A stretch of 63,328 bases of DNA, taken from the IMG/VR virus record IMGVR_UViG_3300027815_000237, positions 1 through 63,328 of that record, one strand, 5' to 3'. The stretch comes from a virus (taxonomy: Duplodnaviria; Caudoviricetes). The position numbers and the translations under genes are program-made. A model generated the notes under the pieces. It was not told where the DNA came from and did not search any database. It saw only the letters and a list, made by a program, of their open reading frames with translations. How positions within the stretch are numbered: the stretch's first letter is position 1; each line of letters opens with the position of its first letter. Shown here one piece after another: positions 1 through 63,328 of this stretch.

Positions 1-1014
1 TCAGCCTGCGAGAAGACGCTTCGGAATATTGACCGTGAGGAGATCCCTTTGGAACGCTTTCATTTTCTTTTTGACGATAAGGTCGTTGAATCCGATATAA
101 TGGGTGCGCGTGACCTCATCATCCGCGTGGCCGAGCCATTGCGTGATGAGCAACGATGAAAACCCATGGTCGGCAAGCATCGTCCCGAAGGTTTTGCGGA
201 GGTCATGCAGTTTCACGCCTTCAATCTTGGCCGTTTTCCGAGCCTTGATGAAGACATGCGTGATCGTAGACCCATTCCAAGCGAAGGGTTTTGGCAACGA
301 GCGTCGATTGTGGAAAATCCTCTTGACCGCTGGCAGCATCGGGACAAGCCGGTACTTATCGCCCTTTCCATGAATGGTGATTGTATCATTCTGGAAATCG
401 ACATCTGTCTGCTTGATCTCCAGTGCTTCGTTCCGACGAATGCCCGTGAGCAGATAGACGACGAAGAGCTCGAGATACTCTGGATAGTCCTTCTGAATGA
501 TCTTGAAGAGATTCACGAGCTCACTTCGCTTTAGGACCCGAGGTCTCAAAGTCGGTTCCCGGAGCTTTTGAATATCCTTGAAGGGACTGGTTGGGAGATA
601 TTGCCAATCGACGGCGAGATGGAAGAAAGCCTTGAGTGCCCGGAGGTAGTAATTTACACCTCGAGCGGTCATCGTTGCGGCAAGTCTAATGATCAAACCT
701 TCGGCCTGTTGCCGATCGATCTCATCAATATACTTGATGCCGATCTCCGTAAGAAGTCTCTTCTTGATCGAGACGTAATTCTTGTAGGTTGTCTCTGCTC
801 GACGCGGTTTGCACCATTCGAGGTAAAGCGTCAGGAATTCATCAACGGTGATCCTGGAATATCTCACCCGCTGCTGCCGTGCCTTGAGTTCCAGTGTAGC
901 TCTCACGCTGGCAAGTTTCCTGTCCTTCGTATCGAGTGTGATGCGCTCCCGTTTTCCGTTGACGCGGAGATCGAGGAAAAAATATCCGTATGAGTTTCGT
1001 CTGATGCTACTCAT
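1..1014 (-). CDS. int: Tyrosine recombinase / phage integrase
   Basis: Catalytic set TGIRRNE (R), HGKGDK (K), HDLR (HxxR), LGH, THY; ATG at 1014 chosen (ORF track starts at 1038), just after the repressor stop. Confidence 0.95.
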   Translation of the reverse strand: MSSIRRNSYGYFFLDLRVNGKRERITLDTKDRKLASVRATLELKARQQRVRYSRITVDEFLTLYLEWCKPRRAETTYKNYVSIKKRLLTEIGIKYIDEIDRQQAEGLIIRLAATMTARGVNYYLRALKAFFHLAVDWQYLPTSPFKDIQKLREPTLRPRVLKRSELVNLFKIIQKDYPEYLELFVVYLLTGIRRNEALEIKQTDVDFQNDTITIHGKGDKYRLVPMLPAVKRIFHNRRSLPKPFAWNGSTITHVFIKARKTAKIEGVKLHDLRKTFGTMLADHGFSSLLITQWLGHADDEVTRTHYIGFNDLIVKKKMKAFQRDLLTVNIPKRLLAG

Positions 1015-1019
1015 TGAGG

Positions 1020-1619
1020 TCAGAGTTTGATATAGCAAATCCTGGCGATGAGGGAAATCTCACTGCGCTTGAGCGTGATCGGTTCGACGAGAGGATTGAC
1101 AGAAAGCAATATAGCGAGCTCGCCCTTGAAGTGAACCTGTTTGATAGCACTCTCCTTGTGGTCATCCCAACTGACAACAACGAAATCTTTATCCTTGACG
1201 TCCCGTTCTGGATTGATGAACACGAGTTGTCCGTCTCGCAATGCGGGGAACATCGAGTTACCCTTCACGCGCAACCAATACCCTTTCCCGTCATCCTGAA
1301 CACCCGGTGGCGCAGGTTCATAAGCGAAAGGGAGTTCGCTGACCCTTCCTCGCCCCGCTGGCACTTCGGCGAACACTGGCCGCAAGTTCGATTCGACTTC
1401 TGTACTCACTCGCCTTCCCGTTAAAATGAAATCGACATCGTAGCCCAACTGTGCCAACCTCTTCCTGACTTTAGCCCCCGGGCGAGTCCTGCCGAGAAGA
1501 TATTGCTTCAGGCTTTGGTATGACATGCCGAGCGCTCGGGCGAATTTCACCGGGCTGCCATCGAAATCCCTGTCGCATAAGTCTTTGAGATTATTGGCTA
1601 TATCGGCGTTGGTAAACAT
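1020..1619 (-). CDS. CI/LexA-like repressor (HTH + S24 autopeptidase)
   Basis: N-terminal HTH (PVKFARALGMSYQSLKQYLLG), Ala-Gly cleavage site VPAG, catalytic Ser VKGNSM and Lys SAIKQ. Confidence 0.92.
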   Translation of the reverse strand: MFTNADIANNLKDLCDRDFDGSPVKFARALGMSYQSLKQYLLGRTRPGAKVRKRLAQLGYDVDFILTGRRVSTEVESNLRPVFAEVPAGRGRVSELPFAYEPAPPGVQDDGKGYWLRVKGNSMFPALRDGQLVFINPERDVKDKDFVVVSWDDHKESAIKQVHFKGELAILLSVNPLVEPITLKRSEISLIARICYIKL

Positions 1620-1645
1620 GGGGTGAAAAATAATTCATTTTTTAC

Positions 1646-1674
1646 TTGACAGATGGGGTTGAATTTACTATATT
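1646..1674 (+). promoter_or_regulatory. Sigma70-type early lytic promoter
   Basis: TTGACA (1646-1651), 17-nt spacer, TATATT (1669-1674), divergent from the repressor. Confidence 0.8.
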
Positions 1675-1693
1675 GCTCCGGATAGTAAATTCA
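1660..1693. promoter_or_regulatory. Putative repressor operator (perfect 12-bp inverted repeat)
   Basis: TGAATTTACTAT-N10-ATAGTAAATTCA overlapping the -10 box and predicted start site. Confidence 0.7.
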
Positions 1694-1733
1694 TTACAAC
1701 GTCCTGCATACTCATTCAAGATAAAAGAAGTAT

Positions 1734-1946
1734 ATGGCAAAGTCAAAGAAGCAACGCAAGCAGCCGTTTCGCCTCCCCCGATTACCCGATGTCCTCGGCG
1801 ACAGAGTGGAAGCCTTCCAGATGAAAAGTCCCTTCAGGCCGACCTTTCAGCAGGCATTTGAGTTCGTTGTGCAGAAGGGGTTGGAGGCACTCGACGGGAA
1901 ATCGGTGGCTGTTGTCAGTAACGAAGAAATTGAAAACATCAGGTAA
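1734..1946 (+). CDS. Small DNA-binding protein in Cro position (possibly ribbon-helix-helix)
   Basis: First gene of divergent operon; basic N-terminus then strand-helix-helix pattern. Confidence 0.55.
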   Translation: MAKSKKQRKQPFRLPRLPDVLGDRVEAFQMKSPFRPTFQQAFEFVVQKGLEALDGKSVAVVSNEEIENIR

Positions 1947-1963
1947 AGGACGGTGGGCTAACT

Positions 1964-2263
1964 ATGAAATCGGTGGGGCTTCAGAATACTTCTCTTGAAA
2001 CAGCAAGACTCGAACGACATCTTGCTTCGCTCGATTCCAAAGTCGACCGACTGATGGAACTCATGGCCACGAGTCCCGCCACAAAGGGTGATGAATCCCT
2101 CACAACCGAACAAGCCGCGACGTTCCTCCGAGTTCACAAACAGACTCTTCTCCGCTTTACTAAGGCCGGCTTGCCTCACTATTCAAACATGACCAAGGGT
2201 TTCAGATTCTTAAAGAGCGACCTGATTGGCTTTCGCAGGAACTTTCTGAACACGCTAAAATAG
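1964..2263 (+). CDS. Excisionase-like HTH protein
   Basis: LTTEQAATFLRVHKQTLLRFTKAGLP...FRFLKSDL, typical Xis/HTH_17 pattern. Confidence 0.8.
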   Translation: MKSVGLQNTSLETARLERHLASLDSKVDRLMELMATSPATKGDESLTTEQAATFLRVHKQTLLRFTKAGLPHYSNMTKGFRFLKSDLIGFRRNFLNTLK

Positions 2264-2414
2264 AGAGGGATAACGTGGCACTGAAATTAGACGAAAAGAA
2301 ATTGACCCTGATTCACTCTGGGGCACATCACAAAACCTATTGCGATGGTTATACGCACTTTATCTTATCTCACGGCAAGTGGTCACAGGCAGAACCATGT
2401 AAGGCCACGCTCAG

Positions 2415-2708
2415 ATGCCCGGGAAGGAAGAAATGAAGATCAATCCCATTTCTTTCTTTTCCGACGGAATGAAAGATGAATTCGAAACCAAAATCGAATC
2501 CGCGAACGAGGCCGGGGATATACTCGCAATCCCCGTCCTTGTTAGGGGAACTTATTTTCCTCCGATCCGTGAGGACGCTATCAACCCCCCTGAAGGCCCG
2601 GAGTTTTACATCGAGTCCGTGTACGATCAGGATAACTGCCGGGGAGTAAATCCATCGGAGTATAATTCCGAGGAAATCCAGGAAGCGTATTTGAAGGAGA
2701 GAGAATAA
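2415..2708 (+). CDS. Hypothetical acidic protein
   Basis: ORF coupled to next gene (TAATG). Confidence 0.6.
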   Translation: MPGKEEMKINPISFFSDGMKDEFETKIESANEAGDILAIPVLVRGTYFPPIREDAINPPEGPEFYIESVYDQDNCRGVNPSEYNSEEIQEAYLKERE

Positions 2709-2968
2709 TGCAAACAGAACAAACGCCACTTGAAATTGCGAAATCGCATTTAGGCACGAGATACCGAGCAAAAAATATCACTTCCGGACTCTCCGAACTC
2801 GCTTGCGCTTATCTAAACGGTGAGATCACCAATACGCAGGTCTTAGCGGGTCTTGGGGGGGACAAACCGAAGTCAACTAATTATCTATTTTACCTAACCG
2901 TGGCTATGAGACACGGCATTGAGATGGGGTGGGTCAAAAGAGTCGAATATATCGGAGAGAAGAAATGA
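2708..2968 (+). CDS. Hypothetical protein
   Basis: AAGGAG upstream, coupled start. Confidence 0.6.
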   Translation: MQTEQTPLEIAKSHLGTRYRAKNITSGLSELACAYLNGEITNTQVLAGLGGDKPKSTNYLFYLTVAMRHGIEMGWVKRVEYIGEKK

Positions 2969-3002
2969 TCCATCTTGACTATGGTTTTCGTTTCATCACG
3001 TT

Positions 3003-3308
3003 TTGGATACCGAATACGTTTGTCGTCATCAATGGGCAACTCTGCCCCTTAACTACGAGGATGATTATATGCAGTCTGAATTAGAAAAATCAACAAGCGA
3101 AAAATGGTGTACGGTTCGGTCAAATCTGAATTACGCGATTAGCAATCTTGGGCGGGTGGAGATGGCTGAAATGATTTCTCAACTGACAGATATTTTCCAA
3201 CAACCGTTGACCCCGAAATCTGCGGGGCAAATCATTGCACTGATACTGTTGGGCGGCGTCATGCTTTACATTCTTTGCTCGGTTTGGTTCGGGGCGGTGT
3301 TAAGGTGA
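3003..3308 (+). CDS. Hypothetical protein with C-terminal transmembrane helix (start uncertain)
   Basis: IIALILLGGVMLYILCSVWFGAV. Confidence 0.45.
   Translation: MDTEYVCRHQWATLPLNYEDDYMQSELEKSTSEKWCTVRSNLNYAISNLGRVEMAEMISQLTDIFQQPLTPKSAGQIIALILLGGVMLYILCSVWFGAVLR
3184..3211 (+). repeat. 28-bp direct repeat, copy 1
   Basis: TGACAGATATTTTCCAACAACCGTTGAC, identical at 3935-3962. Confidence 0.95.
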
Positions 3309-3309
3309 T

Positions 3310-3900
3310 ATGAAAATAACTCAGAAGTGGCTGAAGGAAAAGAGCTCTTGTATTGAGGCATTCAAATATTTCAAGGCCATCACAATTGTCCGCGATAAGG
3401 CACTGTTGGATCGTCTTGAAAAGGATAATCATCTTGATTGGGCAAATTGGGGCGTGGTCCGAATGCTAAACCATGATGGACAAATGAAATATGCGATCTA
3501 TGCTGGTGAATTGGTGCTCCATATTTACGAGAAGAGATATCCAGCCGATCAACGACCGAGAAAAGCGATTGAAGCCGCAAAACAATACCTGAAAACAAAA
3601 TCGGGATTAGATCGAAATGCGGCGAATGCGGCGGCGAATGCGGCGGCGAATGCGGCGGCGAATGCGGCGCATGCGGCGGATGCGGCGAATGCGGCGAATG
3701 CGGATGCGGGGTATGCGGCGGCGCATGCGGGGTATGCGGCGGCGCATGCGGCGAATGCGGCGGCGAATGCGGCGCATGTGGAGGCGGATGCGGCGAATGC
3801 GGCGGCGAATGCGGCGCATGTGGAGGCGGATGCAAGAAAAAAAATGCTATACCACATCATTGAGTATGGTATTTTGCTTTTGAAAACCGATAAAGAGTAA
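3310..3900 (+). CDS. Ala-rich repeat protein with Imm5-like segment
   Basis: YPADQRPRKAIEAAKQYL followed by AANA/AAHA low-complexity tract; common in phage early regions. Confidence 0.7.
   Translation: MKITQKWLKEKSSCIEAFKYFKAITIVRDKALLDRLEKDNHLDWANWGVVRMLNHDGQMKYAIYAGELVLHIYEKRYPADQRPRKAIEAAKQYLKTKSGLDRNAANAAANAAANAAANAAHAADAANAANADAGYAAAHAGYAAAHAANAAANAAHVEADAANAAANAAHVEADARKKMLYHIIEYGILLLKTDKE
3616..3833 (+). repeat. GCG-rich tandem repeat encoding Ala-rich tract
   Basis: Units AATGCGGCG(GCG), CATGCGGCG, GATGCG. Confidence 0.9.
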
Positions 3901-3934
3901 ATCATGACCCGCAAAAAGAAATCTCTGAATCACA

Positions 3935-3962
3935 TGACAGATATTTTCCAACAACCGTTGAC
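3935..3962 (+). repeat. 28-bp direct repeat, copy 2
   Basis: Identical to 3184-3211. Confidence 0.95.
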
Positions 3963-4018
3963 AATGCTATTTGAATCATTATCGAAACCAATTCCAAGAA
4001 ACAAAGAGGAGCACAACA

Positions 4019-5278
4019 ATGAACAACGTACCAGCAGTTAAAGGGAACACGGAACTCGCGTTCCGCATCGGGGGTCAGGAGATTAAGGTGCCCGAGCAGA
4101 CGAAGAAGATTCTACTGACGAGAGGCCCGAACGGGTGGGTCGCGGATGAGATTGCAAGACTCGGAGAGGATGATGTTTTCGTCCGTCGGGATGGCAATCA
4201 GGAACTCAGCCTTATTTACAAGTCCGTCTTGCTTTACCACAACAAGAAGGAAATCGCGCGACTTGGAAACAAAGATGATTCGCCCTGGGTCATCACCGTG
4301 GCCGGCTATACAAAATTAAACCAGATAGCTGGCCTCCACATTATTACGCCCCCGATAATATTCGTCGCCGGGGGAGAGCACAGCAATCCATACGTTGAGT
4401 ATGTCAATGGGGAGATCAGGCGAGTTATTGCACGGAAGATCGCTATCGGATATTCCCCGATCGGGAATCTTGTCGCGATTGATGCAGTCCGCCACTACAA
4501 TTTTGAGGCATATTACTTACAAGACCTCATGGCGAAGGCAAAGTATAAACAGGCCGCTGCCAGGTTCGGGACGGTCTTACAATGTCCATTTGCGCCCAAT
4601 GAGCAAGTTCAAAAAGAAGAAGGACACGCATACGTCAAGACGACTGAGGGCAAGATATTCGTTTTCAAACTCATCAAAGATCTCGAGGGCATCTGGTTTG
4701 ATCCTTCCAGTGAAGAAATATTGCAAGTCAACGATCAACACATTCAACATCAAAAATTCGGCGATGTCGTGGGTCAAAAGATGTGTGCGCGTAACGCACT
4801 CAAAGACCATCCCGCTATTGCTGCCCAACAAGTAATCCCAGTTAACGGTGTGGCAGAAGTTCGGGTGTTCGGCTTCCGGCATGGTCTCATCAAAGAGCAG
4901 TTTCAGAAGATGGCCGACCAGATCATTAAGGGTGAGGAGGTTGAAGGCGTCCAAGTACAGCAAGACGAAGGAGAAGAGAGCCTTGAGGAAGTCCAGGCTG
5001 CGACCGAGTCAGAGGTCGACGAGACCGTCGTACCAACTGAGAGTTCTCCAGCAGTACAGACTGCGGTGCCAGTGGCAACAGACGGAGCGAAACCGGAGGG
5101 ATCGGTCACCGTCTTCAGGATCAAGGAGATTGCAACGAAGAAGGGTATGGATCTGAATAAGTTCGCCGGGAATATGTTCGAGGGGAAGAAGTTCGACGCG
5201 TTGACAGAGCCAGAGCTCGAGAAATTGTTGAAAGTGGTCGAGACGACATCGATGGGCAAGAAGGGAGAGGCTAAATGA
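4019..5278 (+). CDS. Putative single-strand annealing/recombination protein (distant RecT-like)
   Basis: ITVAGYTKLNQIAG resembles the RecT core; acidic linker plus small C-terminal domain; next to SMC-like ATPase; GAGGAG RBS before ATG 4019. Confidence 0.4.
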   Translation: MNNVPAVKGNTELAFRIGGQEIKVPEQTKKILLTRGPNGWVADEIARLGEDDVFVRRDGNQELSLIYKSVLLYHNKKEIARLGNKDDSPWVITVAGYTKLNQIAGLHIITPPIIFVAGGEHSNPYVEYVNGEIRRVIARKIAIGYSPIGNLVAIDAVRHYNFEAYYLQDLMAKAKYKQAAARFGTVLQCPFAPNEQVQKEEGHAYVKTTEGKIFVFKLIKDLEGIWFDPSSEEILQVNDQHIQHQKFGDVVGQKMCARNALKDHPAIAAQQVIPVNGVAEVRVFGFRHGLIKEQFQKMADQIIKGEEVEGVQVQQDEGEESLEEVQAATESEVDETVVPTESSPAVQTAVPVATDGAKPEGSVTVFRIKEIATKKGMDLNKFAGNMFEGKKFDALTEPELEKLLKVVETTSMGKKGEAK

Positions 5279-7311
5279 AAATCGCGTCGGTAACAACCAC
5301 CAATTTCAAGGGATCAACTCAGGTTGATTATCTCAGGGGGCTTGATCTGTTCGTCGGTCCCAACGGGTCTGGAAAGACACGCCTCCAGCAGGCGTTAATC
5401 CTGGCACTCTCGGGCGCCGTACCACATCACGTCGACGACACCAACATCGAACTACTCGACCTGTTCACAAAGAGCGAAGGCGTGGGTTTGATGAAAGTTG
5501 GAGTCGAGTTCTCTACCGGAAACGGTATAGACTCCATCATGCGCGAATTCATGGTTGTTCAGAAAGATGGCAAGGATTCGGTCAAACAGAATATCACCCT
5601 CTTGCCAATAACGACGGGAGGCGTGCAGGAGGCCGAGCGGAAGATCAAATCCGTTATCGGGGATTTTCCTGTCATGCTTGATCTCAACAGGTTCGTGCGG
5701 ATGAGCGATGCACAGCGACAACAACTGATCTTCGAGTTCAGCCCGATCAGTGACATGTATGGTTCGGACAATCTTGTGGCCGATCTGGTAGCTGTACTGG
5801 AAGAGATTAAAAGCGATGAAACCGTGGCTCGTCCAATACTGTCAGAACTTGCCGGCTACGTTGCTCTCGACATCAGGACGACGATTAGGCAGGTGGGCTT
5901 GTGGCTCAAGGATCGGGAGTCCGGGCTCCGCAAGTCCATCAAGGGAAATGCTGGCGCATCTAACGCATCTATTCAGACGGCAACGACCGACGGCAAGCAA
6001 TCCCTTCGGCATGTCGTTGACATCAAGGGTGACATCGCCAAAGTCCGGGACCAGCAGAGGGAACTCTTGGGGGATATTGCAGAGGCACGGAATACGAGGG
6101 TGAGAATCAAGACACTGGAGGATGACAAGAAGACTCTGGGTGATCGCATCCAAGCGGAGCAGACAAAATTCGACGCGAAGAGCATCACTGTACTACGGAA
6201 GAAGATTGAAACGGCACAAGCGGCGCTCAGGACGATTGATGGCGGAGCACACGAGCGATTGGATAAGTGGGCTGACGAGGTCGAGACGCGGAAAGAAAAA
6301 CTGCGAGAAATGAAAAGCCGTCTCGACAAAGACCGAGCGAATTTGGCAGATGCAACGGAACGACGGGATCTTGTTAAAGAGGGGAACTGTCCGGTCTGTG
6401 CTCAGCCGACCAAATCTGTCATAGGTGCGTTTAACGACGTTGTTAAGAATCTAACCGCAATTTGTTCCGCAGGCGAGGATTTGGTCGACGTCGAGGTCAG
6501 GGCGATTAACGACGACATCCTCAACCTCAATAGCGCGAGGAAACAGTTCGAGGAAAACGAGCGGTTCAACCGTCAGCAGAACGACGTAATCAGCATCGCG
6601 CAACGCCAACTATCCATCGCAGAGGGCGCCGCGGAGGGTGTGCAGGTGTTGGTCGATCGTCTCAAGGAACTGCGGGACACCAAGATTGAAGGGAAGTCAC
6701 TTGATGTTGCCATGGCCGAGGGTCAATCGAGGGGCCTCGATGAACGCACGATGCAGTTGGAGAACGAACTCCACACGAAAGAGTCCTACGATACCCGTGT
6801 TCTATTGGCGAAGGAGTCTGCGCTTAAGGCAAAGCAGGGTGAACAATCGCTTGCAATAATTAAGGTTTTATCGTCCAAATTGAACGAGATTCGAAGGGAG
6901 ATTGTCCAAAATGCCTTAGAACCGATAAGGCAAGAGGCCTCAGAATTATTCGCACTTGCGAAGCAATCGGGTGAGTTCAACTTCCTTCTGGTGGATGGTC
7001 GGGGGAATGACGTGTTCAAGTTCGGATGGAACGTTGAATCACTGTTAGGCAAGATGTTCATAGACTTCGATTCCCTCTCGACAGCTCAGCAACTTTACAC
7101 GCTTGTCTCTCTGATGGCACCACTGATCCATCGTGGAAGTCCGCAGTTACGGGTACTGCTGCTTGATAATATTGAAGTAGTTGATCACACAAACCGAGAG
7201 AACTTCTTGGAACTACTACGTGCCGCAGCGAAATACCACGACAATATTATCGTAGCGAGCAGTGCTGAGATGCCTTGGATCGACGGTGTGACTATTCACC
7301 AATTATCGTAG
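5275..7311 (+). CDS. SbcC/Rad50-like SMC-type ATPase
   Basis: Walker A GPNGSGKT, long coiled coil with central CPVC zinc hook, degenerate signature LSTAQQ, Walker B LLLDN. Confidence 0.88.
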   Translation: MKIASVTTTNFKGSTQVDYLRGLDLFVGPNGSGKTRLQQALILALSGAVPHHVDDTNIELLDLFTKSEGVGLMKVGVEFSTGNGIDSIMREFMVVQKDGKDSVKQNITLLPITTGGVQEAERKIKSVIGDFPVMLDLNRFVRMSDAQRQQLIFEFSPISDMYGSDNLVADLVAVLEEIKSDETVARPILSELAGYVALDIRTTIRQVGLWLKDRESGLRKSIKGNAGASNASIQTATTDGKQSLRHVVDIKGDIAKVRDQQRELLGDIAEARNTRVRIKTLEDDKKTLGDRIQAEQTKFDAKSITVLRKKIETAQAALRTIDGGAHERLDKWADEVETRKEKLREMKSRLDKDRANLADATERRDLVKEGNCPVCAQPTKSVIGAFNDVVKNLTAICSAGEDLVDVEVRAINDDILNLNSARKQFEENERFNRQQNDVISIAQRQLSIAEGAAEGVQVLVDRLKELRDTKIEGKSLDVAMAEGQSRGLDERTMQLENELHTKESYDTRVLLAKESALKAKQGEQSLAIIKVLSSKLNEIRREIVQNALEPIRQEASELFALAKQSGEFNFLLVDGRGNDVFKFGWNVESLLGKMFIDFDSLSTAQQLYTLVSLMAPLIHRGSPQLRVLLLDNIEVVDHTNRENFLELLRAAAKYHDNIIVASSAEMPWIDGVTIHQLS

Positions 7312-7325
7312 CAACCCGACGTCAC

Positions 7326-9140
7326 ATGGACATTCTTAGCGAGCTGAACGTACAGCAGTTGGAAGCCGTGACTACCCGGGCGAAAGCCACGCTCGTACTG
7401 GCCGGCGCAGGCAGTGGGAAAACTAAAACGCTTACCACACGCATTGCGTACCTGATGAGTGAACGCGGCGTATTCGCGAGCAACATTCTCGCGTTAACCT
7501 TTACCCGCAAAGCCGCACAGGAGATGAAAGAGCGCCTCGAGAAACTGGTCGGTGAGAAGGAAGCGAAGAAACTGACCATCGGGACCTTCCATGCGGTGTC
7601 ACTCAGGATTTTGGAGCAACACGGCTCGAAACTCGGGTATTCGTCTAACATCTCTGTCTATGACGAGATGGATCAGCTCGACATCTTAACGGCGGTCATG
7701 AATGAATACAAGATGGGGAATTTGAAGCCGAAGCACATCGTCCGAAACCTTCAGTCTTACGCTGCGGACTGTGACAACTACTTGTTTGAAGAACGGACCG
7801 CCGCGATCGTTCAGGAATACCGAAACAGGTTGAAGTCTTTCAATGCCGTTGATTTCACACTCCTTCTAACAGAGACGCTCGAGCTCTTCCGCAGATTCCC
7901 CGATGTCTTCAATTATTACCACGATAAATGGCAATACGTTGCGGTAGACGAATACCAAGACGTGGACCATACCCAGTACTATTTGCACGAGTCACTAAAG
8001 CCCAACAACCTATTTTGCGTTGGAGATTTAGACCAAAGTATTTATGGTTTCCGCGGCTCGTCCATCCAGATCATCTTGGACTTTGAGAAGGATCACCCGG
8101 GCGCCGAGGTTATCAAGCTCGAACAGTCATACAGGTGCCCGAGTAATGTCATAGAGGCCGCGAACAATCTCATCAAGAACAATCCGCAACGCTATGACAA
8201 AACATTGTGGACGGAGAACCCGATAAACCTATTCAGCATCAATGTTTACGAGAATCCTGCGGAAGAGGCGCAGAAGATAGCGACACAGATTGAAGAACTG
8301 CCGGAGGCAGCAATGTACAGTGATGTTGCGATCCTCACCCGGACGCACGCACAACATGAGTCATTCAAACAAGCCTTTGATGAAATGCACGTACCCTATA
8401 AACTCATTGGAGGTGATCTGAATTTCTGGAAGAGCCAGGTGTCCCGAGTAGTTATCTCGATTCTGAAAGTCCTTCACAATAAAAGGGATTCGTGGAACTT
8501 CAAACGTATCGCAAAAGAGATCATCTATCCGATGGGTGACGCTGATTGGACAGCATACGAGGTCAAGGCACTGAAAGAGCAACGGCGCGTCATTGATATT
8601 CTGGTCGCAGAGAAGGCCGGGAGATTTGCGGAATTGTTGGAGTGGTATAGTGAAGATGAGTCCGGACCAGTGGACGTCGTGGTTAATAAGATCATTGAAC
8701 TGCTCTGTCTCCACAAGCATTACATGGAGCGCGATCTTATACACCGGATTGAGACGTTGGATAACGTATCATTTAAATCCTCGGTATGGGCTATGGAGAA
8801 TCCGTCGGCGAACACCGTAGCCGATTTCCTCGCATGGTTAGCCGATCAGGACGTTCAATCGGAGATTGATAATTCAGACACAGTTAAGGTTGCGACGATA
8901 CATGCCGTAAAAGGCTTGGAAATGAATATAGTTTTCCTCGCCGGGGTGAATGAGGGCCGTCTACCGCACAAACGCTCAACGACAGAGGAAGAGATTCAGG
9001 AGGAGCGACGATTGATGTATGTGGCAGTCACAAGAGTCAAGAAGCAGTTGTGGATCAGTTCGACAAAGACCGATGAATTCGGACGATGTTTAGCACCGGT
9101 AGAACCATCACGGTTCATCGCAGAGATGATTAGACAATGA
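7326..9140 (+). CDS. UvrD/PcrA/Rep SF1 helicase
   Basis: AGAGSGKT, TFTRKAA, VDEYQD, VGDLDQSIYGFRG, SYR, TIHAVKGLE, EERRLMYVAVTR. Confidence 0.96.
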   Translation: MDILSELNVQQLEAVTTRAKATLVLAGAGSGKTKTLTTRIAYLMSERGVFASNILALTFTRKAAQEMKERLEKLVGEKEAKKLTIGTFHAVSLRILEQHGSKLGYSSNISVYDEMDQLDILTAVMNEYKMGNLKPKHIVRNLQSYAADCDNYLFEERTAAIVQEYRNRLKSFNAVDFTLLLTETLELFRRFPDVFNYYHDKWQYVAVDEYQDVDHTQYYLHESLKPNNLFCVGDLDQSIYGFRGSSIQIILDFEKDHPGAEVIKLEQSYRCPSNVIEAANNLIKNNPQRYDKTLWTENPINLFSINVYENPAEEAQKIATQIEELPEAAMYSDVAILTRTHAQHESFKQAFDEMHVPYKLIGGDLNFWKSQVSRVVISILKVLHNKRDSWNFKRIAKEIIYPMGDADWTAYEVKALKEQRRVIDILVAEKAGRFAELLEWYSEDESGPVDVVVNKIIELLCLHKHYMERDLIHRIETLDNVSFKSSVWAMENPSANTVADFLAWLADQDVQSEIDNSDTVKVATIHAVKGLEMNIVFLAGVNEGRLPHKRSTTEEEIQEERRLMYVAVTRVKKQLWISSTKTDEFGRCLAPVEPSRFIAEMIRQ

Positions 9141-9154
9141 GAATGTTTGAACAC

Positions 9155-9228
9155 AGAGCCCCAAAGGTTTCCCCTCGAAAGAGTGGGGCGTCCCCACCGA
9201 CGTTCATAGACCTGCGGGGCTTTTATTT
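9155..9228 (+). promoter_or_regulatory. Branched RNA structure / terminator-like element upstream of replication gene
   Basis: AGAGCCCC..GGGGCTTT outer stem followed by TTTTATTT; inner CTC-GAAA-GAG and TGGGG-CGT-CCCCA hairpins. Confidence 0.55.
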
Positions 9229-9269
9229 CCAAACAATAATCCCGGAAGGACATTCCTCTTGATCGGGCA

Positions 9270-10112
9270 ATGAAGCACGATAAGAATAAGGTCAAGCGTT
9301 GGTACCCGTTGTGGATTGACAAATGGTTGTGGGGTTCAATGAGACACGAATTGATAATTCAGAAGGATGCTGAGTTTATTGATCTGCGGGGAATCTTCAC
9401 CGACCTTCTGACACTCTCAAAGAAGGATGGTGGATACATTCGTGCTAACGAAAATACGCCGTATCCGCTTGAACAATTAGCTGGAATGTTCTGTGTGCCG
9501 ATCGCTCGACTTGAACAGTGCATTGAGATTTGTCTACGTCCAGAAGTGGGAAAACTCCGGAAATTTGACAACGGTGTCTTGTACGTCCCAAGTCATGATA
9601 ATTATGAGCTCTCAGAGAGGCAGAAACGGCGAATAGAGCTCTCCGACGAGGAAATGTCCGCAACGCCGGACGCCGTGGCCGAAAAAGCGGAAAGCAAAGG
9701 AAAGGAAAGGAAAGGAAAGGAAAGGAAAGGAAAGAAGATAAAAGATAGGAAATGCACCACGGTTATTGTTCCACTCTTTGAGGATCCCATTCTACAATTG
9801 GCATGGGAAGAATATCGGCAACACCGGATGGAGAGGAAAAAACCGCTGACACCGTTGGCTGAACAAAAAGCCGCCAAACTCCTTCATGAACTCAGCCAAG
9901 GTAATACTCAAACCGCCTTACAAATTATCAACCAAACCATAGCTAACGGATGGCTTGGATTATTTGAACTGAAAGGAAACAATGGAACAACTCACACCGG
10001 GAAAAGGGCAATCGGTAGTACCCAAAACGCAAGAGCATCTTTTCGACACAGTGATGCCGACATTGACCGGCTTAGAGAAGTGGAAGAGAGCCTCAGACGA
10101 AATCAAAAATGA
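9270..10112 (+). CDS. Phage replication initiator (replisome-organizer-like)
   Basis: N-terminal winged-helix-like PYPLEQLAGMF, basic KGKER linker, C-terminal WEEYRQHR..KKPLT..IINQTIANGWLGLF domain. Confidence 0.8.
   Translation: MKHDKNKVKRWYPLWIDKWLWGSMRHELIIQKDAEFIDLRGIFTDLLTLSKKDGGYIRANENTPYPLEQLAGMFCVPIARLEQCIEICLRPEVGKLRKFDNGVLYVPSHDNYELSERQKRRIELSDEEMSATPDAVAEKAESKGKERKGKERKGKKIKDRKCTTVIVPLFEDPILQLAWEEYRQHRMERKKPLTPLAEQKAAKLLHELSQGNTQTALQIINQTIANGWLGLFELKGNNGTTHTGKRAIGSTQNARASFRHSDADIDRLREVEESLRRNQK
9696..9734 (+). repeat. (AAAGG)7 microsatellite within the initiator gene
   Basis: Seven perfect AAAGG units plus AAAG. Confidence 0.95.
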
Positions 10113-10620
10113 AGGCTTCAACGCGCTGGAGTTGGTCGCATCTCCACTGGTGACTTCAAAGGATTTGGTGAAAGCACAGTATGACCTCGAAATAAATTTC
10201 GGCACCGAATACGATAAGAACAAGATGGTACAACTCTTTGCTGTCATGCAATCCGACAACTGGACTCGTCTAAGATTTCAACGGACGTTCCAATGGTTCC
10301 TCAGAAACAAACGTTATCCCGCCTGGACGATCGCTGATTGGTATGAATTTGGAATCAAGGTCTACCCCGAAGCATGGGCATATCACAAGATAGGACTTGA
10401 GCCGCACTACAATCGCAAGAGTTTCGACTGGTACAAATTGTCGACCGGGGAGATCGTCTGTAAATTTCAAGATGGGATAGAGTTACCGCTTGAAAAATAT
10501 GAATTTCCTGCACTTAGTGAAACGATGATAATGATTCGCTGCCGAGATTGCGGAGCGGAAGTCCAATTGTCAGTGAAGCAGGATTTTTGGGAGGTTCACG
10601 GGAAAGACTGTAAGGTTTGA
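9982..10620 (+). CDS. Hypothetical protein in helicase-loader position, C-terminal Zn ribbon
   Basis: AAAGGA RBS; CRDC..H...C; overlaps initiator by 131 nt. Confidence 0.6.
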   Translation: MEQLTPGKGQSVVPKTQEHLFDTVMPTLTGLEKWKRASDEIKNEGFNALELVASPLVTSKDLVKAQYDLEINFGTEYDKNKMVQLFAVMQSDNWTRLRFQRTFQWFLRNKRYPAWTIADWYEFGIKVYPEAWAYHKIGLEPHYNRKSFDWYKLSTGEIVCKFQDGIELPLEKYEFPALSETMIMIRCRDCGAEVQLSVKQDFWEVHGKDCKV

Positions 10621-10799
10621 TATGCCACGTGGAGCGACATCAACATATGAATTCGCAAGGTTACCCCACTTGATTCCACAACTAAAGAAACTCAAACTGC
10701 GGGGTATGATCTGGCACTGGATACAGAATTATAGCAATGACCTTGCGAATCAAGGTAGTGCGAAACGCCGGGATGATTTCAAATCTACAAGGATTACTC

Positions 10800-11135
10800 A
10801 TGACGTTCAGGAAAATCCCTCACACACTTAACGACAACGAGATTCTTTTCTTGAGGATCCGGGATGCGTGCCTGAAGAAGCCGCACCGGAGCGAGGCATT
10901 CATGGACTTTGTCCGGAAGCGGTCGGCCCTTGAGAACCCCGACTTCCATCATTGCGCCGGGTCCGTCCATGGGATGAAGAGTACAGATTTGTTCGGGGTA
11001 GCGGTGAGCCGTGAGTGGCACAACGGTGTCAATCTGTACTCAGAGCAAAATCGGAGTAAGATACCCGAAGCGTTGTTGAATCTATTCGCTTACGTGGAGA
11101 CATTGGAAGAGAAACTTGCGAGAAAGAAGAAATGA
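10800..11135 (+). CDS. DUF968/HNH-like nin-region protein (degenerate)
   Basis: HRSEAFMDFVR..DFHH..GMKSTD..WH pattern. Confidence 0.45.
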   Translation: MTFRKIPHTLNDNEILFLRIRDACLKKPHRSEAFMDFVRKRSALENPDFHHCAGSVHGMKSTDLFGVAVSREWHNGVNLYSEQNRSKIPEALLNLFAYVETLEEKLARKKK

Positions 11136-11545
11136 AATTTCTCTACAAGGGAATTGTGACTGGCGGCAAAGCAGTATTCGACGATGAGTGCCGCGATCCC
11201 TTCCATGCAAAGATTCAGAATCTCGAAGGGAAGCGATTCGAGATGACCCTTGATAACGAGGTCAAACATCGGAGCAAGAAACAACGGGGCTATTACCACG
11301 GGTGTTTGATTGAACTGATGATGATTAACGAACCCTTCGCCGGATGGACGCACGACGCAGTTCAGGTGTGGATCGAAGCGAATCTGGGGCCGAAGATCTA
11401 CGGTGAAAACGGGAAACCAGACATGATAATTCCGGAGGAAGCGTGGACGACAAAGCAACAGGAAGAAGTCAATGAGCGGGTGCGGACGTTGGTGTTGGAG
11501 AAATTTAACGTGCTGTTGCCACTTCCGAACGAAGTTTTAGTATGA
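11132..11545 (+). CDS. NinB-like protein
   Basis: HRSKKQRGYYHG and C-terminal LPLPNE motifs. Confidence 0.55.
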   Translation: MKFLYKGIVTGGKAVFDDECRDPFHAKIQNLEGKRFEMTLDNEVKHRSKKQRGYYHGCLIELMMINEPFAGWTHDAVQVWIEANLGPKIYGENGKPDMIIPEEAWTTKQQEEVNERVRTLVLEKFNVLLPLPNEVLV

Positions 11546-11556
11546 AAGGGACGTGA

Positions 11557-11940
11557 ATGAGATACATCGGAATAGGTCCGCGGGGCCAAAAAGGAAAGTC
11601 AAAAATGAAGAACAGACAAACTGTCCAAAATAAACGCTTAGTCGAATTACTCAGAATGCAAGTGCGACGAGCGAGATCGCAATTTCATACAGTATTCTTG
11701 CAGAATAAGAAACTAACTGAAGACCTTGCAAGCGTATGTCGCTGGTGCGATGCAGCGAACGGCAACAACGAAAAACTCAGCATGATGCTTAGGCAAGTGA
11801 GAGAAGAGAAGAATGATGCCCGCGGCTTAAATCCAATACAGGAGACGATGTTCAAGCAAATCGAAGATGGTTTATCTCAATTGCGAAAAAGTTTCGATGT
11901 TTTCCCCTCTGATAGATTCACAAACACTATGGGCTGCTGA
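11557..11940 (+). CDS. Hypothetical coiled-coil protein
   Basis: In-operon ORF; start may be 11605. Confidence 0.5.
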   Translation: MRYIGIGPRGQKGKSKMKNRQTVQNKRLVELLRMQVRRARSQFHTVFLQNKKLTEDLASVCRWCDAANGNNEKLSMMLRQVREEKNDARGLNPIQETMFKQIEDGLSQLRKSFDVFPSDRFTNTMGC

Positions 11941-11964
11941 TAATGCACGAAAAGGAGGTATTAA

Positions 11965-12525
11965 ATGTCGCGATATTTAGGAATTGATCCTGGAGTTTCT
12001 GGCGCAATAGCCATCCTCGACGTGGACGGAGATGGCCAAATTATCCGGTGTGAATTTCACGATACCCCCGTTCGAGAGGTTATCGTCGCCGGAAAACACC
12101 GCAACCTTTATGACCTCTCAAAGATGAATTCTATTCTGTTCGCTGCGAATCAAGAAAATCATTGCTCTGCCTTCATTGAGATTGCCCAGCCGATGCCAAG
12201 CGTGAAGGATGAACGGAGTGGGAGGATCCGGGAAGGCATGGGCGCGGTGAGTGCCTTCAACTATGGCTACGGATACGGTGCCTGGTTGATGGGCCTGACC
12301 GCCAACAAGATTCCATACACTTGCGTGCACCCGAAGACCTGGAAAAAGCAGATGATGCGCGATATGGGGAGAGAAAAGAGCGCGAGCATTTTTCGGGCTG
12401 TCCAGATATACCCGAGCATTGCAGATCAGTTGTCAAGGGTAAAAGATCACGGACGTGCTGATGCGTTTCTTCTGGCAGTGTACGGGTCAAGACTTCTGCA
12501 TAATTCACCGATCGCACCATTCTAA
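11965..12525 (+). CDS. RuvC-like Holliday junction resolvase
   Basis: YLGIDPG, FIE, HPKTWKK, DHGRADA; AAGGAGG RBS. Confidence 0.9.
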   Translation: MSRYLGIDPGVSGAIAILDVDGDGQIIRCEFHDTPVREVIVAGKHRNLYDLSKMNSILFAANQENHCSAFIEIAQPMPSVKDERSGRIREGMGAVSAFNYGYGYGAWLMGLTANKIPYTCVHPKTWKKQMMRDMGREKSASIFRAVQIYPSIADQLSRVKDHGRADAFLLAVYGSRLLHNSPIAPF

Positions 12526-12543
12526 CAATCAAGAGAGTATCCC

Positions 12544-12999
12544 ATGTTCAATAAATCATTCAAAGCACAGATAGCGGCAACAACGCCGTTTTGGTTTCAC
12601 GAGGGCGAAGATCAGCGACACGGTGTCAGTATTAAGGCCGAGATCGAGACTGACTCGGCAGAGTTTCTCCGTGACTGCGTAGGAGATTACTCCGCCGTTG
12701 CAGACCTCTTCACCAGCACGACGCTCGTTGACGGTGATGTGGCGCTCAAGATCGTCGCTCGTAATGATCTTCAATTCAGCATTGCGGAGATGAGACCACG
12801 CTCGGTTAAGCTCACCGAACTCAGCATCCGGCCCGGTACGCGCATAACCATCAAACTCAAGGTGTCGGATATTCCGAAGGACATCATGGGTGATATTTGT
12901 TCTCAGCTCGGCGTCGAGACGGACATCACCATTTCAACCACACAAATGGATTTGCCTCTTGCTGAGAATGAGGGCAAGAAAGGGAAGAAGACGAAATGA
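12544..12999 (+). CDS. Hypothetical protein
   Basis: In-operon ORF; C-terminal QMDLP resembles a beta-clamp-binding motif. Confidence 0.6.
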   Translation: MFNKSFKAQIAATTPFWFHEGEDQRHGVSIKAEIETDSAEFLRDCVGDYSAVADLFTSTTLVDGDVALKIVARNDLQFSIAEMRPRSVKLTELSIRPGTRITIKLKVSDIPKDIMGDICSQLGVETDITISTTQMDLPLAENEGKKGKKTK

Positions 13000-13220
13000 T
13001 ACGCATACGCGACGAATGGACGGACCGGGAGGCGACGGTTGGTCGACAGGTCGTCGGTGCAATATTATTGGTTGCCGGGATCATCACGCTGATTGAGATG
13101 TATTTGAGGTCGTGATGGACAGCATAAATCCAATGATTTGATAACTGAATCGAAAAGGGGATTTGGAACGATCGTTGAACAATTGCAAATCCTCAAAGAA
13201 AAATGAAAGGAGAAATTGGA

Positions 13221-13484
13221 ATGAGCAGACAGATGGAAGCAAGAGATGAGTTAAATCGACGGCGGCGTGAGGGAGAAATAGATCTACCCACCTATGAATA
13301 TTTGCGTGGTTTGCTAGATGGCGTAAAGGCATTTGCTTTCTGGAAAGACGGCAAAGAATTTGTCGGCACGTCTGGTAATGAGCTGAATTCGGTGTTTGAG
13401 AAGATCGTAGGTAAACCGACAGACCCGAATGATAGCTTATTCGATTTACCGAAAGCAACCGATGACCTTAAAACACTCACATAG
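13221..13484 (+). CDS. Hypothetical protein
   Basis: AAGGAG RBS upstream. Confidence 0.6.
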   Translation: MSRQMEARDELNRRRREGEIDLPTYEYLRGLLDGVKAFAFWKDGKEFVGTSGNELNSVFEKIVGKPTDPNDSLFDLPKATDDLKTLT

Positions 13485-13546
13485 ACAGACTGATGATTTA
13501 ATCACCGAATCCAAGCGAGGGCATAAAGGAAGGGAAAGTTGAAGCC

Positions 13547-13795
13547 ATGACCCCAGAACTTCAGAAAATTTTTGATAATGCCTACGATGAAATGTTGGCG
13601 AGCAATCCCGACGGATATATTTATTACGAGCAGGCCCAAAGACTTTTTGAACTTGCCATCCGCCATGCTACAGTGGCGGCGTTTGATGCGTGTCAGGACG
13701 AATTGATTTGTGAAGATGAACATGGGAGCGCACGTGTAATAGGACATCTCAAGTCTCAATTTCTCAAAGGAGAAGGAAGAGTAGATCAACTTTGA
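13547..13795 (+). CDS. Hypothetical protein
   Basis: In-operon ORF. Confidence 0.55.
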   Translation: MTPELQKIFDNAYDEMLASNPDGYIYYEQAQRLFELAIRHATVAAFDACQDELICEDEHGSARVIGHLKSQFLKGEGRVDQL

Positions 13796-13819
13796 ATAAT
13801 TTAAATCTGAATACGCAAC

Positions 13820-14161
13820 TTGATTGGAAGGAATCCCAAAATGAATAAACTGAACGCGTGTTGGTGTTGTGGCGAAGAATTATTGAAGGATGATAGAGGT
13901 TTTTGGTTACATTCGCGGAATGAACGATGTTACAACGATGGTCTGATTCTGCTTCCTGAACAAGTTATTTTGTGGAACTCCCGCCCTGATCCTTTCGCCG
14001 AACTGAGGAAGAAGATCGAAGAGAGAATCAAAAATACTGTGACGGAATTAGAATCGACAGAAAAACATTCACCGAATATGTTCGCTCGATGTGGAGAAAT
14101 TCATGAACTGGAGTGGGTTCTCACCTTACTTGCAAAACCTATCAGGAGGGAAGATGAGTAG
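13820..14161 (+). CDS. Hypothetical Zn-ribbon (Lar-like) protein
   Basis: CWCCG..H....C..WNSR pattern; start may be 13841. Confidence 0.5.
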   Translation: MIGRNPKMNKLNACWCCGEELLKDDRGFWLHSRNERCYNDGLILLPEQVILWNSRPDPFAELRKKIEERIKNTVTELESTEKHSPNMFARCGEIHELEWVLTLLAKPIRREDE

Positions 14162-14555
14162 ATTCTATCCAAATCACGAGGAGCGCAAATGCTACGAAGA
14201 AGGGCGAGAAGCTCAACGTCTTGGCCGTTATGATTACGACCATAGTGAGCATTCACGTTGTCCCTGCGATCAAGCATATTTCTATGGTCGCCGAGACGAA
14301 CGACGTGCTGAAGAGAATCGCCGCGAGGAATGGGCACAAGAAGAACGCGAAGAACGCCGTGCTTATGAACGCCGACAAGAACAACGAGCAATGGATGAGG
14401 CTGAGTATAATGCTGTTATAAGCGATCAACGATATTATGATGCTATGAACAATCAGCAATATCCAGAACCCCCGATACCCGACCCCGAACCCCCGTCACC
14501 TCCCGAGAAGAAGCCACGACCTTCACTTCTTGTCAGGAACTATTCACAACAATAA
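14154..14555 (+). CDS. Hypothetical Glu/Arg-rich protein with Pro-rich tail
   Basis: AGGAGG RBS before ATG 14154. Confidence 0.6.
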   Translation: MSRFYPNHEERKCYEEGREAQRLGRYDYDHSEHSRCPCDQAYFYGRRDERRAEENRREEWAQEEREERRAYERRQEQRAMDEAEYNAVISDQRYYDAMNNQQYPEPPIPDPEPPSPPEKKPRPSLLVRNYSQQ

Positions 14556-14572
14556 ATTGAAAGGATGGCCAG

Positions 14573-14752
14573 ATGGACGCAAGTGGTAATATCCGAGACT
14601 TGAGGCATGGCGAGAAGCCGAAGCCGAACGAAATTCAGATTGATGGCCGGCCTAATCCGCACTGTCATGATTGTTACGGTCGCGGGTTTGTGCGTATGAT
14701 AATACTGGAGAAAAAGCCGTGCCATTGCGTCAAGAAAAAAAAGGGAAAATGA
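14573..14752 (+). CDS. Small Zn-finger protein (59 aa, absent from ORF track)
   Basis: Manual translation MDASGNIRDL...CHDCYGRG...PCHCVKKKKGK; AAGGA upstream. Confidence 0.6.
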   Translation: MDASGNIRDLRHGEKPKPNEIQIDGRPNPHCHDCYGRGFVRMIILEKKPCHCVKKKKGK

Positions 14753-14947
14753 TGTGCATTTTATCTGAGATTCTTGTCCTCGCCGTGGCGGTGGTCTTCG
14801 TAGCCCCTGTTAGCTATTTCCTTTGGCGTTGGTTCTGGGATTTTGGGGGAACGAGATGAAGCATCCCTCGTGCGGTCATTCGAAATCCGGGCGCGGCATG
14901 TGCCCATCATCTCTAAGCTCAAGGAAGAGTTCGGGGCGGTGACAGGT

Positions 14948-16075
14948 ATGAGCCTCCTTCTGTGTGGCGATGCTCTGGAGATGCTTAGGACGCTGCCAGA
15001 TGAATCGATTCAGTGTTGTGTGACATCGCCTCCATATTGGGGATTGAGGGATTACGGTCATATTGGTCAGATCGGATTGGAGAAACACCCGGAGGAATAT
15101 GTCGCAAAGATGGTGTTGGTATTCAGGGAGGTGAAACGAGTGCTGAGAAAGGACGGTGTGTTGTGGCTCAACCTCGCAGATTCTTACGCTGGCTCAGGGC
15201 GTGGGCGAGATGCGGACGGGATCTGGAATCCGGGACAGGGCGGATCGAAGCAGGAAACAAACGTGGGTGCAATTACTGGCCGCGCCGTTAATTCAAAATC
15301 TCTCTCTCGGGTGGCAATCGAAGGGGGAGCAATCGGCAACGCGTGGGTGAAACCGCCTCGAGGCTACAAAGCAAAAGACCTCTGCATGATCCCGGCCCGC
15401 GTTGCATTGGCATTACAAGCCGATGGTTGGTACTTGCGCCAAGATATAATTTGGGCGAAGCCGAACCCGATGCCAGAGAGTGTAACCGATAGGTGTACGA
15501 AGTCGCATGAGTACATATTCCTGCTCTCGAAGTCGGCAAGATATTACTACGACAATGCGGCGATCAAGCAGCCGATTACCGACTCGACCTCGTCGCGTCT
15601 CTCACAGGAAGGATCCGACCGCGTGCCGGGAAAGACAAACGGAAAGATGAAGGCGGTCCGCTTCGGTGGCAACAAAGCCGATGGTTACGGCTCCAGAATG
15701 TATTCGGGAAAGGAATGGATCCCAACACAGGGCGGAGGCGGGACTGGATTCGCGGGGCACAGCGGGAATACGCTTGCGGATGGGTCGGTCCTCGATACGG
15801 CAAATCGCCGCGACGTTTGGACAATCACGACCAAGCCTTTCTCTGGCGCACACTTCGCAACCTTCCCCCCGGAGATACCGATAATTTGTATCAAGGCAGG
15901 CTCGAAGGCGGGAGACATTGTTCTTGATCCTTTTGCAGGAAGTGGGACAACTCTTGAAGTTGCTAAACGATTAGGGAGGAGCTACATCGGTATAGAGCTC
16001 TCCGAAAAGTACGTGACAGAATTGATTAAGCCTCGCCTTGATGGGATTGATCCACTGTTCGCTGGTGAAATCTAA
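14948..16075 (+). CDS. DNA amino-methyltransferase (N4-C/N6-A, beta class)
   Basis: Motif IV TSPPY N-terminal, motif I DPFAGSGTT C-terminal, HFATFP. Confidence 0.95.
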   Translation: MSLLLCGDALEMLRTLPDESIQCCVTSPPYWGLRDYGHIGQIGLEKHPEEYVAKMVLVFREVKRVLRKDGVLWLNLADSYAGSGRGRDADGIWNPGQGGSKQETNVGAITGRAVNSKSLSRVAIEGGAIGNAWVKPPRGYKAKDLCMIPARVALALQADGWYLRQDIIWAKPNPMPESVTDRCTKSHEYIFLLSKSARYYYDNAAIKQPITDSTSSRLSQEGSDRVPGKTNGKMKAVRFGGNKADGYGSRMYSGKEWIPTQGGGGTGFAGHSGNTLADGSVLDTANRRDVWTITTKPFSGAHFATFPPEIPIICIKAGSKAGDIVLDPFAGSGTTLEVAKRLGRSYIGIELSEKYVTELIKPRLDGIDPLFAGEI

Positions 16076-16608
16076 TGAGAGATATTCCCTTTGTTGATCA
16101 GTGTGGCTTCATTGAATACCCGAAGTTCATCGACATCGTGAGCATTCTAGTTGGGAAGTTGCGAGACATTGTGGACACAGAGTTGGATGAGAAAGAAAAC
16201 AGGTTCAAGCGTGGTGACAAGAGTGACTCCGTTAATCCACTGGGCGTGAGAGGAGAACTGATATTCCAGCACTATCTGTGGACTCTCAATGTACCCCATG
16301 AGAGCGCCCCCCTGTTGAGTAACCGCCCGATATCATCCTGCGACATAAAGGTCGGGGAGTTTGCTTTGGATGTCAAGACGGTCCGGAGTGATGCACCGGA
16401 TTTACTGGTAAATGAGGAGGCGCACCTGAAAGCGAAGGGGATCACGCATTATGTGTTCATTCAGATTCAGAGACCAGGTCAAGCGAGGTATTGGATATAC
16501 GCAAGGCACGATGTCTCGAAGTGGCAAGTTAAGAACGTAGGTTACTCGAACGCTTATTACCTTGAAATTGAGAAGATCAATAAACGACAGATGGAGGTTG
16601 CTGTATGA
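16075..16608 (+). CDS. Putative PD-(D/E)xK nuclease
   Basis: GVRGE helix, CDIKV, LDVKT; coupled to MTase (TAATG). Confidence 0.6.
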   Translation: MRDIPFVDQCGFIEYPKFIDIVSILVGKLRDIVDTELDEKENRFKRGDKSDSVNPLGVRGELIFQHYLWTLNVPHESAPLLSNRPISSCDIKVGEFALDVKTVRSDAPDLLVNEEAHLKAKGITHYVFIQIQRPGQARYWIYARHDVSKWQVKNVGYSNAYYLEIEKINKRQMEVAV

Positions 16609-16859
16609 AGGCCCGGCCATGTACATACTGTGGTACAATGATCACAATGATCCAGACACTAAACAAGAAGTGGTCCCCGATTGAGCCGCAGTTTCAGAAA
16701 AGGATGGGATCGGCGCCGCTTGTGAAGGGAAAGTATTATGATGAGCAGGGAGAGATTTACGATGAGAGCGAGGTACCGAACGGTATCAAGGTGTGGAGGG
16801 CGCATTGGGGAGATTGCCCTGGTGCAAAGGAGGCAAAGAAGAAGGAGAATCTACTGTGA
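16605..16859 (+). CDS. Small Zn-binding protein
   Basis: CTYC...HWGDCP. Confidence 0.7.
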   Translation: MKARPCTYCGTMITMIQTLNKKWSPIEPQFQKRMGSAPLVKGKYYDEQGEIYDESEVPNGIKVWRAHWGDCPGAKEAKKKENLL

Positions 16860-17125
16860 ATGAATTGAAAACGCAATCGGGTCAGGCGCAAGTGTTTAAA
16901 GTAGGAGACTTGGTGAAATTTCACGATGCACTTTCTTCATCACCGCTGGGTGCGGTAGACAAAGTGATCGACGGCAAGCGAAGCTGTCAATTGGTCGACG
17001 TGATCTGGAAAGATCTGAGAGCTGGTAGGTACAGTTGTCAGAAAAGGATATCCTCGCGTCGATTGAGGAAATTGACAATGGTAGAGATGGAGGCAATCCT
17101 CGGAGGGAAAGAGCGGATGCAATAG
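16856..17125 (+). CDS. Small SH3/KOW-like protein
   Basis: FKVGDLVKF motif; AAGGAG before GTG. Confidence 0.55.
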   Translation: MNELKTQSGQAQVFKVGDLVKFHDALSSSPLGAVDKVIDGKRSCQLVDVIWKDLRAGRYSCQKRISSRRLRKLTMVEMEAILGGKERMQ

Positions 17126-17301
17126 ATGAGCAATGCCGGAGGCAACAATCCATTGATAGTAGGTGCTAACCAGTTGAGTTCAATAGAGTTACGAAAAGGC
17201 GGCGACATAAATAACTAACGTTTCAAAGAAGTTATTTTTGTGATGTTGCCTCGGGAATGAACAAGATGTGAAGGGCTCACGATGATGGTGTAAAATAGTC
17301 C

Positions 17302-17330
17302 TTGACAAGAGCATGAAAACGGTGTATATT
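17302..17330 (+). promoter_or_regulatory. Sigma70-type promoter for the packaging/late operon
   Basis: TTGACA (17302-17307), 17 nt, TATATT (17325-17330). Confidence 0.75.
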
Positions 17331-17337
17331 CCACGCC

Positions 17338-17967
17338 ATGAAAAAGAATGGTAAGGCCAAGAAGTTCGACCTACCAAAGCCTTCCCCAGAAGGACAACAG
17401 ACCCCTCCCCAAGAAGAAGCAACCGAAGAAATCAAGCGAGTTGTAGGATTCAGAGATGAATACGGACTCACAGTCCAACAACGGTCCTTCTGTGACCTAT
17501 ACATCCAATCCGAAGATCACAACGGATCGAAGTGCTATATGGAGGCATATCCAAATGTAACAGATCCAGATGTTGCTAAGGCTGCGGCATCAAGACTGTT
17601 AACTTATGTTAGCCTCCAAAATTATTTGGTGTCAAGGACGGAGTACATTTGTGAACACGTTGAACTCAGTCAGGAATGGTGTTTCCGGAATATCAAGTTG
17701 ATAGCAGAACGCTGTTTGCAATTGGAGGAAATAAGAAACGCAGAGGGAGAGGTTGTTCGTGTCGCGTTCGATCCACACGGCGCGGCTGTAGCCACCAACA
17801 TGATGATGAAGAATCTGGGGCTATATGCAGCAGACAAAACTCACAAACTTGAGATGAACGTAAATGGGAAAAACATTGCCACGGTTATTGCTGTCCCTGC
17901 TTTTGCTGACGATGTTGAGTCTGTGTCTGCAAGGGAGCTGGGAGACAATGGCAACGGCCAACAGTGA
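17338..17967 (+). CDS. terS: Terminase small subunit
   Basis: LTVQQRSFCDLY..AY..AKAAASRLL HTH; directly upstream of TerL. Confidence 0.85.
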   Translation: MKKNGKAKKFDLPKPSPEGQQTPPQEEATEEIKRVVGFRDEYGLTVQQRSFCDLYIQSEDHNGSKCYMEAYPNVTDPDVAKAAASRLLTYVSLQNYLVSRTEYICEHVELSQEWCFRNIKLIAERCLQLEEIRNAEGEVVRVAFDPHGAAVATNMMMKNLGLYAADKTHKLEMNVNGKNIATVIAVPAFADDVESVSARELGDNGNGQQ

Positions 17968-19510
17968 CGAAGTAAGACTCGCGCCGTTCCCTGGTGGTCA
18001 GACCGACTACCTGCGTAGAGCGGAGTATGAAGTTCTCTTCGGCGGGGAGACGGGGCCAGGAAAGACGGCGATGCTTGTATTGGATGCTGCCGGCTATCAG
18101 TATGAATTCGGCAAGCTCGGGAAGAAGGCCGTTGACATTCCATCCTACCGTGCAGTACTTTTCCGTCGTAAAACAACCCACCTCGCGAAGCTGATTGATG
18201 AGGCTGACAAGTTCTACAAACCGTTCGGGGCTCAGTTCGTTTACCACCGCAAAGGCGATCCGGGCTCGTGTTATACCTTCCCGTACTGTCCCGAGTGTGA
18301 CAAGATTTGTAAGGTGCCACATCATCGGCAGATCGAGGGCGCGAAGATATTCCTGTGTCACCTTGAGGATGAAAAGAACAAGTATGACCACGATGGGCAG
18401 GAATATCAGTTTGTCGGATTCGACGAACTCCAACAATTCACGATCACACAATTTCTGTATTTGCAATCGCGCTTACGATCAACAGTCCAATACTTGAGTT
18501 GTCGCGTGCGTGCGACGGCCATGCCAGTGGGATCGGGAGTCATCTGGGTGAAGAAGAGATATCGTCTGGATGAACCGCTGAAGAGGCGCTACTACACGCA
18601 GGGCGATCTGGAGCCGACGGTGAATCCTCGAGGTGTAGAAGTGGTGGCGACACATGAGGACGCACGAGCGCGGGTGTTTGTCCCCGGGTACCTGGAAGAG
18701 AATCTCGCAGTCAACAAGGCTGAATATCGGAGCAATGTCAAACTCCTGGGCAAGCGCTTCGAGAGAGCGATGTTGCACCACGATTGGGATGCGTTCAGCG
18801 GAGATTTCTTCAAGGAGTTTGATTTCACGACGGAATTGATTGACCCCTTCGTTATCCCAAAGGAGTGGAGACTGATATGTGCCGACGATCCTGGTTGGGG
18901 AGGAACGTGTGCTGCGGGTCTACTGGCACAGGATTTTACGGGGAAAGTATATCTGATCAGTACCTACTACGAGCGGGCCCGCCGGCCACAGGATAATGCC
19001 GAGGGGATTTCAAAGTTCTGGAAGAACTGTCGGTGGACCGCAGGGCGGGAGCCGGAGTTATTCGTTTCAGGTTTGGACGCATGGGCGAAAAAGGACAAAA
19101 ACGCAATCCAAGCAGATGAGCGGACATTCGCCGATGTATTTTATGAACATGGGATGGTGCTGACGAAGGCCGTCACCGATCGGTACAACGGATGGGGAGC
19201 GATGCAGGCCCTCATGCCGGAGAACTTTTTCGTGTTCAAGGGTGAAAATGATCCATTCATTGATGAGTTGGTGTCGGCAGAGGCCGATGAGAATGACCAG
19301 CACGACATAAAGGGTAAGGGGAATGACCCACAGGTCATCGATCATGCTCTGGATTTTTGCAGGTACGGAATAATGTCACTTGATCGTGTCACGCCGACCA
19401 CAGCCAAAACATTGGAAGAAGATTTCAATGCTGCTTTTGTGCGACAGTTCGAGCGAGAGCATATCGCGTTCGAGGGAGATGAAGATTTCAGAGTAGGACG
19501 TTTCACATGA
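17948..19510 (+). CDS. terL: Terminase large subunit
   Basis: GGETGPGKT Walker A, FVGFDE Walker B, RATAMP, nuclease DPGWG and DHALD. Confidence 0.93.
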   Translation: MATANSDEVRLAPFPGGQTDYLRRAEYEVLFGGETGPGKTAMLVLDAAGYQYEFGKLGKKAVDIPSYRAVLFRRKTTHLAKLIDEADKFYKPFGAQFVYHRKGDPGSCYTFPYCPECDKICKVPHHRQIEGAKIFLCHLEDEKNKYDHDGQEYQFVGFDELQQFTITQFLYLQSRLRSTVQYLSCRVRATAMPVGSGVIWVKKRYRLDEPLKRRYYTQGDLEPTVNPRGVEVVATHEDARARVFVPGYLEENLAVNKAEYRSNVKLLGKRFERAMLHHDWDAFSGDFFKEFDFTTELIDPFVIPKEWRLICADDPGWGGTCAAGLLAQDFTGKVYLISTYYERARRPQDNAEGISKFWKNCRWTAGREPELFVSGLDAWAKKDKNAIQADERTFADVFYEHGMVLTKAVTDRYNGWGAMQALMPENFFVFKGENDPFIDELVSAEADENDQHDIKGKGNDPQVIDHALDFCRYGIMSLDRVTPTTAKTLEEDFNAAFVRQFEREHIAFEGDEDFRVGRFT

Positions 19511-19788
19511 TGGATCTCGAGACAAAATATTCTATACAGGCAACCCTAATTGTAGCCGCGCTGGTGGTATTCATGCCAAGGCATGTGATTTATTATTTCC
19601 TCACGGCTCAGGACGGATACCCAGTAGTCAACGCCATGTTTGCGCTCGTCTTCGCATGGTGTGGAGTATATCAGTTGCTCATCTGGAGATTCCCAGAAGG
19701 TGTGAACAGAGTCCTTAGTATACTTGTGCGATTCCTTACTTTCCTTTTGTCGTTGGTGGTGATTCCACTTCGTAGGTTGAGGCGTTGA
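19507..19788 (+). CDS. Small membrane protein (about 3 TM)
   Basis: Three hydrophobic stretches; overlaps both terL and portal by 4 nt. Confidence 0.65.
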   Translation: MMDLETKYSIQATLIVAALVVFMPRHVIYYFLTAQDGYPVVNAMFALVFAWCGVYQLLIWRFPEGVNRVLSILVRFLTFLLSLVVIPLRRLRR

Positions 19789-21752
19789 TGGATCCCTACC
19801 GCTCACAAACCGACCTAACGGTGACTGAAAAGTATGCTCGGTTGCAGAATGCCTTCACACTTCTCTTGTCAAAGCATCAATCAATGAGGCGGGAGCAGGT
19901 ACAGGGCTTGCGGTATGCGGTGGGACAGATCATTGATGAGGAGACAAAGGAAAAGCTCCGCAAGCAGGGCAGACCGATCCTCGAGTACCCCATTCCCCAA
20001 CAAACCCTGCTGTACATTGCCGGCAAGATCAAGACCGATCTCCGAAAGCATAAGGCTGTCCCAACGCAGCAGGGAACCGAGGAACAGGCTGACATGGCAA
20101 CGCAACGAAACGAGTGGGCAATGGAGATGAGCCGGGGTTACAAAGCTATGGCTACTGTCGGGATGCACTCAGCGATGGCAAAGCGCGGGGTGATCAATCT
20201 GTATTGGGATCTCGAGGATAACCCGGAGGGTGAGCCTGCGGTCGAATGGGTAGACCCACTGCTCGTCATGTTCGATCCCGACCCAGGTCAGGATAGGTTT
20301 GTGTGCTATTTCCCGATGCTCTCCTGTGAGGAGATCATTCGGAACCACCGGAAGTATCTGGATGAGGAGACCATCAGCCAACTCAGGCAGAAGGCGCGTG
20401 AGTACGAGCCCCGGATAGCGAACAATGAAAAACCTGTTTCATGGACAGAGCGCGTGAGCGGGGATGTGAGGCGAGTATGGCAGAGATTTAAGGGAATACC
20501 CGATAGTGCCACGACAATCAACGAGTGGATGGACTCGGCATCTGGATTGTACCGAACGATAGAATGGCACGACAGGCGCACGGAGGTCCACAAATTTGCC
20601 TATTCACCCATCACTCAGCAGCATGAAGAAATCCCGAAGGACAAACTGGACGATATTGAATACCACCAGTCTATACTCGCGCAACTGGACGAAAGCGGTA
20701 TGCCGAAGTACCCGGACGGGTTCATCCATGAAATTCCGGTAGATGCGATCTGGTGTACGGGAATAGTACCGGCATTGCTGCCCGACAAGCTCCTATATGA
20801 AATCCCGCACGAAATACAGGGAGAGGGCTTCCAGTTCAAGAAGGTTGACTGTTACGACTGGCACCCCGACCCATTGGCAGTCCAATCAATTATGGACTCA
20901 CTTGAGGCGCCAACGAAATTCTTTAATCACGAGAAAATGTCCTTGATGGCCTTAGTCGGCAGGGCGCTCAATCCCGGCGTGGATGCGGAGGAGGAATCTA
21001 TTTCTCCGCTTGAGATTGACAACTGGAAGACGGGCGGGGATGGAATACTGAGATTCTTCAGGCGTGGCCGACCAGCTCCACAAGAGCGCCGGGTCCCGGT
21101 GGAAGCATTCAAACTCGTTCAGGTCATGGCTCAGAGCTCGCGGGAGATGATTGATTACCTATCTGGTGTGGCACAAAGCGCAAAAGGGTATCAGGAGTCC
21201 TCAGGCGAGAGCGGCGTGCTTTATAAGACCCGAGTAACCCAGACTGAGGTGATGATTGCATATTTCTTCGGGCAGCTGGAAGAGTTGGGACATGAGGTGT
21301 TCCTATACCTGGATCAGATGATGGACATTAAAATGACAGTCCCGCGTCAACTCTCAATGACGGGCGATCCCACAGGCCCAAAGTGGATGATGTTGAATAC
21401 AATGCCAGGGAATTCCCTCGCCAACTATCAGTTCAATTACATCGTTGATCCTCGATCAGTGGGTGAATCACAGAGGGCTGAGAAGTTTCTGACGCTGGCA
21501 CAGATGAGGGAGATAGTGCAACAAGACCCGATTCTATCTCTGTTTGTCGCGGGGTTGATGTCACAGTTTGTTGACATCCCCGAGGCCAAGCAACTGCAAG
21601 TGCTGATCGGACAGAGGATCCAGATGATGATGGGGGTGGAACAACAGAACATGAACCTGCAAAACATCGCCGGGAAACTCCAAACGGTGGCCAAGGTGAA
21701 AGAGTTGAAGGAAGGTCCGCGAAACGGTAAACCAGTGAAGAAAGCGGCATGA
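19785..21752 (+). CDS. Portal protein (P22-like)
   Basis: 655 aa after TerL; GRPILEY, VDPLLVMFDP, SGVAQSAKG..SGV motifs; Gln-rich tail. Confidence 0.85.
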   Translation: MMDPYRSQTDLTVTEKYARLQNAFTLLLSKHQSMRREQVQGLRYAVGQIIDEETKEKLRKQGRPILEYPIPQQTLLYIAGKIKTDLRKHKAVPTQQGTEEQADMATQRNEWAMEMSRGYKAMATVGMHSAMAKRGVINLYWDLEDNPEGEPAVEWVDPLLVMFDPDPGQDRFVCYFPMLSCEEIIRNHRKYLDEETISQLRQKAREYEPRIANNEKPVSWTERVSGDVRRVWQRFKGIPDSATTINEWMDSASGLYRTIEWHDRRTEVHKFAYSPITQQHEEIPKDKLDDIEYHQSILAQLDESGMPKYPDGFIHEIPVDAIWCTGIVPALLPDKLLYEIPHEIQGEGFQFKKVDCYDWHPDPLAVQSIMDSLEAPTKFFNHEKMSLMALVGRALNPGVDAEEESISPLEIDNWKTGGDGILRFFRRGRPAPQERRVPVEAFKLVQVMAQSSREMIDYLSGVAQSAKGYQESSGESGVLYKTRVTQTEVMIAYFFGQLEELGHEVFLYLDQMMDIKMTVPRQLSMTGDPTGPKWMMLNTMPGNSLANYQFNYIVDPRSVGESQRAEKFLTLAQMREIVQQDPILSLFVAGLMSQFVDIPEAKQLQVLIGQRIQMMMGVEQQNMNLQNIAGKLQTVAKVKELKEGPRNGKPVKKAA

Positions 21753-21937
21753 CGGCAGAACAGGACAAAAAAGTGTTGGAGAAACTGGCCTGCGTGGTCA
21801 AGCAACTACCGGAGGATTATACTGGTCGACTTATGATTGGGATTGATTTTCAGTCTGGCGGGATTGGACGCAATGGAACAATAAGGGTCACGAAGGATGT
21901 ACGGATCGTGCCAGTCGTAGGCGAGGTGAGTGCATGA
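21749..21937 (+). CDS. Small hypothetical protein
   Basis: Coupled to portal (ATGA); YTGRLMIGIDFQSGGI beta-hairpin. Confidence 0.6.
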   Translation: MTAEQDKKVLEKLACVVKQLPEDYTGRLMIGIDFQSGGIGRNGTIRVTKDVRIVPVVGEVSA

Positions 21938-22152
21938 CGGAAGAACTAACATTGGAGTGTTCCGTATGTTTCAACTTTCTCAGTCCGGTGCCCAAGGAAC
22001 TGCACGGAGGCGTTGTGATGGTCGAGCCGTGCAGGAAATGCTTAGAGGCCGAATATAAGAAGGGTTTTAATGCTGGTGTGGATTCCATGATCGTCAATGT
22101 AGAGATAGTACCAAACCCCAGCCCTTCGGCTGGAGGAACGGAGTTGAAGTAG
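21934..22152 (+). CDS. Small Zn-ribbon protein
   Basis: CSVC...VEPCRKC. Confidence 0.65.
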   Translation: MTEELTLECSVCFNFLSPVPKELHGGVVMVEPCRKCLEAEYKKGFNAGVDSMIVNVEIVPNPSPSAGGTELK

Positions 22153-22158
22153 AAACAC

Positions 22159-22230
22159 CGCGCCGTGGAGCAACGGTAGCTCGTCGCGCTCATAACGCGA
22201 AGGTTGGCTGTTCAAATCAGTCCGGCGCTA
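22159..22230 (+). tRNA. tRNA-Met(CAU), initiator-type
   Basis: Cloverleaf: CGCGCCG/CGGCGCT acceptor with 1:72 mismatch, GAGC/GCTC D stem, TCGCG-CTCATAA-CGCGA, GGCTG-TTCAAAT-CAGTC; CCA not encoded. Confidence 0.9.
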
Positions 22231-22250
22231 CAAAGTAAGACGACAAAAAT

Positions 22251-22368
22251 ACGGTTCACCGTTTGAAGCCCAGATAGGGTTTATCAAGCACGAAGCCGAA
22301 TTGGAATGGTAAATGGAGACAGTAATAGCTCCAAGACCTTCTGGTTCGGCTTCCTCATTTTAGAGGAG
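22251..22368 (+). promoter_or_regulatory. Structured leader upstream of head genes
   Basis: Three hairpins including GAAGCCGAA/TTCGGCTTC; TTCCTC complementary to RBS GAGGAG. Confidence 0.55.
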
Positions 22369-22376
22369 AGACAAAG

Positions 22377-22739
22377 ATGAAGATGATCAGTCAAGCAGAA
22401 GAAAGACCAAAAGATCATGCGATGGAGCCGTCAGCTAGTTCCAAAGGCCCCACGTACCCCGGCCTGTCACTCAAGAACGTCGCAGGGCTCGAAGGGAAGG
22501 CGCCCGGTGATGAGTGCATGGTCGTCTGCAAGGTCAGAGTGACATCAATCCAAGTCGGTAAGGATTACGGCGATGAGGCTGGCAAGGATAAGACAGTGAC
22601 GACCCGGATGGATGTTCTTGAGGCTGGCACGAAGCCGTCCGGTGAGAAGAACCACGATGATTACGCCAAGGAAGGTTCGGAGAGCCGACTGGAGAAGGTG
22701 AAGGACATCATCAACAGCAGCAAGGGAGACGAGGATTAG
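22377..22739 (+). CDS. Head-region protein (possible minor capsid protein)
   Basis: Strong RBS; position between portal and scaffold. Confidence 0.6.
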   Translation: MKMISQAEERPKDHAMEPSASSKGPTYPGLSLKNVAGLEGKAPGDECMVVCKVRVTSIQVGKDYGDEAGKDKTVTTRMDVLEAGTKPSGEKNHDDYAKEGSESRLEKVKDIINSSKGDED

Positions 22740-22741
22740 CC

Positions 22742-22948
22742 ATGCCGTCAGATCAAGTAATGGGCAAGTGGAAGGCCGGAGAACTTCATAGCGGGTCGAA
22801 ACAGGGCCCAAAGGTGAAAGACAGAGACCAGGCCTTTGCGATCTTGATGAGTGAACGCCGCAAGGAACAGTCTGGCCATGATTATGGGAGGATCGAAGCA
22901 ATGAAGAAAATACGCAACAAACCATCAATGTCACATTCAACGAGGTAG
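22742..22948 (+). CDS. DUF6496-like small basic protein
   Basis: VMGKWKAGELHSGS.GPKVKDRDQAFAILMSE. Confidence 0.75.
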   Translation: MPSDQVMGKWKAGELHSGSKQGPKVKDRDQAFAILMSERRKEQSGHDYGRIEAMKKIRNKPSMSHSTR

Positions 22949-22950
22949 AT

Positions 22951-24072
22951 ATGGCAGATCAAACACCGGCAGAGAAAGCCGCAGAGATCATCGAAAAAAC
23001 CCCCGAGGGGGAGCTCGAGCAGTCATCCGAAACAACCCAGCAGGCATCCCAAGAGGACAAGTCCGCTGAGACTTCGGACAAGGATGCTGAGGGCGGCGAG
23101 AAGCTCTACGCGGACGTTTTCAAAACGCCGGATATGCTGGAAAAGAGCACGATGGAGTTGGCGAAGACACTGAACATGTCGACGCTTAACCAGAAGGCTC
23201 TCCGCAATGCGATCGCAGAAGCCAAGGAGAGCAAGGATTTCTCCGAGGTTGAGGCGATTTACAAAGAGATGCAGGCCGAGCACACGCGGTCCAAGCAGAA
23301 ATCCGATACCATAACTGAGAAGAAAGACGAAGTGGTAGAGGAACAGGAATACGCGCCTCTGTCGGAAGATGAGCGTGTCACCTATCTGCGAGGACAGGTC
23401 CTAAAGAGATTACGACAGGACCCACTCGTGGCGAAGTTCAGTCAGAAGGGCGTTGAATTCCCAAAGGCCGAGATCGGATCGTCGGAATGGGAAGACCAGA
23501 TGCTCGAATTGGCAGACTCCAGCCCGGGGTTGCACTCGCTTCTTCAAAGCAGAGTAGTAGCATTGGCCCGTGAAGAGGTCAATTGGCTCGAGCAGTATGA
23601 GACCACGGCTACAGGCTCGAAGGAGGCGCGGAAAACGGCAGAGGATGAAGGCCGGAAATACCTCACTCAAATTAACACTGATCTCTCCATTGGGCTCACA
23701 CCTGATGATATGGCTGGGATCATCTCCTCAGCACTCAAAGCGCAGGAATCCTTCAACAATCAATACGGAATTTCTGTCGCCAAGAAGAATGCTGTTGCGC
23801 TCTATTTCAACAACAACGTTCTCCACGGCAAGGTCAAGGCGATGATCGAGCAAGCGAAGACTGAGGGTGCGCTGGGTCAATCGAAAGCCCTACAGAAGAT
23901 GAAAGAAGAAGCACAGCAGACCGCCGGCAAGTCGAAATTGTCCACCGAGGTGGACCGGAGGGGGAAAGATGCCCCGAAGTTCGATACGCATAAGGGCGCG
24001 GAGTCGGCGACACCAGAGCAGAGGGAGCGGAGAATTCAGGAAATCATCGGAAAGTTGGAAGACAAAGAGTAA
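22951..24072 (+). CDS. Scaffolding protein
   Basis: Acidic helical protein immediately before MCP; KLYADVFKTPDMLEKS motif. Confidence 0.7.
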   Translation: MADQTPAEKAAEIIEKTPEGELEQSSETTQQASQEDKSAETSDKDAEGGEKLYADVFKTPDMLEKSTMELAKTLNMSTLNQKALRNAIAEAKESKDFSEVEAIYKEMQAEHTRSKQKSDTITEKKDEVVEEQEYAPLSEDERVTYLRGQVLKRLRQDPLVAKFSQKGVEFPKAEIGSSEWEDQMLELADSSPGLHSLLQSRVVALAREEVNWLEQYETTATGSKEARKTAEDEGRKYLTQINTDLSIGLTPDDMAGIISSALKAQESFNNQYGISVAKKNAVALYFNNNVLHGKVKAMIEQAKTEGALGQSKALQKMKEEAQQTAGKSKLSTEVDRRGKDAPKFDTHKGAESATPEQRERRIQEIIGKLEDKE

Positions 24073-24087
24073 AGGAACTCAAACACT

Positions 24088-25443
24088 ATGAACGCATTCA
24101 CAGTCGATTATAGCGCCGATCGTGAGTTCGTAACGATCGTGGAAACGGAGATGCGCGAGCAGATGTACTACGGCTCACGCTTCTCGGAGTTGATCGGGAT
24201 GAACTTTGCAAAAACGATGGGGCGCGATAAGGAAGTGAAATCTCTCGGACCGGGACAGACGGAAACCTTGGTTGGCGCTCCTATTGAGAGCGTCAAGGGA
24301 TTCAAGGACCGATCGGGCCTATTCATGGAGATTCCCTTCATCAGCCGGCTCAAGGAGCTGCCGGGCGCATTAGGAAACGCTCCTTTGAAGGGGACGGAAG
24401 AGACGGATCAATACTCCTTCTTGACCGTTCCGATTAACCGTTGGCGGAAATCGTATGCCCCGCCGATGGGGATGCAACGCCAGGCAACGAAATCCTGGAG
24501 GGCGTACCTCTGGGAAAGAGCGAGACCAAAGCTCACGCAGTACATTCAGGATTTCATGCCATCGAACTACCTGAGTGCCCTGCATTTCGGCGCCTCGCGT
24601 GAGATCGTCGCGCCCACAACGGCGCAAGGTCGCGGTATCACGCCCATCAGCCATCCCAATATGTTCGGGGCGGGTGTGGGGCAGGTCAGCTACTCCGGTG
24701 GACGTCCGGGATCGGCTGGTTACGAAACCTCGGTCGAGACCATGATAAACACGGTCAATTCGACCGCTACACAGTTCAAGATGAGTGTTGGGGCTCTGAG
24801 AGATTTCATCCAAAGCCTTCCGGAGCTCAAACTCAAGCCGCTCTCAAGCAAAAAGGGGAGACCACTTTACCCCGTGTTCATGCTGCCTACAGTATTCACG
24901 CAAATCCGAGCAAGCGATGACTACAAGGCATACGTGCAATCTCTGCGCGGAATGGTCATGGACGAACATCCTCTCGCTCATCTGGGAGAGGCGATCATCG
25001 ATGGCGCCCTGATCATCACCGACATCACGCTCTGGTACGCATATAGCGCGGCCATGGGAGTTGATTCGGGTATTGCAGCGGCGGCACCAGAGTACGGCCC
25101 GCGTCCGACAGCGGCAGAACGAGTGCGAGGATTCAAGACAGGCAACACCATTGACCGTCTGGACAATGGTAATGTCGCTTGCACCTTCGCCTTGGGAGAG
25201 ACAGCTCTTCTGATGGCGACAGGCGAAGAGGTTACATTCCACGAGCAGATCGAGGATTACGACGGCGTTCAGGGCACCGGGATTGATACAATCAAGTCGG
25301 TTGTCCGAGGCGAGACGTTCAATAAACTCGGTCTCATTACGCTCCCTGATGGTACGGTATTGGCAAAGGACGCATTCCACCAGAATACGGGCTCTGCCAT
25401 GATGTTGTCGTACTCTCCGCGATCGAGAAGTTTTGGAGCGTAA
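24088..25443 (+). CDS. Major capsid protein
   Basis: 451 aa after scaffold, AAGGA RBS, YPVFMLP / GEAIIDGALI pattern compatible with HK97 fold. Confidence 0.75.
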   Translation: MNAFTVDYSADREFVTIVETEMREQMYYGSRFSELIGMNFAKTMGRDKEVKSLGPGQTETLVGAPIESVKGFKDRSGLFMEIPFISRLKELPGALGNAPLKGTEETDQYSFLTVPINRWRKSYAPPMGMQRQATKSWRAYLWERARPKLTQYIQDFMPSNYLSALHFGASREIVAPTTAQGRGITPISHPNMFGAGVGQVSYSGGRPGSAGYETSVETMINTVNSTATQFKMSVGALRDFIQSLPELKLKPLSSKKGRPLYPVFMLPTVFTQIRASDDYKAYVQSLRGMVMDEHPLAHLGEAIIDGALIITDITLWYAYSAAMGVDSGIAAAAPEYGPRPTAAERVRGFKTGNTIDRLDNGNVACTFALGETALLMATGEEVTFHEQIEDYDGVQGTGIDTIKSVVRGETFNKLGLITLPDGTVLAKDAFHQNTGSAMMLSYSPRSRSFGA

Positions 25444-25444
25444 G

Positions 25445-25906
25445 ATGAAGACGACACTTCTCGTACTCGCGCTGTTGTGCATTTCAGTGACAATGCACGC
25501 TCAGGTGGTCCGTGTCTCGACTGACATCATTGTTGGGAAACACATTGCGAATTCCGCAGGTGATTCCGTTGTCAATATTGATGTCCCTTACAACGGCACG
25601 GCAATCTCAGGAATAACCGGGCTCTTTCCCGACAGTATCAGGTTGGTGTTCTCAGCGACCGATACCATCTCGGGAGTCCTGTGGTTCAAAGGCGCCTACG
25701 GTACTGGCACAACTTATTCACGTGACAGCATTGGGGTTGTCTTGACTACTGGCTCGGTAAGCACATCGGGGTACACGATCTCAGTAGACACTTGGAAGTA
25801 CAAAAGTCTACTGGGGGTAGTGTATCTCGCAAAATCAAGCGGTAATGGTGTTCTCGCTGCTCGCAAGGTCTGGGTTCGAGTAGAACGATTCTTCACATCC
25901 AGATAG
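25445..25906 (+). CDS. Beta-rich protein with Sec signal peptide, in capsid-decoration position
   Basis: MKTTLLVLALLCISVTMHA|Q; starts right after the MCP stop (TAAGATG). Confidence 0.8.
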   Translation: MKTTLLVLALLCISVTMHAQVVRVSTDIIVGKHIANSAGDSVVNIDVPYNGTAISGITGLFPDSIRLVFSATDTISGVLWFKGAYGTGTTYSRDSIGVVLTTGSVSTSGYTISVDTWKYKSLLGVVYLAKSSGNGVLAARKVWVRVERFFTSR

Positions 25907-25921
25907 AAAGGAGAGAAAACC

Positions 25922-26188
25922 ATGAGCGGAAAACAGATTCTAAATCGGGTTGTCGCTGCGATTGATGTCGCATTGACTTTGGGATACCCTGCCGGAGCAA
26001 CAATTGAGATCGTGGAAGGACCAACGGGGATGTTTCACGACATCAATTACGCCGGGGCGCCGTCGACGTCGTTCCCCAATGCGCCTAATGCAAGCCGTCT
26101 CTACGATAACACGAACGCCGATCTTTGGATTAAGACAGGCGATGTGGGATCGGGGATCGACGGGACCTGGACCAAGGCCAGTCCGTAA
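25922..26188 (+). CDS. Small decoration/fibre-type protein
   Basis: GAP...SRLYDNTNADLWIKTG..GTW motif typical of phage fibre modules. Confidence 0.6.
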   Translation: MSGKQILNRVVAAIDVALTLGYPAGATIEIVEGPTGMFHDINYAGAPSTSFPNAPNASRLYDNTNADLWIKTGDVGSGIDGTWTKASP

Positions 26189-26204
26189 CCATCAATCACA
26201 ATTC

Positions 26205-26235
26205 AATACCCGCCCTCGAGATGGGGGCGGGTATT
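26205..26235 (+). terminator. Strong hairpin (terminator or processing site)
   Basis: AATACCCGCCC/GGGCGGGTATT 11-bp stem; weak U tract. Confidence 0.6.
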
Positions 26236-26255
26236 ATATCGAGAAAGGTAACAAC

Positions 26256-26648
26256 ATGAAACTCAGAGTAAATGTGCATGTCCCGATTCCTCACAAGGTA
26301 TTGATCGGCGGGGTGGAAGTCTCTTTCGCGCCGGATGCCGAAGTGCCTGACGATTGGGGAACGGCGATGCTGAAGGATTTTCCGAATATCTACATCCAAG
26401 CAAAGGGCGACGCGGATTTGACGAAGTACCGCACGCGGGAGACATCATTGATCGCAGGCTTTCATGAGAAGTTCGATGCTCTGACGGAGGAGGAAAGAGT
26501 GAAGACACTGAAGTATATGGATGATCTTCAAGCCAAGCGCGTCAACGATGCGAAAGTGAAACAAGCGAAGGAAGAGGACGACAAGCGGAAAGCCTTGAGA
26601 GCAGAGGAAGAAGCTCAAGCCCGTGCCAAAAAGGAAGGCAGGGTGTAG
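26256..26648 (+). CDS. Hypothetical head-region protein
   Basis: AAAGG RBS before ATG 26256; charged helical C-terminus. Confidence 0.65.
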   Translation: MKLRVNVHVPIPHKVLIGGVEVSFAPDAEVPDDWGTAMLKDFPNIYIQAKGDADLTKYRTRETSLIAGFHEKFDALTEEERVKTLKYMDDLQAKRVNDAKVKQAKEEDDKRKALRAEEEAQARAKKEGRV

Positions 26649-26650
26649 CA

Positions 26651-27025
26651 ATGAGACGAGTAATCATGGGGCTGATGTTATTCGTCGGTCTCTTTGTATC
26701 TGCCTCCGCTCAACTGACATCACCCGCATTAACGAGCATCATCCGGGAGGACTCAGCCACAGCCACGACAGTATTCTTGGCCGACAGTGTCTATCTCGGG
26801 TACCCGGACTATGAAAAATGGATACAAGTGGTGAATGACGGGAGTGTTGTTCTCTACTTCGCGCTGGGTAATGACACCGCTGCCGGAAAGTTCATAAGAG
26901 TCAAGAACGGCACAACAGAGAACGTGTTCACAATTTCACGTCTTTCACGCAACGTGAAATTTATTCGTTCGAGAGCTGTCTCCAGCACGTGTATAAGACG
27001 TGTGCGCTGGGGAATAGCCCGATAA
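26651..27025 (+). CDS. Beta-sandwich protein with Sec signal peptide
   Basis: MRRVIMGLMLFVGLFVSASA|Q; IQVVNDGSVVLYFALG typical of small phage jelly-roll proteins. Confidence 0.8.
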   Translation: MRRVIMGLMLFVGLFVSASAQLTSPALTSIIREDSATATTVFLADSVYLGYPDYEKWIQVVNDGSVVLYFALGNDTAAGKFIRVKNGTTENVFTISRLSRNVKFIRSRAVSSTCIRRVRWGIAR

Positions 27026-27047
27026 CATTCATTCAAAGGAGAGTAAG

Positions 27048-27632
27048 ATGGACGAGAAATCTCAGGCAACTGCGAACTCGCAGGCGGCATTGATCAGATC
27101 AAGCGGGATGTTGGAATTGGCCAATGCTCACGGCTTTTATGAAATCGAGTGTTTCGATCGGTTCGGAAATCTGAAGTGGAAGGACATCGCGGTCAACGTG
27201 GTTACGACCGTTGGCAAAAATCTTGCCCTCGACACGTACCTTGCAGGAGCGGGCTACACCGTGACAGGTCCGTTTATCGGACTTATCAGTTCAGTGAGCT
27301 ATACGACCGGTCCTGCGGCTGGCGACACTATGTCTGCTCATGGAGGCTGGACAGAAGCAGGGGGAACCAACGCTCCAACATACACCGCGCCAAGAAAGAC
27401 AGCAGCATGGAGCGCGGCTTCCGGAGGTTCGAAAGCATTATCAGCAGCCGCTTCCTACGGAATCTTGACAACAGGGACGGTCAAGGGATGCTTCATGGTC
27501 TACGGAACAGGAGCCGTTTCGACGATCGACAACACGAGCGGGACATTATATAGCGCCGGTCTTTTCACTGGCGGTGACAAGGCGGTGGTTAATACCGACA
27601 CACTGAATGTCTCATATACTGCCTCACTTTGA
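27048..27632 (+). CDS. Virion structural protein (fibre-base type)
   Basis: GNLKW..NVVTTVGKN N-terminus and DTLNVSY C-terminus seen in phage fibre-associated proteins. Confidence 0.65.
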   Translation: MDEKSQATANSQAALIRSSGMLELANAHGFYEIECFDRFGNLKWKDIAVNVVTTVGKNLALDTYLAGAGYTVTGPFIGLISSVSYTTGPAAGDTMSAHGGWTEAGGTNAPTYTAPRKTAAWSAASGGSKALSAAASYGILTTGTVKGCFMVYGTGAVSTIDNTSGTLYSAGLFTGGDKAVVNTDTLNVSYTASL

Positions 27633-27640
27633 GGTGTAAT

Positions 27641-27856
27641 ATGAACGGGAACGGAGTAAAGCCGACAGTACAAGTCACGTTGACCTACGGATTGGCCGAT
27701 GGGAAACTGACGATCTCTGGACCTATCCATGATCGGGGATTGATGAAGTTGATCCTAACGGAGGCAATGGATTTCATCCGAGAGATGCACCCGCTCAAAC
27801 CAAAGGAACAACTCGTTACGCCAGTGAATATCATTGATCTGAACAAGAAGGAGTAG
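27641..27856 (+). CDS. Small hypothetical protein
   Basis: GAGG RBS; in-operon. Confidence 0.55.
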   Translation: MNGNGVKPTVQVTLTYGLADGKLTISGPIHDRGLMKLILTEAMDFIREMHPLKPKEQLVTPVNIIDLNKKE

Positions 27857-27858
27857 CT

Positions 27859-28581
27859 ATGGACACTATGACAATGAGAGATGCGGGTATCACGCTTGAT
27901 GATCTCATTGAACGTGAGCAGCAGTTTGTTCCGTTCGGACCGTTCTGGAGATCGAAGTACCTGGAGAAGGCACCGGAGAGCGTCAAGCAGCATTTCCGCA
28001 TGGCGAAGAAATATCCGCATATCATGGGGGGGCGACAGGGCTACGATTCGATGGATGTCAACGACTGTCCGCCAGCTTCATTTACGGCGGTCACGGCCTC
28101 GGCGACAGAAACAAACCTCTGGACTCCGGCGATTTGGACTCCGATCCCCGCGAATGATATGAGAGCGGGGAAACTCTACAAGGTTTGCTTCGGCGGGATA
28201 TTCACATCGACGGCTACGCAAGGTGTTCTTACATGGACTCCGCGCTTCGGGCAAAGTAGTACACCGGCAAGCAACATCACACTTGGAGCCTCAAATGCGA
28301 CAGCACCGGCCGCGTCACTTACGGGTTCGGCTTGGTACGGTGAATTTACACTTGGGATTCGTTCGCTTGGCGTTGCGGCATCTGGTGCTACCGGGACTGG
28401 GAACGGTTTTGTTATTGTCCAAGGCGCGGCAGCGGCGACGGGAATCATGTACGTCATGGGCGGAACCGTGGCAACGACGCTCGATAATACGACCGCACAG
28501 GGATTGATCGTTTCCTTGACCATTTCAGTCGCCTCGCAATCTTACACTTGTCAATGGGTTGCACAGCGCTCGTTCAACTGA
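27859..28581 (+). CDS. Beta-rich structural protein, paralog A
   Basis: Charged 58-aa leader ending PHIMGG, then Thr/Ala/Gly-rich beta domain. Confidence 0.75.
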   Translation: MDTMTMRDAGITLDDLIEREQQFVPFGPFWRSKYLEKAPESVKQHFRMAKKYPHIMGGRQGYDSMDVNDCPPASFTAVTASATETNLWTPAIWTPIPANDMRAGKLYKVCFGGIFTSTATQGVLTWTPRFGQSSTPASNITLGASNATAPAASLTGSAWYGEFTLGIRSLGVAASGATGTGNGFVIVQGAAAATGIMYVMGGTVATTLDNTTAQGLIVSLTISVASQSYTCQWVAQRSFN

Positions 28582-28583
28582 AC

Positions 28584-29285
28584 ATGTTGACGATTTACGA
28601 CATGGTGCGGAAAGAAGAAGAATGTGGGGTTTTCTGGGGTCCATTCCGGAGGGAAATGGAATTGAAGAGATTACCGCGCCGAATTCGTCGCCAAATTCGT
28701 AATGATGGCATCGTCGGCTATCGTGTGAGTAAGGAAACGACCATGACAACCGAGAATCCTCCCGCGAACACCGCATCATTCAGCACGAGTGCTATTGAAA
28801 ACAGACTCTACTCGCAGTGGATTTGGGGGAGTATTCCTATCAACGATCCAGAGCCAGGGACTTACTACGAGATAAGTTGTGGGGGAGTCTATGGCACGAG
28901 GGCGACCAGTGTTGGTACAATTACTATCCGGGCACGGTGGGGTGCAATACAAAATGTGGGCAGTAATACGCTTCTGGCGACCTCAAACGCACTAACGCCA
29001 GCAGCGAGCCTATCTGCCGTACCCTGGATTGCGCAAATTCGTACAACCATCCGACGGGTTGATATTGAGACTGCAGCCGGGACCGGTCTTTGTTCTACCG
29101 ATGGGTGGTTGTTTAGATATGACGGTTCATCGGTAACAGGAGCAATGCACGAGATCGAGTCTTCCACCGACGACGCGATCGACACAACTATCGCAGGCGG
29201 ACTTCTCTTGACTTGGCAATTCTCAAGTTCAAACGTTGCGAACACCTGTACCTGTCAGTGGCTATGCTTTAGGCAGGGCAACTGA
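28584..29285 (+). CDS. Beta-rich structural protein, paralog B
   Basis: Aligns by eye with 27859 along its full length (GPF, PPA, IP.ND, PAASL, TCQW). Confidence 0.75.
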   Translation: MLTIYDMVRKEEECGVFWGPFRREMELKRLPRRIRRQIRNDGIVGYRVSKETTMTTENPPANTASFSTSAIENRLYSQWIWGSIPINDPEPGTYYEISCGGVYGTRATSVGTITIRARWGAIQNVGSNTLLATSNALTPAASLSAVPWIAQIRTTIRRVDIETAAGTGLCSTDGWLFRYDGSSVTGAMHEIESSTDDAIDTTIAGGLLLTWQFSSSNVANTCTCQWLCFRQGN

Positions 29286-31096
29286 TGAGACGCATTTTAT
29301 TCATACCTGGCAAGGCGGGCGATCTGAAAGAGCCGTGGAGAATTTACAAACCTCTCATTCTACCTGCCACATATACCGATAGCATCGCCGAATCGACTTC
29401 GGCCACCGAGACCAGCGATGCCACGGGGACTTACGCTGCCGCTACCACAGAAGCCGCGAGCGCAACTGAAGCAAACAGCGTTCTTCTCATTACTCTCTCT
29501 GCTATAACAGAAGCTACTTCCGCATCAGAATCAACTGATGCCACGAGAATTTATGTTGCCGATATCACCGAAGCGACATCGGCAACGGAGACGGAGGATA
29601 GGACTCTCACTCTTGCCGCCGCGATAACAGAAGCCCTCAGTTCTTCAGAAGCGGAGAGCGTGACCCTTGTTACCCTTTCAAGTATCACTGAATCTGCGAG
29701 TGCTACAGAAACGCCTACTGATCTATTGACGACACTGGCATCTGTAAGCGAGGCTTCGTCGAGTGCTGAGTCGGTCAATGCTACAAATGTTCTTGTGGCA
29801 GACATTACGGAAGCGAGCTCATCAACAGAAGTAGAGAGTGCGCTTCTAATCGCGGTGGCTGAGAGGACAGAAGCGGTATCGGCATCGGAGACAGAAGACG
29901 CGCTTCTCATACAAAGTGCAAGCATTTCAGAATCAGTAAGCGCCGCTGAAACAAGTGATGAGACGCTCGTTACTCTCGCTGATCAAGTAGAAGCAATTTC
30001 CGCAGCGGAGGCTGATTCAGCCGTATTGGATATTGCGGCGGCAATCACCGAATCTGGGACTGGCGCAGAAAGCGAAAGTGCCGCTCTCATCGTGGCCGTC
30101 TCGATAAGCGAATCAGTTTCAGCCACAGATGTTGAGGACGGTCTAAGGATTGTTGATAACCAGATAGCAGAATCAATTACGGCGAACGAGAGTTCGGATG
30201 GCATCGCCATCCAAAATGCGGAGCTGATCGAAACTGCGTCAGTGACAGAATCCACAAATGGTCTGGTAATAGTGGTAGCGTCAGTTACCGAATCGGCCAA
30301 TAGCACAGAGGTAGAGGATGGCAGCCGAGTCATGGAGCTCGCCATAACTGAATCTGCGACCGCGGGCGACGTATCGAATGGTGATGTCGGAGTAATCACA
30401 GCTGATGTCACAGAATCGGCCACGGCGACAGATAGTCCGGATGCCCTCAGGATTGTTGACAACGCCACAGCGGAATCGGCCAGTGCGATTGATAGCTCGA
30501 ATGGGCTCGCTATCCGGGATGTGGCGATCACTGAAAGCACTTCATCAAACGATGCCACCAATGGTCTGATTGTAGCGGTAGCGACCATCACCGAATCAGG
30601 TAGTGCTACGGAAAGCACGGATGGCGCCGTCCCGAGCAATGTTGTGGAGGCCGTGAGCGCCGCTGAGAGCGTGTCTGCTCTGGTTATTCGGTTCGCGTCA
30701 ATAACAGAATCATCCACTGCTATAAGCACTCAGGGCTCTGCGGGTAATATTTTCCATGCGGATCAATTGGAAGTAGCAGCGCTTTTGGATGTATGCAATG
30801 TGATCATTGCCTTTGAGCGAGCACTCGAGGCCGTTGTCTTAAAGGACTTGGCCGGCATTCTTGCGAATGTGGGCATTCAAAGTGAGATTGCGGCGGACGT
30901 CACTCAGGAAGAGATCGAGTTGTATGTATACTCCGACATTATCCTTCCGAGTTTAGACACCGTATCCGTGAGAATAATGATTGATGAGCCGACTATTTGG
31001 GCTATGATTGAAGAGCGGGTGATGCAGGGAAATCTGCCGCACGCGCCAATAAAACAAGTTGTCAAACCTTCAATTGACGAATTGATCCTGCTATGA
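29285..31096 (+). CDS. Acidic fibre-like protein with about 23 x 20-aa repeats
   Basis: Repeat (I/V)TE(S/A)xSAxExxxxxxxxxx. Confidence 0.8.
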   Translation: MRRILFIPGKAGDLKEPWRIYKPLILPATYTDSIAESTSATETSDATGTYAAATTEAASATEANSVLLITLSAITEATSASESTDATRIYVADITEATSATETEDRTLTLAAAITEALSSSEAESVTLVTLSSITESASATETPTDLLTTLASVSEASSSAESVNATNVLVADITEASSSTEVESALLIAVAERTEAVSASETEDALLIQSASISESVSAAETSDETLVTLADQVEAISAAEADSAVLDIAAAITESGTGAESESAALIVAVSISESVSATDVEDGLRIVDNQIAESITANESSDGIAIQNAELIETASVTESTNGLVIVVASVTESANSTEVEDGSRVMELAITESATAGDVSNGDVGVITADVTESATATDSPDALRIVDNATAESASAIDSSNGLAIRDVAITESTSSNDATNGLIVAVATITESGSATESTDGAVPSNVVEAVSAAESVSALVIRFASITESSTAISTQGSAGNIFHADQLEVAALLDVCNVIIAFERALEAVVLKDLAGILANVGIQSEIAADVTQEEIELYVYSDIILPSLDTVSVRIMIDEPTIWAMIEERVMQGNLPHAPIKQVVKPSIDELILL

Positions 31097-31416
31097 AACT
31101 TACCCTTGGTCTGAACGACGTCGGGATCCCCGTTCGATTGACGGTCGTTGATTCTTTGCAGCAGCCCATAAACATCTCGGCTGCGACAACGAAGGAATAC
31201 AGGTTTCTCAAACCAAGCGGGGCGAAGATAGCAGTGGCCGCAACCTTCATCACGAATGGTGTCGACGGAAAGCTCACAGCGAAAACGCCGTCTGGCCTTT
31301 GCGACCAAGAAGGGGATTTCAAGGTCCAGGTACACGTAGTTATTCCCCCAGATGAAGACTGGGGAACAACAGCTATAGACTTTGATGTCGTCGATTTCTT
31401 AACGAAGAAGGTGTAA
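31093..31416 (+). CDS. BppU-like Ig-fold adaptor
   Basis: NDVG..RLTVVD..PINIS..FLKPSG..DGKL..DQEG.F.VQ pattern. Confidence 0.6.
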   Translation: MKLTLGLNDVGIPVRLTVVDSLQQPINISAATTKEYRFLKPSGAKIAVAATFITNGVDGKLTAKTPSGLCDQEGDFKVQVHVVIPPDEDWGTTAIDFDVVDFLTKKV

Positions 31417-31417
31417 A

Positions 31418-31852
31418 ATGATGCTCTCTGATATTCCGATTTCCGATTTCATTAAAGAGCTTGACGAAGATGAGGATGCGAAAGCCCTGGCAACCTCAGA
31501 AGAGATAGAAGTCATCAACGCATCGGGGCAGGAAGCGTGTACGATCTATTTCAATAACAAAAGGACAAACTGGAAGAAGACGAACCTTGCATCTCCAGTC
31601 GCTGGGATTTCAGTCGGTCAAGATGAACGAAGGGGATTCGGCACAGCATCGATCAATGGTACATTCATACCATTCTCGTCGCTTTATTCGTTGCCTTACT
31701 TACTCTCTGTCCAGGGTTACAAGAATGGGCAAGAATATGGGGTTGGATTCTTTGATCAAACACTGTTGGACACTCGGGCAACGAACGGATTCTATGCCTA
31801 TGCTGCTGAAGACGGTGTCACGATTGAATATCGCGCATCTAAACCGTTGTAG
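31418..31852 (+). CDS. Hypothetical structural protein
   Basis: In-operon ORF. Confidence 0.6.
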   Translation: MMLSDIPISDFIKELDEDEDAKALATSEEIEVINASGQEACTIYFNNKRTNWKKTNLASPVAGISVGQDERRGFGTASINGTFIPFSSLYSLPYLLSVQGYKNGQEYGVGFFDQTLLDTRATNGFYAYAAEDGVTIEYRASKPL

Positions 31853-31864
31853 GAGACAGATCAA

Positions 31865-34105
31865 ATGAGAAAAACAATCCAATTCCTAATGTTGATATTT
31901 TTATTTGGATGTCCGGTATTCGCTCAACTCAATCCGACATACAAAACGGTAACAGCGACAAAATCTCTCATCAGCGACACTTCCAAAGCCATAACGATGT
32001 ATCAGAAGTTCGCATCAAAGACCGTGAATCTTGAAACCTTTGACTTTAAGAAAACCGGAGTATTCCGTAACTGGGTCGTATTCCAAGATACGGTCACTCT
32101 TGGGAATGTGGTTGATATTTATCTCACGCGGGCTGAAGTTCATAAGAATCTATACCTCTATAATCCACTGACGGATCTTGCATCGCCCTCGTTGATATTT
32201 AAGCAGCCAAACAGTCTAACAACTGGAACTGACAGTGTTAGTATCTCAATGGTCAATTCGCCTTTGGGTGTAAAAGCGCTGAACATGAGTCATCCTATCC
32301 AATTCACCGAATTTTCAAGTAGCGGTCTAACTGGTCTGGCGCGTTTACTAACGATGAATGGCGATACCATCATCACAAAAGGTCAGACTAATAAGATTTC
32401 CAGAATATATCCCGTTGACGCAACAAGTGGGCAGGTCTTAAAATGGACGGGTTCGGTCTGGGCCCCTGGAACGGATGTGACCGGCGGAGGTGGTGGAGGC
32501 GCGGCATTCATTCGCATCAGAAATGAGAGTGGAAGTTTCTCCAATTATCCAGATAGTTCAATTCGTGTGGATTCCAATTTCGCATTGAGTGCGAATGAAC
32601 CATATGAGGTGACAATAAGACCAATCCAACCAATCACAACGCTTTCAAGTCCGACATTTGTAAATGGCATTTACACAGGCACGCTGATCTCCGGGGCGCA
32701 TAGGGCAACCGGATTGAGTGTGTTTGATAGTCTTCAGATTACGGGTTCTCCGGCTGCTGTTGGGACAGCACCACTCTATGTTGATAACAACAGTGGAAGT
32801 GCGAACGGTTCAATAGCAATCTTCAAGGGTCAGGGTACGAAATGGTTTGATGTCAGAGCAAACGGTAGGGTAAGGATCGGAGATCCAACATCCCTTGATT
32901 CGCAGTTGACGGTCAAACTGGGCGGGCATGTCGAACGTGGGTTCTTAGTAGATGGTGCGACAACATTAACTGGGATAGTATCAACTGGGAATTTGACATC
33001 AACGGGATCTGTAACGGCACAAAGTTTTGGTCTACATAATCTATCTTTTTCTGGCACGACAAATTTCACCCAGACCTCAATCGGCACAATGACGATTTCA
33101 AATACTGGCGGAATTTACCTTAACACACCTTTGATAGGATTTCAGAACGGGTCTTTTATTCAAACCGATGTCCAGGATGTTTTGACGGGGAATAGAACAA
33201 TCCATAGACCAGATAACTCTGGAGTCTATGCAGTCGGTGCGATCTCGCCACTGTTCTTGTCATCAACCGGTATCCTGAGCGTAACCGGTGGTCTCATAAC
33301 CTCCTTAAGCGGACTTACGGCATCAGTTCAGACATTCTCAGTTGGTTCTTCTGGAACAACGCCGAACATAGTTTCGTCTGTGGCTAATCATCAATTCAAT
33401 TTCCCGCTTGCAGCTGCTGGTGTTACGAGTGGCACTATTAACAATGTCGCGCAAACGATTACTGGCCCCAAGACAATGAGTTCTCCGTTCACAACTAAGG
33501 CGCGAAATCTCGCGCCACTGGTGTATACCGACCCCGTATTGACTGTGGCGATACTTGATACATCCGCGGAATTTATCGTATTAGATCCATCAGTCCAGGC
33601 TGTTAATCAGACCGTGCTTTTACCCTCCGTCTCAGGTCGAGCTGGTAGAACATATATATTCTCTCGTTACGAGGGATCAGCAACATCTTTGACTTTGACA
33701 ATCGTGCCAAACGGATTGGAGAAAATTGATGGTAAGACGTCGATTGTGCTCACGGACAATTTTGATTATGTACGCCTAATTACCGATGGGAATGTTGGCA
33801 TTGGATGGAGGATCGTCGGCGCTCAATTGGACGGGGCGTCGTATTCCGTAACAGACAGTTTGAAGCTGACGGCTGCCGTAGCCTATATCTCCGCAGCATC
33901 GGACAGTGTTTTCTTTTCAATTCCGGGTTTCGATTCAACGAAAGGTTGGGTAGGCGGAGCGACATACACTGATGCGAGAATGAGTCAACTTCCGTTGCCG
34001 ACTCCACAACTCATCAAGCGTCCGGGTGGTATCTCGATTAGAGCCAACTACGACTGGACGATTGACAATGTTGAGATCAGTTTTCTTTACAAATTGAAGA
34101 AATAA
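31865..34105 (+). CDS. Tail-fibre-like protein with Sec signal peptide
   Basis: MRKTIQFLMLIFLFGCPVFA|Q; fibre motifs ATSGQVLKWTGSVWAPG, QTITGPKT, VLLPS..GRTY..TIVPNGLEKIDG. Confidence 0.8.
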   Translation: MRKTIQFLMLIFLFGCPVFAQLNPTYKTVTATKSLISDTSKAITMYQKFASKTVNLETFDFKKTGVFRNWVVFQDTVTLGNVVDIYLTRAEVHKNLYLYNPLTDLASPSLIFKQPNSLTTGTDSVSISMVNSPLGVKALNMSHPIQFTEFSSSGLTGLARLLTMNGDTIITKGQTNKISRIYPVDATSGQVLKWTGSVWAPGTDVTGGGGGGAAFIRIRNESGSFSNYPDSSIRVDSNFALSANEPYEVTIRPIQPITTLSSPTFVNGIYTGTLISGAHRATGLSVFDSLQITGSPAAVGTAPLYVDNNSGSANGSIAIFKGQGTKWFDVRANGRVRIGDPTSLDSQLTVKLGGHVERGFLVDGATTLTGIVSTGNLTSTGSVTAQSFGLHNLSFSGTTNFTQTSIGTMTISNTGGIYLNTPLIGFQNGSFIQTDVQDVLTGNRTIHRPDNSGVYAVGAISPLFLSSTGILSVTGGLITSLSGLTASVQTFSVGSSGTTPNIVSSVANHQFNFPLAAAGVTSGTINNVAQTITGPKTMSSPFTTKARNLAPLVYTDPVLTVAILDTSAEFIVLDPSVQAVNQTVLLPSVSGRAGRTYIFSRYEGSATSLTLTIVPNGLEKIDGKTSIVLTDNFDYVRLITDGNVGIGWRIVGAQLDGASYSVTDSLKLTAAVAYISAASDSVFFSIPGFDSTKGWVGGATYTDARMSQLPLPTPQLIKRPGGISIRANYDWTIDNVEISFLYKLKK

Positions 34106-34115
34106 TGGAGAGACT

Positions 34116-37100
34116 ATGAGACGACTAATTTTGATACTGTTATTCCTTTCGAGTTCTTTTGCAGCGGCACAGACGCTACAAAGCACCGATAGCTTTGACA
34201 CAACCGTGACCGCCAACATCAACGGAAGAAGAAAATGGCTGGGTGCAGGCGGTACTGGCCTTTATATCCAAACGAATGGCGATAGTACGATCATGGCCTT
34301 CTCCGCGACCGCAGGAACCTACGCTGCCGCCGCGTGGGATTCCCTCATAACCGGGCCCTCTATGTTTCAAATGAGGGTTGCCAGTTTGGGCAGCATAACA
34401 AGCGGTCCAGCCTTCTATTTTTATTCCTATGTGCCCGGATTTGTATTCACCAACTGGACTGGTTATCGTATCCAATGGATCCACGATGGCCCGCCGGATC
34501 ATCTTCAGATAGAACGCGTAACCGGCGGGACCACAAGGGTCATTCTTGGCACAATATCAAGATCACTTGCTGTCAATGATACAATTCGGATGTACGAGCA
34601 TGGTGCTAACTGGCGTTCTGTTACGTTGGTTCGAGCCGGGGTTACACTCGATTCACTTGCGGTGAGAGATACCATTTACAACTATAACGTGACGAATGGA
34701 CGTTGGGGGATACGTGGTTGGTGGTACAGCACCGGAGTACAGAGAATGGATGACATGGCAATTTACGGCTTACCACTGCCTCCGACTCGTGACACGGTGC
34801 CGCCCGTGATCGTCACGCTACAAGAACAACCAACAAACCCGGATTCGACAAAGACTATTCTTATCAATCTCCGAGCTACGGATGTCTATGGGCTTGATAG
34901 TCTCTATATCCGCTTTGGCACAGCGGAAACAGGAACTATGGGTGACAGTCTTGTGCTCAAATGCGGCACGACAAAAGATACGACGCTAACACTCACTCTG
35001 ACTCCAAAGCGCACAGGCCTTTACATTTATCAAGCGCGAGTCAGAGATGATACTGGAAATGTCACGACTTCCTCGACTCTCCAGTTTCAAGTGTTCCCAA
35101 AAATCTTGACGATTCACAGATTGTACGATGACTTTGATACCCTGGCAACACCAACGGTCTCTGGTGTGAGAAAGAAATACGTCAATCTTACTAATCAAAG
35201 TGGTTCCAGTGCCACCATGCAGATCAATGCTGATTCCACAATATCTCCGCGAAACCTTTCCGCTGGAGTATTCCCTGGAGCCGTAGCAATAGATTCGTTG
35301 CTCTCGGGCAGAGTTGTAGTCGGATTCATACTCAAACAAAAAGGAGACCTCCAGGACAATTCCGCTTATATCTATCTCAGGATGAGTGGAAAAGACTTTG
35401 CGACCAGCACCGGGTATCGTCTCAAGATATTGAATCAACCAGTGGGTACGGGGACTGGGATAGATATTCTTGAGATTGACAATGTGACTCCACCGAATAA
35501 CAGTCTTTTGGTGTCCAAACAAATCGAATTTGCAAATGGGGATACGATCTATTTTAAGACTTATACCGGTACCAATGCGTTGGTTGGACTTGTGAGAGGC
35601 ACACGGAGCGGAGTCCCGTTCGCCGATTCTATCACCGCGATTGGCAACTCCTATACTCCAGCATCATGGTATGCATGGATACGGGCTTTTGTCGAACCGA
35701 CCACAACGAAGATCGACAATTTGTACCTTGACACGCTCGCCGGTCCACCTCCACCGCCAGTTACGACAAGGGATACTATTCCTCCAGTGTTTCTCTCGAA
35801 GGGCCTCAGCGCGAGTCTTATTGATACAAGCCTTAAGTTTAACGTCTCGGCAAGAATTATAGACGATACGGTCAGTTATTTCTATTCTCATATTCCTTCC
35901 CATGGTTTGGATTCGATCTGGATGGGCATATACACTGTTCCGACGAATACTTTGTACGAACAGAAGGGTTGGAAGATCAGCAATGTTTATGCGACAAGTT
36001 TCGACACGACGGTCTATTCTGATTCCGTGAAGAGACCAAGCGGTATTTACAAGGTTCGTTTCTGGACAAGAGATGATTCCGGGAACGTGGCAACAGATTC
36101 GATGCAATTCAATGTTGCGCTTGGCGGCGCAAGATGGTTGACGACCTATTACAATACATGGCAGATGCAGACGGGTGGCCCGTACTATTCTCTACAACCC
36201 TGGAAAATCAATTGGGCTGGCATTACCCATGTCATAGAAGGCGGGAATCCAAACATTCAGGCGACCTATCCATTCCTCACACTCTTCGCTGGAGGGGTGG
36301 CAGGTGATTCATTGGAATGGGCCTATGGTTCACAGAGGAATCCAGCTATTGCTATGAGGGACAGCCTTATCAAGTATGCACACTTGCAGGGAACAAAAGT
36401 TCTTCAACAGATCGTCGCTATTGGTTCTGGTGGTACAGCATTGAACACGATTACCTTAGACAGTGCTACCACCGAATCCATGTGTCGAAGAATCGCGCAG
36501 TTCGTTCAACTTCACGGTTTTGACGGTGTAGATATAAACTGGGAGACAAGCCTCGGGACAAAAACTCAAACATCGTTACTGTTCCGTCGGATGAGAGCGA
36601 ATCTTGATGCTATCACAACGGGGAGTGGTGGACGCGCAACAATTCATATATCCCCCTTGTCCGGTGGATGGGGAAGTTATGATGCCGCAGTCGCCAATGT
36701 GACGTTGGATCAGATTGATCCGCAACTTTACGATATGTCGGCAGCGTGGGGTGGAAGCTATAACGTCAACTGGTTTTTGAACCCACTTCATAAGGGAACC
36801 ACCTATGCGGTCTTCAATGGAGAAGCATACGACACTCGTGGGCCATTGCAATGGGTGGCGAATGGCTTCAAGAAAAACATCATGGGTTCACTCATGGCTG
36901 TGATGGGTAGAAACTTTGTGGGCTCCGATGTTCTCTTTGGAGGTCCGTATGCCGGATGGGGTCAGGACATGGTACATTTTCAGAATGTTAGCATTCTAAA
37001 GGGTCAAGGTTACGCTGAGACCTATGACACTGCAAGGCACGCCCACACGATTCATGGGACAGCCACGGCGAATTATAGTAATCGTAACATGACACTAACC

Positions 37101-39527
37101 GCTGGTGATAAGTTTTGGTTCACCTTTCAAGACCCGCGAGACATTCCAGATCAGGTCCAATGGATTAAAGATAATGGGTTCGGTGGGATCGGTCTCTATG
37201 ATATGACGGCGGACATGGTGAACACAGCTCCATACGGTCAGACCAATCCAATCATCAATGCCTTTATCAATGCTCTTGGAAATAGTCTCATCATACAGGC
37301 ACCGGCGACCCCTGTTCCAAACACCATTGCGGGCGATCCAAATAATCAGCCGAAGACGAACATACAACTCTCGTGGTCGGAGCCATCCGGGGCAACCGGC
37401 TATCATTTCACTCTGAGTACGGACAGTTTATTCCTTGCGCCAAATATTATTGATGAACAGAATTATCCGACGGCATCTATTTTTGTCGGTAGCAATCCAT
37501 ATCCGTCCCTGGGTTACTCGACACGCTACTATTGGAGAGTTGCTGCCGTTAATATAGCGGGGTCGAGCGGATTCTCCTCAGTGCAGACTTTCAAAATCCA
37601 GGCAGATCCGAATGTAGCAATCTTCGTTCCGCCAATTCCGGTCTTGGTGACCCCAGCCAATAATGCGACTAACCAACAGACAACATTGATCTTAACTGTT
37701 TCCAAGGCGGGGGCCGGGGATACGGTCACTTCCTTCAACATCAAAATGGCAAGTGATACCAATTTTGTCAGCGTGATCTTGGATGATAGTCTGATCTCTT
37801 TGCCAGTGGGACAGACTTCTGCCTCGCGTACTGTTACGAGTCTTTCACAAGGGACCGCTTATTATTGGAAAGCGCGAGCCAGAAATGTGGTCGGATACAG
37901 TGCGTTCACTGCCTTCCGCAAATTTACCACAGCGGTGGCGGCACAAATTGTAGCGTTTAAGATAGGTAACGAATTGGTATTCGATCCAACACAACCTGGG
38001 TTCGCTCTTCGAACGCCGGTGCGTCGTTCTCTCACGGATGTTGATCCATCGCTCTGGACACTGCCGGATTCCAATGAAGTTGGCTGGTACGGTCGCGGTT
38101 TCATTCTGAGAGACGGAAGAAAATTTGATCTGACTTCCGCCGTCTCTGGGATGAATTACCAGCAGATCATCGCTGAACTGAATAAGACGAACCCGACATG
38201 GACAAACTACAATGTCTTTGCGGGTGGTCTCTCAATCAGTTATGCCGGTAATACGCTTGCCACCTTTGATGGGAATGGTGCCACGCTAACAAATCTCAGT
38301 GTCAATGCTCCGGCAAGATTCAACGGCTTGACGACCTTGGCAGGCGGTGTTGTCCTCGACAGTATCATTGCCTCCATTCCTTCGGTGGGGATCATCCTAC
38401 GGAGCAATCAATTATATTTTTCCGACGGCGGCAATAAAGCTCTGTCTATGATAAATGCCGTGACGACACCCGGAGATACCCTAACCATTATAGGACAACG
38501 TGGTGGTTTTAATCAGCGCGGTGGGAATTTGGTACTCTGGGGCGGGAGTGGTTTTAACTCCGGCCAGGGGGGTGATCTTATCCTCCGAGGTGGCAAGGAT
38601 GGTGGATTGAATAGCGGATGGGGTAAAACTATCATTCAAGGTACGTTCCAGTTCATCAACGGCAATCAGGGCGCTGGTAAGTATCTCACATCAGATGCCT
38701 CCGGCAATATTGATTTCACGAGTACATCTGGTTCGCTCGCCGATTCGACGCGGAAAGTCCCATCCCTGAAAGACTTTTACAGATTTGCCGAGGATTGGAA
38801 TGTAACGGGAACTGGGGGTTTTAGCGTTGCTGGTACAAATTCCAACACGTTCGACAATAGATGGGTTGCCGTTCTCGGCGGAGCAGCTCACAGTGGGAAT
38901 ATCATCACCGTTGACATAGATACCGTGGGAGTTGTTGATAGCAGCGAATGTTCAATCGTCAAATTTACGATGGGCGGCGTAGACTCTACAATGGGTACGG
39001 GCGTAGTGGCAACCCTGATCCCATCCGGACGGGGAAGTACAACAAAAAATAGTTTGTATCTGAGGAAAATGGGTCTCACAATGAACGTCAAGTTCAGTAT
39101 GCCGGCTACTACGGCTGGTATGGATTCAGATGGAGTGATTTGGGGATTCACCGGAAGTACAACGGACGGCGAAGATTATAGCAATACAAACAGTGCGGGA
39201 GTTTACTTGCAATATGCGAACAAACTTGCCGGTGGTTCACAAGACAGTATCTATGCTGTTGTGGCGAGCGGAAGCGCAAAGACCAAGAAGGGAACGATAA
39301 AGCCAACAACCTCTCAGACTATCACTTCATCTATTTGGATCAGCGCCACTGGTTTTAACTTTAAAGTCAACTCAACGATAATTACAATACCATGGTCGGA
39401 TGCCAACGTACCAAGTACCACTCAACGAGCGACTCCCATACTTTCAACGATCCAATATGGGCAAGCAACGTCCGGAAAAGTCTTTAGACATTACTACTAC
39501 GAGTATTATTTTCCAACTTCACGATGA
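34116..39527 (+). CDS. 1803-aa secreted-type protein: 2x(beta-sandwich+Ig), GH18-like barrel, 2xFN3, fibre-like C-terminus
   Basis: MRRLILILLFLSSSFAAA|Q; FDGVDINWE; YYWRVAAVN and YYWKARARN FN3 motifs; NQGAGKYLTSDASG fibre motif. Confidence 0.85.
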   Translation: MRRLILILLFLSSSFAAAQTLQSTDSFDTTVTANINGRRKWLGAGGTGLYIQTNGDSTIMAFSATAGTYAAAAWDSLITGPSMFQMRVASLGSITSGPAFYFYSYVPGFVFTNWTGYRIQWIHDGPPDHLQIERVTGGTTRVILGTISRSLAVNDTIRMYEHGANWRSVTLVRAGVTLDSLAVRDTIYNYNVTNGRWGIRGWWYSTGVQRMDDMAIYGLPLPPTRDTVPPVIVTLQEQPTNPDSTKTILINLRATDVYGLDSLYIRFGTAETGTMGDSLVLKCGTTKDTTLTLTLTPKRTGLYIYQARVRDDTGNVTTSSTLQFQVFPKILTIHRLYDDFDTLATPTVSGVRKKYVNLTNQSGSSATMQINADSTISPRNLSAGVFPGAVAIDSLLSGRVVVGFILKQKGDLQDNSAYIYLRMSGKDFATSTGYRLKILNQPVGTGTGIDILEIDNVTPPNNSLLVSKQIEFANGDTIYFKTYTGTNALVGLVRGTRSGVPFADSITAIGNSYTPASWYAWIRAFVEPTTTKIDNLYLDTLAGPPPPPVTTRDTIPPVFLSKGLSASLIDTSLKFNVSARIIDDTVSYFYSHIPSHGLDSIWMGIYTVPTNTLYEQKGWKISNVYATSFDTTVYSDSVKRPSGIYKVRFWTRDDSGNVATDSMQFNVALGGARWLTTYYNTWQMQTGGPYYSLQPWKINWAGITHVIEGGNPNIQATYPFLTLFAGGVAGDSLEWAYGSQRNPAIAMRDSLIKYAHLQGTKVLQQIVAIGSGGTALNTITLDSATTESMCRRIAQFVQLHGFDGVDINWETSLGTKTQTSLLFRRMRANLDAITTGSGGRATIHISPLSGGWGSYDAAVANVTLDQIDPQLYDMSAAWGGSYNVNWFLNPLHKGTTYAVFNGEAYDTRGPLQWVANGFKKNIMGSLMAVMGRNFVGSDVLFGGPYAGWGQDMVHFQNVSILKGQGYAETYDTARHAHTIHGTATANYSNRNMTLTAGDKFWFTFQDPRDIPDQVQWIKDNGFGGIGLYDMTADMVNTAPYGQTNPIINAFINALGNSLIIQAPATPVPNTIAGDPNNQPKTNIQLSWSEPSGATGYHFTLSTDSLFLAPNIIDEQNYPTASIFVGSNPYPSLGYSTRYYWRVAAVNIAGSSGFSSVQTFKIQADPNVAIFVPPIPVLVTPANNATNQQTTLILTVSKAGAGDTVTSFNIKMASDTNFVSVILDDSLISLPVGQTSASRTVTSLSQGTAYYWKARARNVVGYSAFTAFRKFTTAVAAQIVAFKIGNELVFDPTQPGFALRTPVRRSLTDVDPSLWTLPDSNEVGWYGRGFILRDGRKFDLTSAVSGMNYQQIIAELNKTNPTWTNYNVFAGGLSISYAGNTLATFDGNGATLTNLSVNAPARFNGLTTLAGGVVLDSIIASIPSVGIILRSNQLYFSDGGNKALSMINAVTTPGDTLTIIGQRGGFNQRGGNLVLWGGSGFNSGQGGDLILRGGKDGGLNSGWGKTIIQGTFQFINGNQGAGKYLTSDASGNIDFTSTSGSLADSTRKVPSLKDFYRFAEDWNVTGTGGFSVAGTNSNTFDNRWVAVLGGAAHSGNIITVDIDTVGVVDSSECSIVKFTMGGVDSTMGTGVVATLIPSGRGSTTKNSLYLRKMGLTMNVKFSMPATTAGMDSDGVIWGFTGSTTDGEDYSNTNSAGVYLQYANKLAGGSQDSIYAVVASGSAKTKKGTIKPTTSQTITSSIWISATGFNFKVNSTIITIPWSDANVPSTTQRATPILSTIQYGQATSGKVFRHYYYEYYFPTSR

Positions 39528-39988
39528 AGCCCTACATTGACATATTCCTCTCTCGCCCCGGCCTTGTCCTGATTCTCGGCGCAGGCATGTTGTTCCTGTC
39601 GTGGAGTTCGGCGCATCTCATTGCGTTCATATTCATCTACACCGCTTACGATGTCTTGGGTTTTAGAGACATAGACCAGGGACGCGGGAGTGAAGAATAC
39701 CGGATCATTCAAGGCATGTTCAAGATTGCCATCCTTGCCGTAGTCGGTTTTCTTACTGGTTGGTTAACCGTAGCGGCCTGCGTCGTGGCGTGGTATCTAC
39801 TCGCGTGCGATGTTCTCTACTATTGGTGTATCGCAACTCCACTGGATGATTTTACATGGTTCTTGGGTAGCCCCGTACCTTTCGTCTACAATGTTGTATT
39901 CAAGGTCCCGGCCCCGGCTTGGGCGGTGCGAATTTCCGCAATTGTGGGAACGATAATTGGCCTCTTCTTAATAATCAATTATGGATAA
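39524..39988 (+). CDS. Multi-pass membrane protein
   Basis: 4-5 hydrophobic helices; coupled to previous gene (ATGA). Confidence 0.7.
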   Translation: MKPYIDIFLSRPGLVLILGAGMLFLSWSSAHLIAFIFIYTAYDVLGFRDIDQGRGSEEYRIIQGMFKIAILAVVGFLTGWLTVAACVVAWYLLACDVLYYWCIATPLDDFTWFLGSPVPFVYNVVFKVPAPAWAVRISAIVGTIIGLFLIINYG

Positions 39989-39996
39989 GATCAGAC

Positions 39997-40239
39997 ATGA
40001 ATGGAGATTCCCCTGTTACGTGGCACGACTTCCAAAAGCACTTGGAAAGCTCGTCACAAATGGCCGACGAAGGCTTCCAGCGTCTTACAACCGTTGAAGT
40101 GGAAGTGAAACAGATCAAGATCACAGTCCAAGATAACGGTGAACAGATACGTGCTCTTCAGAAAACGGTCTGGATGGCATCCGGTATGATTGTGGCGATT
40201 GTCACCCTCGTACAATTAGTGGTAAACGCGCTGAAATAA
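39997..40239 (+). CDS. XhlA/holin-like protein
   Basis: Coiled coil (RLTTVEVEVKQI) plus C-terminal TM helix. Confidence 0.6.
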   Translation: MNGDSPVTWHDFQKHLESSSQMADEGFQRLTTVEVEVKQIKITVQDNGEQIRALQKTVWMASGMIVAIVTLVQLVVNALK

Positions 40240-40256
40240 TCATGTAGATAGATTCC

Positions 40257-40616
40257 GTGGACTCTCTCAAGAAAATACTGATGTGGGTTATTGTTTCGAT
40301 CGACGGACTGGGTTTCGTGCTTGGATTTTATCTCGTCTTGCACGGCATGTTTCATCCCACGGATCATACGGGTCATGCGGAAGTCTCAATCCCATTTATT
40401 GGCTCACTTAGTGGTAGCGAGCCAATGGTGATGATCTTTAGTGGATTTGGCTTCATGGTCATCTTCGGCGCTCACTTGTTCAAACTGTACAAAGGTCTGA
40501 CGTGGAAAGCTGTTGCGATAGAAGGGACTGGACAAGTCAAGCGTTGGAGCTCGAGGATAACTGAGGCTGGGAAACAAATAGCACGTCTGAAAAGGCAAAA
40601 CAGGAAAGGAGAATAA
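40257..40616 (+). CDS. Two-TM membrane protein
   Basis: Two hydrophobic helices, basic tail. Confidence 0.6.
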   Translation: MDSLKKILMWVIVSIDGLGFVLGFYLVLHGMFHPTDHTGHAEVSIPFIGSLSGSEPMVMIFSGFGFMVIFGAHLFKLYKGLTWKAVAIEGTGQVKRWSSRITEAGKQIARLKRQNRKGE

Positions 40617-40617
40617 T

Positions 40618-41100
40618 GTGGCTGCGTTTGGTAATGCGATTAGCGATTTTCAAGTAGTAGCACAATCTTCCTACGGGTATATCATCGCAATCGATCTCTC
40701 GGCAAATCGGATGCGCCAGGTAACTCAACTCCAGATGATGACTGCCTCTCTCGTATTTGGAACGCCGATCATTAGTCCCGTCAATATCGAGGTCCTGCTC
40801 GGGTATCTTGCCTCATCCGCGGCGCCATCGGTTGCATTCACGCAGACGAACACAACACTCTACGTGTTCATTAAGGCAACGTCTTACCCGATTGCAAATG
40901 CGAATCGGATCGGGTTATTCTATGATGCGAATTACACCCCGGGTGAGTTAACCACAGATACCCTTGACATTCCGGTGGAAGCGAGGGGATTGCTTCGAGC
41001 CCTTACACTGAAGAACATCAAGGTCAATGCAGGCAAAAGGATCGAGTTCGATGTTTCTCAAGCGATCGTCAGAGAAAAACGAAAACTGGGGCTGACCTAA
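40618..41100 (+). CDS. Head-tail connector-like protein
   Basis: Position; DTLDIP motif near C-terminus. Confidence 0.45.
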   Translation: MAAFGNAISDFQVVAQSSYGYIIAIDLSANRMRQVTQLQMMTASLVFGTPIISPVNIEVLLGYLASSAAPSVAFTQTNTTLYVFIKATSYPIANANRIGLFYDANYTPGELTTDTLDIPVEARGLLRALTLKNIKVNAGKRIEFDVSQAIVREKRKLGLT

Positions 41101-41101
41101 G

Positions 41102-41722
41102 ATGGGAAGAACGGACATTATTATCAGCAAGCTCGTTCGGCGGCTCAAGGGACTCAAAGTTGACCCGATGCCTCGGACGGATGAACTGTTGTCACTGCTT
41201 AGTGATGCTCAGCTTGAGGTGGCCCAACGTGGACTTGCAATAAAAGCGGAGATCACATTTTACACCGAAGCCGCAGAGGATGTTTATGACCTTGGTACAA
41301 AGATTTTTCGGATTCGTAAACTCATTGAGCCAACGACATGGACAACTCCCGTAGAAATCATCAACAACGAAGAGAGATGGAGTGAGATTGTACGTTCACA
41401 GTCCTTGGGTGAGGTGACGCCGCAACCACTTTATGCAACGGTCTGGAATGGCCGCCTGAAGTTCTGGCCAACTCCAACTGTAACGGGAGAAGAGATTGAA
41501 GTTTTTCTCTATCTTTTGCCTTCGAGATTGATTGATGAGGGAACAGACCCGGAGGTTGATCTTACGTGGGACAACTGCCTTGAGTATGGAGTCTTAGATG
41601 ATCTCATGGGTGGAGATTGGACGGTGAAATACGAAAATGAGTTATCACGGCTCGGACAGCAGAACATAAGAGAAGCACTTGCTCCGACGCGCATCAAACA
41701 CTGGTCAGAAATCGGGTTTTAA
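41102..41722 (+). CDS. Phage adaptor / tail tubular protein A-like
   Basis: ELLSLLSDAQ, YDL, LKFWPTP, DPEVD..WDNCLEYG pattern. Confidence 0.7.
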   Translation: MGRTDIIISKLVRRLKGLKVDPMPRTDELLSLLSDAQLEVAQRGLAIKAEITFYTEAAEDVYDLGTKIFRIRKLIEPTTWTTPVEIINNEERWSEIVRSQSLGEVTPQPLYATVWNGRLKFWPTPTVTGEEIEVFLYLLPSRLIDEGTDPEVDLTWDNCLEYGVLDDLMGGDWTVKYENELSRLGQQNIREALAPTRIKHWSEIGF

Positions 41723-42583
41723 ATGGCCACTACACGGTTCAACAATAACATCCTTCTTGCGGCACGCCGATTACAGGACGTGCGTACTGATCCATCACCT
41801 ACGGGTGACAGTGGACGACGGCACAAGAGCGCCCTGTTACAGGATTACCAGAACAGAGCCATCCGAGAGATCATTTTCGATGCGTATAAGAGTCTCGGAC
41901 GGGGCTTCGGAAGCATGATCCCTGAGTACGTGAGGACGAGCGGGATATTGACTGTCTCAGGGGCACAGGCGACACGTCCGGCGGACTCTTGGATCGTAAC
42001 GGAGTTGATCGACAGTGCGAAAACGCTGAAATTCGTGCCTATTTCGGATGATGAAGTTTTTGACGTGACGGTTGGGAAGAGAACATTGATTGTCCCGAGT
42101 AATAGTCGCCCGTGCTTCTATCAGGAAGGGGATAAAGTTGTTATTCTGCCTTCATCGACATCAATCACCGGCGTAATAGCCAGATATATCCGGGTTCATC
42201 AGGATATCGTCGTCAATACATCGTTGTCAACGGATGGCAATTACCTTCTCACTGCTCCAGCCGCGTGGACCGCTGCTACACGCCAATTGACAGCGACAAT
42301 GGGCTTTCCTTTCGCTATTGCGGATATCAATAAGCTGATTATGTTCAAAAATGCCGGGATTGTCTATTCAGGACGAATAGAGGCATGGATATCAGCGGTC
42401 ATCGTGACAGTTATTGGTGACGGCCTGCCCACAGGGAACCTTGCAGCGGTTGACACAGTGCTTGTTGGGGACAATTCACCCGATGCGTCGGATCTCATTT
42501 TGAAAGCCACATGGGATTCTGTTATTGTCGACAAGATGGTGCAATATGCCACGCTTGATGCCGTGAGGAATAAGGATGCCTGA
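41723..42583 (+). CDS. Second adaptor-like protein
   Basis: LQDYQNRA, PSNSRP, DLIL..WDSVIVD pattern. Confidence 0.55.
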   Translation: MATTRFNNNILLAARRLQDVRTDPSPTGDSGRRHKSALLQDYQNRAIREIIFDAYKSLGRGFGSMIPEYVRTSGILTVSGAQATRPADSWIVTELIDSAKTLKFVPISDDEVFDVTVGKRTLIVPSNSRPCFYQEGDKVVILPSSTSITGVIARYIRVHQDIVVNTSLSTDGNYLLTAPAAWTAATRQLTATMGFPFAIADINKLIMFKNAGIVYSGRIEAWISAVIVTVIGDGLPTGNLAAVDTVLVGDNSPDASDLILKATWDSVIVDKMVQYATLDAVRNKDA

Positions 42584-45533
42584 GCCCCTGCAGACAATAA
42601 TTCATAAGGAGTTTCTCGGGCTCAGGTCGAGTATTGCCGATCCCCCGTCGAACTCCGCAAAGAATATGTCCAACCTGGTTCTTCACCGGAGGCGGGGAAT
42701 CCTCGAACAGGCAGACGGTTACGGATTGAAATTCCCCGATGGAGTAACGGATCTCCCGCAAGTAACCGATGCGACAAAGCCGAACTACATTGATCCCGCC
42801 ATTCACAAGATCACCGCGCTTACGTGGGAGAACATCCACAACTTCTTCGTACCGGATCATGGTGGACGAAACATCACTGTCGCCGTGGGGAAATACACAA
42901 AGGCGAGTTTCTTCCCAATCAGTCTAAGCACAGATCAGTTCGGTATCTGGGTGAGACCATGGTATGACTCAGTGCAGGAGTTGTGGTCGGATGATCCGGG
43001 GTGGAATGCCACATTGCCGCGCTGGCAAGAACTCACAGAGTTTCAAGTGTTTGAGCTGTTGGGCCTTCAGAACGGAAGCGTTTTCACTCTACAAGTAGAC
43101 GGTGTCACATTCGCAAACGACACAAGCATCGGAATATCCGGATGGATCAACTTTGTCAATGCAAAGCTCGATGATAGTATTGCCACCTATTGTTGGGTGG
43201 ATGATGACAATAGAGCGTCTAATTATTTAATGGTCGGCGGAATTAACTTGGCCACCCTTCTCCCCGCCGGATCAACCATTGCAGGAATTGAAGTTTACAT
43301 CAAACGCAGACGAAGCGTCGGCAACAACCGCGAATTCATAGATGTCGCGCGACTCACCAAAAATGGTGTTTTGGCCGGCCCTCAGAAGAACGGTTCTTTG
43401 TGGCCGGAGACTTATGAGACATTCCGTTACGGTAGTCCAACCGATAATTGGAATGCGGGGATCACGCAAGCGGACACTCTGGGTGTTGCGATATCGGGAG
43501 GCTACCTTGCAGGTCGGCATCTTTCAACGACTGCCGAAATTGACCACGTTTATTTTAAGATATACTATTATTCGGGGAGCGATGCTTTTAGGTTGACCGT
43601 CAACACTACCGGTACAAAATATCGCTTCCGCGAGATCGACGTAATTAACAAGGTGTTCAATGACGATTACTTCAAGGATTGGACGTTGGTGTATAACCAG
43701 TTGGAGGATTCGGAGAACTACGACCTTATTCGTAATTGTGGGTATGATGGTGCTGACTACTTTCTTGAACTGTTTCACCCCAATAGTGATTTTGCGAGTA
43801 GAACCCCGGGGACTAAGCTCATCGCCTATCGCAATTTTATCTTTGCCCGATTCCCTCTTGACATTTCCTCATTCATCTACAATCTTCTTGCTGAAATAAG
43901 ACTTACTACTGGTAATGGGACTGGCGATATCAGCGTTATGGCGGGGTTTAGGACAAAGAGTTTGACAGTAATTGACCAATCAACATCTCTGCAATATCCG
44001 CTGAGAACAGATGCGTTGGTGTGTGATGCTCAGACAATGGATTTTTGGAGATATGCGACACTCGTAGCTATCAATCTTGCATCATTTGCTCCCGCCGCAG
44101 ATCCACTACCCGCAAAGACATATCACGTGAAATATGCTCTTAGGTTGGATGATGCGTCCATAACTCGGCTCTATGATGCAAAATCGGTAAATGCCGGGGT
44201 GTTTACCGACGTGAATAATGTTGTACTGGATGGGAGTCGGGCACTTGAAATAAATGTGTACCGGAGCTTTGGTGCCTTTCCTCGAAGAGGTAAATCCGTT
44301 GTTGTTTTCGTGAGTGACGACAACCTGCAATTCGCTCAGGTGTCGGAGATTGATCTCACGGTCGCCGCTACATTTAATGCCGTGAGTGTTGCCAATCTAC
44401 CGACAGGGAAGCACTTTTACGCAGTCGGCCAGACAAGGATCACCAAATCTATGTGGGCTTCTGATAACCCCGAAAGCACCATATGGACAGACAAGGCGGA
44501 TGAAGATGACGGAATCATCCGCTATAAACACGGCCTCGTACTAGCTCCAAACATCTATGCGGTCGGCGTGAGAGATGCTTCACTCGACAAGGTTCTTCCG
44601 AATCAGATATTCGTAAGTGCCATCGCGGGTGATGGTGCTCGTCAATACGATGTCTTCCCGAATGACCCGACGCACGTTATTGATCTTGAGTTTTCCGATG
44701 GTGATGAGGTCGTAGGTTTGGCATCGATCGATCAAACGATCATAGCGATAAAACGCCGGGCAATTGTGGCCGTAAGCAAAGATAGGACGCTCGGATATGT
44801 CAGGCAGTTCGTAACAAGAGGGTACGGTATCGCATCAGTCCGAACGCTGGTCTCCTGGGATGATTTGCTTTACTGGTTGGACTATAACGGAGTCATCCGT
44901 TTCTCTACGCGGGGAATCAATGTCGTGAACTATGCTTGGCTTCAAGACCTTCGCAATATGAGCGATATAGTTAAAGAAGCCGCGTTTGCCGTTATTGACA
45001 GGGTGAACAGGCAGTATCGTCTTACCTTGAATGGGCGGATGTATATCATGGACCTCGACACGGGAGAATGGACGATTGAGGATTATGTCCTTCTCCCGGA
45101 GAGATTTGCAGTTAATGTCGATGGTGTGATCGATTTCATTAACGGGAATTCCCTTGAATCTCTCTCTCTTGGCAGCGGTCAACAGGATGGAAGTAATTTC
45201 TCCGTGCTTTATGAAACAAACGAAGTCCAACACCCTGAATCAGACGAGGATATTGATTTGAACGTGATAGCTCTCTACGTTCGCTATCAGAGTGACGTTG
45301 ATCTGACGCTTAGGCTGTTCAAGAATGCCACAACAGAAGAAATAGGTGGCTCTCCGTGGACCTTGCTAAAGGCACAGACCCGGGTAAGAGTAAAGCCGAT
45401 TGAGGCAAGATGTTCTTCGTTCAGGTTGCAGTTATCGGCAACGACAACTGCCACAAACCAGAACATCTCAATCTTGAGATTGGGTGCGAAGTATCAATCA
45501 ATCGCGGCAGGCGGAACGGAGCTGACAGAATGA
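42576..45533 (+). CDS. Tail nozzle / tubular protein B (P22 gp10-like)
   Basis: 985 aa beta-rich; FLGL..NMSN start, DGDEVVGL, GIAS..T, LYWLDYNGV. Confidence 0.7.
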   Translation: MPEPLQTIIHKEFLGLRSSIADPPSNSAKNMSNLVLHRRRGILEQADGYGLKFPDGVTDLPQVTDATKPNYIDPAIHKITALTWENIHNFFVPDHGGRNITVAVGKYTKASFFPISLSTDQFGIWVRPWYDSVQELWSDDPGWNATLPRWQELTEFQVFELLGLQNGSVFTLQVDGVTFANDTSIGISGWINFVNAKLDDSIATYCWVDDDNRASNYLMVGGINLATLLPAGSTIAGIEVYIKRRRSVGNNREFIDVARLTKNGVLAGPQKNGSLWPETYETFRYGSPTDNWNAGITQADTLGVAISGGYLAGRHLSTTAEIDHVYFKIYYYSGSDAFRLTVNTTGTKYRFREIDVINKVFNDDYFKDWTLVYNQLEDSENYDLIRNCGYDGADYFLELFHPNSDFASRTPGTKLIAYRNFIFARFPLDISSFIYNLLAEIRLTTGNGTGDISVMAGFRTKSLTVIDQSTSLQYPLRTDALVCDAQTMDFWRYATLVAINLASFAPAADPLPAKTYHVKYALRLDDASITRLYDAKSVNAGVFTDVNNVVLDGSRALEINVYRSFGAFPRRGKSVVVFVSDDNLQFAQVSEIDLTVAATFNAVSVANLPTGKHFYAVGQTRITKSMWASDNPESTIWTDKADEDDGIIRYKHGLVLAPNIYAVGVRDASLDKVLPNQIFVSAIAGDGARQYDVFPNDPTHVIDLEFSDGDEVVGLASIDQTIIAIKRRAIVAVSKDRTLGYVRQFVTRGYGIASVRTLVSWDDLLYWLDYNGVIRFSTRGINVVNYAWLQDLRNMSDIVKEAAFAVIDRVNRQYRLTLNGRMYIMDLDTGEWTIEDYVLLPERFAVNVDGVIDFINGNSLESLSLGSGQQDGSNFSVLYETNEVQHPESDEDIDLNVIALYVRYQSDVDLTLRLFKNATTEEIGGSPWTLLKAQTRVRVKPIEARCSSFRLQLSATTTATNQNISILRLGAKYQSIAAGGTELTE

Positions 45534-45775
45534 AGAGACTGGTGAATTTTGGAGCGTATGAATCTGAACTACACAAAACTACAACATTTGAAGAAGCGAA
45601 ACCAATTTTAATTGATTTCATCAAGAACGTGCAAAAACAAGTTGACGACATTCTGAGCAATGCGCTCGGGAAGGAAGACGTTGGGACTGTGAGTGATGAG
45701 TTTACGTCAAACGATACGCCGACCAAAACGGTTACGGTATCGAACGGCATCGTGACAAATATTAAAAAGGTGTAG
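45530..45775 (+). CDS. Small tail-associated protein
   Basis: KTVTVSNGIVT C-terminal motif; coupled (ATGA). Confidence 0.55.
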   Translation: MKRLVNFGAYESELHKTTTFEEAKPILIDFIKNVQKQVDDILSNALGKEDVGTVSDEFTSNDTPTKTVTVSNGIVTNIKKV

Positions 45776-45777
45776 CT

Positions 45778-46425
45778 ATGGGATTATTTGACACAGAAAG
45801 AGGGACAACTGGGAGAGATATGTTTAGGAGAAATCTCAGTGGATACGATGACCTGATAAATGCGATCCTCGGATCGAGATCTGAATTTGAGGGAATCAAC
45901 ACGACGGGCGACATAGGCAAGAAATTCGGTCTTTCATCCGATGTCTCCGGGGTTTACGCTCCTCAACGGAGGAATCTTGCCACAAGTTATGCTAAGAGAC
46001 AGAAGGACATCGCGTCGAGTGCCGGCAGATCTGCACAGACACAATTCGCATCTCTTCCGGCACAGCAGGATTACTTCCAATCACTCAATACGCTCGGCTC
46101 ACAGGAAGCCCAGGCCACACTCGGACAACAAGATAAAATCGCTCAACTATTGGAGCGTATCCTCGGCAATCGGGAGGGGTTCGGGGAAAGAAGACGTGGG
46201 GCTACCGGCGGTGCTCTCAGCGCAAGACAGGGGGCCACGGAGGATTATGTGAACACGCTCTCGGACTCTTCTTTCTTCGACGACCTTCTTGCAGGTCTCG
46301 GTGGCGGGGCAGATCTGCTCGGTTCTGGTCTGTTGGATTTGCTTAAAGGTTCTCCTAAAACCAAGAAAACCAATGAAAACATGGGAACTAAAGTCGAGTC
46401 GGATTACAACCCATTGTTTACGTAA
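45778..46425 (+). CDS. Putative ejection (internal virion) protein 1
   Basis: Gly/Ala/Gln-rich helical protein after nozzle. Confidence 0.55.
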   Translation: MGLFDTERGTTGRDMFRRNLSGYDDLINAILGSRSEFEGINTTGDIGKKFGLSSDVSGVYAPQRRNLATSYAKRQKDIASSAGRSAQTQFASLPAQQDYFQSLNTLGSQEAQATLGQQDKIAQLLERILGNREGFGERRRGATGGALSARQGATEDYVNTLSDSSFFDDLLAGLGGGADLLGSGLLDLLKGSPKTKKTNENMGTKVESDYNPLFT

Positions 46426-46435
46426 AGGATAAGGT

Positions 46436-47422
46436 ATGGGCGCACTTGCAGATGATCTCAATAAACCTACTCAGATTCGCAACCTCGGCAGGATTAACAC
46501 TGCCATCAGCTATCTTGCACAACGGAAAAAAGAGGCAGAGAGACTCGCAGCCTTACAGGAATATCTCACTCCCCAAACGGAGTTGACCCCTGAAACAAAG
46601 TCCTCGATGCAACAGGTTGAATCTGCGAGGAATATTGCCGTTGAACCAAGGCAAATGAATCCTTCCATGAATGAGATGGGGCCGCCCAATCCTCTGCCCT
46701 CGGCAGAGATGGAGCTACAACGCCCGCAGACCATGACACGTCAACGATCCTTGATGGAGGCTAACCCAGAGGAGATGGAAAGTTTCGGCCTTTCAAGCGG
46801 TGATATTCTCGGTGCTCGAATGGGACAAGAAACCCAAGGGAGGAAACTTGCTTCCGATATAGCGCTTGAACAAGCAAAGGGCGGCATGGATACCGCCCGG
46901 CAATTGGCCATTGAGACGGCTCGAGGTGCGGCTGGAATTGCCCTTGAACAAGAAAAGGCAAAAACACGTCGACCTCATCTTGACGAATTCCAACACTATC
47001 TGGATGCCAACGGTGGGGATCAACAAAAAGCCCGGAAGCAGATGATTGAAGATAGGATGAAGCTCAAGACGTCTGGTTTTTATCGTCCCAAGGTAGACAA
47101 ATTCTCCCTTTATCTTGACGTTTATGGCGACAAGAAAGAGGCGTTGAGGCAGATGCACGCGGACGATATTGAGCTTAAAAGAGTCGGGGCTCAGAGACAA
47201 CAGGATGATATGGAGAAGTTCTTTAAATCTATTGGTATCGCGGTGAAATCTGGTGAGGAGAAGCCCGGCGACATAACCAGAGAAGAGAAAGGAAAGACAT
47301 CGCGGGAACGGACGCGGCGCGATACTGTCAAGAAGATACTTGATGAGCAAGGCAAGAAGAGTGATGATAAAGCCATTGATAAATTCCTCGCAAAGTACCC
47401 AGATTTTCAAGCGGGTAAATAG
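46436..47422 (+). CDS. Putative ejection protein 2
   Basis: Charged helical protein with internal repeat (RPHLDEFQHYLD / RPKVDKFSLYLD). Confidence 0.55.
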   Translation: MGALADDLNKPTQIRNLGRINTAISYLAQRKKEAERLAALQEYLTPQTELTPETKSSMQQVESARNIAVEPRQMNPSMNEMGPPNPLPSAEMELQRPQTMTRQRSLMEANPEEMESFGLSSGDILGARMGQETQGRKLASDIALEQAKGGMDTARQLAIETARGAAGIALEQEKAKTRRPHLDEFQHYLDANGGDQQKARKQMIEDRMKLKTSGFYRPKVDKFSLYLDVYGDKKEALRQMHADDIELKRVGAQRQQDDMEKFFKSIGIAVKSGEEKPGDITREEKGKTSRERTRRDTVKKILDEQGKKSDDKAIDKFLAKYPDFQAGK

Positions 47423-50400
47423 TGGCAATACCCAACGATCCCACTGGTAAGCCGAAGAAGGTTCCAAGCAGGTACGATCTATCCGACTTCGAGGATAAAG
47501 ATACCGCAGTAGCGACCTACGACCTTTCCGATTTTGAGGATAAGCCGCCTGAGCCAGAGGTGGTCCCACCTGAAGTAAGAGCGTGGAGAAAGGTGAGGGG
47601 CGCAGCGATTCTTCCCGGGGTTGAAGTAACAGCACAGTCGACCGATACTGGCCCGCTCACGCCCGAGGAAATTGGAGCACCGGAACCCATCATAACAACG
47701 ATTCCTCCCGATACAAAGGCAAGATTAGCCGTATACAATCGTTACAAGGGTACAGGCATTAGACCTTCCGATGAAACAGTCCGTAGGGCCACGTCGATCG
47801 GGCAATTGCCGGGGGCCGAATCTCGCCCGATGACAGTTGAGCAAAGACAGAAGGCGCAGAATTACATTCAAGAAGCACTTGGGCAAATCCCACAAGCCGA
47901 ATCGGTCGGAGGAGGATACCGGGGTGAAGTCCTCGCTGGGAAACGCTATGCTGGGAAAGAAATCCCTGCGGGCATTGGAGAAACTGGCCCGACGACAAAA
48001 GATACTGAGTCAAAGCGCATCGAGGCTAAGAACCTCGCAAGCGCGCAACGCATCAAAGAGTACGGCAAAACGGCCATCCGCAAGGTTGATGAACTAATGA
48101 AGGTCGCTCCGAAGAAGCGTATGATCAGTGTCCGTGGGATTATGATGCCGATCGATGAGCCGACAAACAGCGCCCTTCCTCAGACCAAAAAATACCTACA
48201 AGAGATCATTGATACTCCGACAGAGTACGGTGGATTATCGGACGTTTTCTCTGGTATGGCTAATCGATTCGGGCCTGAGATGCTCCCATTCATCGGTGCA
48301 ATTGTGGAAGCCACAAATAATGACATGGTTCGCAGGGCAGCAGAAAAGCCGGAGAATCGTCGCACAGTAGACGAGCAGGCCGTTGTTGATGCGTACTCTG
48401 CATTGCAGAACTTAAAACAGATTCCACTCCCCGGTGCCTCCGGTTTTCAGATTGGTAGAGGGATTATGGACCTCATCCCGTATGCCGCGGAGTTTGCTTT
48501 GACGGATGGGGTATACCAAACGTCACGGGCCTTACTTAGTGCTGGGATGAAAAAGGTTGTAGGGCTTCGCGGTATCTCTAACATCGCCAATGCAATCGGT
48601 AAATCAAGCGCACTATCTCGGATCGCCAGCGGTGGAGAGAAAGTCCTAACGGCTACGGGGGCCGGCGTGGTTCAGTCTTTGACAAACGCACAACAGATTG
48701 CAAAGAATTTTACCGAACGCGCTATTCCGAAGCTCAACCTTACACTTTCCCCTGACGGTGAAATCGTCTACCGTAAACTGGAACTGGATACCGAAAGTGT
48801 GCTTACGAAATTACTGAAAGTCACAGGATTGAATGCCGCCGAGTTTGTTACAGAGCGGTGGGGAATTGTGGTAGAGAAGCCGATGGAATTTCTCAAGCGC
48901 ATCACTGTCGGTCGTATCATGGAGAAGACGGGGATTGGCACGATAGACAAGGCGATTGACTTTCTGCGGAACAAAACGGCATTTCAGGGCATCGTACCTG
49001 AAGTGTTTGAGGAGTGGGTGAACTATCCCATTCAAACGGCAATAGAAAATGGTCAGCCAGAACTCATGGACAAAGAGCAATTGTTTCAAACAACCGCGAT
49101 AGTCGGGGCACCGACGTTACTTGGTGCTGGGGCAAGAATCGGCGGGGGGGCTATTGACCGCATGGTGGAAGAAAGGCGCCAACGCGAGATGGTGAAGAAG
49201 CAAGCCGAGTTTAAGGCGAGAATGACTGGATTCTTGGATAACCCAATGGGAACAACTCAAGGTGAGGTTTTTGACATCATATCCGAGGGAGCAGATATTG
49301 ATCGGGCGACGCAGGCATTAGAGACTGAACGTGTCGAGAAGCCTCCTACGCAACAACCAATCCCCGATCAGGTTCAGACTATCATCGATGAGGTCGCCAA
49401 GGAATCGCCAGCGACAGCCGCTTCCATCAAGGCGAAATTACTTGATGGCAGGACGGAGGACATCACACCGGGCGAGAAGAACTTATTGGCTCAGGCGGCG
49501 AAGGATATTCAGAAGCCCTCCGTCCCACCTGAAGGCGAGATTGTTCCACCGATTGAATCTATCTCTACTGGCAAGGGTCCACTCGCCTTGAAAACAAGAG
49601 ATGGCCAAGTATTCAGTTTGCCAGATGCGAAATTACACTCTGAAATTGTTGACAAATTTGGTATTCCTGAAACGAGAATAGTCGATACGGGCTATCTTGA
49701 TGCACAAGGTAAGTTCGTCTCACAATTAAAGAAGGTTGAACGACCCTCCATCGAGACAATGCCTGAGAGACTTGGGGCGGGTGGCGTCAAAACACATGAA
49801 CAACTCCTTGATTGGTGGGAGAGGCGCCTTGAGTCAATTGAGTTACGCGCCGAGGCCGAAACGTTTCAAAAGTTCGCGCCAGATTATATCCCCGCACTAA
49901 CCAATCTACGTGGACAATTCGAGACATTATTTAATAAGGCAAAAAAAGAAAAGAAGTTCCTGGAATACTTCGATGACCTCAATGATCTTGACCGTAAATT
50001 CACCGCCATGTATGACAAAGCAGACGAAATGGTGGGGGTTATACATAAGCGAGAGGCCGTCCAGAAGATAATATCTGCGATCTTTGAGCGGAAGCCTGTT
50101 CCACCGATTGCCGGAGGGATCATACCACCTGAGATGCTCACGCCAGAGGAGTTCCGATCATCTCCCCCCGCAATAACCTTTCCAAGAGAAGCAATCACAA
50201 AAGGCGGACCGTGGGAAAAAGTCAGTCGGGAGTTGGTAGCTGGATCAACGTGGCAAGAAGTACACAAGAAAAGAGTCGAAAAAGCTCTCGCCGAAGGTCG
50301 TCCTGTCTACAAAGGATACGAAAAAGACTACCCCGATCTCGCCAAGAAGTACGGGGTGTCGACACCCAAACCAGTTCCACTAAAGCCGCCGCCAATAGTT

Positions 50401-53400
50401 GATAACTCAAAAACCGTATATGTGGATGGAACATTTTACCATAACACAGATCGAGAATCAGCAGAATCAATTTTAAAGAACGGTTTCAACATAAGCGATA
50501 CTCGCAATCTATCTCTGGCCGAGAGAGGATTTGTCTCAGGTAATCTCGGCGATGGGATATATCTGTCTCCAGACCTCCATCAAAATATGAACAAGGTTGG
50601 GGATGACGCAAATTTACAAGTGACACCTACGCGGAAACTAAAACTGTATGATCTAGGTAACAAACCTGGCAGCGCACAAATCTCCATAGAGTTTGCCGAT
50701 AAAATCAAGGATGCTGGTTACGATGGGATAATCGTAAATGATCCACATCCGAAATCTGGTGGTTATCAGGTTATAGTCTTCGATCCCCAAAATCTCACAG
50801 TGAAGTCCATTGTTGAGGATAATTTGATACTCAAACCAGAAGACTTGAGTAAGATTGATATAACCAAATCTAAAGAACTACCCACAGCCGAACCAGTGCC
50901 GCCGAGACCACCGCCGAAGATGCCGTCAGTTCCACCAGTAGAGCCTTCACCGCCACGTGTATCCGCAAAGGCCGGATCCCGCGAAATCCCAATGGAGAGT
51001 CTCGTAACGGATGAGGCGCGATTTCAAACACCCGGACGCACGATTGATGAAGAACTCCAGCAGGCTCGGATGGAGAATTATAATCGGAAGAAGATCGAAA
51101 TGAATCCGATTAACTATTGGTACGATCCGAAGTTGGGCAAAAATGTAGTCTTGGTCGGGCATCACAGGGAGGCCCTCGCTCGCCGCATAGGAGAGGAGAC
51201 AATCACTGGCATTGAGTTTGAAGGTACCGAGGAAGAGGCAATCCAATTCGCACAGAACGAGAATGCGGGCCGCAAGGCCGAGACTGCCCTGGTTAGAGCG
51301 CAATACTACAGGGCGCAAAGGGAAAAGGGCGTATCCCCAGAGCAGATAAAAAAAGCATTAACAGGGGAGGTGGGTAGACAGGGGGCGAATCACATTATGG
51401 ATCTCTCTTATCTGAATCCACGGGGTACTGTTATGGATGCGCTCAAGTCTCTTGAGGGCTCCGATGTCCAGACCAAGGGACTCATCTCCACATTTGCGGA
51501 TTGGATCGGCGGCATACGTAAGACAATGCCTAAACTGACCGATTCACATGAGAATGAGATGTTCGGTTACTTGAAGAAACATACTGGCGACGAAACGACA
51601 AGGAATAAAACGCAGTTCGAAGCCTTTGTCCAAAAGTTCATTGACAAAAACACGGTAGACGGACAATTCAATCCAGCAGAACCACTCAATCTCACAAAAC
51701 TTGAAGCACGGACACTGAATGAGAGAGAGTACGATGCGAGCATCGAACGCAAGCGCCAACAACGTCTCGAAGCCGAACAGGAACGGGACATCCGCGACAA
51801 AAAGCTCCCCGATAATACGACTCCCGAACAGCGCACCAAAATAATGAAGCCGTATATCGAGAGGGTGACGCGGCTTGAGGGTGAACTGCAAGACCTTATA
51901 GGTAAACGAGATGCCGCGTTTGAAAACATACGTTCGCAAGAGATAGATTTATTTGGTACATTAGATGAGGTCCCCAATGAGCAAATCGCTAACGCAGAAT
52001 CCCGAACACCAGACGAGACTGAAAAGTCTGAGACAATTGTCCAGGCTGTTGGACATCAGGCGACGGATGCAGAGGCTACTGTCGATCCTACGGAGCAAGA
52101 AAAACGGGCAGCGGAAACCCTAAAGAAGACCGATGAAGAAATCAAAAACATCACAGGTGCAGACCCGAAAGCCGGTGCGATTGACAAGTTTAAAGACGCC
52201 ATCAACAACCTTGATGATATGTTCGGGGCGCCGAGCGGGAAAGGTGTCTCTGAACCAACTCCTCAGTACGGTCCGGTCGATGAAACCACGTATCAGAAAG
52301 CAAAATATTATTTTGACCAGGCTCTTCGAGCCCTACAAGATCAAGGGAAGGATGCTTCGTTCCTTGCTGAGGCAATGCGCTATCGGTACGGAGAGAAGAT
52401 CGATCCGTTTGTCCAACGGTATTTAAAGGAGACTGAAGATGAATTTGACTTTCGACGCGGACAAGAGCTTTATCAGTCAACTGGAGAGCTCGGCGCCCTC
52501 AGACGACCAAGCGTTCGACTTGTTAACGCGGGAAATCTACCCAAGGCCGAAGCGGTTATTCCTCCTGGAAAGTATGAGGTTCTCGACGCCGGACAAAGAT
52601 ACGCCGTTAATCTCTTCCTCCAAAGATTCAAAACTCCCGGAACCCACGCCCTCTTAGCGGACGGAACAGGGTTCGGCAAGACCTTCGAGATACTCCCCAT
52701 TGCGGCAGAGATAGCCGCGACCTCCGGGAAACCCTCTCTCATCATCACACAAAACAAAGCGATCATCGCTGGCAGTTACGCTGACGCAGCGAAACTCTTA
52801 GGTATTACTCTCTCTCCGAAAACGATCCAACTGGCGACCTACGACGATCTCCGCTCCGGCAAGGTCGGAGGCGGTGACTACGGCCTCATTGTATTCGATG
52901 AAGCACACAATCTCAAACACGTTAGCGCGTTAAAGACTGAGGCGGCCAATAAAGTCAAGGCCGATCATCAACTGTTTGCTACCGCTACTCCGATGGACGG
53001 TCCGGCGGCGGCTTCGTATTTCATGTCACGCATTACCGGGATGTCTGAAGAGGAAGTCCAACACAAACTCGGCTATCAGATCATTGAGCGAACAGATCCG
53101 ATAACGGGGGATCTCAAGCGCACGGCGGCGATTCTCGAGGGACATACGTGGCCAGAGGTATTCGACAACATTATTGCTATGCGCGATGAAGCCATAAAGA
53201 ACGGTTCAATGATCCGTAGAGAGTATCCTTTCTATGGTGTTATCTCGAATCGTAACATGGAACTCGATCTGATGCAATCGAAAGATCAAAAGGAGATTGC
53301 AGACTATTGGGACAGAAAGATTGCTTCTACGAGAAACCCGAGGGTGAAAAAGAACTTTGCCGGGCAGAAGATTGGGGAACTCTCTCGGTGGTTGGAGCAA

Positions 53401-56400
53401 CACAAAGCGAATGAAATCATAAAACTCGCACAGAAGAAACTCTCCGATGGTCGATCGGTTATCATTGTAGCCGAGGGTATCAATGAAACGACAATAAAAG
53501 GATTGGATGGCGGTACCGTTGTGCCGGGATTGATAACCGTTCTTAGTAACGAGTTCAAGAAGATGGGGACAGATGTAGCGAAGATTCATGGGACAGGAGA
53601 TAAGAGCAAGGCCGTCGCTGACTTCCAAGGCAATAAGGTGAGGGTCGCCATAATGACGCCGCGTAGCGGAGGAGCGGGCATTAACCTCGATGACACAAAG
53701 GGTGACTTCCCGAGAACGATGATTATTGCTACGGCAAATTTCAGTGGAGATGTGTTCGATCAAATTATGGGACGAGCTTCAAGAAGGAACACGGCATCCC
53801 CGGTGGAAGTCATTTTTATTCAATCTCCCAATGGAATTTCGGATTTACGAAGGAGACAGATTCTTGACGCGAAACTGGGAGTCTTGAAAAGAATCCAGAT
53901 GGGAGAAGACCCGGATCGTGTAGACCTCGAGACAAGCGCAGCTCTGGACAATATATTCGGTGAAGATTCTTCTCCCGAGAGCCCGTTGCAGATGAAGGAA
54001 CCATCCATACGGTACGGTTTTCAATTTGGCAATCCCGAAACTTTTTCTTATGATACAGGTGATGAACAAACAATCAAATATCAAAGCCTCACGCAAAAGA
54101 GTGACGTACCCAGTACCGGGTTGCAAAATCTCTATCGCAAAGCCTCGGTCCGGCCCCTCTTACCGGGTGAGATCCAATATGCTAGACGCTTCTACGAAGC
54201 CGTCCGACACATCCGATTCTACGGAGCCCACGAAAAAATAAGGAACGCTGCTGACGCGGCGGCTGTTTTTAGGTCGTGGGAAACCTCGACGCTTGAGAAC
54301 AGCGGTCTTATACATATCAATGCGGACGGTAAGCAGGCGGTTCAGATCTTACGCACTGGGACATTTGATAGTGCGGATATAGACCCGAGAGAGATCGCCC
54401 CATTCCTTAATGCCTTCGGAACTACTGAAGCATACTTTGCTCACCATCATCCTTCTGGGAACATCTACGCTTCAGGGGGTGATTACCAAGTCTTCAAAAA
54501 CCTCCAGCGATACTTCCCGCACATCAAGATTCACGGCATCATCATTGACATTCGGGACGGTCTCTTTGGTTCATTTGACCCGAGTACTGCACCGGAAGAG
54601 GGTTTTGCACCTACCCCCGACAAACGGTATCCCCTGAAAGCAATTGAGTTCAGCAAACAAGAATATCTACGCGATCTGAACGATTTACCGACGGTGCGTC
54701 AATCCGGGGATGCGGCCAAGTTCTGGTCAGCCATGAGTTATGGTGCAGGAAAGAAACTCGGTCTGATCTCTTTGAATTCAAATCACGCTATCGTTGCGGG
54801 ACACTGGCTCACTGGCGGACACGATCTTTCAAACCCGGCACACATGGAGGCACTCAAACAAGAAATTCTCTCTTTAATCGGCAGATCGGCAGGTGTGAGG
54901 GCGATCTTGATTGGGAATCAGGAGATGCTCTCGCATGAGATCGCCAGGACCAACTTGGCGACACTACAAGAATCACTCCGGCAAGATCCCAAGAGCGAAT
55001 CTTCATTGCTTGATTATGTCGGTGTCGAACCTGGACTTGATACCTATGCCAGACCAGACAACTGGATTTCTGCACAGGAAGAGGGTGTGCTAAGAGAACC
55101 AAAGCCGCCGTATGGTAAGGCCGAACAAGAATACATCAACGAACAACTTCGCAAGGGCAATCTGGACCCGCTTAGAAAACAGATGAGGGAGATCGAGCGT
55201 CGTGAAGCTGAACTGAAAAATGAGGAACAACAGCTTGAACTCAATTCGCTGATAGAATATCGACGTCAGATCCAGAGGGAGATTGCAAGTGGGTTCGGCG
55301 ATAAAGTGACTCAGGAACGTGCTCTGAGAGAAGTTAATGAGCGCATTGACAAACTCAATCCACCATCGCTGTTTGGTAAAGAAGAGATAGAGGGCGGCAC
55401 ACTATTCGAAGCTAGGCCCGCTTATGGTAAGAAGAAACTCGTCAAACCGAAAATACCGTATGGCGCGGAAGGAGGGTTGCAACCTTGGCAGATGACACGA
55501 GAAGAATATGAGCGCCATCAAGAATTACCAAAGTTTGATGAAAATGAGTTATTCGAGAAGATAATGGATTCTGGATCATTGAAGACGCCAGGCGGTGCTA
55601 AGACACACTATGAGCAAATAGCTGACAAGTTAAGGAAGTTAATCGATCCTGAATTATTCCAAGCAATGAGAGCAGAACGTGAGGGTGAATCGTGGAGGAC
55701 GACTCCACAAATAAAGCAGGAACTGCAAAGCCTTTTAGAGTCTGCTCGACTACAACAAGAGCGTGAAGCCACAGCAGCAGGATCGGTACCAGATGAAAAA
55801 CTCCCGGCGGATATATTATTCTTCGGAATTAGTTCAGGACCTTATTCCAGAAAGGAGATGGGTATAGCATATAAGATAAAGAGTTTCAGCGTAAGCCTTG
55901 ATGAGGTCTCTCGTTGGTATTGGCATGGCAAAGAGGTGTATATAGATGCCCTCGCTATCTTACTAAAGAGTAAATTGGTCAAGGTTTGGAAATTAAAAAT
56001 CGAACAGTACAAAACCGAACCATCTTATGTCCCCCATCAGGAATTAGAACGTATACGTCAGGAAAGTCCTTGGTGGTTTGCGAATGTGACTGGCAATTCG
56101 GTTGTAGCGGAGGGATATGCTACAGAGCTCGGATATGAAGAAGCGGCAGGCGGAATGTCAAGTGTACGGTTGCGACCAGCAACAAGACCTGAAGTTGAAA
56201 ATATTGGTGAGGAGTGGAAAAAAGAGTGGGATGACAAATCGATCAATAGCCATCGACAAATAATTCAAATGGCTGTCGCAGAAGGAAAGCCTGTCCCGCC
56301 AGAAGTGCTTGCCGATTACCCAGATTTAGCCAACAGTGCATTAAAAGAACCAACCGCTCCCTACGGTAAAAAGACACTCGCTCCAATATTCTTTTCGAAC

Positions 56401-59400
56401 ACGCAGGCACTCATTGAGGAAAAGATGCCTACGAAGGCTCCGGTGTATCAAATTCAGAACATTCTCAAACAAGGAAAACAGGAAGAGATCAAGTGGACGG
56501 GTTTGGATGAATACCTGAGGACTAAGGATTCATTCACCAAGCAGGAAATACTTGACTATCTCAAAGCGAACGAGATTAGAGTTGAGGAGGTAGAAAAATC
56601 AGAAAAGGCTATAAATAAAGAACTTGATCAGTTAAGAGAAAGTGCGGTTGAGGCCGCAGAAGAACGAAGTCAAATAGCTTGGGCCTTGTACGCCGACGAG
56701 AGGGACGTTTTTCTTTCAGGTCGGGTGCTACACTGGATGTATCGGCACAATGGGAAACATGTTGATGTCCCTGAAGAGTATGTCTCTCGGCTGAACGATA
56801 TAAGGGAAACAATCACGCAATATGAGGAGCGACGTGCCGAACTTGAGGAAATCGGGGGGAAGGCTAAGACTAAATACGGTGGCTATGTTCTCCCCGGCGC
56901 GAAGGAAGGCACGTACCGAGAATTACTTTTAACCTTGCCAGTAAAACGGAGACCGATAACACTGGAAAATGTAGTGCCGGATAAAACGTGGCGGGTTATA
57001 GGTGGAGGAGAAGACCTGTTTGTGACCAAGCGTAAGGAAGGATTCTATCTGTCGGAGAGGGAGGGTCAACGAGTAGGTTCAATGGATTTCCCAAACCTCG
57101 ATGCTGTCAGAGATTACGTAAAAAATTGGGGTCTTCAACTTACACCCATGTTCTCTACATCTCATTTCGAAGAGCCAAACATCCTCGCTCATATCCGCTT
57201 TAACGAAAGAGAGACCCCCGATGGGAAGCGGACATTGTTCATCGAAGAGTTGCAGTCTGATTGGGCGCAGAAAGGAAGAAGATTAGGATTTGGAGTACAA
57301 AAATATCGAATTGTAAATAAGGGTTCAGAGAACACCGCCTTTGGCGATGAGTTTGGAGGATTGTTCGATTCAAAAGAAGAAGCACAGAACGCTTTAGATA
57401 GAGCGTGGAAACAATACGGTGACAAGCTACCTTATTCAACAAAAGAAAGCTACGAGATCATTGAAGATACGACGTTTGCCCCTAAGATCCCCGATGCTCC
57501 ATTCCTTCGAGGTGACGGCTGGAAGAAACTTGCTCTCCGCAGGATGATCCGACACGCCGCCGAGAAAGGATACGATTCTATTTCGTGGACGACCGGAGAG
57601 CAGCAGGCGGAGAGATACGATCTGAGTAAGCAAGTTGATAAAATCGGCTGGAGTAAACTTAAAGATGGTACCGTTAATATCGGCGTAGTGAAAGATGGAC
57701 AGGTCGTTATTGAGAAAGAACACCTGAGCATCTCACAACTGGAAGATACCATAGGAAAAGAAGCCACGAAAAAGATTGTCGATAACAAGGGTTTGCGGGG
57801 GGAACTACAAAATCCTGATCTCAAAGTTGGCGGCGAAGGCATGAAGGGCTTCTACGATAAGGAACTCGTCAACATTGCAAACGATATTGGGAAAAAGTTC
57901 GGCGCGAAGGTTGGAGAGACAAAGATTGAAACCGGGAAAGGTGGTGCGGCGGGATTTGGTCAGTTTGAACGATGGATGAAGGAGAATAATTATCCAGAAA
58001 ATCCTCTTTACGAATGGCAGAACGATACGGCACGTATGGATGAATTTTTTAATAAATCCGTTCCACCATCAGGTGAGATGGTCCACTCCCTTCCAATCAC
58101 TCCCGAGATGCGAGAATCGGTCCTTTACAAAGGGCAACAACTATTCGAGCCGAAGCCGGAGTATGAGCCATCCAAACCACCCAAAGGTGAAGAGCGGGCT
58201 ATCCCCGAAGACATCGACATCAGTACGGCTGGGCTTCCATTCAAACTCGGAGGAATGGATAGGATAAACCCAGTGATGATGCCGGAATTATTGAAGATGG
58301 CAAAATACATCACAGGAAGAGTCCCGATTCTGAAGAATCTCCCAAGCAACTATGGCTACTTCAAGTCCGGTGGAGCTATGTCGGTGATAGCTATGAACCG
58401 GAAAATCCAGAATGATCCTCGTCTCATGGCGATGGTGTTAGCTCACGAGATTGGACATGGCACTGATTGGATGGACACGGAAACCCTGAAACGTGGAAAT
58501 CTTATCGGACGATTACTGTCAATGACCTCCATCTATATGAAGAATACCTTTCCTTCAGGATTCCTTGGAGACGTAACAAACAAACAATTAAAAGCAGAAC
58601 TCGTAGGTTTATCCGCATGGTGGAAACCTTTCGATCCGAGCGCTAACCTGAATTACACAAAGTATCGTGGAAGTGCAAAAGAACTATATGCGGACTTCCT
58701 GAGCGTTCTACTGAATGCACCAAAGGAAGCAAAAGACCGGGCGCCGAAGTTTTACAATAAGTTCTTCGAGAATCTTGACAGGAAACCTTCTATCAGGAAT
58801 CAATTCCTGAGACTTCAGATGATGATAGCCAATCCAGATATGCTCGGGGAGGCACGGTGGAACGATGTTATCAATATGTTTAAGAAGGCCGAAGACGTAA
58901 TGCACCAGCAACATCTCGTCGCTCTGGCTGGGGAGAAATCAGTGTGGTTCCATCTCAAATCAGCACTTGGAGACAAAAATGCGAAGATGCTCGAAGCACG
59001 AAAGCAGATGATTGATGCAGGCCGGATCGAGAAACTCGTCGAGGGCGATCCTCGCTTTGCGCTTGAGGAGAACGATACCCTTTCGGTACATATCCAGAGT
59101 TACCTGAGAGAGCTTGATCCATTGATGCGTGAGATGAAAACTAACGACACAATGGATCTCGTAGGGGGGATACTTTTCCTCGACCGCATTCAGGCAGGTG
59201 ACAGATGGGAGTTTGCAAACCCGTTGGGACATATCCCAGGGACAGCAGGAGAACAATTGGAATGGCTAAAGAAGAAATATCCAGATAAATTCGAGATGGC
59301 CCGATCGCAAGCCGACAAGCTACACGACTGGTTCAATCAGGTCAGAGACTTGATGGCAGAGGATATGATGACGCCTGAGCAGGTCGAGGCCACGGCGCCG

Positions 59401-61608
59401 GGGAAGTCTACCTATGCGACCTTCCGTGTCGTGAAATACATGAAGGACTGGGTATCGGCGGGACTCATTCATCAAAAAGGCACATTCGAGGACATCGGCA
59501 ATCCCTTCACCGCCACGATTATGAAGGGCGTAAGCATGATTCGAGCTGCACGCCGCAATCAATTCAAGAAAGAGATTGCTCAATCGTTATTGTCGAACCA
59601 AGACCTCTTCAGTGATGAAGTAGAAGGTGTGGGACCGGTCCAAAAAGTGATTGAGGCGAAGGTCTCGCACGTACCCGGGCAACTTCCCTATGTGAAGCCA
59701 CACGCGGACCCACATCTCGATGTCATCATGTGGAAAGAAGGTGGGAAGTTCAGGGCGGCCTACGTTGATAAGTACATCGTAAATAGTTTCAACCACGACT
59801 CGAGTGCGGCCTTGGCAAATGCCGCAAGTGTATCGCGGTTGTTGTTAAACAATACGTTGTGGCGTCCACTGTTGATTGGACTGTCGCCAGGATTTCAAGC
59901 CCGGAACCTGTTCCGAGATTTCCTGAGAACCTACAAGGCACTTCCACAAAAATCGTTTCTTGATCTGTTGCGTGCCTATCGAGATTCAATCCCATCGGCA
60001 AAGAATAGAGCAAGGGGAGTATATGATGATATCATTGTGCAAATGGAAAAGGAACACGCGCTGAATGTTACGCTCTCTGAACTGATGAGAACGATGGGAG
60101 GAGAAGAGGCTGAGATCGAGGCTCTCTTCCACCGTTACGGAGTTAAGTTGACAGACCTCCGACCGGGATGGCAGAAGAATATCCTCGGCAGAAATATTGC
60201 GAAATTCTTAGAGGCAGCATTTTACATCGGGAACGTCATTGAGACGGTCCCAAAGGTGGCCGCTTACAGTCTTCTTGATAATATGGAGCCTCGAGCGCGT
60301 GCAACTTGGATTCGGAATAACGTTGGAACACCAAATCCCAAGAGGCGTGGGACGGCCTATATTTTCAGCAACAACCTGATTCTTTTCTCAAATATCAACA
60401 AGGAAGGATGGAGGTCCGATTATGAAACTGCTACTCTCCCGACAACAAGGGCTGGTTGGTGGTGGAGAACCGTGATGTTGGGGATTCTACCCAAACTTGC
60501 GTTCAGAATGGCCATGCTGGGGTTATTTGGCACATGGTTGGCTTCTTGGGCGGGTAAGCAGGATAAGTACCGCCGCAGGCAGAATATGCTCATTCCTTTG
60601 GGAGAGGCAGCAGACGGATCGGCTGTCTCGATGGTGATACCACACGACGAATCAACAAGGATAATTTCAGGGCTATTTGACATAGCACTTGATGCGGCGA
60701 CAAAAGAGCAAACAGCAGGAGAATCGGCTTCCGAGGCCACGAAATTCATGATGAATCAAGCGCCATTTATTGGCGGCGCTCACCCACTCCTCACGATCGC
60801 CGGTGCGTGGAGTGATTATCTGAATGGTCGTATGCCGCGCGATGCGTGGAGAGGATTCGATATACTCACGGAAGATGAGTTGAAGTACGGCGGTGTCGAC
60901 GCGTGGACACCCTTGGCAAAGTGGACATTGAATCAAACGGGCCTTGTGAAATTGGATGTCCATAGCAAATTCAAAGAAGAACCAACATGGGAACAGAGTT
61001 TCCGAGTTATCCCCGGTCTGAATGCTCTACTGGATGTCACTAATATGGGTGAGTATGAAAAAGCGATGAGAGCGGTCAGGGAGCAGGCTGCTAAAGAGGC
61101 TGGGGAGAGAATTGAGAAGCGCGAGAGGATTGTTGAGTCTGCGAAATCTGGCGAGTCTGTGATGGAATTCCTCCGAAAGGAGAAGCCATCAACTATAGGT
61201 GAGGCGAAAGAGCTTTATGCAATGAGAGAGAGAATCAAGGCGAAGGGATCCAACGATCCGGTGATCCGAGTTCTCTCACAATCGACATCCAATGCTCAGA
61301 AGAGAGCGGCGATCAAGGCGATGCAGAAAGTAGTCCCGGAGAGAAACCTCTCACTCCTGTTGGATGCTGCCGAGGAGGAGAAGATTCTCTCAGAGCAAGT
61401 AAAGTTTGACATCTACATTGATCTGTATAACGATCAGGATACGATCATAGATGAGCCCACAATCAAAGATGTTGTCGGATCGTATCAACGAATGCCGAAG
61501 GAGTTGCAGGGTGAACTCTATCCACTTTTGGAGAAGAAGATTCTGCATTCGGATGAATTCAAGAAATTCACCGGGAAAGCGGTGAATGCTGTTACTGAAG
61601 AAAAATAA
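47422..61608 (+). CDS. 4728-aa large polyvalent protein (putative ejection protein 3)
   Basis: ART-like FYHNT..GIYLS..GYDGII..QVIVFDP; ParB-like VGHHR; SF2 helicase ADGTGFGKT/FDEAH/QIMGR; JAB HHHPSG; zincin HEIGH; helical C-terminus. Confidence 0.88.
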   Translation: MAIPNDPTGKPKKVPSRYDLSDFEDKDTAVATYDLSDFEDKPPEPEVVPPEVRAWRKVRGAAILPGVEVTAQSTDTGPLTPEEIGAPEPIITTIPPDTKARLAVYNRYKGTGIRPSDETVRRATSIGQLPGAESRPMTVEQRQKAQNYIQEALGQIPQAESVGGGYRGEVLAGKRYAGKEIPAGIGETGPTTKDTESKRIEAKNLASAQRIKEYGKTAIRKVDELMKVAPKKRMISVRGIMMPIDEPTNSALPQTKKYLQEIIDTPTEYGGLSDVFSGMANRFGPEMLPFIGAIVEATNNDMVRRAAEKPENRRTVDEQAVVDAYSALQNLKQIPLPGASGFQIGRGIMDLIPYAAEFALTDGVYQTSRALLSAGMKKVVGLRGISNIANAIGKSSALSRIASGGEKVLTATGAGVVQSLTNAQQIAKNFTERAIPKLNLTLSPDGEIVYRKLELDTESVLTKLLKVTGLNAAEFVTERWGIVVEKPMEFLKRITVGRIMEKTGIGTIDKAIDFLRNKTAFQGIVPEVFEEWVNYPIQTAIENGQPELMDKEQLFQTTAIVGAPTLLGAGARIGGGAIDRMVEERRQREMVKKQAEFKARMTGFLDNPMGTTQGEVFDIISEGADIDRATQALETERVEKPPTQQPIPDQVQTIIDEVAKESPATAASIKAKLLDGRTEDITPGEKNLLAQAAKDIQKPSVPPEGEIVPPIESISTGKGPLALKTRDGQVFSLPDAKLHSEIVDKFGIPETRIVDTGYLDAQGKFVSQLKKVERPSIETMPERLGAGGVKTHEQLLDWWERRLESIELRAEAETFQKFAPDYIPALTNLRGQFETLFNKAKKEKKFLEYFDDLNDLDRKFTAMYDKADEMVGVIHKREAVQKIISAIFERKPVPPIAGGIIPPEMLTPEEFRSSPPAITFPREAITKGGPWEKVSRELVAGSTWQEVHKKRVEKALAEGRPVYKGYEKDYPDLAKKYGVSTPKPVPLKPPPIVDNSKTVYVDGTFYHNTDRESAESILKNGFNISDTRNLSLAERGFVSGNLGDGIYLSPDLHQNMNKVGDDANLQVTPTRKLKLYDLGNKPGSAQISIEFADKIKDAGYDGIIVNDPHPKSGGYQVIVFDPQNLTVKSIVEDNLILKPEDLSKIDITKSKELPTAEPVPPRPPPKMPSVPPVEPSPPRVSAKAGSREIPMESLVTDEARFQTPGRTIDEELQQARMENYNRKKIEMNPINYWYDPKLGKNVVLVGHHREALARRIGEETITGIEFEGTEEEAIQFAQNENAGRKAETALVRAQYYRAQREKGVSPEQIKKALTGEVGRQGANHIMDLSYLNPRGTVMDALKSLEGSDVQTKGLISTFADWIGGIRKTMPKLTDSHENEMFGYLKKHTGDETTRNKTQFEAFVQKFIDKNTVDGQFNPAEPLNLTKLEARTLNEREYDASIERKRQQRLEAEQERDIRDKKLPDNTTPEQRTKIMKPYIERVTRLEGELQDLIGKRDAAFENIRSQEIDLFGTLDEVPNEQIANAESRTPDETEKSETIVQAVGHQATDAEATVDPTEQEKRAAETLKKTDEEIKNITGADPKAGAIDKFKDAINNLDDMFGAPSGKGVSEPTPQYGPVDETTYQKAKYYFDQALRALQDQGKDASFLAEAMRYRYGEKIDPFVQRYLKETEDEFDFRRGQELYQSTGELGALRRPSVRLVNAGNLPKAEAVIPPGKYEVLDAGQRYAVNLFLQRFKTPGTHALLADGTGFGKTFEILPIAAEIAATSGKPSLIITQNKAIIAGSYADAAKLLGITLSPKTIQLATYDDLRSGKVGGGDYGLIVFDEAHNLKHVSALKTEAANKVKADHQLFATATPMDGPAAASYFMSRITGMSEEEVQHKLGYQIIERTDPITGDLKRTAAILEGHTWPEVFDNIIAMRDEAIKNGSMIRREYPFYGVISNRNMELDLMQSKDQKEIADYWDRKIASTRNPRVKKNFAGQKIGELSRWLEQHKANEIIKLAQKKLSDGRSVIIVAEGINETTIKGLDGGTVVPGLITVLSNEFKKMGTDVAKIHGTGDKSKAVADFQGNKVRVAIMTPRSGGAGINLDDTKGDFPRTMIIATANFSGDVFDQIMGRASRRNTASPVEVIFIQSPNGISDLRRRQILDAKLGVLKRIQMGEDPDRVDLETSAALDNIFGEDSSPESPLQMKEPSIRYGFQFGNPETFSYDTGDEQTIKYQSLTQKSDVPSTGLQNLYRKASVRPLLPGEIQYARRFYEAVRHIRFYGAHEKIRNAADAAAVFRSWETSTLENSGLIHINADGKQAVQILRTGTFDSADIDPREIAPFLNAFGTTEAYFAHHHPSGNIYASGGDYQVFKNLQRYFPHIKIHGIIIDIRDGLFGSFDPSTAPEEGFAPTPDKRYPLKAIEFSKQEYLRDLNDLPTVRQSGDAAKFWSAMSYGAGKKLGLISLNSNHAIVAGHWLTGGHDLSNPAHMEALKQEILSLIGRSAGVRAILIGNQEMLSHEIARTNLATLQESLRQDPKSESSLLDYVGVEPGLDTYARPDNWISAQEEGVLREPKPPYGKAEQEYINEQLRKGNLDPLRKQMREIERREAELKNEEQQLELNSLIEYRRQIQREIASGFGDKVTQERALREVNERIDKLNPPSLFGKEEIEGGTLFEARPAYGKKKLVKPKIPYGAEGGLQPWQMTREEYERHQELPKFDENELFEKIMDSGSLKTPGGAKTHYEQIADKLRKLIDPELFQAMRAEREGESWRTTPQIKQELQSLLESARLQQEREATAAGSVPDEKLPADILFFGISSGPYSRKEMGIAYKIKSFSVSLDEVSRWYWHGKEVYIDALAILLKSKLVKVWKLKIEQYKTEPSYVPHQELERIRQESPWWFANVTGNSVVAEGYATELGYEEAAGGMSSVRLRPATRPEVENIGEEWKKEWDDKSINSHRQIIQMAVAEGKPVPPEVLADYPDLANSALKEPTAPYGKKTLAPIFFSNTQALIEEKMPTKAPVYQIQNILKQGKQEEIKWTGLDEYLRTKDSFTKQEILDYLKANEIRVEEVEKSEKAINKELDQLRESAVEAAEERSQIAWALYADERDVFLSGRVLHWMYRHNGKHVDVPEEYVSRLNDIRETITQYEERRAELEEIGGKAKTKYGGYVLPGAKEGTYRELLLTLPVKRRPITLENVVPDKTWRVIGGGEDLFVTKRKEGFYLSEREGQRVGSMDFPNLDAVRDYVKNWGLQLTPMFSTSHFEEPNILAHIRFNERETPDGKRTLFIEELQSDWAQKGRRLGFGVQKYRIVNKGSENTAFGDEFGGLFDSKEEAQNALDRAWKQYGDKLPYSTKESYEIIEDTTFAPKIPDAPFLRGDGWKKLALRRMIRHAAEKGYDSISWTTGEQQAERYDLSKQVDKIGWSKLKDGTVNIGVVKDGQVVIEKEHLSISQLEDTIGKEATKKIVDNKGLRGELQNPDLKVGGEGMKGFYDKELVNIANDIGKKFGAKVGETKIETGKGGAAGFGQFERWMKENNYPENPLYEWQNDTARMDEFFNKSVPPSGEMVHSLPITPEMRESVLYKGQQLFEPKPEYEPSKPPKGEERAIPEDIDISTAGLPFKLGGMDRINPVMMPELLKMAKYITGRVPILKNLPSNYGYFKSGGAMSVIAMNRKIQNDPRLMAMVLAHEIGHGTDWMDTETLKRGNLIGRLLSMTSIYMKNTFPSGFLGDVTNKQLKAELVGLSAWWKPFDPSANLNYTKYRGSAKELYADFLSVLLNAPKEAKDRAPKFYNKFFENLDRKPSIRNQFLRLQMMIANPDMLGEARWNDVINMFKKAEDVMHQQHLVALAGEKSVWFHLKSALGDKNAKMLEARKQMIDAGRIEKLVEGDPRFALEENDTLSVHIQSYLRELDPLMREMKTNDTMDLVGGILFLDRIQAGDRWEFANPLGHIPGTAGEQLEWLKKKYPDKFEMARSQADKLHDWFNQVRDLMAEDMMTPEQVEATAPGKSTYATFRVVKYMKDWVSAGLIHQKGTFEDIGNPFTATIMKGVSMIRAARRNQFKKEIAQSLLSNQDLFSDEVEGVGPVQKVIEAKVSHVPGQLPYVKPHADPHLDVIMWKEGGKFRAAYVDKYIVNSFNHDSSAALANAASVSRLLLNNTLWRPLLIGLSPGFQARNLFRDFLRTYKALPQKSFLDLLRAYRDSIPSAKNRARGVYDDIIVQMEKEHALNVTLSELMRTMGGEEAEIEALFHRYGVKLTDLRPGWQKNILGRNIAKFLEAAFYIGNVIETVPKVAAYSLLDNMEPRARATWIRNNVGTPNPKRRGTAYIFSNNLILFSNINKEGWRSDYETATLPTTRAGWWWRTVMLGILPKLAFRMAMLGLFGTWLASWAGKQDKYRRRQNMLIPLGEAADGSAVSMVIPHDESTRIISGLFDIALDAATKEQTAGESASEATKFMMNQAPFIGGAHPLLTIAGAWSDYLNGRMPRDAWRGFDILTEDELKYGGVDAWTPLAKWTLNQTGLVKLDVHSKFKEEPTWEQSFRVIPGLNALLDVTNMGEYEKAMRAVREQAAKEAGERIEKRERIVESAKSGESVMEFLRKEKPSTIGEAKELYAMRERIKAKGSNDPVIRVLSQSTSNAQKRAAIKAMQKVVPERNLSLLLDAAEEEKILSEQVKFDIYIDLYNDQDTIIDEPTIKDVVGSYQRMPKELQGELYPLLEKKILHSDEFKKFTGKAVNAVTEEK

Positions 61609-61626
61609 GACCTGCATAGGCAGGTC
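61609..61626 (+). other. Hairpin between virion and lysis genes
   Basis: GACCTGC-ATAG-GCAGGTC, no U tract. Confidence 0.45.
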
Positions 61627-61651
61627 ATTCCAATAACATAAGGAGTAAAAC

Positions 61652-62104
61652 ATGAAACTCTTACAGTTCGTTTCGCGCTTCCGGGCCGTTATGATGTTGG
61701 CCTTCATGCTCGTATTTTTCACCTTGAGCGTATTGGCACAACCCGATCCATTGCTCGCACTACAGAACATTCCGGCTGGATTCAATTGGGTCTGGATGGC
61801 TTATGGAGCGGCGGGGATGGTGCTTCATTGGTTGAAACAAGTCATCTGGAAAGAGAAAGTATCCTCCTTTGACGAGCATTTCTTTACAAACGCTCAGTGG
61901 ACACTTGGAGCTCTCTTAGTCACATTTGGGATACTGGCCGCCCAAACCGATGCTCTCTCAACGCTTCCGTTGTTCTCGGTGGGAGTTATTGTCCCATGTT
62001 TGATTGCAGGCTTTACGGCTGATTCAGGACTGAACAGCCCCGGTACGGCGGTGTCGACTGCCAAGAAGAACGGCGATGGTGCCCTAAAAGCGGTAACGCA
62101 ATAA
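61652..62104 (+). CDS. Holin-like membrane protein with signal-peptide-like N-terminus
   Basis: ..FFTLSVLA|Q then about 3 TM helices; directly before endolysin candidate. Confidence 0.6.
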   Translation: MKLLQFVSRFRAVMMLAFMLVFFTLSVLAQPDPLLALQNIPAGFNWVWMAYGAAGMVLHWLKQVIWKEKVSSFDEHFFTNAQWTLGALLVTFGILAAQTDALSTLPLFSVGVIVPCLIAGFTADSGLNSPGTAVSTAKKNGDGALKAVTQ

Positions 62105-62106
62105 TC

Positions 62107-62562
62107 ATGGAGTTGCAACTTATACGCCAAACGTTCACCGACGTAAGCACCGTCGGAGAACTGTTGATGGGTGGAATCCACGAGTGTTTCGTCTTAGAAG
62201 ATCTCGATCGCGGACTCCACAAGGATATGCAACTCCATATCCTTGAATCAATGAAGGTCAAAGGAGAAACCGCCATCCCCTATGGTCGCTACGAGATCGT
62301 GATTGATGTATCAGCACGGTTCAAAAGACTGATGCCGCACATTCTTGGCGTTCCGGCGTTCGATGGTATCAGGATTCACAGCGGCAATACGGAATCGGAC
62401 ACGGAAGGATGTCCGCTTGTTGGCCGGATCAAAGGTATGGATTTTGTCGGGCAGAGCGTGCTTGCATTTAATGAGTTCTTCCCGAAACTGAAATCAGCGC
62501 TTGAGCATGAGCAATGTTTTATTGAAATCACAAAAGAGATGCCAAAGCAGGTTTTGGCGTAA
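62107..62562 (+). CDS. DUF5675-family putative endolysin (L,D-transpeptidase-like)
   Basis: STVGEL, TAIPYGRY, IRIHSGN..DTEGCPLVG. Confidence 0.85.
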   Translation: MELQLIRQTFTDVSTVGELLMGGIHECFVLEDLDRGLHKDMQLHILESMKVKGETAIPYGRYEIVIDVSARFKRLMPHILGVPAFDGIRIHSGNTESDTEGCPLVGRIKGMDFVGQSVLAFNEFFPKLKSALEHEQCFIEITKEMPKQVLA

Positions 62563-62599
62563 TATAGTCCATTTCATTCACTTTAAGAAAGGTTCTAAA

Positions 62600-63073
62600 A
62601 TGAAGTACATCTTGGTTATTCTCTCGCTTCTACTTTTGGTCTCTCTCGGGCAAGCGCAGAAGCAAATGAAGCACACCAGCGAAAAGGCGGTGCTCTATTC
62701 GTTCTCAGGTTTGGGTGACATGAGTGCCGGGAAGTTCAATCAAGGGATCGGAGCGCGGTATTCAATCGGTGCCGATTTCTGGTTGAGGGGTTCGCTTGGT
62801 TATGTCTCAAGTGATGAAGGATCAGACCTCAATGCCTCGGTGGGAGCATTCAAAGAACTATTCTGGTTGAGCAATACTATTTTCTCGGCTGGATTAGAGT
62901 TTGGATCCTCGGGCGAAGGCAATAACCATGAGATTGGGATTCTTGCCAACATTATGTACCTGCCGTGGGACGATGTAGGTTTGGCCTTGGATTCGGGCTT
63001 CAAATATGAGCGATCGACGCAGACTTGGTCGACAAGGCACGGCGGGAAGTTTACACTAACGATGTTCTTCTGA
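62600..63073 (+). CDS. Small outer-membrane beta-barrel protein
   Basis: MKYILVILSLLLLVSLGQA|Q; alternating amphipathic strands; C-terminal Phe (GKFTLTMFF). Confidence 0.75.
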   Translation: MKYILVILSLLLLVSLGQAQKQMKHTSEKAVLYSFSGLGDMSAGKFNQGIGARYSIGADFWLRGSLGYVSSDEGSDLNASVGAFKELFWLSNTIFSAGLEFGSSGEGNNHEIGILANIMYLPWDDVGLALDSGFKYERSTQTWSTRHGGKFTLTMFF

Positions 63074-63079
63074 CCCACC

Positions 63080-63328
63080 ATGTTGAATGGAGTCCCTAAA
63101 TTAGAGGGCGAGTTCAGGTTGTTCGTCAAATATCCAACGGCGAATATCTGGATGATGATTGATGATCGATGGATGATTGAGAAGGTAGACGATAAGACTT
63201 TTCGCGTGAGTCCTTCCTTAATGCATGGGGATAACAACGACGAGAACGGATTCCACACAACGAGCCCATTCTTGATCGAGATGCGGCCGCCAAAACTTAC
63301 CATTCATCGATCAGGTGAGGATGTATGA
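63080..63328 (+). CDS. Hypothetical protein
   Basis: Last in-operon ORF. Confidence 0.45.
   Translation: MLNGVPKLEGEFRLFVKYPTANIWMMIDDRWMIEKVDDKTFRVSPSLMHGDNNDENGFHTTSPFLIEMRPPKLTIHRSGEDV

Follow-up and report, generated by a model that had tools for sequence, protein, structure and literature searches.

Predicted Sec export and sequon enrichment of fibre-like late proteins in a putative Bacteroidota podophage

We analysed a window of 63,328 nt, the whole of the Caudoviricetes record IMGVR_UViG_3300027815_000237, in which four genes of the morphogenesis operon (starting at 25445, 26651, 31865 and 34116, and encoding P0001 to P0004) combine predicted Sec-type signal peptides with an excess of the Bacteroidota O-glycosylation sequon (Table 1). 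Judged from these signatures, the four products are very probably exported and shaped by host glycosylation. Their acquisition by virions is put more tentatively, at a little short of an even chance. The account that explains the observations best as a whole, in which Sec export and host glycosylation would be followed by docking on particles after the membranes are breached, has a probability of about 0.45. Actual export, glycosylation, the host phylum and, above all, virion attachment after membrane breach are what we infer from the patterns described below.

Table 1. Features of the window referred to in the text.
Feature	Coordinates	Strand	Remarks
Major capsid protein	24088..25443	+	phrog_334; without signal peptide; anchor for finding relatives
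P0001, 153 aa	25445..25906	+	Signal peptide residues 1-19, predicted cleavage between A19 and Q20
P0002, 124 aa, small all-beta	26651..27025	+	Signal peptide residues 1-20, predicted cleavage between A20 and Q21
Conserved 144-aa protein	31418..31852	+	Without signal peptide; just upstream of exported fibre-like genes
P0003, 746 aa, fibre-like	31865..34105	+	Signal peptide residues 1-20, predicted cleavage between A20 and Q21
P0004, 1803 aa	34116..39527	+	Signal peptide residues 1-18, predicted cleavage between A18 and Q19
GH18 domain of P0004, residues 760-1033	36393..37214	+	56.7 bits versus Pfam cut-off 29.6
Head-to-tail adaptor	41102..41722	+	PF24175 SU10_adaptor, E 4e-10, above cut-off
985-aa conserved tail protein	42576..45533	+	Without signal peptide; 33-40% identical homologues in G001-G003
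150-aa protein	61652..62104	+	Signal-peptide-like N-terminus (...SVLA, then Q); adjoins DUF5675; 0/5 Asp in sequons

Signal peptides and sequon content

Signal peptides were called with our own heuristic rather than with SignalP, on the basis of a basic n-region, an uncharged hydrophobic core and a small residue at -1, and all four ORFs show these features. Up to the predicted cleavage site the N-termini read MKTTLLVLALLCISVTMHA (25445), MRRVIMGLMLFVGLFVSASA (26651), MRKTIQFLMLIFLFGCPVFA (31865) and MRRLILILLFLSSSFAAA (34116); in 4/4 cases the small residue is directly followed by Gln. The first-pass annotation had already assigned Sec signal peptides to these ORFs. The heuristic bears this out, and the ends obey the Q-rule, which the available text of PMC10653852 and PMC8550257 describes, along with the O-glycosylation sequon, for Bacteroidota. 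Across the window and three full relatives (G001-G003), 23 of 37 signal-peptide-like ORFs have [AGSC]Q after the hydrophobic core, versus 15 of 139 other ORFs.

The sequon D-(S/T)-(A/I/L/V/M/T) was counted against an expectation from shuffles with composition held. Sequons occupy 4 of 7 Asp in P0001 (expected 0.8, p 0.005), 3 of 5 in P0002 (expected 0.4, p 0.004), 7 of 34 in P0003 (expected 3.3, p 0.043) and 36 of 100 in P0004 (expected 8.0±2.6, p<=0.0005), where residues 1-700 account for 23 sequons at 43 Asp. Pooled, the four proteins hold 50 sequons versus 12.4±3.3 in 1000 shuffles (z 11.5), and among the 20 X-[ST]-[AILVMT] motifs they are enriched for X=D only, the runner-up being L (z 2.3). 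Asp is followed by S/T at 65 of 146 positions in these proteins versus 88 of 942 elsewhere in window ORFs. The remaining 46 window ORFs carry the D motif 44 times versus 46.1 expected; the counts are 1 of 20 Asp in the capsid protein, 3 of 79 in the 985-aa protein and 10 of 272 in a 4728-aa protein (expected 10.6). The 150-aa protein near the end of the window probably belongs to the lysis region and provides an internal contrast for these counts. Earlier manual counts (4/7, 3/5, 7 and about 36, with about 1 in the capsid protein and about 3 in the 985-aa protein) were reproduced exactly, and the enrichment they suggested persists after composition correction. Because the shuffles control composition and only Asp is enriched, a by-product of beta-rich composition is argued against as the source of the motif excess.

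Operon context and conservation in relatives

Gaps between the exported genes and their neighbours are 1-12 nt or overlaps, and the P0001 gene begins 1 nt past the capsid gene stop. Since the SU10_adaptor gene lies downstream, the exported genes are placed between head and tail genes. The 985-aa tail protein had been labelled a nozzle; its low sequon count stands, whereas the label itself came from position and the first reading and has no family match behind it. In a scan that did not cover Bacteroidota-type promoters, promoter-like sites numbered 20 versus 22.2±5.1 in shuffles, and terminator-like sites 18 versus 16.8±3.8. The exported genes are likely co-expressed late with the virion genes.

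The phage, which encodes an integrase and an S24 repressor besides a P22-type portal and an SU10-type adaptor, is best explained as a temperate podophage with genuine Sec-exported late proteins that would be tuned to the Bacteroidota envelope. Its host would accordingly belong to the phylum Bacteroidota. Against this reading, Shine-Dalgarno-like motifs precede 18 of 50 window genes, more than is usual in Bacteroidia, and scans of genome contigs and of metagenome found no provirus with host flanks. Window DNA was found in groundwater metagenome runs only. A Pfam scan of the 54 window ORFs found no glycosyltransferase family, in agreement with the earlier statement that none is recognisable.

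Of 12 related viral loci, whose capsid proteins are 27-48% identical, 9 have a signal-peptide ORF as the immediate downstream neighbour of the capsid gene. In the three full relatives, G001-G003 (G001 and G003 being contigs with terminal repeats), all large fibre-like ORFs carry a signal peptide and sequons, the signal peptide of two of them being visible only with an alternative start. The 14 signal-peptide ORFs of these relatives hold 110 sequons versus 37.2±6.1 expected (z 11.9), and their 112 other ORFs hold 110 versus 91.4 expected (z 2.0). The only structural-region ORFs above about 400 aa that lack a signal peptide there encode the terminase, the portal, the capsid protein, the 960-990-aa tail protein and a giant protein. 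The 144-aa protein encoded upstream of P0003 is 31% identical to a 151-aa ORF of G001 that precedes a 1545-aa signal-peptide protein. Virion proteins gp21-26 and gp32 of the Bacteroides phage crAss001 have neither signal peptides nor sequon enrichment. The check proposed earlier, whether related phages keep both features at syntenic positions, came out in favour of conservation. These comparisons support the view that the exported genes are late-operon phage genes with conserved synteny, as opposed to ordinary host genes. Because the signatures are conserved in relatives and absent from crAss001 fibres, export and adaptation to host O-glycosylation are well supported. The proposal that the phage routes these proteins to the periplasm for host O-glycosylation finds every sequence hallmark present, namely the signal peptide, the +1 Gln, the Asp-specific sequons and conserved sequon columns.

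Folds and domains of the exported proteins

The mature part of P0001 is modelled as a 134-aa jelly-roll (AF2, pLDDT 71). In 14 of 14 aligned family members the signal peptide is followed by Q, and there is no variation in the sequon columns P-D-S and D-[ST]-[IV]. The top fold match of the model among 48,161 chains was the N-domain of XepA from Bacillus subtilis PBSX (6i56_D, Z 10.6, rmsd 2.8, 110 residues), and an Atlas search gave a weak XepA lead. P0001 had no Pfam match to the XepA family (PF27453) at E<=0.01, and the A9 profile search returned no XepA among PDB sequences at E<=10. XepA (PDB 6i56) is encoded in a late operon, as P0001 is, and its export parallels the export predicted for P0001; it differs in having two domains and a Gram-positive host, whereas P0001 has one domain only and is encoded just after the capsid protein. 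The two share no sequence similarity, and no glycosylation sequons are known in XepA. The accessible part of PMC6834076 reports that XepA is exported during PBSX development from a late operon and is absent from mature particles. Jelly-roll cement or decoration proteins such as BPP-1 Bbp16 and KHP40 cement share with P0001 a small jelly-roll gene adjoining the capsid gene, but they, like attachable fibres, have no signal peptide and stay in the cytoplasm. In the fold search such jelly-rolls match generically (Z about 7), and the best match is XepA. P0002 is likewise modelled as a jelly-roll, at low confidence (pLDDT 61). Its homologues in four related loci (L003, L004, L006 and L008) are 29-43% identical, and 5 of 5 family members retain both D-S and D-T-x-A-G.

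The P0003 sequence has a Gly run and a short repeat in common with P0007, a protein carrying Peptidase_S74. In its sole homologue found, P0006 (41% identity), 4 of 7 sequon positions align. P0004 consists of two sequon-dense N-terminal modules, the GH18 domain, fn3/Ig-like domains and a fibre-like C-terminus, and its N- and C-termini match a 1449-aa signal-peptide protein of G002. The GH18 domain matches chitinase and chitinase-like chains with E down to 1e-12 and is conserved in the large proteins with signal peptides that the window, L004 and L008 encode. The GH18 catalytic motif is D-x-x-D-x-D-x-E; P0004 reads D-G-V-D-I-N-W-E, with Asn for the usual Asp two residues before the catalytic Glu, while L004 and L008 keep D-x-E (LDIE and FDFE) and the Glu is invariant. 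Fibre-type matches fell below cut-off (Ig_J 25.8 versus 27, Adeno_shaft 28.1 versus 30, PTR 24.4 versus 27). The phage fibre motifs noted in the first-pass annotation find partial confirmation: 31865 has the repeat in common with P0007, and the Ig_J and fn3 matches of 34116 are under Pfam cut-offs. An Atlas search returned viral fibre-like clusters; the fibre-like proteins had no PHROG match and no matches in isolated phages beyond fn3 domains. The domains found (GH18, TIG, choice-of-anchor Q/Z) are of the type of secreted bacterial enzymes and adhesins. None of the four window proteins has a conserved lipobox, the LFGC of P0003 being lost in P0006, and Pfam and NCBIfam searches found no T9SS C-terminal sorting domain (Por_Secre_tail, TIGR04183 type) in P0001-P0004 or in the relatives' large signal-peptide proteins.

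Possible routes to the virion and their alternatives

In the reading we favour, the exported genes would be transcribed together with the virion genes and their products would pass the inner membrane. Signal peptidase I would cleave before Gln, allowing a host cyclase to make pyroglutamate, and the general O-glycosylation system of the host would modify the D-(S/T)-(A/I/L/V/M/T) sites. The proteins would then be held in the periplasm; given the lack of a T9SS C-terminal domain and of a conserved lipobox in the four window proteins, nothing detected sends them further. Once holin and endolysin merge cytoplasm and periplasm, P0003, P0004 and their counterparts in relatives might dock on finished particles, where they would be the fibres or receptor-binding proteins of the phage. 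P0001 and P0002, the small jelly-roll pair, might serve as accessory or decoration subunits or else help lysis in the manner of XepA. Counting against this, assembly of tailed-phage virions normally takes place in the cytoplasm, and docking after the breach would be a new step. P22 tailspike and T4 fibres attach to particles in vitro, and by analogy proteins could, mechanistically, be added to completed particles at a late stage.

Incorporation into virions is favoured by the conserved late-operon position, by the tight gene coupling and by the fact that the complete genomes offer no other candidate for a fibre. Against it stand the analogy of P0001 to a protein that is exported yet absent from particles and the secreted-enzyme and adhesin-type domains, and the argument by elimination breaks down should the receptor be bound by the product of a small ORF or by the 985-aa tail protein. 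The proteins might instead be exported and glycosylated but never enter the virion, acting as late-made periplasmic helpers like XepA in PBSX, a credible possibility although appreciably short of even odds. At lysis, such helpers could condition the envelope or break it down, or their GH18 and lectin-like domains could remove or cover the glycan receptors of the dying cell and of its remains, leaving progeny untrapped. The topological problem would disappear, the domains are of the expected secreted type, XepA tops the structural matches of P0001, and GH18 is conserved in the window, L004 and L008, with the D-x-E pair intact in both relatives. However, this would leave the phages without a recognisable fibre or receptor-binding protein save the 960-990-aa tail protein, and it needs between four and six exported helpers, among them proteins of 1000-1800 aa, encoded amid the head and tail genes in an order that is conserved; the XepA likeness is also that of a common jelly-roll fold, without sequence signal and covering one of two XepA domains.

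A role in lysogenic conversion or superinfection exclusion, with the prophage remodelling or shielding the lysogen surface, fits a temperate element with integrase and S24 repressor, and the available text of PMC10367356 interprets Q-rule signal-peptide genes of Porphyromonas gingivalis prophages in this way. We consider it improbable here, given translational coupling to capsid and tail genes, a position kept down to 27% capsid-protein identity (including contigs with terminal repeats), promoter- and terminator-like sites that are not in excess within the limits of that scan, and the missing surface-sorting signals in the four window proteins; the earlier alternative of lysogen surface proteins is thus disfavoured. 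That the proteins are not exported at all, with N-termini that are misassigned starts or that anchor the protein in the membrane, and with a motif excess that reflects beta-rich fibre composition, could draw on the heuristic nature of the signal-peptide calls and on the public gene call P0005, which places the start of 31865 eight residues later, at Met9. It is very improbable: a Shine-Dalgarno-like motif lies 5′ of the ATG of each of the four ORFs, the signal peptide and +1 Gln are kept throughout the P0001 family and complete in P0006, Asp alone is enriched in composition-controlled shuffles, and crAss001 fibres show no motif excess.

The four proteins resemble Bacteroidota O-glycosylation and Q-rule signal peptidase I substrates in their Sec signal peptide, +1 Gln, Asp-specific sequon excess and conserved sites; they differ in being products of phage genes in a morphogenesis operon, including the phage's only fibre-like proteins, and in being known from sequence alone. 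The Porphyromonas gingivalis prophage genes (Matrishin et al. 2023, PMC10367356) are likewise phage genes without an assigned function; their signal peptides leave Gln exposed, which was interpreted as adaptation to host secretion; the available text does not mention glycosylation sequons or fibre and decoration positions, and 'glycosyl' occurs in it 0 times. Our literature search found no precedent for exported, sequon-bearing phage fibre genes. Glycosylated mycobacteriophage virions also carry glycans on surface proteins, which those phages add in the cytoplasm with glycosyltransferases of their own. In the present phage, by contrast, the Pfam scan found no glycosyltransferase, and the route would use Sec and periplasmic enzymes of the host.

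If the exported proteins are virion parts, they would define a new assembly route for tailed phages and the first case found of a phage borrowing the host's periplasmic general glycosylation for its own surface, with a bearing on virion stability, receptor recognition and immune or lectin recognition of Bacteroidota phages. Structural-gene annotation would also be affected, since signal peptides are usually taken as a non-structural sign. There may then be a clade of Bacteroidota tailed phages with two-compartment virion assembly, a suggestion with the balance tilted somewhat against it, in which cytoplasmic heads and tails would be joined at lysis by Sec-routed, pyroglutamate-capped and O-glycosylated fibres or receptor-binding proteins and possibly decoration proteins; such a host-glycan-coated tailed phage would be a prokaryotic analogue of viral glycoprotein maturation in the ER. 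If they are not virion parts, they would represent a conserved, unusually large group of periplasmic glycoproteins that podophages make late, GH18 enzymes among them, and would add to the XepA-type class, which is poorly understood. The combination of signal peptide, +1 Gln and sequon excess offers a simple, testable marker for surveying Bacteroidota phages, and gives a pointer to the phylum that an uncultured virus infects.

Signal peptides and O-glycosylation sequons

In the translations of two small ORFs (P0001 and P0002) and two large fibre-like ORFs (P0003 and P0004), an n-region with basic residues leads into a hydrophobic core free of charges, after which come a small residue and then Gln. 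Cleavage is predicted at HA↓Q, SA↓Q, FA↓Q and AA↓Q, so that the hallmarks of the signal peptides proposed in the first-pass annotation are present in 4/4. Each of the four start codons (ATG) is preceded by a Shine-Dalgarno-like motif. The sequon of general O-glycosylation in Bacteroidota, D-(S/T)-(A/I/L/V/M/T), includes 4/7, 3/5, 7/34 and 36/100 of the Asp residues in P0001 to P0004, respectively, exactly as counted manually before, and 23/43 in residues 1-700 of P0004, again the manual figure. The low counts reported for signal-less proteins were also reproduced (1/20 Asp in the capsid protein and 3/79 in the 985-aa protein).

Shuffling gave expectations of 0.8 sequons for P0001 (p 0.005), 0.4 for P0002 (p 0.004), 3.3 for P0003 (p 0.043) and 8.0±2.6 for P0004 (p <=0.0005), and per-protein shuffles of 50 window ORFs detected enrichment in none beyond these four. 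When all 20 X-[ST]-[AILVMT] motifs were counted in the four proteins pooled, an excess was found at X=Asp only (50 vs 12.4±3.3, z 11.5; next z 2.3), whereas the Asp motif occurred 44 times in the other 46 window ORFs, against 46.1 expected. The suspected enrichment therefore persists after correction for composition and, because it is restricted to Asp and to these ORFs, is not an effect of Ser/Thr or beta-strand composition. P0007, a Peptidase_S74 protein with a signal peptide and a repeat common to P0003, was considered as a further member and rejected (1 sequon vs 5.0 expected). Pfam scans of 54 window ORFs identified no glycosyltransferase, in line with the earlier reading.

For comparison, the head fibre, tailspike, fibre proteins gp21-26 and capsid protein of Bacteroides phage crAss001 have neither a signal peptide nor a sequon excess (0-5 sites vs 0.2-3.6 expected). 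In crAss001 gp27, annotated as a 'lysis regulatory protein' and carrying an N-terminal membrane or signal segment, 4/8 Asp lie in sequons (expected 0.3, p 0.002), which points to O-glycosylation of a lysis protein in a cultured Bacteroides phage. The sequon excess therefore tracks export rather than fibre folds, and export of fibre-like proteins is not a general trait of phages of Bacteroidota.

Gene content of the provirus

The window spans the whole of one IMG/VR provirus record (63,328 b), with a completeness estimate of 76%, and nearly all of its genes lie on the + strand.

Features of the window and of loci L008 and L027 (crAss001)
Feature	Position	Strand	Description
Integrase and S24 repressor	left end of window
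UvrD helicase; DNA methylase
Small terminase subunit
Portal			P22-type
Major capsid protein			phrog_334
P0001	25445-25906	+	153 aa, signal peptide
ATG ORF	25922-26188		88 aa
TTG ORF	26004-26648		214 aa, in region 25906-26651
P0002	26651-27025	+	124 aa, signal peptide
Paralogue 1	27859-28581		240 aa
Paralogue 2	28548-29285		245 aa
P0003	31865-34105	+	746 aa, signal peptide
P0004	34116-39527	+	1803 aa, signal peptide
GH18 domain of P0004	36393-37214		I-N-W-E
Three small ORFs	39524-40616		strong membrane segments in 39524-39988 and 40257-40616
Adaptor	41102-41722		SU10-type
Conserved tail protein			985 aa
Giant protein	47422-61608		4728 aa; ResIII/SNF2-type helicase motifs (residues ~1720-2120), RadC-like JAB domain (~2290-2371)
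DUF5675 protein	close to right end of window
crAss001 gp27	L027 25093-25695		'lysis regulatory protein'
Lipoprotein-type ORF	L008 13602-14531		309 aa

The giant protein has counterparts at the same place 3′ of the tail genes in two relatives (2807 aa in G001 and 4275 aa in G003) and may be an ejected or internal protein. The two adjoining paralogues are 29% identical across 236 residues (E 2e-31), and neither had a family match. The start of the TTG ORF is probably too early; at this place relatives have two small ORFs of 84-113 and 132-163 aa, the first of which is fitted by the ATG ORF. Directly 3′ of the P0004 gene, the three small ORFs gave no family matches and could be holin-like or involved in handling exported proteins.

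Conservation and predicted folds

A search of 1.84 billion proteins at E<=0.001 gave 121 representatives for the capsid protein. As a single-sequence query it matched nothing in IMG/VR or isolated phages; a profile built from 13 of the representatives recovered 12 IMG/VR loci at 27-48% identity. The expectation that relatives would keep a signal peptide at the syntenic position was borne out in 9/12 loci, where the ORF directly 3′ of the capsid gene encodes ~150-190 aa with a signal peptide; two of the other three end <= ~600 nt from the capsid gene, and the third, L010, has an unrelated 198-aa ORF (P0130), rejected as a signal-peptide-less P0001 homologue at an hhalign probability of 0.1. No signal-peptide or sequon-rich ORF lies 3′ of the L010 capsid gene. 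Together with L011 and L012 this locus forms a sister group (capsid proteins 33-34% identical), which may infect hosts of another phylum and lends itself to comparison.

Homology of both small families was confirmed beyond mere position. A profile search with mature P0001 identified 14 proteins on contigs of up to ~47 kb; 10 of the 11 retrieved begin with a signal peptide ending A↓Q, the remaining one being an N-terminal fragment. Invariant columns in the alignment of all 14 members are P-D-S and, further along, a D, with a third D-S almost fully conserved; all are sequon positions. D-S and D-T-x-A-G are unchanged in 5/5 members of the P0002 family. P0003 had no match among isolated phages and one homologue, P0006, which is 41% identical and retains the signal peptide with its Gln; 4/7 sequon positions align between them, against 6/27 non-sequon Asp. 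P0004 matched isolated phages through fn3 domains only, and its sequons are shared with the 1449-aa protein of G002 no more often than its non-sequon Asp (10/36 vs 15/64).

Three full genomes of relatives, G001 and G003 with terminal repeats and G002 with a completeness estimate of 95%, share a common plan: the capsid gene, a ~155-aa signal-peptide ORF, two small ORFs, a ~114-aa signal-peptide ORF, a ~140-aa ORF, one to three large signal-peptide proteins, a ~160-aa ORF, the adaptor, a ~290-aa ORF and a tail protein of 960-990 aa. G002 and G003 encode an extra large signal-peptide protein 3′ of the tail protein, its signal peptide visible only with an alternative start. The large proteins have 27/98, 21/74, 13/52, 18/100, 5/13 and 7/18 Asp in sequons. 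The excess was replicated in these genomes: the 14 signal-peptide ORFs pooled contain 110 sequons vs 37.2±6.1 expected (z 11.9, Asp alone enriched), and the 112 other ORFs contain 110 vs 91.4. In the window and these genomes taken together, the hydrophobic core is succeeded by [AGSC]Q in 23/37 signal-peptide-like ORFs vs 15/139 others; most of the 14 exceptions are wrong starts or membrane proteins resembling holins. The 309-aa ORF of L008, part of G003, carries a signal of lipoprotein type (…AWGSSC); 7/18 of its Asp lie in sequons, and a repeated Y-x-D-S-A-S-L-A-G-L unit accounts for two of these. Its counterpart by position is a 390-aa ORF in G002, and a homologue is absent from the window.

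P0004 contains a GH18 domain exceeding the Pfam cut-off and sub-threshold fn3 and Ig matches. GH18 recurs in signal-peptide proteins of L004 and L008, with the catalytic Glu invariant; these have D-x-E and the window copy has Asn two residues before Glu. The window copy may be lectin-like or work by an altered mechanism. TIG and 'choice-of-anchor' domains were additionally found in relatives' proteins, and no T9SS C-terminal domain in the signal-peptide proteins scanned from the window and relatives. As for the proposed decoration or fibre folds, mature P0001 was modelled as an 8-strand jelly-roll (pLDDT 71, from a shallow alignment), and its Foldseek matches were all generic ones, to viral jelly-rolls, Ena pilus and lectins (TM 0.3-0.58). 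P0002 gave a low-confidence jelly-roll (pLDDT 61, shallow alignment) weakly matching Ena1B (Z 9.5).

Host, predicted export and possible fate of the proteins

The window DNA was present in two groundwater metagenome runs only, from which it may itself derive, and no RNA data set was listed as containing it. Capsid and portal profile scans of genome contigs detected no relatives, and the one match to the integrase among metagenome contigs was distant (29% identity). Both the Q-rule and the sequon are described for Bacteroidota (PMC10653852, PMC8550257), and the predicted +1 Gln points to the same host phylum as the sequon. Shine-Dalgarno-like cores precede 18/50 window genes vs 13% at random positions. 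Fewer would be expected in Bacteroidia, and this frequency is a hint that the host belongs to Bacteroidota but to a class other than Bacteroidia.

Predicted export of P0001 to P0004 and their adaptation to host glycosylation are well supported (probability about 0.85). The alternative raised at the outset, that these are lysogen surface proteins expressed by lysogenic-conversion genes, is argued against by tight coupling of the signal-peptide genes to flanking late genes, by promoter-like and terminator-like sites that are not in excess, and by conserved gene order; these features favour co-expression with virion genes instead. Judged from sequence, pickup of such products by virions is a tentative reading, a little short of an even chance, favoured by the lack of any other fibre-like proteins in the complete genomes and by the mosaic similarity of these proteins to one another. 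A periplasmic role outside the virion is nearly as likely. In an exhaustive structural scan, the P0001 model matched first XepA of PBSX, an exported late protein reported absent from particles (Z 10.6, rmsd 2.8, 110 residues), followed by YomS (Z 8.7), and a language-model search independently gave the XepA cluster as a weak lead. Complex prediction of the capsid protein with mature P0001, run without controls, scored 0.00 and has no bearing either way.

Q-rule signal-peptide genes have been noted in P. gingivalis prophages, with glycosylation unmentioned in the passages concerned (PMC10367356). Full-text searches of the literature, supplements aside, turned up neither Sec-exported proteins rich in sequons within structural modules of tailed phages nor any link from O-glycosylation in Bacteroidota, or from Sec export, to virion proteins of tailed phages. 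Selection for sequons is understandable only with the proteins entering the periplasm of a host equipped for Bacteroidota O-glycosylation.
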